This document shows, one piece after another, positions 1-57,327 of a stretch of DNA of 57,327 nt (its first letter is position 1; each line of letters begins with the position of its first letter). A program made the translations under genes and the position numbers. The notes below the pieces were generated by a model. That model was given only the letters and a program-made list of their open reading frames with translations, was not told where the DNA came from and searched no databases. Where the stretch lies: IMG/VR virus record IMGVR_UViG_3300027612_000001, positions 1 to 57,327 of that record; one strand, 5' to 3'. This DNA comes from a virus (Duplodnaviria > Caudoviricetes).

Positions 1-127
1 CGGGCAGTGAGTCTTCTGGGTTGAACGCCTTGACGTTTTCCAAGTTCAAACTTCCAAAGCTGAACTCTTCCTCACTAGGCAAGATTGCTTGATCAGCTAT
101 GCCATGCCAGACGTAATCATCGATGTC
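1..127. repeat. Terminal direct repeat (circular assembly overlap), copy 1
   Basis: Bases 1-127 are identical to 57201-57327. 127 is a typical assembler k-mer length, and the ORF reads through the join. Confidence 0.97.
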
Positions 128-658
128 GCCGAGGTCGAAGGTGTCTGGGATGTTCCATGTATAGACATGCTGTATAGACTTGTCCTTGACCTTGATTGAG
201 CATGGAAAGACTGCGTATCCGCCATCACCCCTAAAGTCCAACCCATCAACAGCAGGCCAATCGCGACCAACTCCGCCTACCTTGTTCCTAAATTGCTGTC
301 CCTTGCCGGGATGCTTGAAGTAGAAATGCTTTCCTCTCGTCGTCTCAACAACAAACGGAGAGGTAAGGTTGTGTCTCTCTGCGTACTTGACCGCCTCTTG
401 ACTGTCGCAATCAACTACGACAATGCCCGACACAGCTCCAGTAAGTACTGCCAGATTAAAAAGATGGTTACCCCCGACACCATCCCGAAACCAACGCTCG
501 ACAAGTTCATGCGTTACCTCCTTGGTCTGGTACTCCTTCCATTCAATGAGCGGCTTCTTGCTATCGATTGATAGCGGGATGACGTTCCACCCCATCTCGA
601 TAGCTTGAGTCGCGGAATCATGGAGCGCCTGTCTCCACTTCTCTAACTCTTCAGTCAT
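1..658 (-). CDS. N-terminal Prim-Pol (bifunctional primase/polymerase) part of the primase-helicase; continues across the circular join into 57200..55867 (~663 aa in total)
   Basis: Manual translation: MTEELEKW...GWNVIPLSIDSKKPLIEWKEYQ...NLAVLTGAVSGIVVVDCD...ETTRGKHFYF...GLDFRGDGGYAVFP, which are Prim-Pol motifs. In frame with ORF 55867..57282. Missed by the ORF track. Confidence 0.9.
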   Translation of the reverse strand, partial: MTEELEKWRQALHDSATQAIEMGWNVIPLSIDSKKPLIEWKEYQTKEVTHELVERWFRDGVGGNHLFNLAVLTGAVSGIVVVDCDSQEAVKYAERHNLTSPFVVETTRGKHFYFKHPGKGQQFRNKVGGVGRDWPAVDGLDFRGDGGYAVFPCSIKVKDKSIQHVYTWNIPDTFDLGDIDDYVWHGIADQAILPSEEEFSFGSLNLENVKAFNPEDSLP

Positions 659-845
659 CGTCTTCCTCGAAATACTTCATAAAATTTAACTTTGGATAAT
701 GTTTAAGTAGCTCGCATAACGTGGGAGTACCGACGTACCCCGTGTTCTTTACGCGATAGAAGGCTGTTCTTGATTTTCCGAGCTTCTCAGAGACCGCCTT
801 CGGGCCACCGCAGTCCTCGATTAGTTGACTTCCGTTGAACTTCAT
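651..845 (-). CDS. Small Cro/CI-like HTH regulator
   Basis: 64 aa; GGPKAVSEKLGKSRTAFYRV is HTH-like; sits at a divergent promoter region and overlaps the primase start. Confidence 0.6.
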   Translation of the reverse strand: MKFNGSQLIEDCGGPKAVSEKLGKSRTAFYRVKNTGYVGTPTLCELLKHYPKLNFMKYFEEDDD

Positions 846-1030
846 TTCTTCCCCTCTCTGTTCGATGCCGAGAATACGCTGTTACATATTTGATACAAGA
901 CCTGCGATGTGTCATAGATATAAGAATGTCTTTTAGTAGATTCTTTAGAGTTGTGTTAGATGTGTGACTGGCTTAATGTAGGAATTGCTGAACTATTAGC
1001 AATTAACTTAACTTTTATGAGGTAAACATC
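846..1030. promoter_or_regulatory. AT-rich divergent promoter region with a TGT-N12-ACA site (880-897)
   Basis: Non-coding and AT-rich, between divergent operons; GAGG RBS before 1031. Confidence 0.6.
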
Positions 1031-1444
1031 ATGAGCGATTGGGATGCTTACAATTCCACGTCTGTCAGCAAGCCGGAATTCTCCAGCGCTGTTGCTGAGT
1101 ACAAGATGCTAGTCAACCAGAAGGAAGCGATTGACCAGCGAATCGAGGCACTGTCTTACCAGATCTTAGATGAAGTATCCGAGGAACCCGGAGAACACGT
1201 CTTGAGAGTTGGCGAAGAACATGTCGTACACATCCGAATACCCGAGCGTTACCAGTGGGATCAAGACGAACTCAAGAAGATCCTTGATGCAGGTAACTCT
1301 CTGCCAGATTTCGTTCGCAGGACATTGTCGGTTGATAAGCGTCGTTTCGATGCGCTCGACGATGCAGAACGGAAGACGCTCTTGCCTGCGCTCACGCGCA
1401 AACCGGGCAAGCCATCCATTAGAGTCCACGAGGTTGATCAATGA
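1031..1444 (+). CDS. Hypothetical protein of the recombination module (Gam/gp157-like coiled coil)
   Basis: Good RBS, N-terminal coiled coil, directly upstream of the Sak4-like gene. Confidence 0.5.
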   Translation: MSDWDAYNSTSVSKPEFSSAVAEYKMLVNQKEAIDQRIEALSYQILDEVSEEPGEHVLRVGEEHVVHIRIPERYQWDQDELKKILDAGNSLPDFVRRTLSVDKRRFDALDDAERKTLLPALTRKPGKPSIRVHEVDQ

Positions 1445-2256
1445 GCTTCAGTCCTTTGAATACACAAGATCACACCACGTCGTACCGGAAGTGTTTGCTT
1501 TACGGCATTCATGGATGGGGAAAGACGACGCAGTGTAAGCATTACCAAGAGCACTATGGTCCCGGCTTCATCATTAGTGGTGAGTCTGGGCTGTCGTCTG
1601 TACGCAATGCGGGCATCGATTACCTGCCCTTCACTTCTTGGGACGGGGAAACTGACCCAGACAAGGGTAAGTATTCTTTCCGCTCCATCTTTGAATGGAT
1701 CCGCACAGAAGATTTTCAAAACAGAGGGTACAAGTGGATCTGTATTGATTCGCTAACAGAGCTCTCAGATCACTCTGTCAGACATGCCGAGAACATGGCT
1801 AAGGCTCAAGCAGAGAAAACCAAAAAAGCCGTCAACGGCTTTGAGGTATGGCAGACACACGGGGCACAGTTGATCGGTGCGTGCAAGGCCATTAGAGATC
1901 TTCCGATGCATGTGCTTGTGACGGCGCTTGCAAAGAAGAGTCAGGACTCTAACGGGAACACAGAGTACTGGCCAATGATTGCTGGGAACTCAACGAAAGA
2001 ACAGTTACCCGGAATCTTCGACTGCGTCTTCTGCGGCGTAATGGATACGTCTGGCGATAGGTCTTCAAGCCTGAAGACTGTGCGCTACGTCATCACGAGT
2101 GATGCGCAGGGATGGAAAGGAAAGGTGCGTGACGAGGAGCGTCGTCTCGATGCTGTCGAACGCACAGGAAACATCGTAGATCTCATGCGTCGCATGGATG
2201 CTACGCCAGAGCAATATGCAAAGTGGCTTGAAAAGAAGGAGTCCGCAAGTGAGTGA
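1441..2256 (+). CDS. Sak4-like AAA_24 ATPase (single-strand annealing recombinase)
   Basis: Walker A GIHGWGKTT, ISGESG, ICIDSLTE and IFDCVF are the AAA_24 pattern. Confidence 0.85.
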   Translation: MSFSPLNTQDHTTSYRKCLLYGIHGWGKTTQCKHYQEHYGPGFIISGESGLSSVRNAGIDYLPFTSWDGETDPDKGKYSFRSIFEWIRTEDFQNRGYKWICIDSLTELSDHSVRHAENMAKAQAEKTKKAVNGFEVWQTHGAQLIGACKAIRDLPMHVLVTALAKKSQDSNGNTEYWPMIAGNSTKEQLPGIFDCVFCGVMDTSGDRSSSLKTVRYVITSDAQGWKGKVRDEERRLDAVERTGNIVDLMRRMDATPEQYAKWLEKKESASE

Positions 2257-2737
2257 TTTTTCATTTAACAATCTAAACCTAGAGAGCGTTGAGTTCTCAT
2301 CTGTCTCATCAGTTCTTGAGCCGGGTCGTCACGTCTGCCGTGTAGATAGCGCCGAGCTGAAGGACACCCGCACAGGCGGCAAGCAAGTTGTTCTACAGCT
2401 TGGTTCAACCGAAGGGAAGGGGAACATCCGAGCATGGATTAACGTCTTTACTCCTAGCTCAAAGCAGGCGACAGACATTGGTCGCGAGCAGTTGAAAGCA
2501 TTGCTGACTCACGGCGGACACCCGAACCCTAACCATCCGGGTGACATCAACACGCTACAAGGATTGGTTGTGGGCGTAGGCGTTTCTTCAGACACCTACA
2601 TGAAAGACGGACAAGAGCGTACTGGATCCACGGTCAGCTACTTCTTTGATCCAGCTCAGGCGTCAAAGCCCGTTGAATCATCGAAGCCTGCTGAAGCTCC
2701 TGCTCCAACGCCTAAAGACGACGAGATCCCGTTCTGA
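2249..2737 (+). CDS. DUF669-type ssDNA-binding protein
   Basis: GTG start after AGGAG; LEPGRHVCRVDSAELKDT..G motif; acidic C-terminal DDEIPF tail; follows Sak4. Confidence 0.8.
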   Translation: MSDFSFNNLNLESVEFSSVSSVLEPGRHVCRVDSAELKDTRTGGKQVVLQLGSTEGKGNIRAWINVFTPSSKQATDIGREQLKALLTHGGHPNPNHPGDINTLQGLVVGVGVSSDTYMKDGQERTGSTVSYFFDPAQASKPVESSKPAEAPAPTPKDDEIPF

Positions 2738-3540
2738 TGGATTTGCCAGATATCACGCAACAAATTAACGACGCCTTTGATGCAGAAGATCGTCAAAAGC
2801 CACGGGCATACATTGGCGCTTCTGGCGTCGGGAATCTTTGCGATGCTTATCTGGCCTTCTGTCACCGAGGCTACCCAGACGTTCCGACCGATGCGCAACT
2901 CAAGCGCATCTTCCGGGATGGTCATCGGATAGAAGACATCGTCGTAAAGGACTTACGAAAGACCGGTCTTCATGTCATGGAAGTCAACCCGATGACTAGC
3001 AAGCAGTGGCGATGGGAAGCCTACGGTGGTCATGCTATGGGTAACGCCGACGGTCTGGTAGAGATCGACGGCGAGACTCTCGGCTTAGAGATTAAGTCGA
3101 TGAACGATAGCAAGCACAAGGAGTGTGCCAAGAAGGGTGTCAAGTACAGTCACCCAAATTACTACGACCAGATGCAGTTCATGATGGGATTGTCTGGTAT
3201 CAAGAAGTTCTTGTTCGTCTCCTACAACAAGAACAATTCTTCTTACCTCCATGAGTACATTGACTTTGATGAGTTCCGATTCTCATACCTAAAGACTAGG
3301 GTCGAGACGGTTCTTCGTCAGGAGTCACGTCGCTGTGCTACAGACGAGTCAGACTGGAGATGTAAATCTTGTTTCAAAAGGGACGCCTGCTGGAGAGGCG
3401 AGCTTCCCGAGCAAAGAATAATGAGGACTTGCGGCAACGCCAAGCCGAACAAAGAAGGCGAGTGGAGTTGCGACAAGTGTTCGGATGGCGTTTGCCATGA
3501 TTGGGTTCCATACGAGCCGCTTCCTAGAGAGGGGACTTGA
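2737..3540 (+). CDS. Cas4-like PD-(D/E)XK exonuclease with Fe-S cysteines
   Basis: YIGASGVGNLC, GHRIE, ADG, LEIKS, QMQFMM, CKSCFKRDAC. Confidence 0.85.
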   Translation: MDLPDITQQINDAFDAEDRQKPRAYIGASGVGNLCDAYLAFCHRGYPDVPTDAQLKRIFRDGHRIEDIVVKDLRKTGLHVMEVNPMTSKQWRWEAYGGHAMGNADGLVEIDGETLGLEIKSMNDSKHKECAKKGVKYSHPNYYDQMQFMMGLSGIKKFLFVSYNKNNSSYLHEYIDFDEFRFSYLKTRVETVLRQESRRCATDESDWRCKSCFKRDACWRGELPEQRIMRTCGNAKPNKEGEWSCDKCSDGVCHDWVPYEPLPREGT

Positions 3541-3541
3541 G

Positions 3542-3784
3542 GTGATTAAGAATGTTAAGACTAGCAACCTAGACGAACGAGCATTGGTGATACATCACCA
3601 GATAGATTCTGTTCGCGCAAGGATTGCAGACTTGGAGTGGACATACGACCGATGCCAGAATGACGAGGCCGAGCAAATCGCGTTGTACGACGACAGACGA
3701 AAGGCTGTCGATAAACTGAGATACTTACAGGAAGAACTTTCGTCTGTTGAGCTACAGCGGCACAGGATAGGGTCTGGAAAATGA
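3542..3784 (+). CDS. Hypothetical coiled-coil protein
   Basis: Fills the operon gap; GTG start after GAGGGG; ATGA overlap with the next gene. Confidence 0.55.
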   Translation: MIKNVKTSNLDERALVIHHQIDSVRARIADLEWTYDRCQNDEAEQIALYDDRRKAVDKLRYLQEELSSVELQRHRIGSGK

Positions 3785-4326
3785 GGGACGATATCCCACC
3801 TGTTGTAGCGTTATGTGGAGTCAAGGGTTCTGGTAAGTCGTACTGCGCTAAATATCTATCAGAGAAGTACGGATACCAAGTGATCAAGTTCGCAAGCCCT
3901 ATTAAAGATATGCTACGCGCACTAGGGCTTACGAACGATCAACTAGAAGGGAACATGAAGGAGGCAAGTACTAGCTTGCTTTGTGGTCACTCAGCACGTT
4001 GGGCGATGCAAAGCCTTGGTACAGAATGGGGTAGGAAATGCATAGACGAGAACTTTTGGGTAAATCTCTGGGTAAGGAAAGCGGAGAGGTCGTTGGGTCT
4101 CGGGCTTCCGGTAGTAGTAGACGATCTTCGCTTCAGCAACGAGGCGCAAGCAGTCAGGGATCTGGACGGTCTGATACTTCAAGTATTGAAAGAAGGAGAA
4201 AACTTCGACGGCCACCAAAGCGAGGTTATCGATTTTGAATCTGACTTGCAGTTCGCTAGCGATACCATGGTAAAGCCTGTGCTAGATAACTGCCTACGTC
4301 TTTGGAAGACGGCCAAGGAGTATTAG
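3781..4326 (+). CDS. Deoxynucleoside monophosphate kinase
   Basis: GVKGSGKS P-loop, FASPIK, R.AMQSLGTEWGR, VVDDLRFSNEA. Confidence 0.9.
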   Translation: MRDDIPPVVALCGVKGSGKSYCAKYLSEKYGYQVIKFASPIKDMLRALGLTNDQLEGNMKEASTSLLCGHSARWAMQSLGTEWGRKCIDENFWVNLWVRKAERSLGLGLPVVVDDLRFSNEAQAVRDLDGLILQVLKEGENFDGHQSEVIDFESDLQFASDTMVKPVLDNCLRLWKTAKEY

Positions 4327-4523
4327 TTTTTCTTCCAGCTAATCCTTTTTGAGCTGTTCTTCTTCTTAGCCGCACTATTGCATTGTGCTTTAGTTGGTCG
4401 ACACGCAGGGTAACCTTTGCGCTTCTCGCCTTTCTGCCGACCACATGGCTTCCCGGTCTTGCAGTCAACCCAGCCTTTCCCGCCGTTTCTACTGAACCAC
4501 TTCTTTAGGCTATCGTCTGCCAC
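4323..4523 (-). CDS. Small basic Cys-containing phage protein
   Basis: LKKWF...WVDCKTGKPCGR...YPACRP pattern recalled from marine phage hypotheticals. Confidence 0.65.
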   Translation of the reverse strand: MADDSLKKWFSRNGGKGWVDCKTGKPCGRQKGEKRKGYPACRPTKAQCNSAAKKKNSSKRISWKKN

Positions 4524-4706
4524 TTACTCATCCTCTTGTGCTTTGGCGTCATCAATGATCTGCACCTTCACAAGCTCAAGAACGCCTAGCGTTTCAGGAA
4601 CCGTAAGCATTCTTTCCTCGCCCATTGCATCGATGCAATCGAGGATGTCCATTGCAAGCTCCTTGAGGTGATTCTGCTTGAAATGGCCTTGAACAACCGA
4701 GTCCAT
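4524..4706 (-). CDS. Hypothetical protein
   Basis: 60-aa ORF tightly packed in the operon. Confidence 0.55.
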   Translation of the reverse strand: MDSVVQGHFKQNHLKELAMDILDCIDAMGEERMLTVPETLGVLELVKVQIIDDAKAQEDE

Positions 4707-4888
4707 CAGTTCATCTCCACCACGTCAGACGGGATGCAGATTGCTTCGTAGTTGATCTTTGGTTGAGGCGCTGTAGCCAAGAAGTAGTCTCTTGCTTCAA
4801 AGCAATCGTTCATTTCTGCGTACACGCCTTGCGGGGCCACCATGTATCGATTTGCCTCAAGGAATAGTACGAAAAGTACCCAAGTCAT
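4706..4888 (-). CDS. Small hydrophobic-leader protein (MTWVLFVLFL...C...C)
   Basis: ATG after GGAGG; TGATG overlap with the downstream gene. Confidence 0.55.
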   Translation of the reverse strand: MTWVLFVLFLEANRYMVAPQGVYAEMNDCFEARDYFLATAPQPKINYEAICIPSDVVEMN

Positions 4889-4896
4889 AAGCCCTC

Positions 4897-5346
4897 CTAC
4901 GAGTGCTGTTTGATCCACCACAGGAGCCAGCCGATAATACCTACGCCTGACAGGACTGTGAGGGATAACACTGCGATCAAGATCGCATCCTTCACTTTCT
5001 TTTGGTGCTGTAGTTTCAAAACTACAGCACGCTTCTCGGCTTCTTTGCGCTTCTTTTTTTGGGTCGCTTGAAACTGCAACCAGTCTTCCCACATCCCAGC
5101 CCTTCCCGAATAGATCATTGCTTCCCGAAGTTCTTCTTCTCGTTTCTTGATCTGCTCTAGTGCTAGAAACTCCTGTAGATCACTACGTCTTTCAGGAGGT
5201 GTGTTGTTTACTTTTTGCTGGAGCTTCGTCTTGCTGTCGAAAAAGTCACCAAGAGATTCAGCGCAATCAAGCAGTTCTTTACCGTTTGAAAGCGCCGTCT
5301 TGATTACGGCGTAGGCGGCGTTCGCCGCCGCAAGCTCCGCAAGCAC
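4897..5346 (-). CDS. Hypothetical membrane-anchored protein (lysis region)
   Basis: Coiled coil followed by a C-terminal transmembrane helix. Confidence 0.6.
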   Translation of the reverse strand: MLAELAAANAAYAVIKTALSNGKELLDCAESLGDFFDSKTKLQQKVNNTPPERRSDLQEFLALEQIKKREEELREAMIYSGRAGMWEDWLQFQATQKKKRKEAEKRAVVLKLQHQKKVKDAILIAVLSLTVLSGVGIIGWLLWWIKQHS

Positions 5347-5349
5347 CTA

Positions 5350-5517
5350 TCACGCCCGACCGCGAGCCACTTTGCGCTGACCAGAAGCCATTACTTTCTT
5401 CTTCTGAGTCTTTGCTTGAGCGCCTGTCTTTGGCTTAGATCCTGCGCCAGTCTTAGTGACTCCACGAGATGAAGTGGTAGTCATTGTTCCGCGATTACTT
5501 TTCTTTCCGTATGCCAT
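5350..5517 (-). CDS. Small very basic protein (55 aa, MAYGKKSNRG...)
   Basis: Manual translation; AAGGAG RBS; below the ORF-track cutoff. Confidence 0.6.
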   Translation of the reverse strand: MAYGKKSNRGTMTTTSSRGVTKTGAGSKPKTGAQAKTQKKKVMASGQRKVARGRA

Positions 5518-5519
5518 GG

Positions 5520-5675
5520 TTAGTCTCCTTTAGACTTGTTTCCCCAGTTTTTTGCGCCGACCTTTCGGCACTGTACTAATGCCCCACTAGAGTAAGCTGA
5601 GGGCCAAACCTTGTAGCGAGACTTGACCTTGTTGTAACAAGCGTCTTTCTTACCCGCCGATTTCTTTGACGCCAC
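5520..5675 (-). CDS. Small basic protein (51 aa, KKDACYNKVKSRYKVWPSAYSSGALVQCRK)
   Basis: Manual translation; GTG start after AGGAG; motif recalled from marine/cyanophage hypotheticals. Confidence 0.7.
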   Translation of the reverse strand: MASKKSAGKKDACYNKVKSRYKVWPSAYSSGALVQCRKVGAKNWGNKSKGD

Positions 5676-5796
5676 GCGCCTTCTCCTTGCCCTTCAGTAC
5701 GCATGGGCATGGGCGAACTAGCATCCGATCCCTTCTACCTCCACGCGCATAACTTGTTGGGCGCTCACCTTGAGAGACGTTTCCGGTTGACTTCAT
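5650..5796 (-). CDS. Possible small basic protein (48 aa)
   Basis: Manual translation MKSTGNVSQGERP...; fills the gap after the membrane gene. Confidence 0.35.
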   Translation of the reverse strand: MKSTGNVSQGERPTSYARGGRRDRMLVRPCPCVLKGKEKARGVKEIGG

Positions 5797-5801
5797 GCCT
5801 T

Positions 5802-6257
5802 TCACTTCTTGGCACTCCCTGTGTATCTGTCACCAAACCACCACGAGATAGCCATGCCGGTAAGGAATACGACTTGATTAGCGATTGCGTCTCGACCATC
5901 TCCCGGCAGGTTGAAGAAGATGATTGCTGTCAGCGCAATAAGGAGCACAGTAAGGAATGGGCGCACCAGTCTGAGTACGGTAATGACCCAACGGTACGGC
6001 TTACCGTATGAATCGTCGTGCTTATACGAAGCCTGACGAGTCGCTTGATACGTCGCCGTCTCCTGTATCGCTTTTTCGTTCTCACGTTCCAACTGATCCG
6101 AAGCCATCTGCATTTCTTGCAGGCGAGCCTCATGAGCAAATTCCGCAAGACGCATTTCCAAGTCTTGTTTCTTCTCGAAATACGTCGACACCTTGCCGAT
6201 CACAGTTCCGAGTATCCCTGTTCCACCGCCAAGTAATGCGGTTAGTATCGCTTCCAT
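5802..6257 (-). CDS. Holin-like membrane protein
   Basis: N-terminal hydrophobic segment plus 2 C-terminal TMs (LVRPFLT...ISWWFGDR); TAATG-coupled to the endolysin. Confidence 0.65.
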   Translation of the reverse strand: MEAILTALLGGGTGILGTVIGKVSTYFEKKQDLEMRLAEFAHEARLQEMQMASDQLERENEKAIQETATYQATRQASYKHDDSYGKPYRWVITVLRLVRPFLTVLLIALTAIIFFNLPGDGRDAIANQVVFLTGMAISWWFGDRYTGSAKK

Positions 6258-6649
6258 TACCATCTAGCCTTTCTTGGTCTGTTGTCGACGTGGACGAACG
6301 TCTTGTAGCTCGTCCCTATCCCCATGAAACCAACCTCTTCGGCCGCCTCTACAATTGTCTGCTTTGATACGAACAACGGTATATCGATGGCAGTGCTTGG
6401 GTCGTCCTTAGTACAGCGATGCTGAGACCTTGGAGCGCCGCCGACGCGAGCATTGTGAAGCGGACAGCGACAAGCTGAGTTAGGCGAGAACGGCTTGCCT
6501 ATCAGCTTGCGCATTTCCTGAAGTTTCCACAGAGCGTCTTCTTCCAAATGGAAGAGTGGTTCTTCGTCTTGGGAGAAAGAGCAAGAGCCGTCACAGCCCT
6601 TGCATCTCAGCTCGGCAAACGTGAAGTTCGGGGTTGCCCACTTGCTCAT
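6257..6649 (-). CDS. Peptidase M15A endolysin
   Basis: NFTFAELRC, SACRCPLHN..VGGAPRSQH, AIDI, GIG, FVHVD. Confidence 0.9.
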   Translation of the reverse strand: MSKWATPNFTFAELRCKGCDGSCSFSQDEEPLFHLEEDALWKLQEMRKLIGKPFSPNSACRCPLHNARVGGAPRSQHRCTKDDPSTAIDIPLFVSKQTIVEAAEEVGFMGIGTSYKTFVHVDNRPRKARW

Positions 6650-9600
6650 AGGTCACCAAAGTTTGAGAAGCCACTTCCCTGAGAGCTAAACGAAGCCCCT
6701 GACCCACGGCTTGCAGACGTAGGCTCTCCGCCAATTCCAGCCGCCGCTTCACGGAACGCTCGTGAGCTACCAAGGACTGGGACTCGAGTTGCGATCTTTC
6801 TGAACGCTTCTCTTGCTGTCCCCGTAGGCTCGCCTTCTTCGCGGAATACAAAGTCACTGAGACCTTGACCTGTCTGCACTGCATCGACTCCCGCTCCGAA
6901 GCTAGGTCCAGCGAGTGAAGACATAATCCGCATTGTTCCGTACATTCCGTTGTCAGCCTGTTGAGCAGTGTTGTAGAGGAGTTCTGCGAACAGACCCAAT
7001 CCACCCATTGCAAGCAAGCCTTCAAAGTAATGGCCAAGCGCTTCGTCGTAAGGTCCGTCCTTCTCGACCAAGCCCATCGACTCAGTGAACTTCATGAGTT
7101 CAGTGATTCGACGCTCACGGCTTCCTGATGTTGGATTACCTTCATCATCTTCGCCTCGAGACTGAATGATGTCTTTGATGTAGTTGGCGCTTGCGCCCAT
7201 TCCCGCACCGGCAGTAGCCAAGTAAAGGGCAGGCATTGGCGATCCACCTTCGCGACGAACCCACTTGTTGAAGTTATCCATGACTCCGCCACGGCTGAAT
7301 GCCATTCGAGACATCATCAACGGGAACGACTTGAGCTGGAAGATGACCTGACCAATCGGTCCTTGAGCCCAAAGCGGTACGTCGTTAGGGTTTGGTGTGA
7401 ACACCGCCTCGTTAGTGAATCGAAGCATGCCGTACCGAAGCGCGTTGCCAGCGATCTCATCTGAATCCTTCAGTGAGTCGATCGATTTAGCGCTTAAAGC
7501 CAAGAAGTCGTAGTCTGCGTTTTCTCCCGTCAAGCCGTAGCGAGACAGGAAGTTGACCGCATATTTGTAGGCGTTGGAGTCTACGTTGCCTTCCGCTCTC
7601 AGACGCATCGCCCGGTTCACTTCCATCTTGAACGCTTCGTAACCAACCATCGATGAGATTTCTCGCATCGTGTTTGTCCAAGTTGTCAGGCCCGTGAAGT
7701 TAAAGAACGAGTTCGAGAAACGCTGGTTTCCTTCACCGCCCATCTGGACCATGCGATCGTGGACTAGGTTTTCTATGCCTGTACCGATGCTCTTCGCAAA
7801 ACGTCTGTACTCTGGATCACCCATGTAGCTTGTCAGCGACTTAATGAACGCTCGGAAGTTGCCGCTTCTGACGATCGGTAACACTAAGTCAGGCAAAGAC
7901 GTAAGCGTTGTCGCGCCGAGTAGCGATACACTGTTAAATGTCCGCAATGAACGGCTTGCTGTGTGTTGCCATTCCTGACCTGTGGTTCCGTCTTTTGGTC
8001 GCTTGTTAAGAACACGCATCATTTCTGTCATGTTCTTGTTGGCTTGACGAGTTGGCGGTGCATCAGGGAAATCAGCCGCACCGTTAATGATGCCGTCGAT
8101 ACGAGCAAGCAGTTGCTTGTTATCGCGTTGCTGTGGAGGATACGCATTTAAGATGATGTTCTTGGCACGCATCTTCGTAAGAGATGAATCTCCGCCATCC
8201 TTGAGGACATCAAATGCTTCGTTGACGATCTGCTCAATAAGCAGTGGATCTTCACGAAGTGCTGGGATGTATGCGTCTGGCTTAATGAAAGTCTGCTCTT
8301 CTGAGCGAAGACCTGTGTCAACCATGCGAGTCTTGTCTGAAGCAAGGATCTTGGCGGCGGCTTCTGCTCCGCCATTCGCTGTGTCGGCGTATGCCGCAAA
8401 CCCATGGCCATCTACTCCGAACTTGTCTGAAAGCGCACGCTTACGGACAGTCTTATCGAAGTACTTGGTAATGATTCCCTCGAGATCATTCTCCATGAAT
8501 TGCTGTAGTTCAACAGCTTCAGGCATGTCTGGAGTCAGGCGAATCATCCGGCGGTAGAATGGATTCGTTACTGCGTTGTGCATCAATGACTCGTCAACCA
8601 AGCCATCGGAATCCAAGAACCTTCTGACGATGTCTTCCGACATCTTATCGATAGCCTTCCGGTCTTTAGCTACTCCATCAAAGCCCGGTGTTGACTGCTC
8701 GCGAACAAAGTACTGAGCAAGTATCTTGCGGAATCCTTCTGGGTTCTCACGGATAGCCTCTACATCCCACATTTGTGGTACATAGAAGTCGCTACCATTC
8801 TGGCGGACATCACCAACCTGAATACCAGCTTCACGCATGCGCGAAAGTTCTTTGTCGAAAGCATTCGCGATATCTAATGCGATACGGCGCTCTTGCGGTG
8901 ACAGGTTCATAACAGCTTCCTTGCCTAGGCGCAGTGCCGATATGATCCGGTCATGGCTTTCTGGCTGGCGAGCACGTCTTGATGTCAGCGTGTAACCAAT
9001 CCCGCCTTCCATCTGAGTGGCCTGTGGGATTAGACCAGAGTTTCTCTGCATCCAACGCTTCAAGGCTCCCGGAGAGTCAGGTAGCGCACGAAGCTGTGCA
9101 GAGATTGGATGGACGATCCGATTGAGATCTACGTCGTGGCGCTCAAAGATGCCGACCCCATCAAGAGGCTTGATGATGTTGGCCAGCCACTTAGCTCCCA
9201 TGTTGCGTAAAGCAATGCTGTTCTCTGAGAAGGCATTGATAAACGTAGAAGATTTGGTAACTCGGTCAATATCGTTTACGCCTAGCGCTCGGCCTTCGAC
9301 CATTCGACGTAGTGGGCGAACCATCTCGTCTGGAGCTCCTGCGGCGACGGCTTGGCTGACGACCATTGGGGCTGAGTCTCTGCTCAACGGCTCACCTGTG
9401 AACTCCATGTAATCGGCGATTGAAGTACCAACTGATGAGTGCTGAGATACAGGCTTAGACGCGGATCTTGCATCGCTCTTCTTCCAGCCGTCTGCCAAAT
9501 GGTGAACGCTGTTGCCAGAGAAGACGATCGTTACGTCTTCGTGCACAGCCCCATCGAATCCAGCTTTTTTGAGCGCTGAGTTGAGCGCCTCAACAGCAGA

Positions 9601-12600
9601 CTCTTTGTTCAGGTGGTCCCCGTTACGAACCACGGATGAGTTGGCTGATGTGAGGGCTTCAAACAACTGCGATCCGGTAAAGCCAACAGGTACTCCGTCT
9701 GAGGTTACTGCAAGCTCTGCCTTGAGGTCGGCAACTGTCTTCGGACTGAGCTTCATTTCATCAACAAGTTGTAAGAACAGGCCGTCAATCTGGTCAGGTC
9801 TTCCTGAATCAATAGAGAAGATCTCTTCTCCAAAGTTCATCAGGTTGTTTGTTCTCGCTACCACTGGAGTAACCACTGGAGGATCAACAGCGACGCCTAA
9901 CTGAGACAGGGCTCTGTAAGAGCTTGCTTCCATTTGTGCAAACACTCTAATCGAGTCAGCCGAAAGACCGTTGATACGGGCGTTGCGGACTGCTTCACCA
10001 AAGCGCACTGCGTCAGACGCTATTTCGTTAATCTCAGTGTAGTTCGGAGAGTCTGACGACACGCCTTGCATGATCGAAGCCAGCTTTTCTTCTGGGGTCA
10101 GGGCTTCCTTAGACAGAGCCTTTGGTCTCTGTAGGTGAACTCCATATCCTTTGTCGGACTGTACTGCGAAGGTGGTGTCTCCACTCGCGCCTGCGGCCGA
10201 ACCATCAGATCGAGCTACATAGACGTAATCGTCTAGGTTCTCGAGAGGGCCAGCTCCCGCAAAGTTACGAACAGCTTGCTCCCTAGCTGGCGTTAAGCTA
10301 GATAGCTCTTCTTCGATAAACTCAGGCGCAAGATCCTTAGAAACATGCGGCCAATTAGCTGTCCTTGCTGAAGCAGTAACCTTCTTCGAGTTTGTTCTGT
10401 GCGCAAATACATCGCCGTACTGGGATACTGACGCAGGGATTGCTTCGTCCGAAAGATTGGTTGCTCCTCGAATCACATAAGCAACACGCTGAGCGAACTC
10501 GTCATGAAGCTGTCTGATCTGCACAGGAGATCCGAACTGCATCAAGTTGCTTTCAGCAAGGTTTGTGATCGTTCCATTGCTGATCATTTCAACCGCGAAG
10601 TCAGCAACTTCTTCTTCCAACAAATCCTCTGTCTCAGCCATCCGCTCAAGGAACTTGCGGAACATACGCTTTGTTTCGTCTGGAGAGATCGCGTAGACAA
10701 TTCGACCAACAGCGCCGAATGCTGAGCGGCGCATGCCTGTGTCAGATCCATCAAGACCTGCGGCAATCTTGCGCAGAACTCCACGGATTTCACCGATCTG
10801 GTCTGTGGTTGCTGGCATCGCCATCGCCTGCTCAACAGCTTCGTCTGCCAAGTCTTCTGGAGCCATCCCGGAGATGACCTGAAGATCTAGCTGGCTGATG
10901 AACTGCTGTTCCTCTGGGCGATCAGTAAGACGTAGTGCACGTTGCACTACTTGGCGCATGATGTATTCCTGACGCTTGTTACCGGAAGTAACACTGAACA
11001 ACTGGGCTTTCAGCGCAGGAGAAACGCCTCCGTCTACGCCGTTAGGCGCTTCGATCGTCCCTTGATCTTCGACCTCTTTCTTTATCGCTTTAGATGTAAC
11101 GCTATCCGTTATAGGTTTCGATGGGATAAGGCCAAGTGAATCCATCTTTCCACGGATTGCATTGATGATACGCTTCTGGTCAGCCCCGGTTGTGTTGGAC
11201 AGCGCAAGAGACATGATCTGTTCGCCTGACTCTTGGTCAACAACTTGGTCAAGAAGGCGTTGCATTGTCTCTGACATCTCAGATTCAACTGGGACTTCGT
11301 TGACAGAAGTGTTAGCGCGATCTTTTGCTTCGTTTTGCAGGTCAACCATGCGCTTGACTTCATCAGGCGTAGACTTCGCTTCGTTAGAAATCTGCGCGTC
11401 AGTCATGTCCTTCGGTGAAACCACAATGTCCGGGTCGCCTGCGGCTGACTCATCAAAGAAGACACTGTTTGGATTGCGAGCCAAAGCGATCTCTGTGAGC
11501 TGATCAATTAAGTCAACTTCTGCCTTCATTGCCTCGTAACGCGCCTTGTTTTTCTTGTTGCGAGCCGCGTGCATCAAGCTGAGTGGCGAAGGCTTGGATA
11601 CTCTTGCATCACCTTCTGAGTTGATTCGGAAGCGAGCGCCACCTGTAGCGAACGGCATCTTCTTGTTGAACTTGTCGACTGACTCGCGAGTCACCTGATC
11701 GACAGCAACGCGCAAATCAGAAACAAGCATCGCGAGGTGATCGTAACTAGCCTGATCAATGTCTGCTCGTCCAAAAGACGAAGCGTCTACGCGCATTGTT
11801 TCCATGCCAAGGAGTTCAGCTTCAGCGTTGATCTCGTCAACCTGTGAGCTCATGATGCCGCGTAGCTTATCAATGCCCTTGTCGTCTAGCTGGCGAAGGT
11901 TTTTATCGAACTCGAACAGACGGCTTTGTGCCATCTTGATCTTGTTCATCGCACGCATGCCGTCTTCTGTATTTTCTAAGTAATAACGACGGTTATGGCC
12001 GGTGTTGTCTTTGCCCTTGATTGCTCTGTGCGTCTTAGCCTGAGCCTTGCCGCCGTACATTCCGTAGACATCTCGGCGAATCTTGTCGATGGCTTCAATG
12101 AATGCGGTTCTGTCAATAGAGTTTCCAGTAGAGTAAGCAACTGCGGTATCAATTCGTGCGGCGAGATCGTCCAACCCGATAAGGTCTTCAGCAATCTTGC
12201 CTAGTAAACGGCCATCTGCGTCGTCGACCCTTCCTGCCTTCTTGATGGTTTCGACAATAGATGGGAGCTTGTCGAATCTCCCTACTATTCCCTCTCTTGC
12301 GCCAGTAATGGGATCAACTTCCCTTTCTGGTAGCGCACGCTCGAACAATTTAGCCAAGTCAGGATCGATTGTGATCTGCTTCTCGCCCGGTTTCATTATC
12401 CGGTCGAAGATAGCCTTCGCATACTTAGAGATCTTAGCCCAGTACGACTCATCGCCAACTGCGCCCTTTGCAGTCATCCACATTGAGAACTGATTAGCGA
12501 AGAACTCTTGAGGGTTGGCTAGTTCATTTGGAGCAATACCGGGTAGCTTGACCTGTAAGCGAGCCATGTCGACTCCCTCACTTGTCACATACTTACCAAC

Positions 12601-15600
12601 TACGTCTCTCCAGAATTCCATCTTGTCTTTTGGAGATAATGCGTTCTCGTACAGCCAGTGGCCAAGTTCATGGGCCATCGTCTCAGCAGGCGGAGATGTC
12701 TTTGCGTTAGTAGGGTCGCTGTTCAGTAGAACCTTGTTTGAGTTCCTGCCGCCTACGCGAGCTGGCTTGCCCCTGTAACTTCCGTCTTGGATAAACGCTG
12801 GCTGATATTGGCCACGATCAACAGTCCCTTCTGGAACTGTTCCGAATAGAGGCATGCTTGCTTCACGGCCGAATGTTACGCGGTTAAGCATCTCTTCCAT
12901 GATTCGACGATCTTCCGACCCGTATGACTCGATAGTCTTACGGAGTGTCTGCAAAGATCTGTGAGCCGTCGTGCGAGGTAGCTTGATCCCGTCTGGCGCG
13001 TATCGGGCCAGTATGTCGTGGCCCTCTGCAAGTGCGTTGACTACGCCTTGATAAGACTCAAGGGAGTCAATGTCATTCCAGTTGAGTTCGTAATGCATCT
13101 TGGTCAGCGCTTGCTGAACGTCGTATGCATTCTCCATCTTCATGCCCTGAGACATGAATCGCATCATTGCAAACTTTGCAAAACTGGAGTTCTTGTCCTG
13201 ATCTGTAAGACCTTGCTTCTCCAGCTTTTGGAGAGTGACGAGTTGCGGCCCTTCAAGCGACTTACGAGCTTGAACGCGCTGAAGAGCATCATCAGAGACG
13301 CGATCAGTAACACGAGGACTAGACTCGCCACGGTGATAGATTGGCTGAGTCGGATCCATTGGTATAAATGCGTCTTGTAAATCGACAGACTTAGTTCCGG
13401 CAGGAACCTTACCTACGACGTAGTCACCTTTCTTAGCCGCGCCAAGAACTTGACCAAGAGTCTGGCCTTTCTCATTTGGGTACTTACGGGTTGGCTTAGT
13501 TGCAAATACGCGAACAGACCCACGGAACTTGTTTGAAGGATCCGTGATTTGCACTGCTGTCACAAAGCCTTGACCGGGAGCAAAGTCATCGCTGAATTTC
13601 TCCAAGTCTTCTACAGGTTTTGATGGGCCGCGATTTACTGGAGAGTCTGTAGCCACGGCTTCAGACGTATTCATCTCCTCAACAACTGGAGAAGACTCGT
13701 CCATGTTCTTGTATGTATTGGTGTTGTCTGGATCTAGCGTGAAGTACTCGTCTTCAGGGCTCCCTTTTGATGGAGCGAAGTCGCCTTTATCGCCAGCGGC
13801 CTTGAAGACTCCGCGATGCATGCCGTGGATTCCGTTCCACATAGCTGGGAGCTGTGCGAACTGATAGACATCCTCAAGAGGATCGCCTGCCGCGCCAGAA
13901 ATGCGCTGATAGGTGAACGAACCATCTTCGTTAGTGCGCAGTCGTCCAAGGACTTCGTCGCCAAACATGATGTCTTGTGATCCGTTGCGGCCGGGGCGCA
14001 TTTGAATTGCGTTTGGTACGTCTACTTCGTACCCATCCTTGACGGAGACAACAGGCTGATACTCAACCCCATCTGGCTTAGGCGCAACAGGAGCATCTTT
14101 CTTTAGCTTCTCCGTTGCTTGAGCCAGATCACGGACTTCTTGAGCAAACTCTTCTGATGAGATCTCGCCATTGTTTCTGCGTTCGATAATGTCGTTAAGC
14201 GCGTCTTGATCTATCTTAGTTTGTGTGTTCCGAACAACCTCATTGGCTTTCTGTACTGCCTGATCGCGCTCTGTTGGAGTCACTTCTTCGCCGATAACAT
14301 TTTCAGTCTTAGTCTTCGGCTTTGGCGGAGCTTTCTTTGCGTGCTCGACCAGTGATTCATTGACCAGCATGTCATTCTTCAGCTTGGCTATTAAAGCCTG
14401 AGACTGACGTTTTAAGTCAGGGTCTTTGATCGTGCGCAACTCTTTGTATAGCTGATCGAAAACCTTGCGTGTACGGTCATACTGCGCTTGCTGTAACTCA
14501 TCACGTCTTGCTGTAGTGATGTCGCCAGCGGCGTGCTTGGACTCTGCATTCTTGAGCTGAATAATGCTTGCACGAACTTCGTTGACGTATTCGAGCAATC
14601 GGTTGTTTCTGCGATTCTCGATATCTCGAGCCCTTGCTTCAAGATCAGTCGATGAAACTAGCTCTGTTCTTTGGGTTGTTAAGCGAGACTTGATCTCTTT
14701 TATAAAGTCTTCGTAGTCTGGGTAGTCTGCTCGCTTGACTGGGTCGCGGAGCAACTTGTTGGAGCGGTCAACCAAGTCTTTGAATTTAGCTTGCTCGTTA
14801 TCTTCTCGAGCTTGGATCTTGTTTGCTTCCCTGACCGAAGCCTGAGCTTCGTCTAGCTGACCTTCTGATAAGTCCTGTGGACCAGTGATCGTCCATGTGC
14901 CGTCTGATTCTTGGTCGATAAACAAGTAGTCGACGTAAGACTTATCGTCCTCGATCTTTAAGTAGTTTCTGATACGGCTGTTTGCGTCTTTGATTGCTTG
15001 CCCTAGCTGGCGAGGGTCTTGACGTGGGTCGACCTTTTCACCTGCTTCAACTCGAGAGTCGTATAGCTCAATTAAGATCGCTTCTTTTTCAGAGTCCTTA
15101 ACCATACGGTTAGTCCCTGCGGCGATGTAGGCGTCCTCCATCTCGCGAAGCGAGGTCTCGATTGAAGTCAACCAAGTTTTAGTACCATCACCGTTATCTA
15201 CTTTTGCCGCACGGAATAGACGACTACGGTCGCGCCCAACAATTGATTGCAACTTACCGCTAACAGATCCACCTTGGATCTCTTTACCGAATACGGTGAT
15301 TGTTCCGTCGCCCTTATGGATTGCGCGAAGCATATGCGGAGCGTTGTCGCCGTAGTCTTCTGATACAGAGAAGTCTCTGCCAGCAACATTGCCTTCGATC
15401 CGGCTTAGTACTTCTTCGGCTTCTTTCGAGACGATGCGGTCCACGACTGTATTCACGACGTGTGGAGGGAAGTTTTGGTCGTTTAGACGGAACTTCTCTG
15501 TGCGAGCCATATCGTAGATTCGGCCAGCCTGATCTTCAGGTAGTCGCTTGAGCAGGCTTTCTGCAAATCGAGTCAGCTTGTCGTTCTGAGCACCTTGGCG

Positions 15601-18048
15601 AGCAGGAGGTTGTGGAGAGGAAACTTGCGCCGCAACAGCGTCGTGCATTTCCTGACCGTGACGGAGCTTGATTTGTTCAAGAAGAATCGGAAGCTCAACT
15701 GTATCCAAGTCCTGAATCGTTTTTGCAAACACATCCATTGCTTGCGCATTGACGTTGAGCTCATGTTGTTCCAGCGCTTTCTCGCGGAAGTCAGCAGGTA
15801 CGCGCTCTTCGATCAGAATACGGATGATGTCTGAATGCCCTTGAGATGGCATGCCGACTTCGTCGTACACCTCGATCAAGAACTCGTTTGCAATTCCAGC
15901 CTCGAGACGCTCCTTGAAGTACTCTTGACGCTTCGCCTTGTTCTTCGGATTACGCGCATCGCCAATCTGATTTAGCTCGCGCTGAACAATCTTGGGGTCG
16001 TACCCGTAGTCAGCCAAGTACTTAATTACGTCGTTCTGTGAGCGAACCTCAGTCGCGATCTGATCAATTACCTGACTAGGCGTCATGTCTGCCTCAGCCT
16101 CAAGGACTGGCTCAGATACATCTGGCTCTGGAGAAATCTCTGCCTCGACGTTCTGCTCGCGAAGGTTATCGATTGCTACGGCAGTTTGCCTGTCGTACTT
16201 GTTTCGCTCGCTCGCAGTAAGAACTTCTTGGTTAGCCGCCTCAGTACGGGCAACCTCAACCTCTTTCTCACCGAACTCAACAAGCTCTTCTAGATCTGCA
16301 CGCTTCTTCTGTAATCCTTCGTCTGCTTGCAACTGCTCAGCAGTATTGCGTGCGTCAAAGTCAGCAAGTCTCTGGGTTCTTGCGGCAAGCTCCTCGTCTG
16401 CACGTTGTACGCGAAGCTTAGATCTGGACAACGCTTGCTCTTGCTTCTCTACATTTGCGCGAGCTTCTTTAATTTCTGGATATGCTTCTTCTGCTTGCGC
16501 CAACTCTTCGCGAGCTTGACGCTCTGCGCTAAGGTCTGTGGAGTCGCCAACAACTGTAGCTTGTTCACCAAGTGATTCGTCAGCGCCAGACAAATTGCGA
16601 GAGGTTGGCTTGACCGCTCCTGCGGCAAGCTCTGTGTTCGCCTCTTCGATTGTGTTTCCGGGGCTCATTCTTCCGCCTGGGCGGTTCGCTGTTCCGCCCG
16701 GAAGTTGTCCCATCGCCGCCCCTGAGTTTGGAGCTAAAGAAGCTACATTGTTTTTACCCTCCATTAGAGTTAGTGGCGCATCTACGTCTTCAGGCTTTGG
16801 AAGACCTAGTAGCTCGGAAACTGTGTCAGCTTCTCGGCTCAGCGTTTCAACTTCAGCACCCTTATTGCCGTTAGTCTTCGAGCTTACGACGTTACGGATC
16901 TTGGCAGACATGCTGTTAGTCGCAGTCTCAAGACGTGCGGCATTTGCGTTCAAAGTTGTAGCTTCCGGCAACTTGCCTTCTGCCGACATCTTTTCTGCAT
17001 CAGCACGCAGGCGGTCGATCGTTGCGCGGGCAGAGCGGACCAACTGCACATGGCGTTGCATCTCAATGCCTTCACTGACAGGAGCTTTTGCGTCTACGCC
17101 TGTGATGTCTTCGGGTGCTACCTCTTGGTCTTCGAGCTCGGCCAACCGGCGAGCTTCGACTTCGCCGCCCATGCGATCGTATTCGCCAAGAACAACTGCC
17201 TCGCTGTCGAGATCAAGTTCTGGTACGTCTGAGTCAGCGATATCGATTGCCGCTCGTGAAGCCTCTTCTGATGCTTCTTTAGCGCCGCGAATAGCGCCTG
17301 ATTTTGCGCCCATTCCTGCCGCACCGATGATGCCGGGAGCGGATAGAGTCCCTTGAAGCAAGCCACCTGTAGCGGCGGCGACGCCGGTTTGAAGTAGGCT
17401 TGTCTCGTCGCGCAAGCCAAGCTCTACGTCTCGATTTTGCGTCATGGTGTCGGCTACAGCTTCAACACCAGCACCAATGCCAGCCTCGTAAGCCAAGCCT
17501 TTCTTTACGCCTGCCTTGAAACCGCCGCTGGCGGCTTTCTGAGATCCCTGCTTTGCAAGTAATGCGGCGGAGCGTGATGCGACTGTTGCCGCCTTAGCAC
17601 CGGGAATAAGGTTGGTTACGTCAAGCGCTCCGGCAACTAGGTTTTGCCCAAGGCCAGCAAGTCCGCGTCCGCCTTCTTCATAGAAGTTTGGAAGCGCGTC
17701 ATACACAGCTTGTAGACGAGCAAGACGCACGTTTTGTGCATCACTGTCTGTTTGTGAATTGTAGAGATCTTTGGCGATCGAGACTGTATTGACATTACTC
17801 CATGTACGGTCTTCCATGAAGTGATCGACGAATTCATCAGTGGTGGAGAAGGTTATGCCGTCACGCTGACGATAGTATTCCATGCCGTCGTTGATGAACT
17901 GGGCGTTACTTAGTAAGTCTTGCGCTGACTTTTTACTTAGGTTCGAGGCATAGCCGAGGGAGTTACCTTCGCTTGCGCCTTTTAATTGGTTGAGGTTTTG
18001 CAGATTATCATCTAACCCGCCGATAAGATCGTCGATATCTCGCGCCAT
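6646..18048 (-). CDS. Giant (3800 aa) internal virion/DNA-ejection polyvalent protein
   Basis: Last gene of the virion operon before lysis; zincin motif AHELGH...EFFA; gp16-like C-terminus (FQLKSFP); GGAG RBS. Confidence 0.8.
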   Translation of the reverse strand: MARDIDDLIGGLDDNLQNLNQLKGASEGNSLGYASNLSKKSAQDLLSNAQFINDGMEYYRQRDGITFSTTDEFVDHFMEDRTWSNVNTVSIAKDLYNSQTDSDAQNVRLARLQAVYDALPNFYEEGGRGLAGLGQNLVAGALDVTNLIPGAKAATVASRSAALLAKQGSQKAASGGFKAGVKKGLAYEAGIGAGVEAVADTMTQNRDVELGLRDETSLLQTGVAAATGGLLQGTLSAPGIIGAAGMGAKSGAIRGAKEASEEASRAAIDIADSDVPELDLDSEAVVLGEYDRMGGEVEARRLAELEDQEVAPEDITGVDAKAPVSEGIEMQRHVQLVRSARATIDRLRADAEKMSAEGKLPEATTLNANAARLETATNSMSAKIRNVVSSKTNGNKGAEVETLSREADTVSELLGLPKPEDVDAPLTLMEGKNNVASLAPNSGAAMGQLPGGTANRPGGRMSPGNTIEEANTELAAGAVKPTSRNLSGADESLGEQATVVGDSTDLSAERQAREELAQAEEAYPEIKEARANVEKQEQALSRSKLRVQRADEELAARTQRLADFDARNTAEQLQADEGLQKKRADLEELVEFGEKEVEVARTEAANQEVLTASERNKYDRQTAVAIDNLREQNVEAEISPEPDVSEPVLEAEADMTPSQVIDQIATEVRSQNDVIKYLADYGYDPKIVQRELNQIGDARNPKNKAKRQEYFKERLEAGIANEFLIEVYDEVGMPSQGHSDIIRILIEERVPADFREKALEQHELNVNAQAMDVFAKTIQDLDTVELPILLEQIKLRHGQEMHDAVAAQVSSPQPPARQGAQNDKLTRFAESLLKRLPEDQAGRIYDMARTEKFRLNDQNFPPHVVNTVVDRIVSKEAEEVLSRIEGNVAGRDFSVSEDYGDNAPHMLRAIHKGDGTITVFGKEIQGGSVSGKLQSIVGRDRSRLFRAAKVDNGDGTKTWLTSIETSLREMEDAYIAAGTNRMVKDSEKEAILIELYDSRVEAGEKVDPRQDPRQLGQAIKDANSRIRNYLKIEDDKSYVDYLFIDQESDGTWTITGPQDLSEGQLDEAQASVREANKIQAREDNEQAKFKDLVDRSNKLLRDPVKRADYPDYEDFIKEIKSRLTTQRTELVSSTDLEARARDIENRRNNRLLEYVNEVRASIIQLKNAESKHAAGDITTARRDELQQAQYDRTRKVFDQLYKELRTIKDPDLKRQSQALIAKLKNDMLVNESLVEHAKKAPPKPKTKTENVIGEEVTPTERDQAVQKANEVVRNTQTKIDQDALNDIIERRNNGEISSEEFAQEVRDLAQATEKLKKDAPVAPKPDGVEYQPVVSVKDGYEVDVPNAIQMRPGRNGSQDIMFGDEVLGRLRTNEDGSFTYQRISGAAGDPLEDVYQFAQLPAMWNGIHGMHRGVFKAAGDKGDFAPSKGSPEDEYFTLDPDNTNTYKNMDESSPVVEEMNTSEAVATDSPVNRGPSKPVEDLEKFSDDFAPGQGFVTAVQITDPSNKFRGSVRVFATKPTRKYPNEKGQTLGQVLGAAKKGDYVVGKVPAGTKSVDLQDAFIPMDPTQPIYHRGESSPRVTDRVSDDALQRVQARKSLEGPQLVTLQKLEKQGLTDQDKNSSFAKFAMMRFMSQGMKMENAYDVQQALTKMHYELNWNDIDSLESYQGVVNALAEGHDILARYAPDGIKLPRTTAHRSLQTLRKTIESYGSEDRRIMEEMLNRVTFGREASMPLFGTVPEGTVDRGQYQPAFIQDGSYRGKPARVGGRNSNKVLLNSDPTNAKTSPPAETMAHELGHWLYENALSPKDKMEFWRDVVGKYVTSEGVDMARLQVKLPGIAPNELANPQEFFANQFSMWMTAKGAVGDESYWAKISKYAKAIFDRIMKPGEKQITIDPDLAKLFERALPEREVDPITGAREGIVGRFDKLPSIVETIKKAGRVDDADGRLLGKIAEDLIGLDDLAARIDTAVAYSTGNSIDRTAFIEAIDKIRRDVYGMYGGKAQAKTHRAIKGKDNTGHNRRYYLENTEDGMRAMNKIKMAQSRLFEFDKNLRQLDDKGIDKLRGIMSSQVDEINAEAELLGMETMRVDASSFGRADIDQASYDHLAMLVSDLRVAVDQVTRESVDKFNKKMPFATGGARFRINSEGDARVSKPSPLSLMHAARNKKNKARYEAMKAEVDLIDQLTEIALARNPNSVFFDESAAGDPDIVVSPKDMTDAQISNEAKSTPDEVKRMVDLQNEAKDRANTSVNEVPVESEMSETMQRLLDQVVDQESGEQIMSLALSNTTGADQKRIINAIRGKMDSLGLIPSKPITDSVTSKAIKKEVEDQGTIEAPNGVDGGVSPALKAQLFSVTSGNKRQEYIMRQVVQRALRLTDRPEEQQFISQLDLQVISGMAPEDLADEAVEQAMAMPATTDQIGEIRGVLRKIAAGLDGSDTGMRRSAFGAVGRIVYAISPDETKRMFRKFLERMAETEDLLEEEVADFAVEMISNGTITNLAESNLMQFGSPVQIRQLHDEFAQRVAYVIRGATNLSDEAIPASVSQYGDVFAHRTNSKKVTASARTANWPHVSKDLAPEFIEEELSSLTPAREQAVRNFAGAGPLENLDDYVYVARSDGSAAGASGDTTFAVQSDKGYGVHLQRPKALSKEALTPEEKLASIMQGVSSDSPNYTEINEIASDAVRFGEAVRNARINGLSADSIRVFAQMEASSYRALSQLGVAVDPPVVTPVVARTNNLMNFGEEIFSIDSGRPDQIDGLFLQLVDEMKLSPKTVADLKAELAVTSDGVPVGFTGSQLFEALTSANSSVVRNGDHLNKESAVEALNSALKKAGFDGAVHEDVTIVFSGNSVHHLADGWKKSDARSASKPVSQHSSVGTSIADYMEFTGEPLSRDSAPMVVSQAVAAGAPDEMVRPLRRMVEGRALGVNDIDRVTKSSTFINAFSENSIALRNMGAKWLANIIKPLDGVGIFERHDVDLNRIVHPISAQLRALPDSPGALKRWMQRNSGLIPQATQMEGGIGYTLTSRRARQPESHDRIISALRLGKEAVMNLSPQERRIALDIANAFDKELSRMREAGIQVGDVRQNGSDFYVPQMWDVEAIRENPEGFRKILAQYFVREQSTPGFDGVAKDRKAIDKMSEDIVRRFLDSDGLVDESLMHNAVTNPFYRRMIRLTPDMPEAVELQQFMENDLEGIITKYFDKTVRKRALSDKFGVDGHGFAAYADTANGGAEAAAKILASDKTRMVDTGLRSEEQTFIKPDAYIPALREDPLLIEQIVNEAFDVLKDGGDSSLTKMRAKNIILNAYPPQQRDNKQLLARIDGIINGAADFPDAPPTRQANKNMTEMMRVLNKRPKDGTTGQEWQHTASRSLRTFNSVSLLGATTLTSLPDLVLPIVRSGNFRAFIKSLTSYMGDPEYRRFAKSIGTGIENLVHDRMVQMGGEGNQRFSNSFFNFTGLTTWTNTMREISSMVGYEAFKMEVNRAMRLRAEGNVDSNAYKYAVNFLSRYGLTGENADYDFLALSAKSIDSLKDSDEIAGNALRYGMLRFTNEAVFTPNPNDVPLWAQGPIGQVIFQLKSFPLMMSRMAFSRGGVMDNFNKWVRREGGSPMPALYLATAGAGMGASANYIKDIIQSRGEDDEGNPTSGSRERRITELMKFTESMGLVEKDGPYDEALGHYFEGLLAMGGLGLFAELLYNTAQQADNGMYGTMRIMSSLAGPSFGAGVDAVQTGQGLSDFVFREEGEPTGTAREAFRKIATRVPVLGSSRAFREAAAGIGGEPTSASRGSGASFSSQGSGFSNFGDL

Positions 18049-18113
18049 TATGCTCTCCAGTTACGCATTGGTGACTGGATTCAGCGTATAAAGACGCGAG
18101 TTTTATGTCGTCC

Positions 18114-20507
18114 TTAGCGAGCGCGGAAGACGTTGTCTTGGAGGTTCGTCAAGCTCACGCCAAATAACTGCTGACCCATAATGTATGGATCAATGTTTAG
18201 AAGCTCTCCGTATCTTCTTGCAATGAAGATCATCTGAAGCATTTCTGAATCTGCAAGAGTATCTGAGCTGAAGAAGTCAGGATCTTCAACGTAACGCGGA
18301 ATTCCGTCGGAAGTAGCTTGGATCTCTCCGCGAAGGAGCCTGTTGGCCTCGTCTCGGATACGTCTGCCGTCGTTGTCCTTGAGTTGCGCTATGTGAAGAT
18401 TGCCGTCATTTGTTGTAAAGGTAGATTGCAGAAGATCTCCTTCAAGCCCTGTCTCTGGATCGATGGTGTAGATACCAGCAGGGATTCCTAACTCTCGTGC
18501 TTGGTCTGGGAGTATTCTATAGAACTCTGTATCAACGGTTTCACCATCTTCATTAGGTGCTTGCGCTGTAACGGACTGGGCATAAGAAGGTCTGCCTTGT
18601 GGTTTGATACCACTGATCATGTCAAGCAGACGGCCTGCGGCGGCGTTAGCGAAGTTGCCAGCCTGATCCATACCGTCAGAGTTGAATCTAACGCCGAACC
18701 GATTGATCTTATCAAGAACAGATGGACCGAACTGGTTAGCTGATTCAAAGAATGGCTGTAGTAGCGCATCGACCTCTGATTGCGGTGTGTCGATTGGTAG
18801 GTTCTGAACCGCTGTGACAACAGCTTGGAACTTAGCTTTGACACTATCTTCGTACTCAGATATGTAGACTTTAACATCTTTGCCCGGTCTTGGACCGAGC
18901 TTCCTCTGATGACGAAGATCTCGCTCAACCTGATCTCTCGCGTTTGCGCGAGTAGACAAATTGAACTGACTTACGACAGTTGCGTATATCTCGTTTCTAT
19001 TCTCTACGCTATCTGAGACGCCTCGAGAGGCCGCATCTATCGCAAGAACAACTTCTCTAGTTCGACCATCAAGATAGAACTGTGAATGTATCTGTTTTGC
19101 GACAGAGGTGGCTAACTCGTTATTCTTTAGGTCATCAAGTAAGTTGCCAAAAGCGTCTTCTTGCGCCTGTATCCTTTTCTCGACGATCGTGATTGCATCA
19201 GTCTGGACTTGTTTGTTTTCATCGTTCCAGATCTTACCAACCTCAACGCTTGCTTCAGCCTGAATACCCTTGATGAGTTGCTTGTACGCAGGCTCGTTGC
19301 CTGTGAACTTGCCGAGTCGATCTGGACGAAGCTCATTGATCCGGTCAAGGATCGCCTGCTCGCGGTTGGGTACATCTGGATCAGTGAGTGCGCGAACAAG
19401 AATAGCGTCGTCTGCGACTTCGTCTTTGAACTGAGTTTCTAGCTCTCTGTTGACAACCCGAGTATCTACCGTGACGTATTGGCGTCTCATGCGTGCAGTG
19501 AACGCATCGATGTTTGCCGCAACTTCATCATTGGTCATGCCTGAGTTACGCAGTGCGCTTTCTGCTAATGCACGAACCTCTGCTTCTTCAAGATCAGAGA
19601 AGCGAGTTCCGTCAGGTAGCCCTGTCTTGAACAGCTCTTCTGCTTGAATCATCTCATCTCGATCCGCTCCACGCTCTGCGGCGGCCAATCGAGATTCTGC
19701 TAACGGCATAGCCTTGACAAGAAGAGCATCTACTTCTGCTTCAGTAAGCTCTGTAAGACCCGCAAGGCGCGTCTTTATGAAGTTACGAAGACCGATCTTA
19801 TCTTCTTCATAAAAGATAATCTCATCTAAAGGTATCTCGCCTATCAACCCGAGCGCTTTTGTTTCTTCTTTCGTCTTAAATGTAGCGGCCCTGTTATTGA
19901 TGATTGACTCAAGTGCTACAGAAACCTCTTTTGGTTGCTCTCCGATGATCGCCTTGGCTTCCTTGATGTCACGAATTCCGCTAAGACGAGGAAGAAGTTT
20001 CTGTACTTTGGTGTCGACAGCATCACGCTTAATCGAGCCGAGGCTGTCGCCAACCAAACCAAAAGCTCTTTCTGCTTGCTCTTTGTCGCCGCCGTACATA
20101 CCAAGAAGGCCAGCTCTGAATTTACCTACGTCTTCCTCGCTATCGATGTCCATGTTGACGATGTCATCAGAGAATGTCTTGACGATGTTTTCGCGAAGGG
20201 ATTGTGTTTGGTCAGCTATCTCAGCAACCTGCTTGGTGCGTGACTCAAATGCATTTTGGTTCTGGCGAAGCGCTTGCTCACGAATGACCGTAGCTGAGGG
20301 AAGGCGTTGTGCGTCAAAGAAGCTACCGCCAACGATGCTCGACTTGAGTTCTTCAAGCTCTGCGACTGATACGTTTCGACCGTCAGTTGTTGCTTGTTCG
20401 ATGTACTTACGATACTGCTCCGCATTTTCGCGACGGCGCTTACGGATCGTTTCCCGAGTATTATCTCGTTGTTCTAAGTAGTCTCCGGTAATGTCAAAGC
20501 CAAGCAT
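18114..20507 (-). CDS. Internal virion/ejection protein (helical, 797 aa)
   Basis: Position and size as in the podovirus ejection-protein trio. Confidence 0.6.
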   Translation of the reverse strand: MLGFDITGDYLEQRDNTRETIRKRRRENAEQYRKYIEQATTDGRNVSVAELEELKSSIVGGSFFDAQRLPSATVIREQALRQNQNAFESRTKQVAEIADQTQSLRENIVKTFSDDIVNMDIDSEEDVGKFRAGLLGMYGGDKEQAERAFGLVGDSLGSIKRDAVDTKVQKLLPRLSGIRDIKEAKAIIGEQPKEVSVALESIINNRAATFKTKEETKALGLIGEIPLDEIIFYEEDKIGLRNFIKTRLAGLTELTEAEVDALLVKAMPLAESRLAAAERGADRDEMIQAEELFKTGLPDGTRFSDLEEAEVRALAESALRNSGMTNDEVAANIDAFTARMRRQYVTVDTRVVNRELETQFKDEVADDAILVRALTDPDVPNREQAILDRINELRPDRLGKFTGNEPAYKQLIKGIQAEASVEVGKIWNDENKQVQTDAITIVEKRIQAQEDAFGNLLDDLKNNELATSVAKQIHSQFYLDGRTREVVLAIDAASRGVSDSVENRNEIYATVVSQFNLSTRANARDQVERDLRHQRKLGPRPGKDVKVYISEYEDSVKAKFQAVVTAVQNLPIDTPQSEVDALLQPFFESANQFGPSVLDKINRFGVRFNSDGMDQAGNFANAAAGRLLDMISGIKPQGRPSYAQSVTAQAPNEDGETVDTEFYRILPDQARELGIPAGIYTIDPETGLEGDLLQSTFTTNDGNLHIAQLKDNDGRRIRDEANRLLRGEIQATSDGIPRYVEDPDFFSSDTLADSEMLQMIFIARRYGELLNIDPYIMGQQLFGVSLTNLQDNVFRAR

Positions 20508-20509
20508 TT

Positions 20510-21361
20510 TTAACCCGTCCTACGAGGGTAGGTGGAGTCATAGAATGCGGCTTCTTCACTTGGTGACATGGAGCCAGTGACGGTAGAAGACCTGTTTGCA
20601 TTTTTCTTGGAGCTGAAGCTGAAGTTTTCTTGGAGCTTTCCTATCGTATCTGCTAGGTATTTTTGCGAGCTTCCGGCGTAATCAGAAGCATTGTTAGTGA
20701 TTGCCCGCTGATCGGTAAGCAAGTTGTTGTAACTTCCGCCGCTTGAGTTCTGGTTGTAGATATCCCTATCGAAATCTGCCGCAGTGCCATACACAGTACC
20801 GACCTCGTCCAGTGTTGCATCTCGTCCGTAGTTCAAGGTGTCTGCGTAGTTACGCGACTGGTTTATCGCCGCGTCAAATGCGGCTTGCTGTAGGGCAGGA
20901 ATTTCGGTCGCCGCCTTTCTCGCAATCTCTGCTTGCTGGTCAGTGAACTGTGTGGAGTTGTCCATGCCACGCGAGATGGCGTCTGCGAACCCTTGTGAGG
21001 CGACTGTACCGACAGTTTTATTGTATTCACCCATGAACCTATTCATGTTGCTAACATAGTTTTGGTTTACGTCTGCTGGGCTTACTCCGACTCGAGCGCC
21101 TAGTTTTGCGTAAGCTTCCTTTAGGGCTCCGTCAAGCTCAGCGCCTCGCTGTAATGCTCTGTCACGCAAAGCTCTCATATCGGCTTCTCGCTGGGCGATT
21201 CGCCCCTGCTCTTGCTGAACTAGATAGCTCTGAAGAGCAAGCTCATTAGCACGAGCCTGTGCCGCATCATCAGCTTGGTTAAACCCCTGATAAATATCTA
21301 TGAGAGTTCCGACTTTCGCTGGACCCTCTCCGAAAACTTCGAGCATGTCGCCGTAAGCCAT
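20510..21361 (-). CDS. Internal virion/ejection protein (A/Q-rich coiled coil)
   Basis: Composition and synteny. Confidence 0.55.
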   Translation of the reverse strand: MAYGDMLEVFGEGPAKVGTLIDIYQGFNQADDAAQARANELALQSYLVQQEQGRIAQREADMRALRDRALQRGAELDGALKEAYAKLGARVGVSPADVNQNYVSNMNRFMGEYNKTVGTVASQGFADAISRGMDNSTQFTDQQAEIARKAATEIPALQQAAFDAAINQSRNYADTLNYGRDATLDEVGTVYGTAADFDRDIYNQNSSGGSYNNLLTDQRAITNNASDYAGSSQKYLADTIGKLQENFSFSSKKNANRSSTVTGSMSPSEEAAFYDSTYPRRTG

Positions 21362-21364
21362 TCG

Positions 21365-22156
21365 TTACCCCATCATTTTCCGGCCAAAGCCTGATCGCAG
21401 GTTCATTAAAGATCTTGAAATTGGTCCGCGAGCCATACGCAGTGCTTCACGAGAGCCCGGAACGAACGCCATCTGCTCGTCGTCGATTGGCAAGTTGTAC
21501 GCTTGGATGTCGATAATCTCTTGACCCGGAGAAGGCTCTACATAGTTAGGGTCAGTCCCTACGTCTGACTGAGCAACCTCTGTCATTACACCATCAACAG
21601 GGGCATCCATTGACTGAGGGTCTTCTGGAGATACGATCTGCGCTTCGCCACCGATAAGGGCACGCTGTCCAAATCCTTGTTGGCCGACACCGGGCTCGCC
21701 GCCACCGACCATAGGAGCATTTTCTTGAAGCTCGACTGTTGAGTCGGAGCCGACTACTTCAGGAGCTTCTTCGCGACGTTGTTCTAAGAACTTCCGCTTG
21801 TCAGTTCCAGCCCGACGGAAAGGGGACTGTCCAAACGCATCATCTGGGCGGCCACCAACAACAGCTTCCATTACGTCTTGAGACCCGACCTCGCCCATAT
21901 CTGGAACGAACTTCCCGTCCATCTCCTGCTTCTGTCGCGCAAATGCTTCTTTGCCTGCAAGCGTTGAAGACGGAGCCTGAGAGACTTGCTGTTCTGCCCG
22001 AGCCTGCTGGATATCTCGCTGTTGAGTTGGGGCTGATCCCTGAGCGCGTGATGACTGCTGGCGCTGTGTACCGAGGCTCTGCCGTGATGCCCCTTGCGCC
22101 GCCATATTAGCCACTCGCTGACGCTGAGGGTTTGATGATGAAGCGTTGCCGCCCAT
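21365..22156 (-). CDS. Low-complexity putative virion protein (MGGNAS... N-terminus)
   Basis: AGGAG RBS; Q/S-rich; shares the C-terminal motif. Confidence 0.6.
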   Translation of the reverse strand: MGGNASSSNPQRQRVANMAAQGASRQSLGTQRQQSSRAQGSAPTQQRDIQQARAEQQVSQAPSSTLAGKEAFARQKQEMDGKFVPDMGEVGSQDVMEAVVGGRPDDAFGQSPFRRAGTDKRKFLEQRREEAPEVVGSDSTVELQENAPMVGGGEPGVGQQGFGQRALIGGEAQIVSPEDPQSMDAPVDGVMTEVAQSDVGTDPNYVEPSPGQEIIDIQAYNLPIDDEQMAFVPGSREALRMARGPISRSLMNLRSGFGRKMMG

Positions 22157-22166
22157 AACTAATCTC

Positions 22167-23966
22167 CTAAACTATGATGCGGTCGCCGTAACCACCTGAT
22201 CTACGGCGTAATGATCCGCCACGTCTGCTCCGATATTGCTGTACCGGAGTTGCTACTGAATAGGTTGTCTTTCCGTAGTCTCTCTGTCGTCCTCTGGTCA
22301 GGTAGGTGATATCAGCAGAGGGCTGTGCGGAAAATACTGGGTTGATGTTCTGTCCTGCTTGGGTGTTACCAGAAAGATCAACTGGAGCGCCTCGCTGTCT
22401 GTACGTTTGCTCGATGATCTGTTGCTGTTGATCCTGCGGAGATTCTTGATCGGGATCATCTATAGGAGTGATAACCGGGCTCTGGTCTACGTCGTCGACA
22501 ACTTCTTGGTTTGGAGGTTGCATCGACCTGTCTGCATTGTTGCTGTCTCTTGGTCCATCAGGGTTCATTACGTCTTCGACAGACAGAGATAGGCTTCTGT
22601 TGTCAGGGCCGTACTGATTGCGACCCTCAAACGTCATGTCCATTCCATCTAAGCCGAGTGACTGGCCGAAAGACTTGGACAAATTCTCCGCCCCTACGCC
22701 AGCCGCTACGCCGCTGACCACAGCCCCGCCGACTGCCGCGTCGACATTTTGGGTGCTCTCGTAGATGCCTTTTGCCGCCGACATTGCCGCTTGATCGCCA
22801 AGCATTGATCCGATCTGGTTTGATGCGAGACCTAGTGGACTGATCTGGGCAGTGGTGATTACATTGCTGTAACCGGGAACTGCTGATCCGTACTGGTTCA
22901 TCTTGTTGAAGTCCGCAACCATTCCGAAGGGGGTCATGGTGTTCATGACGAAGTCACCGGCCCGCATGCCTACCGTAGACATGCCGATGTTGCCTCTTGG
23001 GTCCAGCTCCATGTTCGTGCCGAAAGAGCCAGTTGCCCTGTTGTATCCAGAGGCCAGTGCATTAAAGTCTGATCTAGGAACTGATGAGCCAAGCAAAGCG
23101 CCGTTCGGGGTCACTTGATAGCCAAGCTCCGCTAATCCGTATGGGTCTTCAAATGTAGAGAAGTTGCTGAAAGCACCTTCTTTTGCGAGCGCCATACCCA
23201 GCTCAGTCTGGAATCCTGCAAGCTCATCGGCTGTGTAGTTTCCGTCTTCAATACCGTCCTCAGTCAATCCTTTTGCTTTGTTGTACAGACTTGTAGGGAC
23301 TGTTGGCGGGAGGCGCGTGCCCATGTAGTCGGCACGGTAAGGAGTACCCTGAGCTGTCACCTTGTTCATGAAGGTTTGAGCGGCCTCCCTTGACGCGACT
23401 TCAAATGCTTCCTGTCGCCTTGCGTTCTCCAGAGCCGCTTCGTAGGAACCACTGCGGACAGGGTTCCCGCTTGTTGACTTGAGGTTCGTGCCTTTGTTTA
23501 GGTTTGTATAGCCTTGCTGACGAAGCAGGTCATTGACTCGGTCCGATTCGCCACTTTCTACAACATTTGAGAAACTGTTGATTGCATTTTGCGTATAGCC
23601 CTTCGATGCAGTGAAGGCGTTGAAGTTGGATGAGCTTGGATTTGATGCCCCTATTGATGAGCGATCTACGCCGGGAGTTCGGTCGATGGAGTTCGGGATT
23701 CCGTCGCCATCGTTGTCGTTTGAGCTACCGCCACGGCCAACACCGCCGTCAGAGCCAGAGGTGACGGATTCCCCGGCGGCGGTCTGCTGGTCCATGTTGT
23801 CAAAGTCAGCAGAGATTGCGTCGAGCTGATCCATCTGATCATCTTGCTTGTCTGCACCGCCAGAATCGCCGCCATCGCCGCCTCCGCCAAAGCAGTAAAC
23901 AGAGCTCTCCATTTTCCAAATGAAGTAGTCAGGTGACGTTTTGTCTGGTTTGTTGAAAAAGTCCAT
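22167..23966 (-). CDS. Putative virion/ejection protein with CFGGGG motif, TSP3-like DxDGDG motif and hydrophobic G/A stretch
   Basis: Start reassigned to MDFFNK (23966), just after the GNAT stop codon. Confidence 0.6.
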   Translation of the reverse strand: MDFFNKPDKTSPDYFIWKMESSVYCFGGGGDGGDSGGADKQDDQMDQLDAISADFDNMDQQTAAGESVTSGSDGGVGRGGSSNDNDGDGIPNSIDRTPGVDRSSIGASNPSSSNFNAFTASKGYTQNAINSFSNVVESGESDRVNDLLRQQGYTNLNKGTNLKSTSGNPVRSGSYEAALENARRQEAFEVASREAAQTFMNKVTAQGTPYRADYMGTRLPPTVPTSLYNKAKGLTEDGIEDGNYTADELAGFQTELGMALAKEGAFSNFSTFEDPYGLAELGYQVTPNGALLGSSVPRSDFNALASGYNRATGSFGTNMELDPRGNIGMSTVGMRAGDFVMNTMTPFGMVADFNKMNQYGSAVPGYSNVITTAQISPLGLASNQIGSMLGDQAAMSAAKGIYESTQNVDAAVGGAVVSGVAAGVGAENLSKSFGQSLGLDGMDMTFEGRNQYGPDNRSLSLSVEDVMNPDGPRDSNNADRSMQPPNQEVVDDVDQSPVITPIDDPDQESPQDQQQQIIEQTYRQRGAPVDLSGNTQAGQNINPVFSAQPSADITYLTRGRQRDYGKTTYSVATPVQQYRSRRGGSLRRRSGGYGDRIIV

Positions 23967-23968
23967 GC

Positions 23969-24421
23969 TCACAATCTCTTCTGAAAGATTCCGCCTTGAG
24001 GCACATACCCAAGAGTTTTGCAGAAGGAGTTCCATCGGTCGTCCACGCCATGAGACGTAGGAGAGAACCACATGATCTTGACCCCCTTACTGCGCGACCA
24101 CTCTTCAAACTTGCGCATAAGACGAATGCCAACTCTCGTGGAGCTTTTGTAGTCAGGGTCAATGAACATCAGTTGTTCGTTCGCGACGAGGTCATCGCTG
24201 TAAATCATTGGTGAAATGTAACCGCTCAGGAATGCAACGATCTTCCCATCCCTGTCGTCAACGAAGTAACACCTGTTTTCCTCTCTAATTGTTCTGATCG
24301 CGTACTGTTGCATCCGCTTGATGTTGATCGGATGGTCGCGAAACATTGGCGAGTCTTTAATGAACTTAACGCCAAGTGAAACGATTTGATCTACGTCTTG
24401 CAGGATTGCTTCGCGAATCAC
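23969..24421 (-). CDS. GNAT-family acetyl/acyltransferase 2
   Basis: IREAILQD, FIDPDYKSSTRVGIRLMRKFEEW, LGY; GTGA overlap with the upstream GNAT. Confidence 0.85.
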   Translation of the reverse strand: MIREAILQDVDQIVSLGVKFIKDSPMFRDHPINIKRMQQYAIRTIREENRCYFVDDRDGKIVAFLSGYISPMIYSDDLVANEQLMFIDPDYKSSTRVGIRLMRKFEEWSRSKGVKIMWFSPTSHGVDDRWNSFCKTLGYVPQGGIFQKRL

Positions 24422-24861
24422 AGCTTGATCCCGTACTGAGGGCCGAGGTACTCGTACCCTAAGTGTTCGACCAGTTTTGAGAAGTCTTGGTCTGGGCATG
24501 CGCTAGGTGCGAAGTACATCCTGTCGCATTTGTTTTCTTCTGCCCATTCACGGAATCTTTTTAGGAATTGAATTGCGTGTCTGCCGCTTCGCTCGCTAGG
24601 CATGACGTACATGAGCTCTTGTGATGCGATTAGTGAGTGGCTAAACAGAGCGTCGGTGATTCTTGCGATGAAGAATCCTGTTATCTTTTCGTCTCTTTCA
24701 GAAACGAGAAACAGGGAGTCTGGATCCCATAAGACAGCTTCCGCATACTGTCGCATCTTATTGATGTCGAGAGGCATGTCTGAATAGACACTATCGATTA
24801 CGAAGTGACGCCCTATCTCGACGCATTCATCTAAATCGAATACGTCAGCTAGCCGTATCAT
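24418..24861 (-). CDS. GNAT-family acetyl/acyltransferase 1
   Basis: MIRLADVFD, YVMPSERSGRHAIQFLKRFREWA, LGY. Confidence 0.85.
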   Translation of the reverse strand: MIRLADVFDLDECVEIGRHFVIDSVYSDMPLDINKMRQYAEAVLWDPDSLFLVSERDEKITGFFIARITDALFSHSLIASQELMYVMPSERSGRHAIQFLKRFREWAEENKCDRMYFAPSACPDQDFSKLVEHLGYEYLGPQYGIKL

Positions 24862-25811
24862 CCGATAACAATTCTTGGGCTATTGCCAAAGCCTTGGCGA
24901 CGGCCACGGGTTCTCAATGCTCGAGAGAATGACGCCGCGTCGTTTTCGTCTACATTGACGTAGCTATATTGACCGGTGTCCTTGTCCTTAACCTTTCTTT
25001 TGTATTGAACGCCCGAAGCCATTTGAGGAAGTGTCGGAGCCATTGGAGCCACAGGGAGATCTTGTGGCAAGGTCGCACTTACATTTGGTTGGTCGTTGTC
25101 ATCAATGCCCGGAAGAGAGACAGGAGGGGTTGTCATTGGAGGAAGATTTGGATCTTCTGGCTTAGGAGCCTCTGGCATTGGAGTAGGCTCTGGTCGCTTG
25201 TTGGTAAATTCGTATGCGGCCTTGCCTGCGACCGAAGCGCCGATCAAGCCTGCATTCGAGAAACTTGAGCCAGCCGCTATTGCCGCATCTTTGACGCTCG
25301 AAGACTGCACTTTTGTAGTAGGCGAAGAGCTCGAAAAGACATCTCCGATGGCGTCGCCAGTTGCATAGCCTAATCCCGCCGCCGCTCCTGATGCGAGGGC
25401 TTGCGTGTTTGAAGATCCGCCCAGCTTAGCGGCCCCTGCGGTGAGCGCACCTGTGGCTAATGACTGACCTGTACGAGTGTTGGCGACATAGTCGAGTGCT
25501 TTCGTACCGTATTCAGCCGCTGTCTCGACCCCTTTTTGTGCATACTTCTTGATGTCTTCCCATGTCAAGTAGAACTCTTGAGCGCCAGTTGCTGGGTTGT
25601 ACTGGCCTGAAGGAGAGCCTACGACAAAGCGGTTAGGGTCTACGCCCATCTGAGACATTGTCATCTTCGCCGCCGCGACCAAGGCAGGGTTCGCCTGCTG
25701 TACTGCAAGCGGGATAACCATTTCCCCGGTCTGCGTGTAGGCGAGCGTGTCATCGCCGTTCTGCATTCCGTAGAGCTCGAGAATGTCTGCCTTGTTTGGT
25801 ACGTTGATCAT
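24858..25811 (-). CDS. Putative virion protein with N-terminal GDDTLAY..GE...NPATGAQEF domain
   Basis: Motif recalled from marine podovirus internal proteins; G/A-rich hydrophobic centre, Pro-rich linker. Confidence 0.6.
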   Translation of the reverse strand: MINVPNKADILELYGMQNGDDTLAYTQTGEMVIPLAVQQANPALVAAAKMTMSQMGVDPNRFVVGSPSGQYNPATGAQEFYLTWEDIKKYAQKGVETAAEYGTKALDYVANTRTGQSLATGALTAGAAKLGGSSNTQALASGAAAGLGYATGDAIGDVFSSSSPTTKVQSSSVKDAAIAAGSSFSNAGLIGASVAGKAAYEFTNKRPEPTPMPEAPKPEDPNLPPMTTPPVSLPGIDDNDQPNVSATLPQDLPVAPMAPTLPQMASGVQYKRKVKDKDTGQYSYVNVDENDAASFSRALRTRGRRQGFGNSPRIVIG

Positions 25812-27646
25812 TATACGTTCACCGTTGCCGCCGCGATGCCTAACTCTAGGTTCTGAGCTGTTGAGTTGTTGGTGACAACAATTTCCAGTCTCTTGCCCTG
25901 AGTGGTCGCATCGATTTCAATTACTGTCGTTAAGGACAGGTCTTGCTGTGTTGAGTTTGCTGTGTACGTCTGACCGACTGTTACGCCGTCGACAGACAAC
26001 TGGATAGTGCAAGACCCAGAAGACGTCTTGAATGCAAGGCCGTCAATGCGGATGGTCTGTTTCCAAAGACGTGAAATGAAGTACGTCTTGTTTGATACAG
26101 CCGCGCTGTTGTCTTCCCAAGTGCTATAGAAAGGTAGCGTTACAGTCGAGAAGGTTTCTGGCAACTGATTCACTGGCATCTGGCCAGCAGTGTCCAGAGT
26201 TGCTACACCGTTCGCCGCGCCCATGAATGTCTTTGGAACAAGAGCAGATGTATCGATGTCACCGTACTCAAGTGCTGTACCTGTACCGTTGACTCGAACG
26301 TACTGGTTTGCATTCGACTGAATGAATGTTGGGAGCGATGATTCTGGTGATGTTTCGAGCCACTGTGTACCGTCGTAGAACTTCAATACCGCAGGAACCT
26401 GAGATACGTCTAGCCACAAGTCACCAGTCAGGGGTGCTGTAGGGGCTGTGTTTGACGAGATCAGATTGGCTTTTCCTGACAAAGAGTTGGATAACTGGAA
26501 CACCTTAGTTTGAGGTATCTCGTTATCATTAACAGATAGCTTGGTGTATCTGATGAAACCTTGGTCGTCAGTGTATTCATCCTCAAACATGAGGCCAGCA
26601 ACAGTCTTCAATGCTTGGTTCTCAACCGTCATGATAGTGACCTTGTCACCTTCGTTCAGTGTTGAGTTGAATGTGACAGTGTTGCCGTCTGGGTTAGCAA
26701 GGTAGTCGGCGCTACCGCCTTCCTCCTGAAGAATACCGTTACGCCACACCAAGATCCGCTCTTCCGCTGTGTGCACGAAAGGTACTGTTGGTGATGCGCT
26801 GGCCAAGATGTCGTCTCGGCGGAAGTTAGTTACTGACTGAGAACGGATCGAGTAGATCGTAATCTTGTCTTCTAACTGAACGCCGGGAGATGGCTCTGAA
26901 ATTGTGATAGTTCCAGCTTGCGAGTCTGCAACATACTCAACTGGATTAGTTGAGCTAAGGAGCAGACCGTTACGATAAACAACAACGTCGTCAGTAGAAG
27001 GATCGAAAGTGTATGAGATTACATTTGCTTCTGCCGCAAGATCAGCAAGAACTACTGTTGCTTCAGCTCGAGTTCCCTGTGCGTTCTCTGGCGCTGAGAT
27101 CGTCACGGTTGGAGCTGTGATGTAGCCACTGCCGGGATCGGTTACTGTGATTGCAGTAACGGCTCCATCTGTTACTGTCGCTGTCGCTGTGGGACGAGAG
27201 CCTAAGATATCATCGTCTGGCGCAGAGAATGTCACGGTTGGCGGAGAACCTGCTTCGTAAAGCGTGCCGCCAGTTGTGACAGTGAATTCGCCCACGCCTG
27301 CCGTGACGAGTCGGTCGTTTCTATTGAAGAAGAATGGGCCTTCGATTGTTCCTGCGTTTGATCCAGATGGACCGCGCAGATCGCCAATATCGACTAGGTT
27401 CAACCAACCTTCTTCTGCACTGTTGTACTGGCCGACTCGATACTGAAGGCCGTTCTGTGAATCAACCCGTAGCTGGATCGGTCCACGGAAAACACCTTCC
27501 TCGTCAAACAGGATTCCAAAAAGCTCACCGACAGTCTTGTTTCCGAGCTCGGCGGCGTTGATGTAACGCACCAAGTTCTCAAAGTCTGTGTGAATGTTAC
27601 CCGAGTTCACATAATTCTGCGGGTGTTGTTGTCTAAGTCGCGCCAT
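25811..27646 (-). CDS. Tail/fibre-associated structural protein
   Basis: Beta-rich; GSGYITAPTVTI repeats; V.RNG.L...DY repeats. Confidence 0.65.
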   Translation of the reverse strand: MARLRQQHPQNYVNSGNIHTDFENLVRYINAAELGNKTVGELFGILFDEEGVFRGPIQLRVDSQNGLQYRVGQYNSAEEGWLNLVDIGDLRGPSGSNAGTIEGPFFFNRNDRLVTAGVGEFTVTTGGTLYEAGSPPTVTFSAPDDDILGSRPTATATVTDGAVTAITVTDPGSGYITAPTVTISAPENAQGTRAEATVVLADLAAEANVISYTFDPSTDDVVVYRNGLLLSSTNPVEYVADSQAGTITISEPSPGVQLEDKITIYSIRSQSVTNFRRDDILASASPTVPFVHTAEERILVWRNGILQEEGGSADYLANPDGNTVTFNSTLNEGDKVTIMTVENQALKTVAGLMFEDEYTDDQGFIRYTKLSVNDNEIPQTKVFQLSNSLSGKANLISSNTAPTAPLTGDLWLDVSQVPAVLKFYDGTQWLETSPESSLPTFIQSNANQYVRVNGTGTALEYGDIDTSALVPKTFMGAANGVATLDTAGQMPVNQLPETFSTVTLPFYSTWEDNSAAVSNKTYFISRLWKQTIRIDGLAFKTSSGSCTIQLSVDGVTVGQTYTANSTQQDLSLTTVIEIDATTQGKRLEIVVTNNSTAQNLELGIAAATVNV

Positions 27647-29589
27647 TAACCTGTCCTCACTGTCACCGCAAAACCGATGATTTTTAGAAGTCCCTTGCCT
27701 CGTGTGGTGAATCTGAATTGAACACCACGATAGCGATGCTCAAACTTCCTTTCATATTGTCTTGATAGCGGAACATCAGGGAAGTTGTCGTCCGCCGCAT
27801 CATCTTCGATCGTGATCTGCATGGCTGACAGATATCTGCCTCGCTCATCAAATGCTTCGATCTGTAGCTCACCCTTACCAGTTGCCTGAAGGATGAAGCT
27901 GTAACTTTCTTTTATGTCGTTGATTGCGCCCTGCCAGAGTATTGGTGTTGTTACGACCATCTCTGGTGAGAACTCGACTATGTCTTCGATTCGCTTACGC
28001 TCCCAGACTCCGCCCGGAGTGCCAAGAAGCGTGTTCGGTCCGAGCTTCGCTCCGCAACGAGCATTAAGGAAGTCTCCTGAAGACCACTTGGATTCTCCGC
28101 CCTGTACTGGTGACAGCGAGAGAGTTAGTCTTTTTGTGATTAAGTCGGATATCGGGAAGAAGACGTGATACTGCCCTTCGTCTTGATCGTAAAACGCACT
28201 GATTTCCTCTAGGTTATCCACCTGCTTCACTAGATCTCTGTAGATTAGATCGATCTTGTTCGACATCGGGATCGTGTAGATTGTTACCCCGTTTGTTTCG
28301 CTTCGTCTGAGTGAGTGGATTCCATCTCTCGAACAGAAGAGAAGATCTGCGCCAGCCTGCGTAATCGTGTTGTGGCTGATGCACCCGACCTTGATGTTTG
28401 CTTTGTCGTCAATCTGCCATTGGGTGTAGTTGGGTGAGAGTTGATAGACCAGAGTCTGGTCGTTTGTGAAAACCGCAAGGCGGCTGTTTTCAAATACTCC
28501 AAGTCCTGTGATCTCATCGGCAGTTCCTATGATGTTGCCAACGTCAATATCAGCGGCTTTCGTTACCTGAGTCGCTGTCGGATCTTCGTCTTCGGTAAAG
28601 ATTGTTTCCTTATCAACTCGACTGAAGTCAATGATTGTCCGCTTACCCGGCTGTCCAGCTACAGCTAGTCGGCGCTGAATCGACACGATGTAAGCTGGTC
28701 TCTGGTCGGAGCCTGATTCGATCTCTTCCCACTTGAGGCCATCGTATTGGTACATGGGGAAATCGCGAGAGGCGAACACAACCTTATTGTTAAAGATGGT
28801 TGATGTGGCGACAGCGTTACGAGGGTAAACTTCCTTTACGATGTGAGCGCCGTCACTTGCCTGAATATCTGTGCGAACGACGAATATGTAAGCAACATTG
28901 TCATCTTGGGTATTCTGCTGGAACCACTCATAGAACCATTCAAAGTCCTCTAGTTCGGACTCGCCATGGGTTACCGTTATTCTGTTAAATGTGTTGTCCG
29001 CTGACACCCTGACTACTTCTTCGCTTTCCTCTGTATCAGGATCAACGACAGTCTCGAAATAGGATGCTGGTTCGTACCCTCTTGGGAATGCTACCGTCAG
29101 CGAATAACTTGCCTCGCCTACCGTTTCTGTTGACCAGTTGAAATCTGGGTACTTTGGCTCGCTTGCTGTCTCTTCCCACGTCACGTCGAAGTAAACGTAG
29201 TTACCGAAAGTCTGCGCTCCATTACTTGGGATCTCAATAAGGTCATCTGCGTCTTCGTTGAACTCAGCAAGTATTAGTTGTTGTGGGTTCTTAATGTCGC
29301 GCTCAGATCTAAGTGTTAGTCCGCCGCCATCTTTTTGAACCCACACAGCCAGATCTCGGCCGAAGAAGTTGACGTGAGTTACGACCTTGTTGCCATCAGT
29401 TCTTTGTACTGCGCCCGGATCACGAACAAGAATGCCTCGCCAATCAGCAAAGCCGTTCGAGATATCCATAAGGTGCTGTTTCTGCCCAGTATCTAGTGCG
29501 CCGATATCACGCGACGCATCAATACCTTGAAAGTCTTCGTATGGGTATACCTTGATACTTACGCCAGATGGCGCATACGTCGTAGACAT
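27646..29589 (-). CDS. Tail tubular protein B / nozzle-like beta-propeller
   Basis: Synteny after the adaptor; GCISHNTI, LLFCSRDGIHSL. Confidence 0.65.
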   Translation of the reverse strand: MSTTYAPSGVSIKVYPYEDFQGIDASRDIGALDTGQKQHLMDISNGFADWRGILVRDPGAVQRTDGNKVVTHVNFFGRDLAVWVQKDGGGLTLRSERDIKNPQQLILAEFNEDADDLIEIPSNGAQTFGNYVYFDVTWEETASEPKYPDFNWSTETVGEASYSLTVAFPRGYEPASYFETVVDPDTEESEEVVRVSADNTFNRITVTHGESELEDFEWFYEWFQQNTQDDNVAYIFVVRTDIQASDGAHIVKEVYPRNAVATSTIFNNKVVFASRDFPMYQYDGLKWEEIESGSDQRPAYIVSIQRRLAVAGQPGKRTIIDFSRVDKETIFTEDEDPTATQVTKAADIDVGNIIGTADEITGLGVFENSRLAVFTNDQTLVYQLSPNYTQWQIDDKANIKVGCISHNTITQAGADLLFCSRDGIHSLRRSETNGVTIYTIPMSNKIDLIYRDLVKQVDNLEEISAFYDQDEGQYHVFFPISDLITKRLTLSLSPVQGGESKWSSGDFLNARCGAKLGPNTLLGTPGGVWERKRIEDIVEFSPEMVVTTPILWQGAINDIKESYSFILQATGKGELQIEAFDERGRYLSAMQITIEDDAADDNFPDVPLSRQYERKFEHRYRGVQFRFTTRGKGLLKIIGFAVTVRTG

Positions 29590-30297
29590 TTAGTACCTCG
29601 AGGTGTCGTATGCTTGTGTTCCAGAAGGTTTCTGCGACTTATCCCAAGGAGACATCTCGATCTTTCCTGAGCCGAACTTCCGGTAGTAAAGAATCCGATT
29701 CATCATCTTGAAGTACATTGGGCCGTAGGCTTCGATCTTGTTTGACTGCTGTTGCACTGAGTAGTGGTACAAAAGGCCAGCAACCATGATGTTATCTGGG
29801 ATGTCTCTGGTTTCGCTTGGGTGTGTGTAGTAGTCGATCTCAGGGTTATCCCAGTACGGATGAGAGCGAAGGTCTTCAAGGATAAGGTTTGCAAATTCAA
29901 CAAACATCATCATGACTTCGCCATCTACCGTGCCCGGATGCATGTCGCCATAACGTCTTAACGTCTGGAAGACCAAAGCCTCTAGGTTTGAGTGAGGCGA
30001 ATTGAGATGAGGGTTGTTTGAAGAAAAGCGATTACGCCCTTCCTGATTTAGCGTCTCATCTCTGTGCGTAGACTCAATCTCGTTGGCAGTATTTGCATTG
30101 ACTGGTCCACGGAGGTCTTTTGCTCCGGGTGAATTAGTTCGACCCTTTACGTCTTGGTGAGACGGGAGATCATTAGGAGGAGCTTCTCCCGCTATCGAGT
30201 CGTATGTGCGAGGAATCTCCGCGTTCGAGGAATCCTGAGATCCTGTGTACGGGTCATTCGCGTCGCCTGTAACGCCTGATGCATATTGAGAAGCCAT
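29590..30297 (-). CDS. Tail tubular protein A / head-tail adaptor-like
   Basis: ANLILEDLRSHPYW...MVAGLLYHY; lies between capsid and nozzle. Confidence 0.55.
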   Translation of the reverse strand: MASQYASGVTGDANDPYTGSQDSSNAEIPRTYDSIAGEAPPNDLPSHQDVKGRTNSPGAKDLRGPVNANTANEIESTHRDETLNQEGRNRFSSNNPHLNSPHSNLEALVFQTLRRYGDMHPGTVDGEVMMMFVEFANLILEDLRSHPYWDNPEIDYYTHPSETRDIPDNIMVAGLLYHYSVQQQSNKIEAYGPMYFKMMNRILYYRKFGSGKIEMSPWDKSQKPSGTQAYDTSRY

Positions 30298-30306
30298 AGA
30301 TTACTC

Positions 30307-30588
30307 CTAGTCTGCTTTTACGATTCGCTTTTTGACGACGAACTCGTGAAGGTCGAAAGCGTCAACTAGATCAGTAGGTACTGACCAGATTAGATGCTCC
30401 TTCTCTTTGTCCCAGTAAGGCGTGATCTTTTGGTTGCGAACACGAATATCGAAAGGCTGAAGTTCTTCGTTTGCCGAAACGTACAAAACTTTAGATGGTT
30501 TCGCTGGAGCGGCTTTTTTAGCTACTGACTTAGTCGCGGCAAGTTTGACTTTCGCTGAAGCCTCTTGACGTTCTTCGTTACGATCCAT
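30307..30588 (-). CDS. Hypothetical protein
   Basis: Start at MDRNEE after GGAG, downstream of the terminator. Confidence 0.6.
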   Translation of the reverse strand: MDRNEERQEASAKVKLAATKSVAKKAAPAKPSKVLYVSANEELQPFDIRVRNQKITPYWDKEKEHLIWSVPTDLVDAFDLHEFVVKKRIVKAD

Positions 30589-30601
30589 TTTAGGTCTCCA
30601 T

Positions 30602-30630
30602 AAAAAACTAAGGCGGGGTTTCCCCCGCCT
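30602..30630 (-). terminator. Rho-independent terminator after the major capsid gene
   Basis: Minus strand AGGCGGGG-GAAA-CCCCGCCT followed by TAGTTTTTT. Confidence 0.85.
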
Positions 30631-30667
30631 CAATTTAGTCATACATCTGAACTAAGAGTCGTCCCTA

Positions 30668-31849
30668 TTAAGAGACAGCGCCCCAGTTCTTGATGCGGTG
30701 GTGTACCTTAGACTGAGTCATTTCCAGACCGCACTCACACATGTACATGTGCTTGACACCGTCGAAGTCTGGAGTCTGGATGTCGCGTACCAACTGAACG
30801 TCGCGGCCCTGCATGTAGCGGTACTTAACTTCGTTCATGTCGAGGATGACCATTTCCTTGTCCATGCCCGGAACCTGACGGAACATTGGGTGCATGTATA
30901 CAAGCAAGTCACCTGCGTAAGTTGTGTAGCGGCTCAACGATACGCCATAAGCGTTATCGATCTGAGTTGGTTGCCAACGGTTCTTACCGATTTCCATGAG
31001 GTTCGAGATAACTCGAGCACCACAGAAAGCAACTTTTTCTGGTGAGCCATACGCGAAGATGTCTTCGATAAGAAGACGGTCAAACTCTTTCTCAGTGATT
31101 GTGTTTGCAGTGTCAAAACCTGACGCCGCGTCAGACACGTTAGTGATCTGAGTAGTCAATCCACCTGTGAAACGAGTTGGCTGTGCTGTGTTGCCGTTCT
31201 TCTCGTGACGAACACCGAAGAACATTGCACGCTCAATGTCAGCCATGTGTAGCTTGAGAGCCTTAGTCAACTGCTCCTGCTCCTTATCACCAGTACGGAG
31301 ATAAGTGTTCTGGAGTGTTCCGCTCACCTGCACCGCAGTCTTGAAGATCTGGGTGAAGTTGAAGTCGGTTGTTGGGTCGAAGCTAATAGCTGTAGGTGAG
31401 TTACCACCTTCTGAGTCAGCAAAACCAGCAATGATCAAGTCGTCGTTGTCGCCGATCGTGTAGCCAGTGCCACCGATGTTACGCTCAACAGTCAACGTGT
31501 TTGTGCCAGTGTTTGCATCCGCAGATGCACGCATGATTTCGCCAGTCGCTACGTTCTGAAGAACAGTACCCGCAACAACGAATGCTTCGTCGTTTGAGTT
31601 GTCTACAACGATAGTGCCTGTAGAAGTATCAGCAACAGCGCCGTTTACCTTCAGCTTACGATCTGGAAGCTCATCACGGAAGTGGTTGAACTTTGGATCG
31701 TCTGTAGCTTCAGAGCCAGCCATTGAAAGAAGTGCCTGTAATGGTGCAGTACCATTAGGCTCCAAGAGAGTGAATAACTCTCGGTAGTTGGTGGGACGGA
31801 AATCCGTAGTGAACTGCCCTGTCCCACGCAAACCAGTAATTGCGGTCAT
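30668..31849 (-). CDS. Major capsid protein (DUF5309/SU10-like)
   Basis: TAPLQALLS, NFTQIFKTAVQVSGT, DIERAMFFG, TGGL, ECGLE; strong RBS. Confidence 0.9.
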   Translation of the reverse strand: MTAITGLRGTGQFTTDFRPTNYRELFTLLEPNGTAPLQALLSMAGSEATDDPKFNHFRDELPDRKLKVNGAVADTSTGTIVVDNSNDEAFVVAGTVLQNVATGEIMRASADANTGTNTLTVERNIGGTGYTIGDNDDLIIAGFADSEGGNSPTAISFDPTTDFNFTQIFKTAVQVSGTLQNTYLRTGDKEQEQLTKALKLHMADIERAMFFGVRHEKNGNTAQPTRFTGGLTTQITNVSDAASGFDTANTITEKEFDRLLIEDIFAYGSPEKVAFCGARVISNLMEIGKNRWQPTQIDNAYGVSLSRYTTYAGDLLVYMHPMFRQVPGMDKEMVILDMNEVKYRYMQGRDVQLVRDIQTPDFDGVKHMYMCECGLEMTQSKVHHRIKNWGAVS

Positions 31850-32039
31850 GATATCTCTCCTATGACGCAGGTTTGTTTCGTGGTTTTAGGTGGTCACAGC
31901 TTTTTGTTCTGGCGACTCGATTCGCATATCAGATAGCTGGTTCCCGAGACACACAACTGTGGAGCCGTAGCGCCTGTGTATTCTCATGAAGGTAGTGTGC
32001 AAAGACGTAGAGGGACTTGTCGTCCCTCCTTGTCAATTT

Positions 32040-33080
32040 TTATGCAAGTCCACGCTTACGCATTGCCTGCTGAGCAACGGAATTCATGAATTGCTCGTCT
32101 GGGTTACCGGCTGGAGCGGCTCCCGATGTTGGAGTAGATGGGCCTGCGCCAGTGAATGCTTGGCGGCGCTCATTGAGTGCGCGGAGCCTTTCCATCTCTG
32201 GCGTGTTACGGTTTGCGGAGAAGTCCTGCATGATGCGACGAGTAAGGTCTCGATCAACAAAATCCTCTACCGTGTAGCCACGGCCATACGCGAAGTCGAA
32301 GAAGTCATCTTCTGCGTCATCTGGCAAGTTGAACTCAGCTTGCGCAGAGTTTAGGTTGTTTGCCGCCTGCATACGGTAAGCGTTGCTTACGTCTTGCTGT
32401 GCTTGATTAACTGCGACCTGTGCGTCTCCGCTAACTCCTTGGGCTTGAGCCAAGATTCCAGTCATCATCTGCTTCATCTGGGAGTTCTCCATTTGAAGCT
32501 GATTGATTAAGTGCATTCCTTGGCGATACATAGGAGGCAATGTGACTGCGTTCTCACGCTCCCAACGTGCAATCTCTTCGTCCACGTTAGTCTGCTGACC
32601 ATCTGGTCGATCAGGAGTTGGATCTTGCTGGTTACCCATTTGAGGGTTAGATGTGTATGCCTGAATTGCGCTAGCTAAAAATTGAGCTACGTCTTCGCCA
32701 TTCACTTCCTGCCCAGTCTGGCGAGCATTAGCGACCATCTGGTTGATCAGGTTAATAGCAGGTTCGATCGGCTTGATCTCGTTAGCGTGACGGTAGTTCA
32801 TGTCACGGTAGCGTTCCATCGTTGATTTGATCTGCGATGTAGACAATGTGCGCCTATCGCCATTGCCGAAGTCGACTTCCACGAACGCATCTTCTCTCGA
32901 CATATCACCTTCCGTTTCCGGTGCGATTGCTTCTTGAGCTTGCTCGTCTAATGATGGAGGCGTCTCCTGACTGGCAGGATCCTGTTGAGGTTGTTGTGGT
33001 TGACCCGGTGTAGGTCCGAGCTTTTCTTGGGACGCGGCTGAAATTAACGCCTGATCCATTTCTTCGTTTGTGCGAGACAT
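32040..33080 (-). CDS. Capsid scaffolding protein
   Basis: Acidic/Q-rich helical protein directly upstream of the MCP. Confidence 0.7.
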   Translation of the reverse strand: MSRTNEEMDQALISAASQEKLGPTPGQPQQPQQDPASQETPPSLDEQAQEAIAPETEGDMSREDAFVEVDFGNGDRRTLSTSQIKSTMERYRDMNYRHANEIKPIEPAINLINQMVANARQTGQEVNGEDVAQFLASAIQAYTSNPQMGNQQDPTPDRPDGQQTNVDEEIARWERENAVTLPPMYRQGMHLINQLQMENSQMKQMMTGILAQAQGVSGDAQVAVNQAQQDVSNAYRMQAANNLNSAQAEFNLPDDAEDDFFDFAYGRGYTVEDFVDRDLTRRIMQDFSANRNTPEMERLRALNERRQAFTGAGPSTPTSGAAPAGNPDEQFMNSVAQQAMRKRGLA

Positions 33081-33136
33081 ATGTTTCCCCTATGCCAGCC
33101 GTAGCGGGCGGTAAAAATGGCGGAGCCGTAGCACCG

Positions 33137-33397
33137 CTAAGAGTTAAACTCCTTGTCTACCATGAGGGATATCTCGTTTTGAGCTTTCATCACGAGTTGC
33201 TCTGGGAGATCAAGGAACTTCTTCGCGGCGTAAAGAGCGCCACGTCTAAAATGCAGTTCTTCGAGAGTTAATGGTTTGTTGTCTGCGAGTTGGTAAGCAG
33301 ACATCAGGATGGCATCTTCCATTTCCTGCTTGAGTATTGTCCAAGCGTTAGACGACTTGAACCTTTGAAGCTCTTCAATGCGTTGTTGAGGAGACAT
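33137..33397 (-). CDS. Hypothetical helical protein
   Basis: ORF with RBS in the head operon. Confidence 0.6.
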   Translation of the reverse strand: MSPQQRIEELQRFKSSNAWTILKQEMEDAILMSAYQLADNKPLTLEELHFRRGALYAAKKFLDLPEQLVMKAQNEISLMVDKEFNS

Positions 33398-33399
33398 GA

Positions 33400-33660
33400 T
33401 TACCCCTTATGAAATGTAACGTAAGTTCCTACAGCGATAGTTCCGAGAACAAGCATGATGAACCAGCGGACAACTGTCCTGACCGCTGTCCCCTTGATGT
33501 CCCTCCAGCCATCGATGAGTTCACGAAGATCGCGGATATCTTTCCCGGCGTCTTCGTCGTGGAGGCCGAGTTGAAGCAAGGCTTTCTTAGCTCCGGCCTC
33601 GGCCGCCTTATTGAGAAGTAGGTCTAGTTGCTCTTTCGACAGCTTTACTTCTTCGCCCAT
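33400..33660 (-). CDS. Small membrane protein (DUF6127-like/holin-like)
   Basis: AAEAGAKKAL..LGL.DE.A.KDIRDLR.L.D.W plus a C-terminal TM. Confidence 0.65.
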   Translation of the reverse strand: MGEEVKLSKEQLDLLLNKAAEAGAKKALLQLGLHDEDAGKDIRDLRELIDGWRDIKGTAVRTVVRWFIMLVLGTIAVGTYVTFHKG

Positions 33661-33669
33661 CTCTGGCTC

Positions 33670-36261
33670 CTACGCGAATCTGATTGGCATTGGGACTGTG
33701 ATGTACTCGTCGTCATCTTCTGGCAACTGAGATCCACCTGCGTAACCGAACTGGAACGCCGAGCCGTCTGTACACTTCATTATGCAACCGCCTTCGGAGG
33801 TGTTCCCGATGACATGGAAGTCTTCGATTACTTTGCCGTGAATAGGTATTTCGCGGAACCAGTAGTTTGTAGCGTCTGTTGTTCCTGTGCCGAGGCCGCC
33901 GTTACCGCCGTAGCCTACAGACCAGAGCTTGCCGTCTGAGTCGAGGACGAATGTCCGGTTGTAAGAGCCTGTTCCACCCGTGCGGATCTTTACTGCATTG
34001 GTGAAAGGTTCGTTAGTGTATGTACCTTCGCCAATGCCCTGCGTGTAGATTGCTTTCTGGGCTTCTACGAATGTCGCTCTGTTCGTTGTGGACTCGTCCA
34101 CGCCGAGAGATCCGTAGTTGTTTGAGCCACATGACCAAACAGAGCCGTCAGTCTTGATCGCGTGAGATGTCTCGTAGTCACCGGCTTGGCCTCTAGCGAA
34201 CACTTCTGCTACGCCGGACAAGCAACTTGCTGGAACGTATGTTGCCGCGTTGGTTGTTGTTCCGTTGCGACCAAGGTTTCCATATCCGTTGTAGCCCCAT
34301 GAGTACAGTTCGCCATTGGTGTCGATAGCAAATGACGATTCACCTCCGACATGGATCTTAGCGATGGTAATACTGTTATCGATGAAGTACTGGATCTTGG
34401 TTAGTGTTGCAAAGACGCCAGTGCCACTTGTCCCATGCCCTAGCTGACCGTACTCGTTATGACCCCAAGCGTAAACTTCGCCATCGACTGTGAGAGCTAG
34501 GATGTGAGACTGGTTATTTCGACCCACCTTAACATCCACAATTTCCTCGGTGATGCCAGTGAGCTCTTGGAAGTACCCGGTGTTTGTGAGACCTGCGAGC
34601 TGTCCGTGGCCATTGTACCCTGAGATGTGTAAGTCACCATCAGTATCGAGCATCACGGTTATCTTGTTGTCAGAGTAATTTCCTACCCCTTGAATAATCT
34701 TCTTGATCCGCTTTCCGTAGATCGAGTTGTTTGAGTCGCCAGAGATGTAGCGAGGTACTTTGATGGTGCCGGTTGAGGTGTTCCCGATCCCGGCTTCGCC
34801 GTCAGTCTGGTAGCCCCAAGTCCAAACTTCATCGTTCTCGTCGATTGCAAAGACAAGCTCGCTGTAGTCGTGTGTGTATGACTTAAACTTTGGCGAGTTC
34901 TTGTACATCGGAGTCTGGATTGGGTAGGACCGATCGTAAACCTCATTGCCCCGGCCAGACATGTAGTTACCGCCGACTCCCCACCAGCGGAGTGTTCCGT
35001 CTTCCATCATGACTGTGCCGCGACGGTAGAGGTTGGTGTTCTCTGTATCAGGGAACTTCCATGCTCGGTATGAGCTGGATACTTGGTGAGGCTTCCAAGA
35101 AGGCATCCCTTCGGCGTTTACAGTAAGGACTGTGTTTGGTGCGCCAACAGGAAGTGGCTTTAGATCGCTTCCATCAAAGTAAATAAGGTCGCCAACATTT
35201 GTTGCTACTGTGTTGATCCCTTGGCCAAATACCGCCCAGTTAGAAGACTGAGTGATCGTTGTTGTGCGGCCGCCAGTGATGTTGATCTCTGATCCGTAGA
35301 TAGACAGGGATCCGTACTTAATTGTCGAAGGTGAATCCAATGGTACGAGGTAACTGGTCACCCCTTGCTCTGTGCCTGCGGTGTGCGTGAATCCATCCGA
35401 GATCCCATAAGGAGTGTCGTCATCTGGATCAGCCACTCCATTCTCAAGCATGATCGGACTGTAGAACTTGATCTGCGTATTCTGTCCTGCGATTGTGTTT
35501 GATGAGTCAGTCTGATCAAAGATGTATTCGTAGCCGCGCTGTAGGTAAAGCGTGTCCTGACGAACGCCATCGATAACAAAGACGTATTCGTCTGAAGCGT
35601 TCTGATCAATGGTTACCGCGTAGTTGACGATGTACTCGTCTGGGTTGCCTGCTCTGACTGTGCCGCCAAAACTTTCGGTGTAGGTGTTTGCATTCGCCAG
35701 TACGTCGAAGTTGCGCAAGACGTAGATTGCTGAGTCCGAGAATCCGTAAGGGACTGTGATCTTTGCGTAAGCGCCCGCTGAGCCGGGGTTGATTACTGAG
35801 TACTCGACATTAACGTCATCAAGCGCTCCGCCATTAGCGACTGTGTCACTGTAGAAGCCGATGTACTTGTAGTTGAAGCCATCGATCATTGAGGAGTCGC
35901 TGAGGTCGAACCAATAGGTGTAACCCCATTGGACATCAAGTCTCTCACTGTTTGAGATGTAGTCTGTTTGTGAGCCAGAAAAAGCTGGAGTGCCGTTAGT
36001 TACTGACACATCTTGCTTCTTAATGACCAGCTTGTCATTAGCGATGCTTACGACGAAGCCAAAGTTCTGAACAGGAGGCATTGGCAACTGGTTTTCAGCA
36101 GTGGTGTTCTGCGAAATAGGAGCTTCGCCTGACGTTCCATCTGTTGTGCATACATAAGAAGTGCCGTCGTAAGTCGCGACGTCTTGCTCACTGTATGTCT
36201 CTGAGCCGCTGTATGCGCCTTTGTATGTGAAGGCTACTGTGCCCAATGATATCGTTGCCAT
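33670..36261 (-). CDS. Tail fibre / receptor-binding protein with RCC1 repeats
   Basis: Repeated WG.N.YGQLG motifs; N-terminal KGAYSG.ETY...D.ATYDG. Confidence 0.85.
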   Translation of the reverse strand: MATISLGTVAFTYKGAYSGSETYSEQDVATYDGTSYVCTTDGTSGEAPISQNTTAENQLPMPPVQNFGFVVSIANDKLVIKKQDVSVTNGTPAFSGSQTDYISNSERLDVQWGYTYWFDLSDSSMIDGFNYKYIGFYSDTVANGGALDDVNVEYSVINPGSAGAYAKITVPYGFSDSAIYVLRNFDVLANANTYTESFGGTVRAGNPDEYIVNYAVTIDQNASDEYVFVIDGVRQDTLYLQRGYEYIFDQTDSSNTIAGQNTQIKFYSPIMLENGVADPDDDTPYGISDGFTHTAGTEQGVTSYLVPLDSPSTIKYGSLSIYGSEINITGGRTTTITQSSNWAVFGQGINTVATNVGDLIYFDGSDLKPLPVGAPNTVLTVNAEGMPSWKPHQVSSSYRAWKFPDTENTNLYRRGTVMMEDGTLRWWGVGGNYMSGRGNEVYDRSYPIQTPMYKNSPKFKSYTHDYSELVFAIDENDEVWTWGYQTDGEAGIGNTSTGTIKVPRYISGDSNNSIYGKRIKKIIQGVGNYSDNKITVMLDTDGDLHISGYNGHGQLAGLTNTGYFQELTGITEEIVDVKVGRNNQSHILALTVDGEVYAWGHNEYGQLGHGTSGTGVFATLTKIQYFIDNSITIAKIHVGGESSFAIDTNGELYSWGYNGYGNLGRNGTTTNAATYVPASCLSGVAEVFARGQAGDYETSHAIKTDGSVWSCGSNNYGSLGVDESTTNRATFVEAQKAIYTQGIGEGTYTNEPFTNAVKIRTGGTGSYNRTFVLDSDGKLWSVGYGGNGGLGTGTTDATNYWFREIPIHGKVIEDFHVIGNTSEGGCIMKCTDGSAFQFGYAGGSQLPEDDDEYITVPMPIRFA

Positions 36262-36271
36262 TTATAGCTCC

Positions 36272-38032
36272 TTAAAGCCTAACTCTTTGTGGCGTATAAC
36301 CGTCTTGATTGTCGTCTTCCCACCCGAGTCGCCCGTGGCTACCCGCTCCTGCTGACCACAACTCGCCCCTGTCTGTTAGATAATACGTCGTCAAATCCGT
36401 TGTTGCGTCCTGCACATAACCTGCCGTGTAGTAATCAACAACTGCATCTGGGACTCTTGCTACTCGACGGAGCGTCTGAGTGTTTGAGACCCAATCATCT
36501 ACGCCTCTAGAGCCGAGGTTGTCGCCAAGGTTGTTTGCCCATCCGTAACCGGGGTTGCCGGACGTGTTGTTTCCGCTTGACTGCACATAACCGCTTGCGG
36601 TTAAGCCCATGCTCTGAACGCCGTAGCGAGACGTGATATGAGTGAGCTTTACGATGTCTGGAGCCCAGTGGTAGTTTCTCGTCCAGTTGTTTGATGACGC
36701 GATATCTACTCCATCGGCATCAAATCCATGAAGACCGTACTGGTCTTGTCCGATAGTCCAGATTTCGCCGTTCTTCTTGCGGGCGATAATGTGTTCGTAT
36801 CCGCCGTGGCCTGTGTAGGCTTCAGCAATGTCGTCAATACGGTTTTCTGGTAGCCATTCGTTGATGAAAGTTCCAGCGGGGTTGAAGTCCACAATCTGCG
36901 ACCTTCTGTTAGAAACCTGCCACGAGTACATATTTCCTTCTTCGGAAACGACTAGGCCGGTTCTGTGGTACTGCGTACCAGCCTGAGAATGGTCGTCTGA
37001 CTCGTGCCATACGACTTGCTTTGGCGTGAAGCCCGGATCGACTGACGGAGCCCATGCTTCATGGATGGAGAGGTTGTTTGGTGGGTTGACTGACCATGTT
37101 GATAGAGATGAGCTTGTTTCACCGATACCGTAGAGCACGTTATCTTCGCCGAGCATCGCCGTTGCCGCGTAGTACATCTGTCCGTTGAAGATCTTCTTCA
37201 TCGGAACCATCTCTGATCGCTTAGACAAGCGAGGAGTGGTTACATTGCCAGTGCCTTGCGACCCGTCGCCGATGCCGAAGTTGTAGTTGTCGTTGCGGCC
37301 ACAGCAGTAAACCTTGCCGTCGTCTGTTAAGAACATCGTGCTCTTGTAGCCGTTGTAAGAGCAGACTGGATAGCAATCTACAACGACGGCATTCTCTGGA
37401 AGATCGCCTTTGCCGTTGATCAGAGTTGGACGCTGTACGTCGGTTGTCGTTCCATTCCCGACGTTACCGTAGTTGTTGTGGCCCCATCCGTAAATTCTTC
37501 CGTCTGCGTCAAGAGCGAAGCAGAACTCTCGAGCACCGAACAGCTTTACGATCGGGGCGGTATCCGAGTAGAACTGAAGTTGCACTGGGTCTGAGCGGCC
37601 AATATCACCTTGGTTACCTGCGCCTAAAGACTTGTTGAGATTACGACCCCAAGCCATAACTGTGCCGTCAGTCATGATGACATGCATGTTGTGGTGGTGG
37701 CCTGTCGAGTAGCCTGTTCCTGCGTAGTACTCAGGAAGACGTAGGACGCCGTTAGTTCTCGATATGTCGTCGTACTGCCAGATTGGACGGCCTACAGAGC
37801 TCACTGTGAACTTCTGATTTACTGCGCCTGACAGGTAGTAATCCATGTTGTGTATCAGGTCGCCCTTGGTGGTCGAACCTACTTGGCCTGACGCCATGGT
37901 GCGCCAAGTTGAGCCGTCCCAGAACTTTACGAAGCCGTCCTTAGATACAGTGTCGCCTACGACGTAAAGGGTTCCTTCGGCGTAGTTACCTTTCCAGCGG
38001 AAACCAATTTTTGAAGCGTCCAACATGCTCAT
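36272..38032 (-). CDS. Second RCC1-repeat tail fibre protein
   Basis: WGRN..LG, WGHNNYGNVG, GRNDNYNFG; N-terminal FRWKGNY. Confidence 0.85.
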   Translation of the reverse strand: MSMLDASKIGFRWKGNYAEGTLYVVGDTVSKDGFVKFWDGSTWRTMASGQVGSTTKGDLIHNMDYYLSGAVNQKFTVSSVGRPIWQYDDISRTNGVLRLPEYYAGTGYSTGHHHNMHVIMTDGTVMAWGRNLNKSLGAGNQGDIGRSDPVQLQFYSDTAPIVKLFGAREFCFALDADGRIYGWGHNNYGNVGNGTTTDVQRPTLINGKGDLPENAVVVDCYPVCSYNGYKSTMFLTDDGKVYCCGRNDNYNFGIGDGSQGTGNVTTPRLSKRSEMVPMKKIFNGQMYYAATAMLGEDNVLYGIGETSSSLSTWSVNPPNNLSIHEAWAPSVDPGFTPKQVVWHESDDHSQAGTQYHRTGLVVSEEGNMYSWQVSNRRSQIVDFNPAGTFINEWLPENRIDDIAEAYTGHGGYEHIIARKKNGEIWTIGQDQYGLHGFDADGVDIASSNNWTRNYHWAPDIVKLTHITSRYGVQSMGLTASGYVQSSGNNTSGNPGYGWANNLGDNLGSRGVDDWVSNTQTLRRVARVPDAVVDYYTAGYVQDATTDLTTYYLTDRGELWSAGAGSHGRLGWEDDNQDGYTPQRVRL

Positions 38033-38730
38033 AGAGTTGCTACCAATTTGTTGTTGACGATGGAGTATGTGACGTTGAGGTCAGTCAAGACGTATGCGTC
38101 GTAGTCTTCTGGCGTGATGTTCACGTCGTCGTCTGTCGTGTACTTATCAAGGTTGAGTGTCTGAGCGACTGGGTCAAACTTGATGCCTTGGAACATGGGC
38201 TTTGCGGCGGAGTCTGTCAGCGTGTAGCCGGATTCGTCTTCTTTGACGACTAGGAATCTCCCGCCGTTACCCGAGAGCTCATCGTCGCTTGCTGGGATAC
38301 GGCCTGCTGTCCCAAAAATGATCGTGAAGGTCTTTGTTGGGTCTGGATCTGCGGTCACTGCCGTATGGCCCGCTGTGACCATCATCAACTGTTCTTGGTG
38401 GTAGATGAGGTCGTGAATTCCGTACTCCGTGCCTACAGCGTATGTTCCGCGAGGCTTGAAGAATCCACCGTAAGGAACGTCCACCCAGTTCTGCTCAGGG
38501 TCAAGATACAGACCGCGACGAACCTGAAGCGCGTAAGTTGTTGGATCTACACGGAATTCAAAGATGTTTTCTCTGACGTTACCTGAGTTTTCATCGAAGA
38601 TGTCGTTAAGCAAGTCGGCAAGTGTACGATCGCCAAACTCAGCAGATTCTAAGTAAGTGTCGAGCAGGTGAGTTCCTGTTCGAGCAGAACGGAAGTCAAT
38701 CTGTTCAAGTTTGGGACGGGTTTCTGCCAT
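38029..38730 (-). CDS. Tail fibre attachment/adaptor protein
   Basis: PRGTYAVGTEY..HDLIY motif; N-terminus resembles that of 25811..27646 (AE.G..T...L...IFDE). Confidence 0.55.
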   Translation of the reverse strand: MAETRPKLEQIDFRSARTGTHLLDTYLESAEFGDRTLADLLNDIFDENSGNVRENIFEFRVDPTTYALQVRRGLYLDPEQNWVDVPYGGFFKPRGTYAVGTEYGIHDLIYHQEQLMMVTAGHTAVTADPDPTKTFTIIFGTAGRIPASDDELSGNGGRFLVVKEDESGYTLTDSAAKPMFQGIKFDPVAQTLNLDKYTTDDDVNITPEDYDAYVLTDLNVTYSIVNNKLVATL

Positions 38731-39002
38731 TACTCAATTCCATTCCGCTTTAGAAGCTGTATGACTTTTGCTCGGGTCAACGAGTAGTCCTCATTTACCT
38801 CGAACTTCTGTCGAAGGTAGCTAACTTCTGTGACTAGATCGTCCACCTTTGCCAGTATGGAAGTGACGTCTACTGGCTTCTCTTGCTTTGGGGCTGGGAT
38901 CGCGGCAATCGATTCTTGGATCAACGCCTTTACCCAAGCCTTTGTGTTTGGGTTTAGATCAACCAACTTCTCTAGCTGAGACGCTTTAGGTTGTGTTGCC
39001 AT
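38730..39002 (-). CDS. Hypothetical protein
   Basis: TAATG-coupled ORF. Confidence 0.55.
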   Translation of the reverse strand: MATQPKASQLEKLVDLNPNTKAWVKALIQESIAAIPAPKQEKPVDVTSILAKVDDLVTEVSYLRQKFEVNEDYSLTRAKVIQLLKRNGIE

Positions 39003-40885
39003 TACTCTCCCTGCCTCTTGAGGTTCCCTTTCTGAATTTCCTGCTCAAGCTGTTCTTGAGGCATGACTGAAGCGCCGCGCATCTTCTCCATCATTTCCAT
39101 CTGTTGTGATGGCGATGGGCCAGCGTCAGCTTCTTCTTTCGTGATCTTGAACTGTTCGAGGTCGCTGACACCCATCGAGCGAATAGCTTCCTCTGCAATC
39201 TTCCCGGCTTTGTATTCTTGGTTTAGTCCGGTCTGACCCATAACTTGCAGAATGTTCATCCAAGTCTCTGCGTTACGAGTCGGCTCGATGGGTAGCGTCC
39301 CGTCTACCACGAGGTAGTCGATGTCTCCCTGAATCATGCCGATATCGAAGTCCAAGTAATCGTCTTCAATCAGTGGCTTGAGTTGTCCGGGCGCATTGTT
39401 TGCGTTGATTCGGAGCGAGCCTTCGTACTCAAGCGCGTCTTGTAGGTTGGAGACCATCATGCGAACAAGCGGACGCACTGTTGTTGACGAGATAATTCTT
39501 GAGATGACGCCAAGGCGTTGAGAGCCTAACTGTGTAAGACGCTGGATCTCCGTCGCCGTTCGGATACCGTCAGACGTAGGCATGCCCTGCTGTGCATCTG
39601 ATGCGGCAGACACTCGTTGCTTGAGGTCTGACATCGCACCGATGTCCTGCCAATGGCCACGGGTTACGTCTGGGATCTCTGCGATAAACACGCCGTCACC
39701 GGGCTTTGTACCCGGCAGTGTTCTGACCAAGCCCCATGGGTTTCTGTCGATTAAGTCTGGGACGGAAACCGCTGTTGGGTCGACGAAGACTAAGTTGTTT
39801 AGCGCCGCTTGCACGTTGTCGATGCGTGAGCGTAGTAGCCACGTTGAGATTTCATGCAATGGCAACAGTAAGTCATACAGTGACTGCGCGTATGTCTTGT
39901 GCTTGTCGTGGTACAGGCCGCCGATTGTCACTGGGAACTGGCGGCCGTATGGGTTGAGCTGGAAGCGAATGATCGCGTACTCGTCTAGGACTGTTGCCAG
40001 AAGATAGACTTGGCCTAGCTCTGGGATTCCGATCTCGTAACCGTTGAGGCGGATCCATGCTTCGTCGACGATGCGTGATTGATCGAGCGAGAAATGGTAT
40101 CCGTTCTCTTGCGATGCTGGCTCTTCTGGGTTGATAGAGAGTCCGCGACCCTCCTCCTTAAACCAGCCGTGCGCATCCCATGCGTGATGGCGAACTTCCT
40201 TGCGACGTAGCCCCGGATATTTATTGAGCTTGGGGTACAACTCTGAACCAACAAGAGCGCTTGTCGACATGTGGTCTGTGAAGACGATGAATTGCATGCG
40301 ATCCCAGTCGCCCCACTGTACGCGAGGATCCGGGAAGCAACGACGTGGGTCGAAGTTCACGATGTCGTTCGTCTTGGTGACTGGATTCCATACGCACTTT
40401 GTCGGAGCGAATCCGTAGCGTATTGAGTCTAATAGCATTTGTGCGATGTTCGCCTCGCCTGCTGTCCGGCGCATGTGCTGATGTAGCAGGCGCTCTAGGA
40501 TCAGTGCTGACTTGCGGGACTTACGGTTAAGACCTTCCAACTGAAACATTGGGTTGCGGCCTGTGAGTGCCGACATAAGATAAGTAAGGACTGTGTCTGC
40601 GATTGCTCGAGTATCTGCGACGACAACTTTCTCGCGGAACTTCGTACTGTCGGCAGGAACCCATACGTCGTGAGCGCGATCTGCGTCCTGCCAATGCTTG
40701 TAGCGGCGGCTGATCTTATCGTGCGACATCTTAGTGATAGCACGGACGTAGTCGATCAGCTTGCGCTCTTGATCCTCTGACAACATGTCGGAGATATCTT
40801 GGTAGCTAAGCAACTGATCTTTGAGGTTACTCAGGTCAACAACTTGGTCGACGTGCTGAGAAAATGGTTCGGTCTTGTATCGCAT
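39002..40885 (-). CDS. Portal protein
   Basis: 627 aa after TerL; RTATEI, DSIRYG.A..K and FPDP motifs of podovirus/P22-like portals. Confidence 0.88.
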   Translation of the reverse strand: MRYKTEPFSQHVDQVVDLSNLKDQLLSYQDISDMLSEDQERKLIDYVRAITKMSHDKISRRYKHWQDADRAHDVWVPADSTKFREKVVVADTRAIADTVLTYLMSALTGRNPMFQLEGLNRKSRKSALILERLLHQHMRRTAGEANIAQMLLDSIRYGFAPTKCVWNPVTKTNDIVNFDPRRCFPDPRVQWGDWDRMQFIVFTDHMSTSALVGSELYPKLNKYPGLRRKEVRHHAWDAHGWFKEEGRGLSINPEEPASQENGYHFSLDQSRIVDEAWIRLNGYEIGIPELGQVYLLATVLDEYAIIRFQLNPYGRQFPVTIGGLYHDKHKTYAQSLYDLLLPLHEISTWLLRSRIDNVQAALNNLVFVDPTAVSVPDLIDRNPWGLVRTLPGTKPGDGVFIAEIPDVTRGHWQDIGAMSDLKQRVSAASDAQQGMPTSDGIRTATEIQRLTQLGSQRLGVISRIISSTTVRPLVRMMVSNLQDALEYEGSLRINANNAPGQLKPLIEDDYLDFDIGMIQGDIDYLVVDGTLPIEPTRNAETWMNILQVMGQTGLNQEYKAGKIAEEAIRSMGVSDLEQFKITKEEADAGPSPSQQMEMMEKMRGASVMPQEQLEQEIQKGNLKRQGE

Positions 40886-40921
40886 GTGCTACTAATACCT
40901 TCTAGCGTTTCGCTCGTCGTC

Positions 40922-42538
40922 CTAGAGTTCGCCCCAATTTTTGAACTCGGGGCCATTCTTGATCTCTTTAGACCACCAATCCCTTGAAGAGCTTGTCTTA
41001 AACTGGTTATGGAGCGATCCAGCCATGTCTAGCGGTGTTGTAAGCGCATCAGAGGCTTGTCCTCCCATCTTCGCAATGGCTTCCAGCCCCATAGTCATCG
41101 CGTCGATTTGGTCGTCATGTTTCCCGTTCGGGAAGGACTGAGCCTCAGTCATAAACTCATCGATCCAATCTGCACTATCTGGGACGAAAACTCGTCCCCC
41201 CTCTATCAACGGGGTGACTGCGTTAAGACGGCTGACCTTGTCTGTGGTGACACGAACTGGGATGACTGAGATGCCAGATTGATTCCTTAGCTCTTGGATA
41301 AGTGATTGTCCGCTCGCCTTGTCTTCGATGTAGAAGCCACGGAGACCTTGGCCACGCCAGCGAGTATTTAGCATCACTGCGGCACGCTTGAGCTCTGGGA
41401 AGTCGTAGCGGCCACGGATGACGTCTAGGAGAAAGATATCTCCTGCCCGGTCCATGCCGAGAACCATCATGACGGAGTAGTCGGCTGTCTCTGTTTTCTT
41501 GAAGGCTGTATCAGCGGCGATGATGACCGTACTGCACTCTGGCTTCTCTTTGTACTGACGCCACCAGCCTGACTTAATGAGGTTACCGCCTGCAATGAAC
41601 GGTGACTGTTGGTAGAGAGATGCGAACTCTCGAGGATCAAGGCGCTCTCTCTTTCGTAGCTCTTCAATCGGGAAGCGTGTTGGCCAGAGGGCTTCTTCTT
41701 TCTCCTCGAGGTAGGATCGCTTAGATGGACTAACCTTACTTAGTTCGCCTTGAGGTATGTACCTAGGGTCGTCTTCTGGCAATGAGGCGACGGATTTCTT
41801 GACTGAGCCAGCGACTTTTCGGATGGCTGGGAAATTGACGTGCTCCCATGCACCCTCTTTCCAGTCTTCCGTTTCCATGATTCGACCAGCGAGGTCGTCT
41901 GGATGCCATCGGGTAAGGATGACGATTTCGATAGCCGGAGCTCCATTTGGCTCTGGTTGCTTTCGCGTTGTTAAGGCGGAGACGTAGTAGCTCCACGTCT
42001 TGTTTCTTTGGGTGGCGCTGTCCGCCTCCTCTCGAGCCTTGACTGGGTCGTCCACCAAGAGAAGGGTCGCCGCGCGACCAGTCGTTGAACCCCCGAGGCC
42101 GGTTGCGTAATACCCGCCCCCGCTTGCGGTGCGCCAATCGTCTACCGCCCGACTTTCATCAGAGAGGATAAAATCTGGGAAAGCCTGCTGGATGATTGGC
42201 TCTCTGGCGTTATCTCGAGTTTGTCTTCCGAAAGTTTTGGCGAGGTCTTGGTTGTAACTGGTGGCGAGGACGTTTCGGTTTGGCCGCTTAGCGAGGTAGT
42301 AGACTGGGAATAAGGTTGAGGCCAGCCAAGACTTTCCATGACGAGGCGGCATTGTGATAAGTAAACGTCTTTTGCCAAGTGAGCCGCTTTCCAGCTTGTC
42401 GAGTACGTCGATAAGCTCAAGTTGAAAATCTGCGAGTTCAAACTCTGGAGATACTGCTTGTACAAATCCATGGAAGTTATCCTGTGCTTTCTGAATCGTG
42501 AGTAGGCGTTTCGCCGCTTGCTGTGGTGTTAGATTCAT
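40922..42538 (-). CDS. terL: Terminase large subunit
   Basis: ITMPPRHGKS Walker A, LLLVDDPVK, TRWHPDDL, IEDKASG, FPNGKHDDQIDAMT. Confidence 0.95.
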   Translation of the reverse strand: MNLTPQQAAKRLLTIQKAQDNFHGFVQAVSPEFELADFQLELIDVLDKLESGSLGKRRLLITMPPRHGKSWLASTLFPVYYLAKRPNRNVLATSYNQDLAKTFGRQTRDNAREPIIQQAFPDFILSDESRAVDDWRTASGGGYYATGLGGSTTGRAATLLLVDDPVKAREEADSATQRNKTWSYYVSALTTRKQPEPNGAPAIEIVILTRWHPDDLAGRIMETEDWKEGAWEHVNFPAIRKVAGSVKKSVASLPEDDPRYIPQGELSKVSPSKRSYLEEKEEALWPTRFPIEELRKRERLDPREFASLYQQSPFIAGGNLIKSGWWRQYKEKPECSTVIIAADTAFKKTETADYSVMMVLGMDRAGDIFLLDVIRGRYDFPELKRAAVMLNTRWRGQGLRGFYIEDKASGQSLIQELRNQSGISVIPVRVTTDKVSRLNAVTPLIEGGRVFVPDSADWIDEFMTEAQSFPNGKHDDQIDAMTMGLEAIAKMGGQASDALTTPLDMAGSLHNQFKTSSSRDWWSKEIKNGPEFKNWGEL

Positions 42539-42890
42539 TTGATACCTCTTCAAATTCCACGTCTTCCGCTTCGCTGGCTTCTTGCCCCTGCTTGGCGATT
42601 TCCATTAGTTCATCGACGGTCAGCTCGTGCACCTGCTTGTTTTCTACGCTGTGCTCGTTGAACGAGTGGTGCAGGTCGGGCATGACCTTGTTAAGCATTA
42701 CTGTGAATAAGCGAACTTGTTGGTTGTCCCACTTCTTTGAGCCAGCGAGAACTTCGCGCACATCTGGCAAGTTGCTACGCACGACATCCAGTACGCTTCG
42801 TCTGACCCTGTCGACCTGCATTGGTGTGACTGGAGGCAGGCCGCCAGTGCCACCCTTTGTTGGGTGAGGAGAGTTACGAACCTTTGGCAT
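42477..42890 (-). CDS. terS: Terminase small subunit
   Basis: LNKVMPDL motif, overlaps the terL start. Confidence 0.65.
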   Translation of the reverse strand: MPKVRNSPHPTKGGTGGLPPVTPMQVDRVRRSVLDVVRSNLPDVREVLAGSKKWDNQQVRLFTVMLNKVMPDLHHSFNEHSVENKQVHELTVDELMEIAKQGQEASEAEDVEFEEVSNESNTTASGETPTHDSESTG

Positions 42891-43059
42891 TTCTTAGCCC
42901 TGTAAAGTTGTGAGGATCAATCTGACGCATGACCATCTTCTGAAGAGCCTCGACATATGCGTCATATGTCTTCGTGATGAATTCGTTTTGCTTGTCAGAG
43001 GGGACAAACATCTCCTGAAACTCCTCAGCAGACCCTTCAATCTCGATCGTTACTTTCAT
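42874..43059 (-). CDS. Hypothetical protein
   Basis: Coupled ORF in the late operon. Confidence 0.55.
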   Translation of the reverse strand: MKVTIEIEGSAEEFQEMFVPSDKQNEFITKTYDAYVEALQKMVMRQIDPHNFTGLRNAKGS

Positions 43060-43193
43060 TACTTGAACCCCACCATAAGATCATCGACTTCCATATCCAT
43101 CGTCTTATCTTCGATCTGCCTAGCCTTGGCTTCTAACCATCTGGCTAATCTGTATCTCGCCTTTATGTACAACCTTCTTAACTTCTTTCTCAT
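43059..43193 (-). CDS. Small basic hypothetical protein (MRKKLRRLY...)
   Basis: TAATG overlap with the next gene. Confidence 0.45.
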   Translation of the reverse strand: MRKKLRRLYIKARYRLARWLEAKARQIEDKTMDMEVDDLMVGFK

Positions 43194-43204
43194 GGCTGAA
43201 ATCT

Positions 43205-43357
43205 CTAAAGGTACAACTGGGCTTTCACCAACTTGAGTTCGAGCGCGATGATTTTTTGCTCGAGCTTCAGGCTCTTTCTTCGGAGTCGCTGAGTATTTGC
43301 CATCAGCAATTTGAACCAAGTCTTTCTTAGCTTGCGCTTGATCTTTTCACTGTTCAT
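43205..43357 (-). CDS. Small basic hypothetical protein (MNSEKIKRKLRK..., 50 aa)
   Basis: Manual translation; first ORF of the leftward late block. Confidence 0.45.
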   Translation of the reverse strand: MNSEKIKRKLRKTWFKLLMANTQRLRRKSLKLEQKIIALELKLVKAQLYL

Positions 43358-43359
43358 TT

Positions 43360-43744
43360 ATTGACCACCTGTTTTCAATTTTTGGTGCGAAATTTCGGGT
43401 TGCTGGGCATGGCAAACACGAAACCGATCGGCGGAGAGGGGGTGTACCCCCCCTCTCAGCCAGTTTGAGTGGCAGGGGGGTGTCGTAAGACACCCGAAAC
43501 CCACTGTTCATGCGTGTGTTGGATCCTTCCGAAGGAGTATCTGGTAGTAAAAATCCCATTACGTTTCCTAACCTACTGATTTGTCTACGATTAAATAACT
43601 CTGTGGATTACAACGTAATCATTTCAAGAACTTACCGACCGAGTCGTCCACCTTTTCCAAAGGAAAAGAATAGGTGAAGAGATCGATGCCGGTCGGCGGT
43701 GGTCGTCGTCGGTCAAATCAATCCGATACTCGAGGAGAGTAATC
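43360..43744. promoter_or_regulatory. Early/late divergence region with several hairpins; candidate genome end or pac region
   Basis: Non-coding, multiple inverted repeats, just upstream of the terS operon and the first early gene. Confidence 0.5.
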
Positions 43745-44056
43745 ATGCAAATCACTAACGAAAATGTAATGTCTGGCAAGTTCATTGGTATCACTTCACG
43801 CGATCTCGTGGACTTCGCAATCTCGAATAACTCCGACTCGGAGTTGGTCACTCGCGTACATGCCGAGGTAACTCGTCGTGCTAACGACGAGACTCGCAAG
43901 GTCGCGTCACGCAAGGCAAGCGCGAAGCAAGCGCAACGTCTGGCGAGCATGCACTTCGTGCAACCGCCTGCGCCTACTGCGCCAAGCGCACCCGCTAACT
44001 TGAGCAAGCTCAAGAAGGCTGACTTGATCGCCATGATCGAGGCTCTCACTGCCTAA
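43745..44056 (+). CDS. First early protein, with C-terminal Rho_N/HeH-like motif
   Basis: GAGGAG RBS; LSKLKKADLIAMIE; has its own terminator. Confidence 0.65.
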   Translation: MQITNENVMSGKFIGITSRDLVDFAISNNSDSELVTRVHAEVTRRANDETRKVASRKASAKQAQRLASMHFVQPPAPTAPSAPANLSKLKKADLIAMIEALTA

Positions 44057-44066
44057 CACACACAAG

Positions 44067-44098
44067 GGGCGGCTCCTTCGGGGGTCGCCCTTTTTTTT
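44067..44098 (+). terminator. Rho-independent terminator
   Basis: GGGCGGCTCC-TTCG-GGGGTCGCCC followed by T8. Confidence 0.92.
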
Positions 44099-44125
44099 CG
44101 TCCAAACGCCAGAGGAGGTACGGAC

Positions 44126-44353
44126 ATGAACAAGCCACGCATCACCATCAAAACCACGCCGTATTGCACAGTGATACGCACGAAATCAACCAAGTTCGGG
44201 TTCGACTCGTGCGTGCTGTCCAATCGCGAAATCGCCGCAAACGGCATGACCGAGACGTTCCTACGCGAACTCGATCGCGCTGTCATCGGCGGTTACCCAG
44301 CCACGGCACGCAAGCTCGGTCGCATGGCCGAGTACATGGGTGTTCAAGCCTAG
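44126..44353 (+). CDS. Early hypothetical protein
   Basis: AGGAGG RBS. Confidence 0.65.
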   Translation: MNKPRITIKTTPYCTVIRTKSTKFGFDSCVLSNREIAANGMTETFLRELDRAVIGGYPATARKLGRMAEYMGVQA

Positions 44354-44429
44354 TGCATCAGCCCATGCGTTCTGCGGAGCGCATGTTCGGGTGTACTTAC
44401 CCGCTTTGAAACAACCAAGGAGCATCACA

Positions 44430-44648
44430 ATGCAAACAATCACACTTCGCGCCAAGCGCAAAAAAATCCCACCTCGTGTTCGCAAGGCTGTTGAGCTTTG
44501 CCTGCAACACAACGGCTTCACGTCAGACGACGCTCACTTCCAAGCGGAGTGGCTCGAGGCCACTGGAGAACTGCGCGTCACCGACGCACCAGATCACCTC
44601 AAGCGTGACCTCAAGACGTGTGGGCTTTTCCACTTCGTACAGTTCTAA
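44430..44648 (+). CDS. Early hypothetical protein (MQTITLRAKR...)
   Basis: AAGGAGCATCAC RBS. Confidence 0.65.
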   Translation: MQTITLRAKRKKIPPRVRKAVELCLQHNGFTSDDAHFQAEWLEATGELRVTDAPDHLKRDLKTCGLFHFVQF

Positions 44649-44723
44649 CTCGACAGACGGGTGTGCGGGCACTATCCTGCACATCTGTCACACATTTATG
44701 ACACAACTAAGGAGCATCACCAC

Positions 44724-44906
44724 ATGAACATCATCAAGACGGCGGCGGCTTACGCAACCATGGTCTTGCTTGGGCTCACGATGTCACTGGTTCTCATGAA
44801 CTGGGCGTCGGGTTGCGGGCAAGTCTTCTACTACCCAGACGGAACGTGGCGCACCGGTGAGTGCGTGCTTATCCCGCACGAAAGCAAGCGAGGTACATGG
44901 CAATGA
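44724..44906 (+). CDS. Early small membrane protein
   Basis: AAGGAGCATCAC RBS; N-terminal TM, GCG...GEC. Confidence 0.6.
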   Translation: MNIIKTAAAYATMVLLGLTMSLVLMNWASGCGQVFYYPDGTWRTGECVLIPHESKRGTWQ

Positions 44907-45082
44907 TTACGGAGCTACATAACCAACACGAGCTTGACGACTTCACGTTGTACTTGCTCGAAAACCTGCTTACGCGAACACACGGCAAGCGATGTGACAC
45001 ATACGACGAGGGCTGTGTCGTTTGCGAGGGATGGAAATTCTTCGATGGCCTGTCAGAGATAGTGAAGGAGATGCGCAAATGA
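44903..45082 (+). CDS. Early hypothetical protein (Cys-containing)
   Basis: ATGA overlaps at both ends. Confidence 0.55.
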   Translation: MITELHNQHELDDFTLYLLENLLTRTHGKRCDTYDEGCVVCEGWKFFDGLSEIVKEMRK

Positions 45083-45381
45083 GACACGAAACAACACTCG
45101 GGTACATCTGCGTCGACGCAGGAATCTGCATGATCGGCGACCCCTGCTACACGCTACCAGATGACGGGTCACATCGTGACGACGTCATGAAGAACTGGGA
45201 CAAGTTCTGCGATGCGCTCGGCGACAACTACGTCGTTCGATTTGGCGACGATGGTCGCCTCGGGTCAACGGCCATTGTCGTTGGCACTGGTTGGGGAGAC
45301 GGGACGTATCCCGTCAGGGCAATCATGGACAACGGGCGAGTCATGTCCGTGACCATCGACTTTGAGGGGGATGAGGAATGA
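45079..45381 (+). CDS. DUF4241-like protein
   Basis: VDAG...GDPCY...TGWGDGTYPV motif; AAGGAG RBS. Confidence 0.65.
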   Translation: MRHETTLGYICVDAGICMIGDPCYTLPDDGSHRDDVMKNWDKFCDALGDNYVVRFGDDGRLGSTAIVVGTGWGDGTYPVRAIMDNGRVMSVTIDFEGDEE

Positions 45382-45587
45382 GCAAATACAACCACATGTT
45401 CGACATCGCATTCAGCGTTGTTAGTGGCATCGATGAGCCGTATCGCTTGGTAAGCGAGGAACCGGCTGTTGTGCGTGAAGCATTGCAGAAGCGCATCAAC
45501 TCGATTTCAGACGAAGAACTCAAAGAGGCACTGGGTTGGTGCGACACATACGTTTGCGACACATACGGGGAGGAAACCAATGAGTGA
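45378..45587 (+). CDS. Early hypothetical protein
   Basis: ATGA overlap; GAGG RBS. Confidence 0.55.
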   Translation: MSKYNHMFDIAFSVVSGIDEPYRLVSEEPAVVREALQKRINSISDEELKEALGWCDTYVCDTYGEETNE

Positions 45588-45768
45588 CTTACATGAGATG
45601 GCAGAGGAGCTAAAGCAATGGAGAGTATCCCAGAAATTATCGACGCCGTTCGGCTTGTTCTCGATTTCCTTCGAGATGTACTCGGAGTCGGGTAAGCCAG
45701 CTTCCTTTTCCAAAGGAAAAGAAAAGGAGAGAAGGAAACCAGAATCCAAAGAGGAGGATCAATCATGA
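45580..45768 (+). CDS. Early hypothetical protein (MSDLHEMAEELK...)
   Basis: GGAGG RBS; ATGA overlap with the next gene. Confidence 0.45.
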   Translation: MSDLHEMAEELKQWRVSQKLSTPFGLFSISFEMYSESGKPASFSKGKEKERRKPESKEEDQS

Positions 45769-46214
45769 AAGCATATCTAATCGACCCTGCTGTGCAGGAA
45801 ATCAAAGAGATTGAGTACGACGGCGACTGGCGCTCGATCACGTCACTGATAGAGGCAGATCTATTCGCGATCGCACGCTTCGATGAGAACGGCGATGGCG
45901 TATTCGTTGACGACGAAGGGCTGTTCAAGGACGGCCAGTCGTTCTTCCAAGTCGAGGGCTACCCACAACCACTTGCGGGCAAGGGACTTGTGCTTGGCCT
46001 CAACTCAGCAGACGGCGAATCAATCTCGCCAAAGACTACGCTCGAACAACTGAAAGAGCGGGTTCAATTCTTCGGTCACTGCGCCAACTGTGGCACAGGG
46101 CTATACGATCTTGGGGCTAACGGCGAGCCACTCGTCGAAGGCCGAGTCTGTCAGCCTTGCGACAGATTCGTTCTGGCGTATCGACTCGCCAGACTTCAAG
46201 AGCAAGGCGTCTAA
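45765..46214 (+). CDS. DUF3846-like protein with C-terminal Zn finger
   Basis: MKAYLIDP...FVDDEGL...YPQPLAGKGLVLG; CANC...CQPC. Confidence 0.7.
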   Translation: MKAYLIDPAVQEIKEIEYDGDWRSITSLIEADLFAIARFDENGDGVFVDDEGLFKDGQSFFQVEGYPQPLAGKGLVLGLNSADGESISPKTTLEQLKERVQFFGHCANCGTGLYDLGANGEPLVEGRVCQPCDRFVLAYRLARLQEQGV

Positions 46215-46243
46215 ATGAGCATCACCAAAGTAAGGAGTAAATC

Positions 46244-48232
46244 ATGTCAAATTACACACAACTCTTGCACGACGCGAGCGTATTGCTCGATGCGTCGCAA
46301 GACACAGGGGACTCCGGTCGTAACCAGATCAAGGCGGTACTGCGCCGGATCATCGCTACGTCGCCGGATCCATGGGTACAGGAATACATTGCAGACAGCG
46401 ACAAGTTCGAGTCAATGACTGGGCGGTCGCTTGGCAAGGCGATCGACTACACCAATCGCAATCAGTTGCACCACGTCGCTAACTGCGTTCTCGATCTTGG
46501 GTTAGACGATGAGCACAACTTTGACTACGGCATCGAGCAGTTGCAGTTGTGGATGAAGTCCTACCAAGACCCATCGATCTGCAACGACAAGGTGCGTGGC
46601 AAGGGCAAGTCGCTCGGTTGGCACGAGGACTGCCCCCACCGTGACCAACTACACAATGCAACATCACTAATCATCGGAGTAATCCAACAGCAAATCTCAA
46701 ATGAAGAAACAGGAGCATCACCTATGACCACTAAGACATACACATCCAAGGATATCTCGAACGTCGTCTACGCACTGGCTGACAAAGAGGGTGTCGCATT
46801 CGACTCATCAGAGATCCTACCCATTGCAACGACAGTCATCGCAACATTGGGCAACAGCGTTGACCCTGCTGTGTCCGCATCGCAGGTGACGTCGATGGCA
46901 ATCATCCGACACCAAGCGGGCAACGAGCTGACCCCAAGCGAGCGAGCTGACGCGCTGAGCATGGCGACTGGGGTCGTGATCGACTCTGTGTCTGAGCCAG
47001 AGCGGACAGCCAACGAGTCGGCCGAGTACGGTATCGTCGACCCGTCCATGCTCCCTGCCGTGAACGCATTACTGAAGCAGGCGATTGGCGACGTGACTTT
47101 GGAGCAGATCACCAAGTCGGTTGAGCAATCCAACGAGACGATCCGTAGCCTGCGTGAGCAACTCAACCTTGCCGAGAACCAACTGCAAGATGTCACGGTG
47201 CAGTCAGCGATCGCTACGTCTGGCGAGACCGAAGTCGATGGTGACACGCTCAAGTATGAGGTCGTGTATCGCAATGCGTCTGAGCTATTCCTTGACCCCA
47301 ACGGGAACGAGGTCGAGGTGCTCAAGTTCAAAGTGCCAACACTTGTGTGGTTCGACAGCGACGGCAAGGCAGTGTCACACCCCGACTGCCCCTACATCGA
47401 CACCAAGTATCAGTTCCGTCTCAAGCACCTGATCAAGGCGCTGACTGCGTTCGTGCATAGCAAGAACATGTGGGCGCATGGTCACACATCATCAGGCAAG
47501 ACGACGCTGTTCGAGCAGATCGCCGCACGTCTTGGCTTCCCGATCGAGGTGCTTAACCTTGACGGTCAGTTGGAACGTGCCGACATGGTAGGTCATACCG
47601 AGATCGAGGTTGAGAACGGTTCGCCTGTCACACGATTCCGTGAGGGTATCCTGCCACGAGCCATGCAGAAGCCTTGCATGTTCATCCTTGACGAGATCGA
47701 CGCCGGTCGCCCAGACGTACTGTTCGTCGTGCAACGTGCTCTCGAGGGCAAGGGTCTGGCAGTGACCGAGGATGCCGGTCGACACATCAAGCCACATGAG
47801 CTGTTCCGCTTCTGTGCAACGGCCAACAGTCGAGGCCAAGGTGACGAGCATGGTTGGTATCAAGGTGTGCGTCCCATGAACCTGTCACTACTCAATCGCT
47901 TCGGTGCGTTCATCGAGGTTCCCTACCTCGACTTCGACGACGAGCTACGTCTACTCAAGAACAAGTTCCCCAAGCTCAAGGCGAAGATCGCAAGTCAGCT
48001 AGCGCAGTTCTGTAAGGACATACAGAAAGCGTTCACCAGTGGCGAGCTATCGACAACGCTCGCGCCTCGTAACTTACATGCGATGGCTGAGTACTACATG
48101 TTCTTCACACAGCATGGCATGAGCGACGAGCAAGCACTGACCGAGTCACTCGAGATGTGCGTCATCGACGGCTGTCCTGCCGACAACCAACAGCGTATCC
48201 GTGAGATCGCTAACCGTATCCTGAAGGTGTAA
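46244..48232 (+). CDS. CobS/MoxR-like AAA+ ATPase with N-terminal extension
   Basis: Walker A GHTSSGKT, REGILPRAM, Walker B ILDEID, ATANSRG.GD, LLNRF. Confidence 0.88.
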   Translation: MSNYTQLLHDASVLLDASQDTGDSGRNQIKAVLRRIIATSPDPWVQEYIADSDKFESMTGRSLGKAIDYTNRNQLHHVANCVLDLGLDDEHNFDYGIEQLQLWMKSYQDPSICNDKVRGKGKSLGWHEDCPHRDQLHNATSLIIGVIQQQISNEETGASPMTTKTYTSKDISNVVYALADKEGVAFDSSEILPIATTVIATLGNSVDPAVSASQVTSMAIIRHQAGNELTPSERADALSMATGVVIDSVSEPERTANESAEYGIVDPSMLPAVNALLKQAIGDVTLEQITKSVEQSNETIRSLREQLNLAENQLQDVTVQSAIATSGETEVDGDTLKYEVVYRNASELFLDPNGNEVEVLKFKVPTLVWFDSDGKAVSHPDCPYIDTKYQFRLKHLIKALTAFVHSKNMWAHGHTSSGKTTLFEQIAARLGFPIEVLNLDGQLERADMVGHTEIEVENGSPVTRFREGILPRAMQKPCMFILDEIDAGRPDVLFVVQRALEGKGLAVTEDAGRHIKPHELFRFCATANSRGQGDEHGWYQGVRPMNLSLLNRFGAFIEVPYLDFDDELRLLKNKFPKLKAKIASQLAQFCKDIQKAFTSGELSTTLAPRNLHAMAEYYMFFTQHGMSDEQALTESLEMCVIDGCPADNQQRIREIANRILKV

Positions 48233-48234
48233 CC

Positions 48235-48420
48235 ATGCAGATATATCAATGCTTAGTCGTAGACGACGAAGGTAAAGCAGTGCGCACAGTTGGCTACTGC
48301 ACAGACATTTGCGCGGCTGAGGACATAGCGTCCAAGCACGCAGGTGACTCTGAGTACTGGCAAGTGCGCATGGTTGACTTCGGTGTACTCGAACGTGAAT
48401 TGGAGAAAGACAATGACTGA
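48235..48420 (+). CDS. Small hypothetical protein between the AAA+ and vWA genes
   Basis: 61-aa ORF coupled to both neighbours. Confidence 0.5.
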   Translation: MQIYQCLVVDDEGKAVRTVGYCTDICAAEDIASKHAGDSEYWQVRMVDFGVLERELEKDND

Positions 48421-50368
48421 TATGTTAGATCATGAAGTGATGACCGGCCTCGAGCTGATGGATGCGACTCGCACAGTGGTTCGCACACTGGGTCGTGACA
48501 AGGAGCTTGATGTCGAGTTCGCAGGCGATGAAGCCTGCACCAACGGCAAGCGTGTACAGCTCCCGTCTGTACCTAACGAGACTCCAGTGACCAAGCGACA
48601 AGCAATGGTTGTGGGTGGCTTTGCCAACCACGAGACACTGCACAAGCTACTCACTGACTTCAAGGGTGCGGGTGAGCGGATGCAACAGCTTGTCAATGAG
48701 GGTCGCCGCTCAACGGCGGCGCTTGCCAATGCAATCGAAGACGTGCGCATCGAGAACGGTGGCAAGGTGATGTACCCCGGCATGCCGGATGCGATCAACC
48801 AGACAGCACGTCACGTCACTCGCAAGTTCATCGATGAGATCTACCCGCAAGATCCGACAGTGGTCGAAGACTTCCAGAAGATCGGGCCAGTGGCAGTGAC
48901 ATGGGCTGGGCGCAAGATGCTTGGGTATGACGACGAGTCATACGACGAAGCATTGCAGTTGCTACCCGACGACGTGCGTGAGCGTGTCGAGCACATTGCC
49001 AGTGCCGCAGTGGGGTTGGAGCATGGCGTTCGTCGAATGGGTGCTGACTCAATCAATCGCACCAAAGCACTGGCTGGATCACGCGAATCGGTTGAGCTCG
49101 CTGAGATGGCTATGAAGGAGTACCTCGAGGAGCAAGAAGAGGAGGAAGAGCAGGGCAAGGGTAAGTCAAACGAGGATGGCGAAGATGGTGATCAAGGTGA
49201 AGATGAAGGTACGTCGCAAGACCAAGGGGATGACGAGCAAGCGACAGGCGAGCAAGCCAGCAGTGATGCTGGAGACGAAGGGGATGCTCAAGACGGCGAG
49301 GAGGAGCAAGATGCGACTCGTGCCGGTCACGGAGCTGTCGAGGTAGCGCCTGAGCGAGAGCCAATCGGAGCGGAGCTAGACAGTGCGTTGGCTGAGATGA
49401 TCGGTGAGATCAACGGCAAGCGTGGCAACGATGACTTCCGCATGTTTGCTCCCGGCCTTGACCGGATTGCTTACGACGACTTCATTGACCCGATGCACAA
49501 CGATCACTTCAGACGACATTACACAGAGAAGCTAGCCAAGCTCGGTGCAGTGGTCGGCACTGTCAGGCGTAAGCTCGAGCGTGCGTTGATCGCCGAGGAC
49601 TACGTCGGGTGGCAAAGCAATGTACGTCGTGGTCGTCTTGATGTCGGCCGCAATGCTTCTAAGATCGTGCAGTTCAAGCCCAATGTGTATCGCCAACGTG
49701 AGGCCGATGAGTCAATCAACACTGCGGTGATGATACTTGTGGATCTGTCGTACTCGATGTCGGGAAGCAAGGCACGCCATGCATGCAACTCAGTCATCGC
49801 ACTCGCCGAGGCGCTTGAGCCAACCAAGGTGAGCTACGAGATCATGGGTCACAAGACTGAGATGTCCAAGCGTGGCTACGAGCTAGTCGAGGAGTACACA
49901 CAGAATTCTAATGTGTCATGGCACAACTCGCCATTCGATCGGATCGAGCAAGTCGACATGCCTGTGTTCAAGAAGTTCGACGAGACGTTGCGGAACGCTA
50001 GGCACAAGATTGGAGCGCTCGAGAACCAAGTGGACAACGCCAATGCGGATGCGTGCGCTATCCGGTACGCAACCCAACGCCTCAGCGCACGACGTGAGGA
50101 ACGCAAGGTGCTCATGGTGTTGAGTGACGGCGCTCCGGCTTGGAACTTGGGCAACAGCAATCGCACCATGGAGGAGTGGACGATCGAACAGATACGCCGC
50201 ACTGAGCGGTTGGGTATCGAGGTAATCGGTATCGGCATCATCGACAAGACGGTTAAGGATCTGTACTCCAAGCACGTCGTGATCAAGAGTGTTGACGACC
50301 TCGCAACTGGGGTGATGGATCAGCTCTCAAGCATCCTAACCGGACGCTCGCTTCGTGTATCAGCGTAG
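48413..50368 (+). CDS. CobT-like vWA protein with N-terminal HExxH motif and acidic linker
   Basis: NHETLH, NAIEDVRIE, E/D-rich linker, MIDAS DLSYSMSG, KVLMVLSDGAP, IGIGI. Confidence 0.88.
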   Translation: MTDMLDHEVMTGLELMDATRTVVRTLGRDKELDVEFAGDEACTNGKRVQLPSVPNETPVTKRQAMVVGGFANHETLHKLLTDFKGAGERMQQLVNEGRRSTAALANAIEDVRIENGGKVMYPGMPDAINQTARHVTRKFIDEIYPQDPTVVEDFQKIGPVAVTWAGRKMLGYDDESYDEALQLLPDDVRERVEHIASAAVGLEHGVRRMGADSINRTKALAGSRESVELAEMAMKEYLEEQEEEEEQGKGKSNEDGEDGDQGEDEGTSQDQGDDEQATGEQASSDAGDEGDAQDGEEEQDATRAGHGAVEVAPEREPIGAELDSALAEMIGEINGKRGNDDFRMFAPGLDRIAYDDFIDPMHNDHFRRHYTEKLAKLGAVVGTVRRKLERALIAEDYVGWQSNVRRGRLDVGRNASKIVQFKPNVYRQREADESINTAVMILVDLSYSMSGSKARHACNSVIALAEALEPTKVSYEIMGHKTEMSKRGYELVEEYTQNSNVSWHNSPFDRIEQVDMPVFKKFDETLRNARHKIGALENQVDNANADACAIRYATQRLSARREERKVLMVLSDGAPAWNLGNSNRTMEEWTIEQIRRTERLGIEVIGIGIIDKTVKDLYSKHVVIKSVDDLATGVMDQLSSILTGRSLRVSA

Positions 50369-50572
50369 ACGTAGACGCCTGATCATCCCGTCTTACTGGT
50401 TTCCACTGTGTCCCGGCAGATCCATTCTGTTCTGGCGCAGGGTTGCCAAGGAAGTCAGGCATCGAAAGGTACGAAAGACGGATATGAAACGTGTCACAGA
50501 TATTGTACATGAGCTGAAGCCATGACAAGATGTGTCACAGATGTTAAACAAAGATAAACATAGGAGGGAGTA

Positions 50573-50782
50573 ATGGGCCAAGCTTTAGTAATGAAGTTGA
50601 GGGAACTGAATGAGCTTCATGCGGATGTAAGTAGCATCGATCTAAAGATAAACCTAACTACAGGACAGACGATCGACGGCGTCGAGCAAATCTGGACTGA
50701 GGATGGAGTACTCGTTGTCGTGAGTGAGTACGGCAAACACTATGTAAATCCAGCTCACATTGTTGAGTTCAACTATCTATAA
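50573..50782 (+). CDS. Small beta protein, possible Sm/Hfq-like fold
   Basis: LKINLTTGQTIDG...VLVV...HYVNPAHIVEF; AGGAGGGAG RBS. Confidence 0.5.
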   Translation: MGQALVMKLRELNELHADVSSIDLKINLTTGQTIDGVEQIWTEDGVLVVVSEYGKHYVNPAHIVEFNYL

Positions 50783-50792
50783 GGAATACGTT

Positions 50793-51335
50793 ATGAGCAT
50801 CACCGATAACATCGTAAGTAAAGAACTTGAATCATTGGGTGTCGTTGCACCCGCCAAGACCATACCTCAAACACAAGAGCTACCGCCGTTCGAGCATTCG
50901 CCACGGCAGACCAAGCTCAAAGTGCGTAAGGCCAAGGTCATGGAGTATGGCGACAATTTCGACACAAAGTTTAGACGTGACGATAAATCTATCGACGATC
51001 GACACGTTGATCACCTATCCTTGCGCACCACCGAGATTGTCAGCCCACGTCTGACTAAGTGGACCAAGGATGGTGTGACTGACCAACTGTCAAAGATTGC
51101 CATGGAAGCATGGGAGTGTTCGGGTCCAGACGCAGTGATCGCAAGATCAGATGTGCGTCGCATGGTTGCAGTACTGAAATCAGACTTCGAGTCTGCAATG
51201 TTGACTGCGGGGTTCATGTGTACTGACCTGAAAGCAAAAGACGAATTGGGCAATCTGCTCACAGAGTTCTTGCTAACCAAGTGTCGCATGCACAACGGTA
51301 AAATGTTCCGCTACGTTTGCGTGGAAGAAGATTAA
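50793..51335 (+). CDS. Hypothetical protein
   Basis: Start at MSITDN after AAGGA. Confidence 0.6.
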   Translation: MSITDNIVSKELESLGVVAPAKTIPQTQELPPFEHSPRQTKLKVRKAKVMEYGDNFDTKFRRDDKSIDDRHVDHLSLRTTEIVSPRLTKWTKDGVTDQLSKIAMEAWECSGPDAVIARSDVRRMVAVLKSDFESAMLTAGFMCTDLKAKDELGNLLTEFLLTKCRMHNGKMFRYVCVEED

Positions 51336-51340
51336 AGCTG

Positions 51341-51360
51341 AGGGGGCTTTCGCCCCCCCT
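51341..51360 (+). terminator. GC-rich hairpin (weak terminator or processing site)
   Basis: AGGGGGC-TTTC-GCCCCCCC; poor U-tract. Confidence 0.45.
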
Positions 51361-51414
51361 CTTGCAAGAGCATCACCAAAAGCAAGGGAGTTCATATTAC
51401 TGGAGAGTTATGTA

Positions 51415-51867
51415 ATGGACAATGATAAAGATCGGATATCAGCGCTCGAGAGAGAGCTATCTGAGCTACGAGGCATGGTTAAAGCACTGATGGAGTTGTA
51501 CAGAGAGTCGTACAAGCCAACCACGGTGCAGACACCAACCCCCACCGAAACGAGGTCTCATGTAGACCTCACCCCATTCACGCCTAAGCAACATGCAGTA
51601 CTTCAATTGCTGTGCGATGGCAAATCAACAGCAGAGATGTCAGGGATTCTTTGCGTCACAGAGAGCACCATCAAGGTTCACTTGCGGTCCATCATGGACA
51701 AGCGAGAGGTCCGAACCAGAGCCCTGCTTGCGATCTGGTACTCGGAGGTCATGGCTAACGTCGACCCCGTTGAGTACGAGAAGCGAGCAGGCATTCCATT
51801 GGACTGGCATATACATCACGAAGAGTACCGTGAGATTACTGCAATGCTACAAGCGAAGGTAAGATGA
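51415..51867 (+). CDS. LuxR-family HTH transcriptional regulator
   Basis: FTPKQHAVLQLLCDGKSTAEMSGILCVTESTIKVHLRSIMDK. Confidence 0.88.
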   Translation: MDNDKDRISALERELSELRGMVKALMELYRESYKPTTVQTPTPTETRSHVDLTPFTPKQHAVLQLLCDGKSTAEMSGILCVTESTIKVHLRSIMDKREVRTRALLAIWYSEVMANVDPVEYEKRAGIPLDWHIHHEEYREITAMLQAKVR

Positions 51868-51868
51868 G

Positions 51869-52951
51869 ATGGCTTTGAAGATCACCAACAAACAGGGAAC
51901 TTGGCATGTCGAGGGCCAAGTGCTTGGGGTTCGGGTGCGGCGTAGTACTCGCTACCCCGCTACGTCTGAGTACAAAGCGCATGCGGATCGCATGCGGATC
52001 GATATCGAGAACGAGATCATCACGGGCAACTACCAGAAGACGACGGTGAAGGTGCGCTTTCACCAAGTCTGTGACGCCTACCTTGATTTTCGTGAGCAAG
52101 AGAACAGATCAAGTCGTGACCTCATACGGGTCGCCCTGATGTGGAACGACGTGTTCGGTTCTCAGGTACTTACCGATATCACCACGGCCAGTGTGCAAGA
52201 CTACGTCACCAAGGAGATGCGGCACTTGAGTGCGGGCTCGATCAAGCGTTACCTCAACGTCTTGATTGCGATCTTGAACTACGGCAAGGAAACAGTCGAG
52301 AACTACAATGGCATCAAGGTCATCAAGCCACGAGTCGAGGACGCACGAGACGTTCACTTCTCTGAGCGTGAGGCCAACATGTTCCTTCGATGGGTACGCG
52401 AATCGCGTACAGAATACTATCCGCATTTCCTCACACTGATCGACACCGGGGCCAGACTCAATGAGATGCTTTCTCTGCGCCTCATGCACTTCGATGATGG
52501 GGCAGTACAGATACGTCGTCGATTGGAGCGCTCAGGCAAATCTGATCGGCGAGACATCCCATTGACCAAGGACATGGCTGAGATGGTCAACGAGTTCTTT
52601 GGCAGTAAGCGCTACGATGAAGTGCTGTATACCTCGGCCACGGGTCACCCGTTCGCCAGTGCGGATTCGGCCAGTGCGCTACTGAATCGAGTATTGAAAG
52701 CCGCGAACACTGAGTTGGGTTTGCCAGAGGTCAGGGTGCATGACCTGCGTCATACGTTTGCCTACCTAACGGCCAAGGCAGGTGCGGATCTTGGGGACTT
52801 GCAGTACTTGATGGGGCATCGTGACATAAAAATGACAATGCGCTATCGAGGATTTATTCCAAGCAGGGCAAGCACTTACGTCGCTAATGCGCGGACACAA
52901 CTGGAAGACAACGGGCAGGTTATTGCCATAGGGTCGGTGAAACGCGCATGA
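51869..52951 (+). CDS. int: Tyrosine recombinase / integrase
   Basis: TGARLNE (R), HDLRHTFA (HxxR), MGH...MRY (catalytic Y); N-terminal arm-binding-like domain. Confidence 0.93.
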   Translation: MALKITNKQGTWHVEGQVLGVRVRRSTRYPATSEYKAHADRMRIDIENEIITGNYQKTTVKVRFHQVCDAYLDFREQENRSSRDLIRVALMWNDVFGSQVLTDITTASVQDYVTKEMRHLSAGSIKRYLNVLIAILNYGKETVENYNGIKVIKPRVEDARDVHFSEREANMFLRWVRESRTEYYPHFLTLIDTGARLNEMLSLRLMHFDDGAVQIRRRLERSGKSDRRDIPLTKDMAEMVNEFFGSKRYDEVLYTSATGHPFASADSASALLNRVLKAANTELGLPEVRVHDLRHTFAYLTAKAGADLGDLQYLMGHRDIKMTMRYRGFIPSRASTYVANARTQLEDNGQVIAIGSVKRA

Positions 52952-52962
52952 ATAAAGGGAAA

Positions 52963-52983
52963 TGGCTCCGCGAGCAGGAGCCA
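52963..52983. mobile_element. Candidate attP core (3' end of a tRNA-Asn-like gene on the minus strand)
   Basis: Minus strand TCCTGCTCGCGGAGCCA = T-stem 3' half + acceptor strand + G + CCA; 7-bp inverted arms around a 7-bp spacer; 11 bp after the int stop. Confidence 0.6.
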
Positions 52984-53177
52984 ACTTACACGTCTCGACA
53001 TAACTTTGCACGTCTGACGTGCATCTCAGAGGGGTCTGTTCGACATCCTCCTCAAAACCCAACACACGTCTGTCTCTACAAAAGTGGCAAGAAAATGCCA
53101 TGTTTTTGTAGACACGGTGTGTCACAGATATGTTACAGTTATCTCTCTTTAATTAACCAAATGATTAGGAGCATCAC

Positions 53178-53414
53178 ATGAAGCAACTTCCGATGGTCAT
53201 TTCGGACCATGAAAACAAAGAGCCTAAAGGAAAGAAGAAACCAGTTAGAACGATCACACTGGTGAATCACAGGAAGGCAACCCACGACTACATCCTTGGA
53301 GTCGCGTCCATTTACGGGAAACGAACTGCTGAAGTTCTGGACGATCTTGTAGACAACGCAATGAAGAATGGATTGGAGAGTGTTCATGGGTGCACCGAAG
53401 CTAAAGCGGGTTAG
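53178..53414 (+). CDS. Small putative DNA-binding protein (RHH-like)
   Basis: AGGAGCATCAC RBS; beta-helix-helix pattern. Confidence 0.5.
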   Translation: MKQLPMVISDHENKEPKGKKKPVRTITLVNHRKATHDYILGVASIYGKRTAEVLDDLVDNAMKNGLESVHGCTEAKAG

Positions 53415-53628
53415 TAGTGAGTCGAGGCTCGATCCGTTCATCATTGAGGTGTTGGAGAAGATCAAAGAGTCAGACCTAAGCATGGCTCAGATTGAAGAGA
53501 AGAGCGGTGTGTCCTCGCAAACAATCCATGGATGGGCGAATGGGCAGGACGGGAGGCTCAGTTACTTGAAGGCTGTAGTGGAGGCGCTAGGCCACGAGAT
53601 ACGAGTTGAGGTAAGGGATCAATTATGA
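53386..53628 (+). CDS. XRE/Cro-C1 HTH regulator
   Basis: LSMAQIEEKSGVSSQTIHGWANG...LKAVVEALG. Confidence 0.8.
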   Translation: MGAPKLKRVSSESRLDPFIIEVLEKIKESDLSMAQIEEKSGVSSQTIHGWANGQDGRLSYLKAVVEALGHEIRVEVRDQL

Positions 53629-53768
53629 GCGAGAATGAACTGCGTAGCAGAGTTGAAGAGCTAGAGAAGAAAGTCGACGACCTTGACAAGTACATCGACG
53701 AGATAGAAGAAGCACTGCTCGCTGTGGTGACTAAACTAACGAAAGAGATTCTGGCGAACAGCCGGTAA
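53625..53768 (+). CDS. Small coiled-coil protein (MSENELRSRVEELEKK...)
   Basis: Manual translation; ATGA overlap. Confidence 0.5.
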   Translation: MSENELRSRVEELEKKVDDLDKYIDEIEEALLAVVTKLTKEILANSR

Positions 53769-53795
53769 CGATCGACTCATTAGTCGACTCCTGTT

Positions 53796-53820
53796 AGGGC
53801 GCTTTATGCGCCCTCTTTTT
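53796..53820 (+). terminator. Terminator at the convergence of the early and replication blocks
   Basis: AGGGCGC-TTTAT-GCGCCCT followed by CTTTTT. Confidence 0.75.
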
Positions 53821-54079
53821 CGCCCTCAATAATGTCAGCCAACTGATCGAAGGCAACTGACTGCAAGTCTTCTGCGAGCATGATTGCGCTTGAGCGTGAC
53901 AAGAAGATGTTGATGTCATTGCTGAATGAGATAACCATCCCATCCTCGAAAGCAGGTGTGATTACTGGAGCAGAAGCAACTGGCTCGTCTTCAGTTAGGA
54001 TCGCGCACAACGCTTCCCCCATCTCCACTTCCTTGATAACGACCTCGCCGTTCTCCATGTACTCGACTGCACCAATCAA
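53804..54079 (-). CDS. Acidic hypothetical protein
   Basis: TTG start after GAGGAGGAG. Confidence 0.55.
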   Translation of the reverse strand: MIGAVEYMENGEVVIKEVEMGEALCAILTEDEPVASAPVITPAFEDGMVISFSNDINIFLSRSSAIMLAEDLQSVAFDQLADIIEGEKEGA

Positions 54080-54539
54080 TGAACTCCTCCTCGGGCCAAC
54101 ACCACTTCATAAAGTTGATGGCGTTACAAACCAATTGTATGTTTTCTATTTCGTATGGACCGTCTGGGACTATCCTATCAACCGAGATGTTAGTCGGCTC
54201 CGATATGTGGCCCCACTTGCGTTCCTTACCTGTTCGCAGATGCGTCATCTTTACACCGCTTAGTGCGCAGACTCCGTCTTGCTTGTGGTAAAGCGCGATC
54301 ACTTCGTCTGTGTCAAGTTCACAAACTTCGCCGCGCTTACGTCTTGCTGATCTGAGTTGCGAAACGACCGTCCTAATGAACGCCTCTGGCGATGCGGATC
54401 GTTGTCTTAGTCTCCTTGCATTCTCACATTTCTTACAATCTAAACGCGGAGAATCACTCTTCCGTTTGTTGTAATGTAAATTAAATTGATTAAGTGGCTT
54501 AGTTTCCCCGCACGTCCGACAACGACGTGCTTCTTCCAT
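53991..54539 (-). CDS. Zn-finger HNH-type endonuclease
   Basis: CRTC...CKKC; CALSG...SVDRI.P.GPY...NIQLVC..IN.MK. Confidence 0.8.
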   Translation of the reverse strand: MEEARRCRTCGETKPLNQFNLHYNKRKSDSPRLDCKKCENARRLRQRSASPEAFIRTVVSQLRSARRKRGEVCELDTDEVIALYHKQDGVCALSGVKMTHLRTGKERKWGHISEPTNISVDRIVPDGPYEIENIQLVCNAINFMKWCWPEEEFIDWCSRVHGERRGRYQGSGDGGSVVRDPN

Positions 54540-54542
54540 GGA

Positions 54543-54797
54543 TCACCATTTTTTGCAGGACCAATACTTTGCGGTCAGCTTGTTTTTTGCGCCCGCCTTA
54601 TCGCACCCGTGGCGAGCACGGAATGATTTACGTCTTGCGGGATCTGACTTCTTGATAGTCATGTTTGCGTCGCCGAATCGGATCACCTTTTCCTTTCCGT
54701 TGGCGCATGCTTTGACGACGAACTTCTTGCCACCCTGCACTTGTCGCTTAGGGCTGTTGCATTTCATCTTTGATTTGTCGATCTGCTTCTTAGCCAT
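54543..54797 (-). CDS. Small basic protein (RFGD...RRKSFRARH.C...YWSC..W family)
   Basis: Motif recalled from marine phage and giant-virus hypotheticals; GGAGG RBS. Confidence 0.7.
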   Translation of the reverse strand: MAKKQIDKSKMKCNSPKRQVQGGKKFVVKACANGKEKVIRFGDANMTIKKSDPARRKSFRARHGCDKAGAKNKLTAKYWSCKKW

Positions 54798-55266
54798 CGG
54801 CTCCTCCGTTCAGTGGTGATAGTCCCACGCCTTCGTCTTCTTGGTCGTCCTCGAGCTCAAGCTCAATCTCGTCGAGGGTCGCAATTGTGACGCTGTCTTT
54901 GACTCGGATGTAGCTCTCATAAAGAGCCACCCAATCCTTCATGCGCATCATCACCAGTGAATCTTCGGTCGATACTCGGTTACGTCTTGTGATAACCACG
55001 GGCATTTCGTTTGACTTGGCGGCTTTGATGCCTCGCTCGGCTTGCTCCATTGCGGCGTAAGGCTGACAGCGCTCGGTGCGCTTCGCTTCAACCCATACGT
55101 CTGGAGTGCCGATGATGTCAGCTCGTCCGCCTCCACCAATGTGTGAGCCGCCACCACTGAGCGGCATACGGAAGATCTTTTGCTCCCCTCCGAACAACGC
55201 TTCGTCTAGCCATCGAGCAATCTCTCGCTCGTACCCATCACCTTTTCTTTTTGCAGATGTACTCAT
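54790..55266 (-). CDS. Holliday junction resolvase (Hjc-like PD-(D/E)XK)
   Basis: KRKGDGYEREIA, ADI, VEAKR. Confidence 0.85.
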   Translation of the reverse strand: MSTSAKRKGDGYEREIARWLDEALFGGEQKIFRMPLSGGGSHIGGGGRADIIGTPDVWVEAKRTERCQPYAAMEQAERGIKAAKSNEMPVVITRRNRVSTEDSLVMMRMKDWVALYESYIRVKDSVTIATLDEIELELEDDQEDEGVGLSPLNGGADG

Positions 55267-55601
55267 CACTCTCCCCAACTGAGCCAAGCATCAGAAGCGC
55301 CTTGATAGACTTCGTTTGCTCGCTTGCATTCGCTACAGATAAATTGACCCTTCGGTCTGGGAGAGTCGTCCCTGCACTTGAGGCATGGGCGCTTCCATGT
55401 TTGTGAGAAATTCTTGTGCTCCGGTTTGCAGGCGTACTTTGCTCCCTCAAACTCGGCCAACCCTTCGCGAACAAGTATTCGCTTTAATGTGTCTGTGCAC
55501 ACGCCCATTTCTTTGGCCATGTCACGATAAGAATAGTTAAGTTCTAGCATCAACTTGACCGCATTTAGCTCGCTTTCGTCGAGCCTCCTGCGATGAACCA
55601 T
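55266..55601 (-). CDS. HTH plus Zn-ribbon protein (possible late-gene activator)
   Basis: YSYRDMAKEMGVCTDTLKRIL; CLKC...CSEC; start after GAGGGGG. Confidence 0.65.
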   Translation of the reverse strand: MVHRRRLDESELNAVKLMLELNYSYRDMAKEMGVCTDTLKRILVREGLAEFEGAKYACKPEHKNFSQTWKRPCLKCRDDSPRPKGQFICSECKRANEVYQGASDAWLSWGE

Positions 55602-55750
55602 GCGTACCCTTCCCCCCTCAGTAAAACGACTTTTTGATGCCCCCGACAGAGGGGCATCAACTCGTTGTAAGTTATTGATTCTATTGCACTCACTGAAATC
55701 AAGAATCAATTGCAAGACACTCTCGCTTGACATGAAGATTTTTCACCCCT

Positions 55751-55870
55751 CTAATAACTAATAGGTCTATTAGTTAGTACTAACCAAGAGTCGACGTCGG
55801 CTCCTTGAGCCGCGTCGAACAGTCGCTGGATTTGAAATAACTCATAACTATTAGGTCTAATAACTATTAG
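55751..55870. repeat. AT-rich iteron/palindrome cluster, candidate replication origin
   Basis: CT(A/C)ATAACTA(A/T)TAG x3; palindrome TAACTAATAG-GT-CTATTAGTTA; right at the helicase stop. Confidence 0.55.
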
Positions 55871-57327
55871 GGCGAAAGCCATTTTGAAACCTCGTGCAGT
55901 GGCACACTCAACGTCCTCGCAATCTTCTCCAGAGTCATGCTCTTCTCTATGTGCAAGTACCTCGCCTTCTGTAACGGCGACACCGTACTAACAATGTAAG
56001 AACTCCCATCAATCAAGCGCTCTGCCCAACCGATGTAATGGGTCTGATGCATCTCTGTTTGGTTACGAACCTTCCCGAAAGAAATCTGACTGACCATCTT
56101 GATACGGCTGTCTACGTCGAGCTGTCTCTCAAGGTATGCCCAAGGCGTAGATTCACGTCCTTGCATGTCGTAGACGGACAGGTCGCCATCAAACAATCCC
56201 GCCTTCTCCTTGGCCGACTGCTTTGTCCGCATCACTTGCGTAACCATCACCTGTGTATCGATGTCAGTAAGCTGTGCAGTTGAACCTGCCTCACGACCGA
56301 GGCCGTTCTCACCCGGCTTGTTGCGGTGGTGAACCATCACGACGGAAGCCTTGTACCGAGTACGGATTGATCTAGCGACGTGGTTTACTTTGAACCACTC
56401 AGACGCAGACGCTTCCTCGAGCCCTCCAAATGCGTTACGAATCGTATCGATCACCACGACGTTTGGTTTGAGTTCCTCGAGCCAGTCACCGAGAAGACGA
56501 AAGCCTTGCTCTGTTCCGAGGTTCATCTCCCCGCCGTTCTCTGGGCTGATCAATGCCGGAGACCACATAGCCAAGTTGCTACCCGTGTCGCCGAGCATCC
56601 TATTGAATGAGCGCATGCGATACAGAACAGTTCTGGCTGGGTTGTCGTAGTCTAAGTAGAGAACCTTCGGTGGTTTAGGTGTGTCGTATGGTCCGAACTC
56701 AGGTCTAGCCGCAGACATAGACGTAAGCAAAGCCATCAAGAAGTACGACTTACCATGCCCGTTGTAGCCTACGACTTGAGTGATCGTCTCCGCAGGAATG
56801 ATTGGGTCTGCCCAGTAGTCGATTGACCCGAGTGAGTCGATGAGTCGGTCTACGTCCCCGCTATAGATAGGTTGTAGTCTTTTGAGCGACTCATCACTCT
56901 TCTTGTCTTGAGGTTCTTTACGATTTCCGTCTGAATCGTAGTCTTCTGGCCAGTTTCTCTGATCCATGTAAATAGCAGACTCTACTTTGCTTTTCAGCCA
57001 AGCCTCGGTTTCTTCAATTGAATAATCTGAGGAGTCGAAAAACTCGTCGTGAAATTCGCAAACCGACTTGAGTAAATTTTCCCCAGTCAATCCTTGCCTG
57101 ACCTTTTGACCGCAGTACCGAATCATGACTGCATCAGTCCCGTCTCCAGTCATCAGCTTCCTGCCGAGGTGGGCGACTCGCATCTTGATCTGCTCCCAGA
57201 CGGGCAGTGAGTCTTCTGGGTTGAACGCCTTGACGTTTTCCAAGTTCAAACTTCCAAAGCTGAACTCTTCCTCACTAGGCAAGATTGCTTGATCAGCTAT
57301 GCCATGCCAGACGTAATCATCGATGTC
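55867..57327 (-). CDS. C-terminal part of the primase-helicase: RepA/AAA_25 helicase plus terminal HTH
   Basis: Walker A GYNGHGKS, LYLDYDN, VVIDT, VHHRNK, GSTAQ; continuous with 658..1. Confidence 0.9.
   Translation of the reverse strand, partial: DIDDYVWHGIADQAILPSEEEFSFGSLNLENVKAFNPEDSLPVWEQIKMRVAHLGRKLMTGDGTDAVMIRYCGQKVRQGLTGENLLKSVCEFHDEFFDSSDYSIEETEAWLKSKVESAIYMDQRNWPEDYDSDGNRKEPQDKKSDESLKRLQPIYSGDVDRLIDSLGSIDYWADPIIPAETITQVVGYNGHGKSYFLMALLTSMSAARPEFGPYDTPKPPKVLYLDYDNPARTVLYRMRSFNRMLGDTGSNLAMWSPALISPENGGEMNLGTEQGFRLLGDWLEELKPNVVVIDTIRNAFGGLEEASASEWFKVNHVARSIRTRYKASVVMVHHRNKPGENGLGREAGSTAQLTDIDTQVMVTQVMRTKQSAKEKAGLFDGDLSVYDMQGRESTPWAYLERQLDVDSRIKMVSQISFGKVRNQTEMHQTHYIGWAERLIDGSSYIVSTVSPLQKARYLHIEKSMTLEKIARTLSVPLHEVSKWLSP
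57201..57327. repeat. Terminal direct repeat, copy 2
   Basis: Identical to 1-127. Confidence 0.97.

Follow-up and report, generated by a model that had tools for sequence, protein, structure and literature searches.

Our sequence comparisons tie the two GNAT genes of a marine phage genome to the N-termini of the two Gly/Ser-rich proteins whose genes follow, most likely by way of N-terminal acylation or recognition. In related genomes the proteins at these two places mostly start with Met-Gly or Met-Cys, which suggests that the enzymes may modify these protein ends. The position of such a GNAT gene is already known in podoviruses under the name IVP-A, whereas we found no paper describing the Gly/Cys start rule after a GNAT gene. 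The window, i.e. the whole stretch of 57,327 nucleotides analysed here, is a complete 57-kb phage genome of the Roseobacter phage CRP-810 type.

The GNAT pair and the other genes given below with their coordinates lie on the minus strand. The GNAT pair is located 3' of the genes for the MCP and two tail-like proteins and 5' of five large genes. Directly 5' of GNAT-A lies the gene of a 317-aa virion-module protein (24858..25811), whose homologs are found 5' of the GNAT in relatives; the protein has a weak match to phrog_382 (E 0.003) and a C-terminus (..RGRRQGFGNSPRIVIG) of the basic-Gly-hydrophobic type, and its stop overlaps the ATG of GNAT-A (ATGA). GNAT-A (24418..24861, 147 aa) overlaps at its own stop with the GTG start of GNAT-B (23969..24421, 150 aa) through GTGA. 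An earlier note on this DNA had called the two genes translationally coupled paralogs, and they are so indeed; an alignment of 148 aa shows 32% identical residues (E 4e-27). After them come gene 1, a 599-aa protein made of an N-terminal extension of 24 codons (M1 to Y24, 23895..23966) and a Gly/Ser/Asp-rich body starting with CFGGGGDGGDSGG (22167..23894), gene 2 (21365..22156, 263 aa, starting MGGNAS) and gene 3 (20510..21361, 283 aa, starting MAYGD). The remainder of the presumed ejection block (6646..20507) encodes a 797-aa protein (18114-20507) and, as the last of the five, a giant protein of 3800 aa (6646-18048), whose N-terminus shares 39% identity across 174 aa with CRP-810 gp36, annotated as 'internal virion protein D' by its depositors. 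The earlier note had placed the pair within an ejection-protein cluster, and the position is borne out; the cluster label is based on synteny, because the genes downstream of the pair gave no match to known ejection-protein profiles in a profile search.

Both proteins match phrog_1249 'acetyltransferase' (E 3.6e-18 for GNAT-A and 8.2e-21 for GNAT-B). GNAT-B scores 30.5 bits against Pfam Acetyltransf_1 and GNAT-A 19.3 bits, slightly under the cut-off of 20.7 bits. The AF2 model of GNAT-B is a confident GNAT fold (pLDDT 92.9) and its nearest solved folds are small acetyltransferases; 4jwp and 4j3g, which are ribosomal-protein N-terminal acetyltransferases, are in the top 15 structural neighbours with TM 0.79-0.81. 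The family consensus at the CoA-pyrophosphate site of GNATs is P-x-H-R-G-G-x-x-A, with the R present in 43 of 58 sequences. This loop is degenerate in the window, reading PSERSGRH-A in GNAT-A and PDYKSSTRVG in GNAT-B, where there is an insertion and K replaces R, and it is degenerate also in the relatives L004 and L026; the general-acid Tyr typical of GNATs is not evident in the window copies. Both copies are fast-evolving. GNAT-A falls within the A clade of the GNAT tree (SH-aLRT 94) on a long branch of 0.96, and GNAT-B is B-like, with a branch of 1.18 and a placement that lacks resolution.

We scanned 98 related loci and found a GNAT in all 66 that extend far enough downstream, the other 32 ending less than 1.8 kb past the upstream gene. 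The presence of the GNAT across these loci is beyond chance. It is always directly 5' of the same gene series, with stops and starts overlapping or 2 nt apart. Among the distinct GNATs of the relatives 29 of 55 are single-copy, and 29 distinct genomes carry one GNAT against 12 with a pair; the pair is a lineage-specific duplication.

The start codons of the downstream genes were assigned by a rule that takes no account of residue 2. Among the non-redundant sets, gene 1 starts with M-G or M-C in 29 of 41 (11 G and 18 C) and gene 2 in 27 of 34 (20 G and 7 C), the other 12 and 7 sets having different starts. Gene 3 does so in 3/33 sets and gene 4 in 0/33, and the gene 3 family begins with M-A in 24/33, which gives a contrast to genes 1 and 2 within the same module. 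The starts of genes 1 and 2 are preceded by AGGAG-type Shine-Dalgarno sites. Residue 2 is under selection, because Gly makes up just 18-23% of residues 3-30 of these proteins and Cys is absent there (0/812 and 0/756 residues for genes 1 and 2); Ala, Asp and Val, each one step away from GGY, are never seen at position 2.

These starts co-vary with the GNAT copy number. All 13 single-GNAT genomes compared are homotypic (7 G/G and 6 C/C), and Cys-then-Gly is found in 8 of 9 two-GNAT genomes, a pattern that the window matches with Cys25 and then Gly. In the relatives the A clade goes with Gly-starting downstream proteins and the B copies with Cys-starting ones. In L010 and L014, which carry an A copy alone, both starts are G; L024 and L025, which fall inside the B clade next to genomes with two GNATs, have lost the A copy, and their gene 1 retains MCFGG while gene 2 is shortened to 140 aa with no M-G start. 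Residues 3-9 of the two putative clients are alike at 3.23 of 7 positions in single-GNAT genomes and at 1.99 in cross-genome controls, with p 0.0008 in a permutation that ignores phylogeny, and they are unlike each other in two-GNAT genomes (0.67/7). Tests that respect phylogeny are underpowered, having just 2-3 independent contrasts, all in the predicted direction, with p 0.25-0.5. The likeness of the two client N-termini could stem from gene conversion between neighbours, not from a common enzyme. The earlier note had connected the GNATs with Gly N-termini: the link holds and is broader than was seen at the time, with homologs retaining G or C at residue 2, and the specificity for Gly does not hold since Cys alternates with it.

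In the window the products of genes 1 and 2 are putative ejection proteins, the 263-aa one being the putative client of GNAT-A and the 599-aa one that of GNAT-B. The 263-aa gene begins with ATG GGC GGC AAC GCT TCA 7 nt past a TAGGAG Shine-Dalgarno site, which confirms its MGGNAS start. The 599-aa gene has its ATG 2 nt downstream of the stop of GNAT-B, at the very place where the relatives begin with M-C, so the extension is real. It ends in ..SSVYCF, followed by GGGG, is missing in nearly all relatives and gave no significant homolog. We consider these 24 codons a possible cleaved leader, for which the 20-aa leader of P22 gp7, cut by the host OpdA, would be a precedent. The N-terminus of the relatives aligns with Cys25, not with the Gly after Phe; hence the leader proposed in the earlier note survives as an extension, while the Gly it was thought to expose gives way to Cys25 and the cleavage after YCF was probably misplaced by two residues.

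We consider it quite possible, if somewhat short of probable, that the GNATs are a version of IVP-A acting on the N-termini of the two following Gly/Ser-rich proteins. IVP-A, a small morphogenesis factor of the acetyltransferase family, has its gene at the front of the operon for the ejection proteins, and the two GNATs would be the IVP-A gene of this phage group. The host methionine aminopeptidase would remove the client Met; the 599-aa protein of the window would instead need to lose its 24-residue extension by cleavage. The acceptor groove of the GNAT would then bind the exposed alpha-amine of Gly or Cys, which would be capped by an acyl group from acyl-CoA, acetyl being our default guess with a longer chain allowed. 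The ancestor would have had a single GNAT, presumably a homodimer, serving both clients; after a duplication in one sub-lineage, B may have specialised on the Cys-type first protein and A on the Gly-type second one, with A and B possibly acting as a heterodimer. The modification might serve procapsid loading or membrane action upon ejection. The genes, the GNAT fold, the synteny, the conserved G/C rule and its co-variation with GNAT copy number are observed; we infer that the GNATs bind the client N-termini and catalyse the transfer, as well as which acyl donor they use and what the clients are modified for.

A heterodimer is indeed predicted for GNAT-A and GNAT-B, with a score of 0.69 against 0.00 for the best of three controls. 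Of 80 solved complexes 58 attain this mark, and so do 2 among 110 mismatched pairs, counts that hold only roughly for our prediction as it used alignments of our own making. The runs have at least 94% of contacts in common, with a partner pLDDT of at least 81. The predicted dimer shows a C-terminal strand exchange as in many solved GNAT homodimers and looks like an ordinary GNAT dimer, and the high score may simply reflect the paralogy of the two chains. The earlier note had proposed a split NMT-like enzyme. Such an enzyme would put a long acyl chain onto the Gly (or Cys) at the N-terminus of ejection proteins that penetrate membranes, in parallel to the myristoylated VP4 of picornaviruses. 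The predicted heterodimer fits such a pair, the clients presumably come into contact with host membranes, and the rank-19 viral fold neighbour, a podovirus protein with TM 0.62, is auto-named 'N-myristoyltransferase, N-terminal domain'. The restriction of residue 2 to Gly and Cys is also compatible with the chemistry of N-acylation, in that NMT acts specifically on Gly and that Cys at an N-terminus readily reacts with thioesters. Yet one GNAT is enough in most relatives, the modelled interface is that of a usual GNAT dimer, bacteria contain little free myristoyl-CoA, and neither NMT nor another long-chain acyltransferase is among the listed PDB fold neighbours (ranks 1-49) or the 11 PDB sequence matches. 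We regard this enzyme as highly improbable; the acylation reading of the note is partly supported, and the split NMT and the myristate are left without support.

The co-variation demands recognition only, not chemistry, and the GNAT fold could thus be a peptide-binding scaffold, i.e. a non-catalytic chaperone that grips Gly- or Cys-led tags, escorts the ejection proteins into the procapsid and then leaves. The degenerate CoA loops of the window copies and of L004 and L026 agree with this. So does the description of IVP-A in the pertinent part of Hardies et al. 2016 (PMC4819975) as non-structural yet needed for morphogenesis, T7 gp13 being likewise needed for morphogenesis and absent from virions. 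[quoted passage not shown] Most family members nevertheless retain the R-G-G..A loop together with an entire GNAT core, and binding alone leaves unexplained that residue 2 admits the chemically odd pair Gly/Cys but neither Ala nor Ser; a chaperone seems unlikely to us. A target elsewhere, for example on the cell wall, some host protein or a small molecule, would make the GNATs auxiliary or 'moron' genes with an incidental operon position. Published work on CRP-810 and on Bcep22-like phages treats GNATs in this way: a GNAT is among the auxiliary genes in the mSphere 2024 paper (PMC11288001), and a 146-aa acetyltransferase among the virion genes of JC1 is called a moron (PMC9144972). The nearest solved relatives, which include aminoglycoside, polyamine and phosphinothricin acetyltransferases, point in the same direction. 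Against it stand the strict conservation of position in 66/66 loci with translational coupling to structural genes and the second, different synteny of the same family beside small virion proteins in Autographiviridae. Such a target would also not predict that the GNAT copy number co-varies with the client N-termini, and we find it decidedly improbable.

An action on client N-termini would have a biochemical parallel in the bacterial enzymes RimI, RimJ and RimL, GNATs of a single domain which cap specific proteins at the alpha-amine once Met has been removed; the fold neighbours 4jwp and 4j3g are of the RimJ type. Their substrates are Ala or Ser N-termini of ribosomal proteins, whereas the clients considered here avoid Ala and Ser and use Gly and Cys, and the sequence identity is 13%. 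Eukaryotic NMT together with picornavirus VP4 offers a conceptual likeness, with a GNAT-fold enzyme acting on the N-terminal Gly of an internal virion protein that, once released, breaches a membrane. NMT has its two GNAT domains in a single chain and is specific for Gly and myristoyl-CoA; in contrast, the window has separate proteins of 147 and 150 aa and the relatives usually just a single one, Cys alternates with Gly, and the listed fold neighbours show no structural proximity to NMT. The best family match is phrog_1249 of Autographiviridae (SP6/K1E-like Vectrevirus, Colwellvirinae and Atuphduovirus; E 1e-18 to 1e-21), for which tblastn gave full-length matches of 25-29% identity in 189 phage records. 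That gene is single-copy (189 places in 189 records) where the window has two, and it precedes the portal gene outside the IVP block, being followed by small gp6.7/gp7.3-like virion proteins starting with MG, MC, MS or MA; the neighbours in Autographiviridae and VpV262 start with S/A as often as with G/C, S/A being common at position 2 anyway. Among the closest known systems is IVP-A as defined by Hardies et al. 2016 (PMC4819975), the class of T7 gp13, P22 gp14 and the VpV262-like acetyltransferase-family genes; T7 gp13 is of the GNAT class according to that paper. Like the window GNATs, these are acetyltransferase-family genes of ~140-160 aa heading an internal-virion/ejection operon after the tail tube genes; profile comparison of the window GNATs with T7 gp13 and P22 gp14 gave no match, and a joint alignment with them is suggestive only. 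The window differs in having the gene duplicated and in the two long Gly/Ser-rich G/C-start proteins that intervene before the helical IVP-like genes. In T7 the ejected proteins gp14 (encoded beside gp13), gp6.7 and gp7.3 begin with MC, MC and MG, and P22 gp7, adjoining gp14, has a Gly-rich start after its cleaved leader. CRP-810 (57.7 kb), the cultured type with the same genome type as the window, has a single-copy GNAT, gp40, described solely as a generic auxiliary GNAT in the portion of PMC11288001 that deals with it. It shares 25% identity with GNAT-B (E 3e-19), is not preceded by a 317-aa gene, and comes after the homolog of a 611-aa protein and before gp39, which starts with MCGGSPPP.

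Our comparison of the window with related phages is best read as pointing to a functional link between the acetyltransferase-like gene or genes of the late operon and the N-terminal peptides of the two proteins whose genes come after. The window has direct terminal repeats and, at 57,327 bp, is complete as a viral record; its late operon, on the minus strand, is of the podovirus type, with the large terminase at 40922-42553, the portal at 39002-40885 and the major capsid protein at 30668-31849 (all minus strand). A 611-aa tail-like gene is followed by a 317-aa gene (24858-25811) and then by the two neighbouring acetyltransferase-like genes, GNAT-A (24418-24861, minus strand), whose ATG overlaps the stop of the 317-aa gene (ATGA), and GNAT-B (23969-24421, minus strand), whose GTG start overlaps the stop of GNAT-A (GTGA). 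The genes after the last GNAT are numbered 1 to 4 in order, gene 1 of the window encoding 599 aa (22167-23966), gene 2 263 aa (21365-22156) and gene 3 283 aa, and the proteins of genes 1 and 2 are called clients, i.e. putative targets of the GNATs. All four features on which the earlier note was built, namely the GNAT pair, its position, the MGGNAS start of gene 2 and the CFGGGG extension of gene 1, are present in the window sequence.

Two adjoining large proteins of the operon (33670-36261 and 36272-38032, minus strand) carry RCC1-like repeats (phrog_7220, phrog_4219 and phrog_16766, labelled 'regulator of chromosome condensation') together with tail-protein matches, and are probably tail fibres or appendages. 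The 647-aa protein (27646-29589, minus strand), encoded between the major capsid protein and the 611-aa tail-like protein, has weak PHROG matches labelled 'amidase' and 'internal virion protein'. It has ~150 additional residues (about 99-248), most relatives' matches joining residue 98 straight to 249, and this longer form is common only to L003, the L004 group and L026/L027 (L-numbers denote the fetched loci and records). On the plus strand a CobS-like AAA ATPase (46244-48232; phrog_249, labelled 'porphyrin biosynthesis') adjoins a CobT-like protein (48344-50368; phrog_1576 / phrog_17276), and such a pair is typical of marine phages. The 599-, 263-, 283-, 317-, 797- and 3800-aa proteins have no significant Pfam or PHROG match, and a direct DNA search of the window region against cultured phages gave no match. 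With the 611-aa protein, Roseobacter phage CRP-810 (57.7 kb) was the sole cultured relative recovered, at 47.6% identity over 82% of the query; a 2024 paper (PMC11288001) presents it as the type of a family of marine phages. The 3800-aa protein (6646-18048, minus strand) contains an HExxH stretch (..MAHELGHWLYE..), and its first ~220 residues match CRP-810 gp36 ('internal virion protein D') with 39% identity over 174 aa, the CRP-810 equivalent being split into gp36 and a protein of more than 2000 aa. The gene-3 family gave a probability below 1% in profile comparison with T7 gp14 and P22 gp7, and no internal virion protein (IVP) family was hit when 19 of its members were scanned against PHROGs.

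GNAT-A and GNAT-B are 32% identical (E 4e-27) and both match phrog_1249, 'acetyltransferase'. Against the Pfam family PF00583 (Acetyltransf_1, cut-off 20.7 bits) GNAT-B passes with 30.5 bits and GNAT-A stays slightly under with 19.3. The AlphaFold2 model of GNAT-B, built with 19 relatives, has a confident GNAT fold (pLDDT 92.9, pTM 0.87), a mixed beta-sheet with its CoA site at beta4-alpha3. A PDB search with this model gave at least 500 matches (E<=0.001), and all the matches listed are GNAT-family proteins or acetyltransferases, one of them deposited as a transcriptional regulator. The nearest solved folds among the matches listed are small single-domain acetyltransferases of 10-20% identity, including 2i79, the aminoglycoside enzyme 5u08, the polyamine enzyme 8a9o and the ribosomal-protein-alanine N-acetyltransferase 4jwp/4j3g (TM 0.79-0.81). 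A profile search of the PDB sequences gave 11 small GNATs (best E 4e-6). N-myristoyltransferase (NMT), to which the earlier note had likened the pair, appears neither among the matches listed (ranks 1-49), nor among these 11 PDB sequence hits, nor in Pfam at E<=0.1. Among predicted viral structures (BFVD) GNAT-B matches phage GNATs best, among them the ones from Roseobacter phage CRP-4 and from VpV262. One BFVD neighbour, A0A8S5MC07 (145 aa, uncultured podovirus; rank 19, TM 0.62), has the automatic name 'Myristoyl-CoA:protein N-myristoyltransferase, N-terminal domain', which is a label and not evidence. A reading as resistance enzymes was rejected, NCBIfam giving only a sub-threshold aminoglycoside acetyltransferase match (19.6 vs 140 bits).

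The pyrophosphate-binding motif of GNATs, Q/R-x-x-G-x-G/A, lies after beta4. Across 58 aligned GNATs the residues R3, D9, V54, W108, G138 and G143 are strongly conserved, and the loop after strand 4 has the family consensus P-x-H-R-G-G-x-x-A (R in 43, the first G in 35 and the second in 28 of the 58), which we take to be close to the CoA-pyrophosphate motif. The same loop is more degenerate in the window copies, with R-S-G-R-H-A in GNAT-A and K-S-S-T-R-V-G, including a one-residue insertion, in GNAT-B.

The predicted complex of GNAT-A and GNAT-B passed with a score of 0.69 (runs 0.71, 0.69 and 0.64), the best of three controls being 0.00. Among solved complexes 58 of 80 score this high, as do 2 of 110 mismatched pairs; these counts hold only roughly here because our own alignments were used. 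At least 94% of the contacts were common to the runs, and the pLDDT of the partners was at least 81. The heterodimer proposed in the earlier note is therefore predicted, but its interface is a C-terminal strand exchange of the ordinary GNAT kind. Since the two proteins are paralogous and many GNAT homodimers have been solved, the model shows only that GNAT-A and GNAT-B can pair as GNATs commonly do, and not that they form a special two-part enzyme.

With the conserved upstream genes as queries we obtained IMG/VR loci in two rounds, of 28 and 80; a single GNAT protein as the query gave no confirmed locus. At least one GNAT follows the 611-aa homolog in 66 of the 98 scanned loci, and the remaining 32 all end less than 1.8 kb past this homolog, i.e. 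no locus reaching the region lacks a GNAT. The 55 distinct GNATs divide into 26 belonging to 13 genomes with a pair, the window among them, and 29 that are the sole GNAT of a genome carrying the same downstream genes. A quick maximum-likelihood tree groups the first copies of the pairs in one clade (SH-aLRT 94), to which L010 and L014 also belong, their single GNATs being the sister of all others there. Two well-supported clades (96 and 99) hold the second copies, and the single GNAT of L024/L025 is nested in one of them beside two-GNAT genomes. Both window GNATs have long branches (0.96 and 1.18), and the tree does not fix the place of GNAT-B. By the tree and the single-copy genomes, the pair is a duplication within the CRP-810 phage family followed by at least one loss, and not an obligate two-part enzyme. 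Against an NMT-like unit of two domains stands that the GNATs are separate genes, of which more than half occur singly. The NMT-like and myristoylation parts of the earlier proposal find no support in these data, although the acyl chain itself could still be a long one.

The two genes after the GNAT tend to start with Met-Gly or Met-Cys. We placed the starts by a rule blind to residue 2, taking the first ATG of the longest frame that starts -30 to +200 nt from the previous stop, in 41 non-redundant sets; these are interrelated, with a few near-duplicates, and the residue-2 counts are therefore not independent events. Residue 2 of gene 1 is Gly in 11, Cys in 18 and another residue in 12 of the 41 sets (F 7, N 2, L, S and R 1 each), and that of gene 2 is Gly in 20, Cys in 7 and another in 7 of 34 sets (S 3, N 2, R and I 1 each). 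The Cys counts, and the Cys of gene 1 in the window itself, speak against the strict N-terminal Gly of an NMT substrate. Gene 3 has Gly in 3, Cys in none and another residue in 30 of 33 sets (A 24, S 5, F 1), and gene 4 has neither Gly nor Cys in any of 33 sets. AGGAG-type ribosome-binding sites lie ahead of the starts. The N-terminal regions of genes 1 and 2 are Gly/Ser-rich, with Gly making up only 18-23% of residues 3-30, and Cys is found in 0 of 812 and 0 of 756 residues at these positions, so that Cys is confined to position 2 of the N-terminal region. At the second codon we see GGY, TGY and, in a few cases, AGY; Ala, Asp and Val, the other one-step neighbours of GGY, were never seen. Ala at residue 2 is the rule in gene 3, yet it is absent from genes 1 and 2. 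The cultured CRP-810 fits, its GNAT gp40 being followed by gp39 starting MCGGSPPP.

The sets that break the rule include L042, L043, L045, L049 and L102, where gene 1 starts MNGKTFSPPRR or MFGSSMRVMGPPPRR and continues with a conserved MLAYIN..EA.LLKA segment, and L089, L092, L096 and L099, where gene 1, of 150 aa, starts MFQNM and gene 2 MSLGGGGGGG. In the main texts of open-access papers and preprints we found no description of the Gly/Cys start rule, of its link to GNAT copy number or of the T7 parallel discussed below, nor any mention of a GNAT of this kind acylating or acetylating the N-termini of phage ejection proteins.

In the window gene 2 starts ATG-GGC-GGC-AAC-GCT-TCA, 7 bases after TAGGAG. 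The ATG of gene 1 lies 2 nt past the GNAT-B stop and is followed by 24 residues and then by Cys-Phe-Gly-Gly-Gly-Gly. In the relatives Met directly precedes this Cys, and the window has the 24-residue extension instead; the codons before the Cys are GTT and TAC, so there is no start codon at that point, and the window ATG at 23966 is placed exactly at the relatives' M-C start. The extension itself has no significant homolog, only the FGGGG part being matched. The second gene of L004/L026 is comparable, with MRDPF.. behind a good ribosome-binding site and ..KMGLFGGG ~30 residues on; a likeness between the two extensions is visible by eye and not significant. There is a precedent in P22 gp7, whose first 20 residues are cut by the host OpdA, as its sequence record and the account in PMC8402733 state, giving a mature start KGGKGG. 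Removal of the window extension would, judged by the relatives, give a new N-terminus at Cys25. The extension taken for a leader in the earlier note is present, but on its removal the relatives predict an exposed Cys25 rather than the Gly after YCF.

The C-termini of the 317-, 599- and 263-aa proteins (..RGRRQGFGNSPRIVIG, ..RRRSGGYGDRIIV and ..RSGFGRKMMG) all consist of a basic stretch, Gly and a short hydrophobic tail. Beyond the window (L032, L033, L037 and L108-L113) the same type is seen in CRP-810 gp39 (..GFSNNLGIIRIGG) and in small gp6.7/gp7.3-like proteins of T7-like phages (..GKRGLVRPVASSLGV and ..ARSSGGGINI). These ends could have in common a motif that docks to the portal or the tail channel.

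The first residues of the clients vary with the number of GNATs when the comparison is limited to genomes with a Gly or Cys start on both genes. Single-GNAT genomes are homotypic in 13 of 13 cases (7 G/G and 6 C/C), and of the two-GNAT genomes 8 of 9 combine Cys on gene 1 with Gly on gene 2, only L020 (C/C) deviating. The window matches the Cys-then-Gly pattern through Cys25 of gene 1 and Gly2 of gene 2. Residues 3-9 of the two genes are also alike in single-GNAT genomes, with 3.23 of 7 identical vs 1.99 in cross-genome pairs of the same class (permutation p 0.0008, uncorrected for descent), and the corresponding value in two-GNAT genomes is 0.67 of 7. Losses point the same way: L024/L025 kept the B-type copy only and have MCFGG on gene 1 and a gene 2 down to 140 aa with no M-G start, and L010 and L014, with the A-type copy only, have an M-G start on both genes. 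Independent contrasts on the tree of the 611-aa protein number only 2-3 per comparison and are all concordant (sign test p 0.25-0.5). The pattern is therefore suggestive, i.e. consistent but not statistically secured given descent.

One residue of the GNATs also differs between the classes. In the loop that joins strand 5 to helix 4, position 125 of GNAT-B (window about 24047-24049) is Gly in 20 of 21 'Cys-class' GNATs, i.e. those paired with Cys-starting clients, vs 3 of 22 'Gly-class' ones, whose clients start with Gly, and most Gly-class GNATs also lack the residue after it. We rejected position 125 as the specificity-determining residue, since its signal is confounded by descent and does not hold in the L044/L057 contrast, and keep it only as a lead; the loop around it could be a specificity loop.

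What the link consists of is a matter of weighing. Our tentative choice, to which we give somewhat less than an even chance, is N-terminal acylation of the clients by the GNATs as putative acyltransferases. Such chemistry is favoured by the CoA loop, which most members keep, and by the odd choice of Gly and Cys alone, Ala and Ser being avoided. The mature N-terminus of P22 gp7 was readable by Edman degradation according to PMC8402733 and hence unblocked, which counts against generalising, as do the degenerate motifs of the window copies. An alternative hypothesis could be that the GNAT is a non-catalytic chaperone which only recognizes the N-terminal peptides and loads the ejection proteins; we consider this less likely. 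Long-chain acylation by a dedicated A-B heterodimer would agree with the predicted complex, and is made improbable by the ordinary interface and the many single-copy genomes. That the GNATs act on some unrelated target is hardly more probable.

The comparative pattern names candidate substrates for the putative acyltransferases, namely the first residues of the two proteins encoded beside the GNAT. If acylation is true, there would be a phage-encoded step of protein N-terminal modification in virion assembly or genome delivery, and a case of a modifying enzyme and its targets co-diversifying after gene duplication. If it is false, the Gly/Cys rule remains as the mark of a conserved signal at the N-termini of ejection proteins and calls for another explanation.

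RTX toxin-activating acyltransferases (HlyC/ApxC) are small GNAT-like proteins that adjoin their membrane-active target and transfer acyl groups from acyl-ACP onto an internal Lys. The likeness to them is in logic only, and none is among the matches listed (ranks 1-49). The podovirus internal virion protein A (IVP-A) class has a comparable arrangement, and its acetyltransferase-like gene (gene 13 of T7, gene 14 of P22) is essential if infectious particles are to form. Many podoviruses have a small non-structural gene of the acetyltransferase family between the genes of tail tube B and internal virion protein B (Hardies et al. 2016, PMC4819975). In the account of this paper the IVP-A homologs of Epsilon15 and P22 are standard ones, internal virion protein A of T7 (gp13) likewise resembles acetyltransferases, and gp13 is needed for morphogenesis and absent from virions (citing Kemp et al. 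2005); its passages on the class do not give a function. The GNAT of CRP-810 was filed among auxiliary genes with generic functions (PMC11288001, in its treatment of such genes), and a 146-aa acetyltransferase among the virion genes of the Bcep22-like (Burkholderia) phage JC1 was called a 'moron' (PMC9144972, in the section concerned). A single GNAT at this position is thus a known feature of the module, and the duplication is a novel form.

The GNATs of the window and the 66 loci share with IVP-A the place of a small gene heading the ejection-protein operon downstream of the tail tube genes, and membership of the acetyltransferase family by Pfam, PHROG and fold. In CRP-810 the GNAT comes directly after the 611-aa homolog, whereas the window has the 317-aa gene in between. 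T7 gp13 and P22 gp14 belong to phrog 308 and 651 and the window GNATs to 1249, and a 19-sequence GNAT profile gave a probability below 1% against either protein in hhalign, a weak test in that only one sequence stood against the profile. When T7 gp13 is aligned jointly with the family (MAFFT), its N-terminal I-R..D falls in register, whereas its R-L-S-G-K-A, which presumably fits the GNAT CoA-loop motif, comes to lie only near the CoA loop; this alignment is not decisive. In T7 (L034, L037) gp13 is in the IVP-A position, and the ejected gp14, gp6.7 and gp7.3 start MCW, MCF and MGK.

The GNAT family occurs once each in 189 cultured phage records (tblastn), all below 60% identity and mostly of Autographiviridae. 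In 8 of 8 opened records the GNAT lies just ahead of the portal gene and is followed by small proteins of the T7 gp6.7/gp7.3 type, which start MG in CrRp3, MC and MC in both Atu_ph03 and NMeng1, MS in Njord, KL01 and VL73, and MA in VEN and D529; the acetyltransferase of VpV262 is likewise followed by a protein starting MS. Beyond the CRP-810 family residue 2 of the neighbour is simply small, a weak signal because Ser and Ala are common at position 2. The stronger point is that the GNAT family repeatedly adjoins small or unstructured virion proteins, in two gene orders. We speculate, as an improbable generalisation, that IVP-A proteins including T7 gp13 might be dedicated N-terminal Gly/Cys acyltransferases capping or lipidating ejected virion proteins, with a specificity that co-evolves with the clients' first residues, one enzyme per N-terminal type and two where Cys- and Gly-type clients coexist. 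If true, this would supply the role of genes which, in the account of Hardies et al. (2016), morphogenesis needs although virions do not contain their products, and bacterial viruses would have their own equivalent of the internal capsid proteins that animal viruses N-myristoylate.

Follow-up and report, generated by a model that had tools for sequence, protein, structure and literature searches.

A conserved YNCG-loop hairpin with a pyrimidine mismatch in the scaffold and capsid gene leaders of CRP-810-type marine phages

The leaders of the scaffold-like and major capsid protein (MCP) genes of a CRP-810-type marine phage carry three copies of one small hairpin, here called A, B and C, which share the core Y-GC-YNCG-GC-Y and all lie on the minus strand. 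The element keeps its fold and its position in related phages and is present in RNA, and on comparative sequence grounds it is a structured and strongly covarying RNA motif that has not been catalogued. The reading that we favour, at a probability of roughly 0.45, is that the hairpin is a recognition module by which a trans-acting reader may control translation of the scaffold gene and mark the capsid message. The window, i.e. the whole stretch of DNA that was analysed (57,327 nt), is a complete 57-kb genome of this phage type.

Hairpins and genes of the head region

The features of the region are listed in the order in which they are transcribed.

33137..33397, minus strand: gene for a conserved 86-aa helical protein; its stop codon meets hairpin A
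33120..33137, minus strand: hairpin A, GCGG-U-GC-UACG-GC-U-CCGC, with a 4-bp lower stem, U-U mismatch, GC/GC and a UACG loop
33094..33109, minus strand: hairpin B, GCC-C-GC-UACG-GC-U-GGC, with a 3-bp lower stem, C-U mismatch, GC/GC and a UACG loop
33086..33090, minus strand: scaffold Shine-Dalgarno GGGGA, from the sequence
33078-33080, minus strand: scaffold start codon ATG, from the sequence and the ORF 32040-33080
32040..33080, minus strand: scaffold-like gene, 346 aa, acidic and Q-rich, without a family hit
32019..32025, minus strand: GGACGAC box, after the scaffold stop codon and preceding hairpin C
31950..31980, minus strand: hairpin C, extended form, with an outer helix, a 5-nt internal loop on the 3' side, a 2-bp helix, C-U mismatch, GC/GC and a UACG loop
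31961-31974, minus strand: core of hairpin C, GG-C-GC-UACG-GC-U-CC, within the scaffold-MCP spacer
30668..31849, minus strand: MCP gene, 393 aa, SU10-type (PF17236 at 1.7e-42; phrog_1328)
30612-30629: terminator-like hairpin and U-run after the MCP gene

The scaffold-like gene, which has homologues in 78 loci, is named by its position between portal/accessory genes and the MCP gene, and MCP identity ranges from 56 to 97% across the related loci. The 86-aa protein has a predicted four-helix model (pLDDT 79.6); a fold search in the PDB gave nothing significant for it, the best matches (E about 0.8) being designed bundles and chains of ribosomal proteins. In the Atlas it matched viral hypothetical clusters only. 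The genome also carries an unexplained 3800-aa ORF in the virion region.

Hairpin A overlaps the 86-aa gene by one base, its first G completing that gene's stop codon. In the window, hairpin B lies 3 nt 5' of GGGGA and 13 nt 5' of the scaffold ATG at 33080, and some 110-125 nt separate hairpin C from the start of the MCP gene. The original prediction, which was made from the letters of the window, had described three cUACGg hairpins on this strand; their sequences are as it wrote them, and its core coordinates are right within 2 nt. It had placed hairpin C in an MCP leader of about 190 nt, in agreement with the 190-nt spacer (31850-32039) that separates the scaffold-like and MCP genes.

The 9-mer GCTACGGCT has four exact copies in the window, all on the minus strand, namely those in hairpins A, B and C and one at 7533-7541 in a giant ORF. 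When up to one mismatch was allowed there were 28 matches, as against 9.5 +/- 3.2 in shuffled sequences, none of 100 of which reached 28, and a control with the reversed pattern gave 0 forward and 2 reverse matches. The structures returned by ViennaRNA were exactly those proposed, with folding energies of -10.8 kcal/mol for hairpin A (z-score -2.4), -8.3 kcal/mol for hairpin B (z-score -1.6) and -8.8 kcal/mol for the extended hairpin C (z-score -0.6). These single-sequence energies are only weakly unusual; the main support for the element is comparative and comes from conservation and covariation in relatives.

Conservation and covariation in related phages

The core of hairpin C is kept in all 76 related contigs with enough upstream DNA, and the tandem of A and B is found in 55 of 62 relatives. 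The remaining seven form the most distant clade, and six of them still have one hairpin at the ribosome-binding site. In the alignment, the columns of the core were picked by a pattern; that they are invariant can be taken as real only because the pattern missed no positional homologue of C, and 7 of the 62 loci lack the tandem. Together with the shuffling result above, these counts bear out the proposal that the copies represent one conserved, structured and strand-specific element.

The outer stems were said to differ and still to pair, and this is what the relatives show, with 11 distinct lower stems at A, 11 at B and 27 at C. Among distinct variants, the three lower pairs of hairpin A form in 37/37, 36/37 and 36/37, and those of hairpin B in 36/36, 36/36 and 35/36. 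Covariation over the family was counted on 119 distinct 30-mers, among which the first pair below the mismatch is formed in 115 (AU 39, GC 30, CG 29, UA 13), the second in 113 and the third in 94. The covariation score was 0.53, compared with 0.117 in shuffles, none of 500 of which reached 0.53, and with at most 0.18 when the registers were slid; pairing of the lower stem is supported at each of A, B and C separately. Eight G-U wobble cells were found among the 119 variants, and they are assigned to the sense strand because an antisense reading would make them A-C mismatches. Conservation and covariation in relatives, for which the original prediction proposed to look, are thus both present.

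The tip, its two closing pairs and the pyrimidine mismatch had been described as constant, and they are so throughout the family, except that the partner in the mismatch is not always U. The mismatch is Y-Y in every case, C-C included: hairpin A has C-U in 21 variants, C-C in 12, U-C in 2 and U-U in 2; hairpin B has C-U in 35 and C-C in 1; and hairpin C has C-U in 20, C-C in 25 and U-C in 1. Selection for stability alone would have closed the mismatch. The loops among the 119 distinct variants are UACG (94), CACG (10), UUCG (9), UAAG (3), UUAG (2) and UGCG (1), so that 104 are of the UNCG type. The C-G closing pair occurs in 119/119 variants, a figure imposed by the pattern used for collection, with hairpin C nevertheless found in 76/76 loci. 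All three window copies, with their UACG loop and C-G closing pair, belong to the extra-stable C(UNCG)G tetraloop class, as had been proposed.

Hairpin B is nearly invariant, with a C-U mismatch in 35 and a UACG loop in 33 of 36 distinct variants. Its proximity to the scaffold ribosome-binding site, noted first in the window, holds in the family: the stem ends 0-2 nt 5' of a Shine-Dalgarno-like core in 31 of the 36 distinct variants and 11-14 nt from the ATG in 34. It is therefore a conserved structured site abutting a ribosome-binding site, which is one generic mark of a protein-bound translational operator. The cores of A and B start 21-28 nt apart, and the linker between the hairpins is A/C-rich, G-poor and unstructured. 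The outer helix of hairpin C has 10.9 enclosing pairs, as against 6.9 with swapped flanks, and in the relatives inspected a -10-like hexamer precedes by 5-9 nt the long stem that this hairpin caps. RNAalifold, applied to 31 MCP leaders, recovered hairpin C only, with 4 pairs.

Specificity and comparison with known RNA classes

With a model of the element, the best hit in the window was hairpin B (25.9 bits), and hairpin C scored 24.1 bits. When the window and five full-length relatives were scanned, strong hits fell in head-gene leaders, with the exception of one copy in the giant ORF of the window (18.1 bits) and one in-ORF copy in G001. The distant SU10-type phages Kuura, VS-ABTNL-3 and Mel-JY34, in which the scaffold-MCP spacers are short, gave no model hit at E <=0.1.

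A comparison with Rfam, also suggested in the original prediction, returned no match at the gathering thresholds of Rfam 15, either in the whole window or in the loci of 20 relatives. At E up to 10, positions 31800-33200 gave three chance-level hits, none of them on the hairpins. A match to Ocean-VII was weak and partial (11.1 vs 53.5 bits) and falls on a GGACGAC hairpin rather than on A, B or C.

Targets of ANTAR proteins consist of two tandem hexaloop hairpins, with A at position 1 and G at position 4 of the loop, that overlap a terminator. A tandem is present here, but its loops are tetraloops, and a comparison of 63 ORFs with Pfam revealed no ANTAR domain; this class was rejected. RNase III sites of the T7 type comprise about 20 bp of mostly double-stranded RNA. 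They were likewise rejected as a match, as hairpins A and B have 5-6 pairs, and their enclosing pairs (8.3 and 8.1) are close to those of the controls (7.9 and 7.7).

A literature search with the motif strings yielded only primers and unrelated sequences among the matches listed. The main text of the paper on CRP-810 mentions no promoter, hairpin, terminator, scaffold or stem-loop. CRP-810 itself is a member of the family that is cultured on a CHUG roseobacter, and the family is globally distributed.

Transcripts of the head region

In the one metatranscriptome run that covers hairpins A and B, a single contig bridges both at a depth of 6.6, with 7.0 and 6.5 in the neighbouring stretches. MCP RNA reaches a depth of 78.9 in X1. 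In three runs its contigs have their ends at 31965, 31949 and 31947, within hairpin C or immediately 3' of it; these are ends of assembled contigs, which cannot show true 5' ends. Positions 31966-32052 are uncovered in all four runs, which by itself is not evidence. The break at hairpin C may be technical, because contig breaks also coincide with the stable terminator hairpin after the MCP gene, past which the depth falls from 78.9 to 16. In relatives, a terminator-like hairpin with a U-run also follows the scaffold gene.

Possible function of the hairpins

The original prediction took the hairpins for a protein-bound RNA operator that sets the scaffold:capsid ratio. The analysis supports this in part, as regards the element itself; a protein binder, the scaffold protein as that binder, repression and the setting of a ratio are putative. 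The constant tip and mismatch on covarying stems fit sequence-specific recognition better than bare thermodynamics. In the reading that we favour, the hairpin would be a cis-acting RNA module on late head-gene messages, recognised by sequence and shape by a trans-acting reader, most likely a protein, and the feature read would probably be the Y-Y mismatch two pairs below the autonomously folding cYNCGg tip. Site B, which is near-invariant and touches the scaffold Shine-Dalgarno, would act as a translational operator, since a bound reader would compete with the 30S subunit, and site A may serve as an auxiliary or cooperative site. Site C, with its longer stem, would stand at or near the 5' end of a separately transcribed and far more abundant capsid message, and may place this message under the same reader, either via its stability or via its translation. 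Because of its distance from the MCP start codon, C cannot act by simple occlusion of the ribosome-binding site, and a single simple mechanism therefore cannot cover all three sites. According to a review, no proteins bind the cUUCGg loop itself (PMC4371310), so that recognition would go through the mismatch and the stem. The reader, putatively either a phage protein or a factor shared by alphaproteobacterial hosts, is inferred, as is the direction of the control that it would exert. Neither the Pfam/PHROG hits in the genome nor the 86-aa neighbour indicated an RNA-binding protein as candidate.

A narrower version, in which one phage head-assembly protein (scaffold, capsid or the 86-aa neighbour) reads the mismatch hairpin of both messages, scaffold and capsid, appears unlikely. 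If true, it would amount to assembly-coupled feedback on the two bulk head proteins and, among tailed dsDNA phages, would provide the first RNA operator defined for the dosage of scaffold and capsid.

The main rival, conceivable though we would not expect it to hold, is that the hairpins are stabilisers or insulators that need no reader and serve as fast-folding, extra-stable caps. Hairpin C would then shield the 5' end of the capsid message, and the Shine-Dalgarno would be insulated from upstream pairing. Once the A/C-rich linker had been cleaved, the scaffold message would be protected at its 5' end by B, and the preceding message at its 3' end by A. Precedents include the ompA-type 5' stem-loops, resembled by hairpin C in that it caps a stem where an abundant message probably starts, and the intercistronic stabilisers of Rhodobacter puf, resembled by A and B in that they flank a short single-stranded linker between cistrons. 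Those stabilisers need no specific sequence, whereas in the marine-phage hairpins both sequence and mismatch are fixed. Consistent with a stabilising role, cUNCGg hairpins fold autonomously, act as folding nuclei of extreme stability and were first observed in mRNA of T4 (PMC4371310), and the hosts named for the phage family in PMC11288001 are Alphaproteobacteria. The position of the long stem of C just after a -10-like hexamer, the start of abundant MCP RNA near C and the open, G-poor linker between A and B point in the same direction. Pure stability, however, leaves unexplained the invariant GC/GC tip combined with a destabilising Y-Y mismatch at three sites family-wide, as well as the restriction to two leaders; moreover, RNA depth is equal on either side of A and B in the single covering run, and the non-UNCG loops UAAG and UUAG are tolerated in 5 of the 119 variants.

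A conserved shape and sequence would suit the site of an enzyme as well as that of a binder, and the hairpins could be sites of a hairpin-specific endoribonuclease of host or phage, of the Cas6 type or a processing enzyme, which would cleave the late polycistronic message at the hairpins or next to them. The tandem with its short single-stranded linker and the ends of the MCP contigs inside or just 3' of hairpin C would accord with cleavage, but contig ends are not molecule ends, the RNA contig runs uncut through A and B, and no such nuclease was recognised among the phage genes by Pfam/PHROG hits. We regard this as quite improbable.

There is still less to recommend a co-transcriptional signal similar to nut, at which an antitermination or processivity factor would be loaded on RNA polymerase for passage through the terminators after the scaffold and MCP genes. 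Terminator-like hairpins do follow both genes (the former in relatives), and the positions of the hairpins resemble those of lambda nutL (promoter-proximal) and nutR (intercistronic). The boxB of lambda nut has a 5-bp stem and a GNRA-like pentaloop and is accompanied by boxA. The loop here is a tetraloop of the YNCG type, and no boxA-like or other conserved linear partner was seen beside A or B in the alignment flanks, so that a lambda-type nut site was rejected. In addition, the strict contact of B with the Shine-Dalgarno would have no role, and the fall in RNA depth after the MCP gene implies that read-through is limited.

Action at the DNA level, with a single-stranded hairpin or cruciform as promoter, origin or recombination site, or with a small mobile palindrome, is very hard to credit. 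The inverted repeat is of course present in DNA too, the virion RNA polymerase of phage N4 uses hairpin promoters, and the 3800-aa ORF in the virion region is unexplained. Nevertheless, every copy lies on the sense strand of the gene that it precedes, the G-U wobble pairs fit that strand only, the fixed contacts with Shine-Dalgarno and stop codon point to mRNA, no RNA polymerase was found among the phage genes with Pfam/PHROG, and the positions are orthologous rather than scattered, so that the element is not mobile.

Intrinsic terminators or attenuators, for which the CAUUUUU directly 3' of hairpin A in the window would speak, are already contradicted, because this U-run is confined to the window genome and its closest relatives and is not a family feature, a terminator and promoter scan picked up neither A, B nor C as a terminator (nor any sigma-70 promoter in 29000-39000), and the RNA contig crosses A and B with depth unchanged; a chance repeat is excluded by the shuffles, the 76/76 conservation of C and the covariation.

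Relation to known systems

Wyckoff and Casjens reportedly found in 1985 that the scaffolding protein of phage P22 autoregulates its own synthesis post-transcriptionally. To our knowledge, no RNA operator has been defined in P22, and the balance of scaffold to capsid in tailed phages is known genetically for that phage only. The likeness, and the biology that the original prediction invoked, would lie in control of a tailed-phage scaffold gene after transcription; the scaffold proteins are not homologous, and the marine-phage scaffold protein is at most a candidate reader.

In logic only, the arrangement may be compared with the E. coli thrS operator, in which two similar hairpins near the ribosome-binding site are read by one dimeric protein, and with the eukaryotic IRE/IRP system, in which one type of hairpin, constant in its tip and in an irregularity of its helix, occurs on several messages and brings them under coordinate control. 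The sequences, readers and organisms of both systems are unrelated to those considered here.

Small hairpin operators beside ribosome-binding sites are established in phages, an example being that of T4/RB69 gp43 (DNA polymerase), a hairpin of 16-18 nt with a conserved top, upstream of a phage start codon, which the protein reads so that translation is repressed (PMC3014915). As described there, its loop and sequence are unrelated to ours, and it is a single copy on one gene with that gene's own product as reader, whereas the marine-phage hairpins are three copies on two genes with a putative reader. The C(UNCG)G hairpins of T4 mRNA (Tuerk et al. 1988, per PMC4371310) share the loop class, the C-G closing pair and the occurrence on phage messages. 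They are viewed as autonomous elements of stability and nucleation with free stems (PMC4371310), in contrast to the fixed second pair, conserved Y-Y mismatch and orthologous sites across the family seen here.

The hairpin adds a structured RNA motif to the small set known from marine phages. It is a sharply defined element of 16-18 nt with clear mutational predictions, and with a cultured family member, CRP-810, these are directly testable.

Relatives in genome collections and other leader elements

No near-identical phage DNA matching the window was found in the phage collection. A scan of the genome collection for prophage hosts gave three MAG contigs with a close capsid relative (70-79% identity; labelled Legionellales, Phycisphaerae and Neomarinimicrobiota) and one weak partial match (38%, Saprospiraceae). 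These are probably binned viral contigs, and they provided no usable clue to a host.

The block ACGNAAC, conserved ahead of the MCP Shine-Dalgarno, shows no genome-wide enrichment (28 copies vs 29 expected). The 13 GGACGAC copies of the window all lie on the minus strand; in 81 loci GGACGAC occurs 188 times in sense and 4 times in antisense orientation, and 46 of 54 distinct MCP leaders contain it. The GGACGAC box after the scaffold stop codon, which is followed 18 nt downstream by a weak tTaaa, is a candidate for a -35-like promoter element or a terminator arm.

Genome context of the hairpins

The virus record is complete (57,327 bp, with direct terminal repeats at its ends) and carries its late genes on the minus strand. 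Between its portal region and its scaffold gene lie the genes of two large RCC1-repeat (beta-propeller) proteins.

Late genes of the window
40922-42553, minus, terminase
39002-40885, minus, portal, SU10-type
36272-38032, minus, RCC1-repeat protein
33670-36261, minus, RCC1-repeat protein
33400-33660, minus, 86-aa gene, DUF6127, hydrophobic C-terminus
33137-33397, minus, 86-aa gene, helical
32040-33080, minus, scaffold-like gene, 346 aa, acidic, without family match
30668-31849, minus, capsid gene, SU10-type (PF17236 at 1.7e-42)
downstream of the capsid gene, minus, tail and virion genes, including a 3800-aa ORF

For the 3800-aa ORF of the virion module (6646-18048, minus), neither Pfam nor PHROG gave a match at the thresholds applied. 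An integrase (51869-52951) is also encoded, adjoined by a 150-aa GerE/LuxR-type helix-turn-helix protein (51415-51867, plus); no RNA polymerase was found among the genes of the window. The closest named phage is Roseobacter phage CRP-810 (MCP identity 61%). According to the main text of the CRP-810 paper (PMC11288001), the CRP-810-type family comprises 251 uncultured genomes with a G+C content of 35-66% and hosts in SAR11, Roseobacter and Sphingomonadaceae, and CRP-810 and 107 UViGs have a GerE/LuxR-type protein; the words promoter, hairpin, terminator, scaffold and stem-loop have no occurrence in that main text. Three contigs with capsid genes 70-79% identical (L089-L091) belong to MAGs that carry the labels Legionellales, Phycisphaerae and Neomarinimicrobiota; probably these are viral sequences binned by accident, not host evidence.

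Three hairpins were found on the minus strand with the positions and sequences of the original prediction: A (33120-33137) and B (33094-33109) before the scaffold gene, and C (31961-31974) in the capsid (MCP) leader. ViennaRNA reproduces the proposed folds (-10.8, -8.3 and -8.8 kcal/mol, respectively). The 9-mer GCTACGGCT has four exact copies in the window, all on the minus strand, and 28 matches with one mismatch allowed vs. 9.5 +/- 3.2 in shuffles. Because the folding z-scores are weak (A -2.4, B -1.6, C -0.6), the claim could not rest on a single sequence.

Conservation in relatives

A capsid-protein scan of IMG/VR gave 109 confirmed relatives, and 80 loci (56-97% identity) were kept. Every one of the 76 loci that extend more than 200 nt upstream of the capsid gene has the site C core Y-GC-NNNN-GC-Y (Y, pyrimidine), 95-170 nt ahead of the ATG. 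Among the 62 loci reaching more than 1700 nt upstream, 55 have the tandem of A and B before the scaffold gene, and the seven loci without it are those with the lowest capsid identities (60-64%), CRP-810 among them. Six of these seven keep a single hairpin beside the scaffold ribosome-binding site (CC-C-GC-UAAG-GC-C-GG in CRP-810); none was seen at that site in L052.

The end of the B stem lies 0-2 nt upstream of an SD-like core in 31/36 distinct variants and 11-14 nt upstream of the ATG in 34/36, and the lower stem of A begins between 2 nt inside and 4 nt past the upstream stop codon in 25/37. The cores of A and B start 21-28 nt from each other, with an A/C-rich, G-poor linker between the two hairpins.

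Scanning IMG/VR for the tandem-core pattern matched at least 116 stretches, with 80 readable loci: a scaffold homologue lies just downstream in 35, two further truncated contigs have the same layout, and the other 43, judged by eye, are coding repeats (Ala-Thr-Ala / Gly-Tyr-Gly codon runs) without hairpin or Shine-Dalgarno. In five related lineages (L007, L008, L012, L045, L046) GGG-C-GC-UCCG-GC-Y-CCC, which encodes Gly-Ala-Pro-Ala-Pro, lies ~75-100 nt inside the scaffold ORF; it has the architecture of A, B and C with another UNCG loop, and could be either an additional site or just a coincidence of the coding sequence.

Covariation and structure

The ungapped alignment comprised 119 distinct 30-mers (37 A, 36 B, 46 C), false A/B pattern matches in the coding sequence of one locus being left out. 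Below the mismatch, the first three pairs form in 115, 113 and 94 of the 119, with all four Watson-Crick types in quantity; pairing at the two positions beyond them is close to chance level. The covariation score was 0.53 vs. 0.117 in shuffles (0/500 reach 0.53) and at most 0.18 in slid registers.

Lower pairs formed at each site, from the mismatch outwards, and number of distinct lower stems
Site A: 37/37, 36/37, 36/37; 11 stems
Site B: 36/36, 36/36, 35/36; 11 stems
Site C: 42/46, 41/46, 23/46; 27 stems

The covariation and the conservation in relatives by which the original prediction was to be checked were both found. Its constant tip on variable, pairing stems is borne out in the 119 variants, and the mismatch, Y-U in the original prediction, is pyrimidine-pyrimidine (Y-Y), sometimes C-C, in every aligned variant. 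Loops were UACG (94), CACG (10), UUCG (9), UAAG (3), UUAG (2) and UGCG (1); B is the most constrained copy, with a C-U mismatch in 35/36 and UACG in 33/36. The core columns were gathered by pattern; that they are invariant carries weight only because the pattern left out no positional homologue of C. A longer stem has C as its tip (10.9 enclosing pairs and -12.2 kcal/mol vs. 6.9 and -7.6 with downstream flanks exchanged among the sequences); neither A nor B extends beyond this control.

Occurrence of the element

A covariance model made from the alignment gave 25.9 bits for B, 24.1 for C and only a partial match of 10.9 for A, which scores low because it is penalised by flank columns that reflect the surroundings of B and C. 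The fourth exact GCTACGGCT copy (7523-7552, minus), inside the 3800-aa ORF, scored 18.1 bits; pairing of its flanks has to bridge a larger internal loop. Five full-length relatives had strong matches in head-gene leaders, plus one inside the scaffold ORF of one genome (G001), and three distant SU10-type phages (~31% capsid identity, short scaffold-MCP spacers) had none at E <= 0.1. The proposed comparison with Rfam 15 yielded no match in the window or 20 relatives, and a literature search for the motif strings returned unrelated matches only, among the matches listed. The element is an uncatalogued, strongly supported cis-regulatory RNA motif.

The loop is of the UNCG class. Multi-message hairpin tags of the IRE type follow a similar logic, and so do the small phage translational operators of T4/RB69 gp43, as outlined in PMC3014915. 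Terminator, nut site, ANTAR target and RNase III site were each rejected, the defining features tested being absent.

Possible function

We tentatively favour, with a probability of roughly 0.45, a role of the hairpin as recognition module for a putative trans-acting reader. The principal alternative, hairpins that stabilise or insulate the message independently of any reader, is less likely: the known stability requirements of cUNCGg could account for the fixed GC/GC tip (PMC4371310), yet they could not explain an invariant, destabilising Y-Y mismatch at the same position at three sites in otherwise unalignable leaders across the whole family, and stability alone leaves the restriction to two bulk head-protein genes unexplained. 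It is for these two features that the recognition module is preferred. An endoribonuclease site is improbable and a nut-like co-transcriptional signal more so; a DNA-level element is very improbable, and a terminator or chance hardly credible.

As recognition modules, B, at the scaffold ribosome-binding site, would act as translational operator and A as an auxiliary site, and C would provide the 5' stem-loop of the capsid message with the same tag. The cUUCGg loop is reported to be bound by no proteins (PMC4371310); the putative reader would probably recognise the mismatch together with the pairs next to it, the loop serving as a rigid cap. No candidate reader was found, the 86-aa neighbour being a predicted four-helix protein without significant structural match; the putative reader might equally be a host factor or a phage protein, because the hosts named in the main text of PMC11288001 are all Alphaproteobacteria.

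Transcripts and the capsid leader

Four metatranscriptome runs (X1-X4) cover the region as assembled contigs. Depth in X1 was 78.9 for the capsid contig, 6.5 and 2.9 for scaffold contigs and 16 for the downstream contig, an unevenness that argues for RNA and not carried-over DNA; a contig at depth 6.6 leads from the 86-aa gene across A and B into the scaffold gene. In X1 the capsid contig ends inside hairpin C (31965), in X2 at 31949, in X3 immediately 3' of the extended stem (31947) and in X4 at 31913; 31966-32052 has no contig coverage in X1-X4. This is a weak hint that the abundant capsid message starts at or near hairpin C, because ends of assembled contigs cannot show molecule ends and another contig break falls on the terminator hairpin that follows the capsid gene. 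That terminator is canonical (GGCGGGG-GAAA-CCCCGCC plus U-run; 30602-30629, minus, ~40 nt after the stop codon); X1 contig depth across it drops from 78.9 to 16, and contigs break there.

A GGACGAC box follows the scaffold stop codon. The window has 13 copies, none of them on the plus strand; five come directly after stop codons.

GGACGAC copies just after late-gene stop codons
32019-32025, minus
30658-30664, minus
40916-40922, minus
18107-18113, minus
6401-6407, minus

Across 81 loci, relatives L006-L085 among them, there are 188 sense vs. 4 antisense copies. In 45/54 distinct leaders the box stands 160-190 nt before the capsid ATG, and a further leader has it near -230; a weak tTaaa hexamer lies 18 nt downstream of the box; the outer helix of C begins 5-9 nt after this hexamer in the relatives examined by reading. 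One reasonable, though unproven, interpretation is a late promoter that has an unusual -35-like box and leads into a 5'-terminal stem-loop. The box is often one arm of a terminator-like hairpin and is, for the family, a candidate late-promoter box, or terminator or processing signal; the GerE/LuxR-type protein (51415-51867) might be the factor for it.

RNAalifold on 31 aligned MCP leaders recovered hairpin C alone. In the same alignment the capsid leader (~190 nt; blocks at 31850-31950, minus) has further conserved blocks besides C: an ACG-N-AAC block 10-20 nt before the MCP Shine-Dalgarno (ACGNAAC being without genome-wide enrichment) and a mid-leader hairpin resembling GC-UGNA-GC that returns to the Y-GC-NNNN-GC-Y form in some subgroups.
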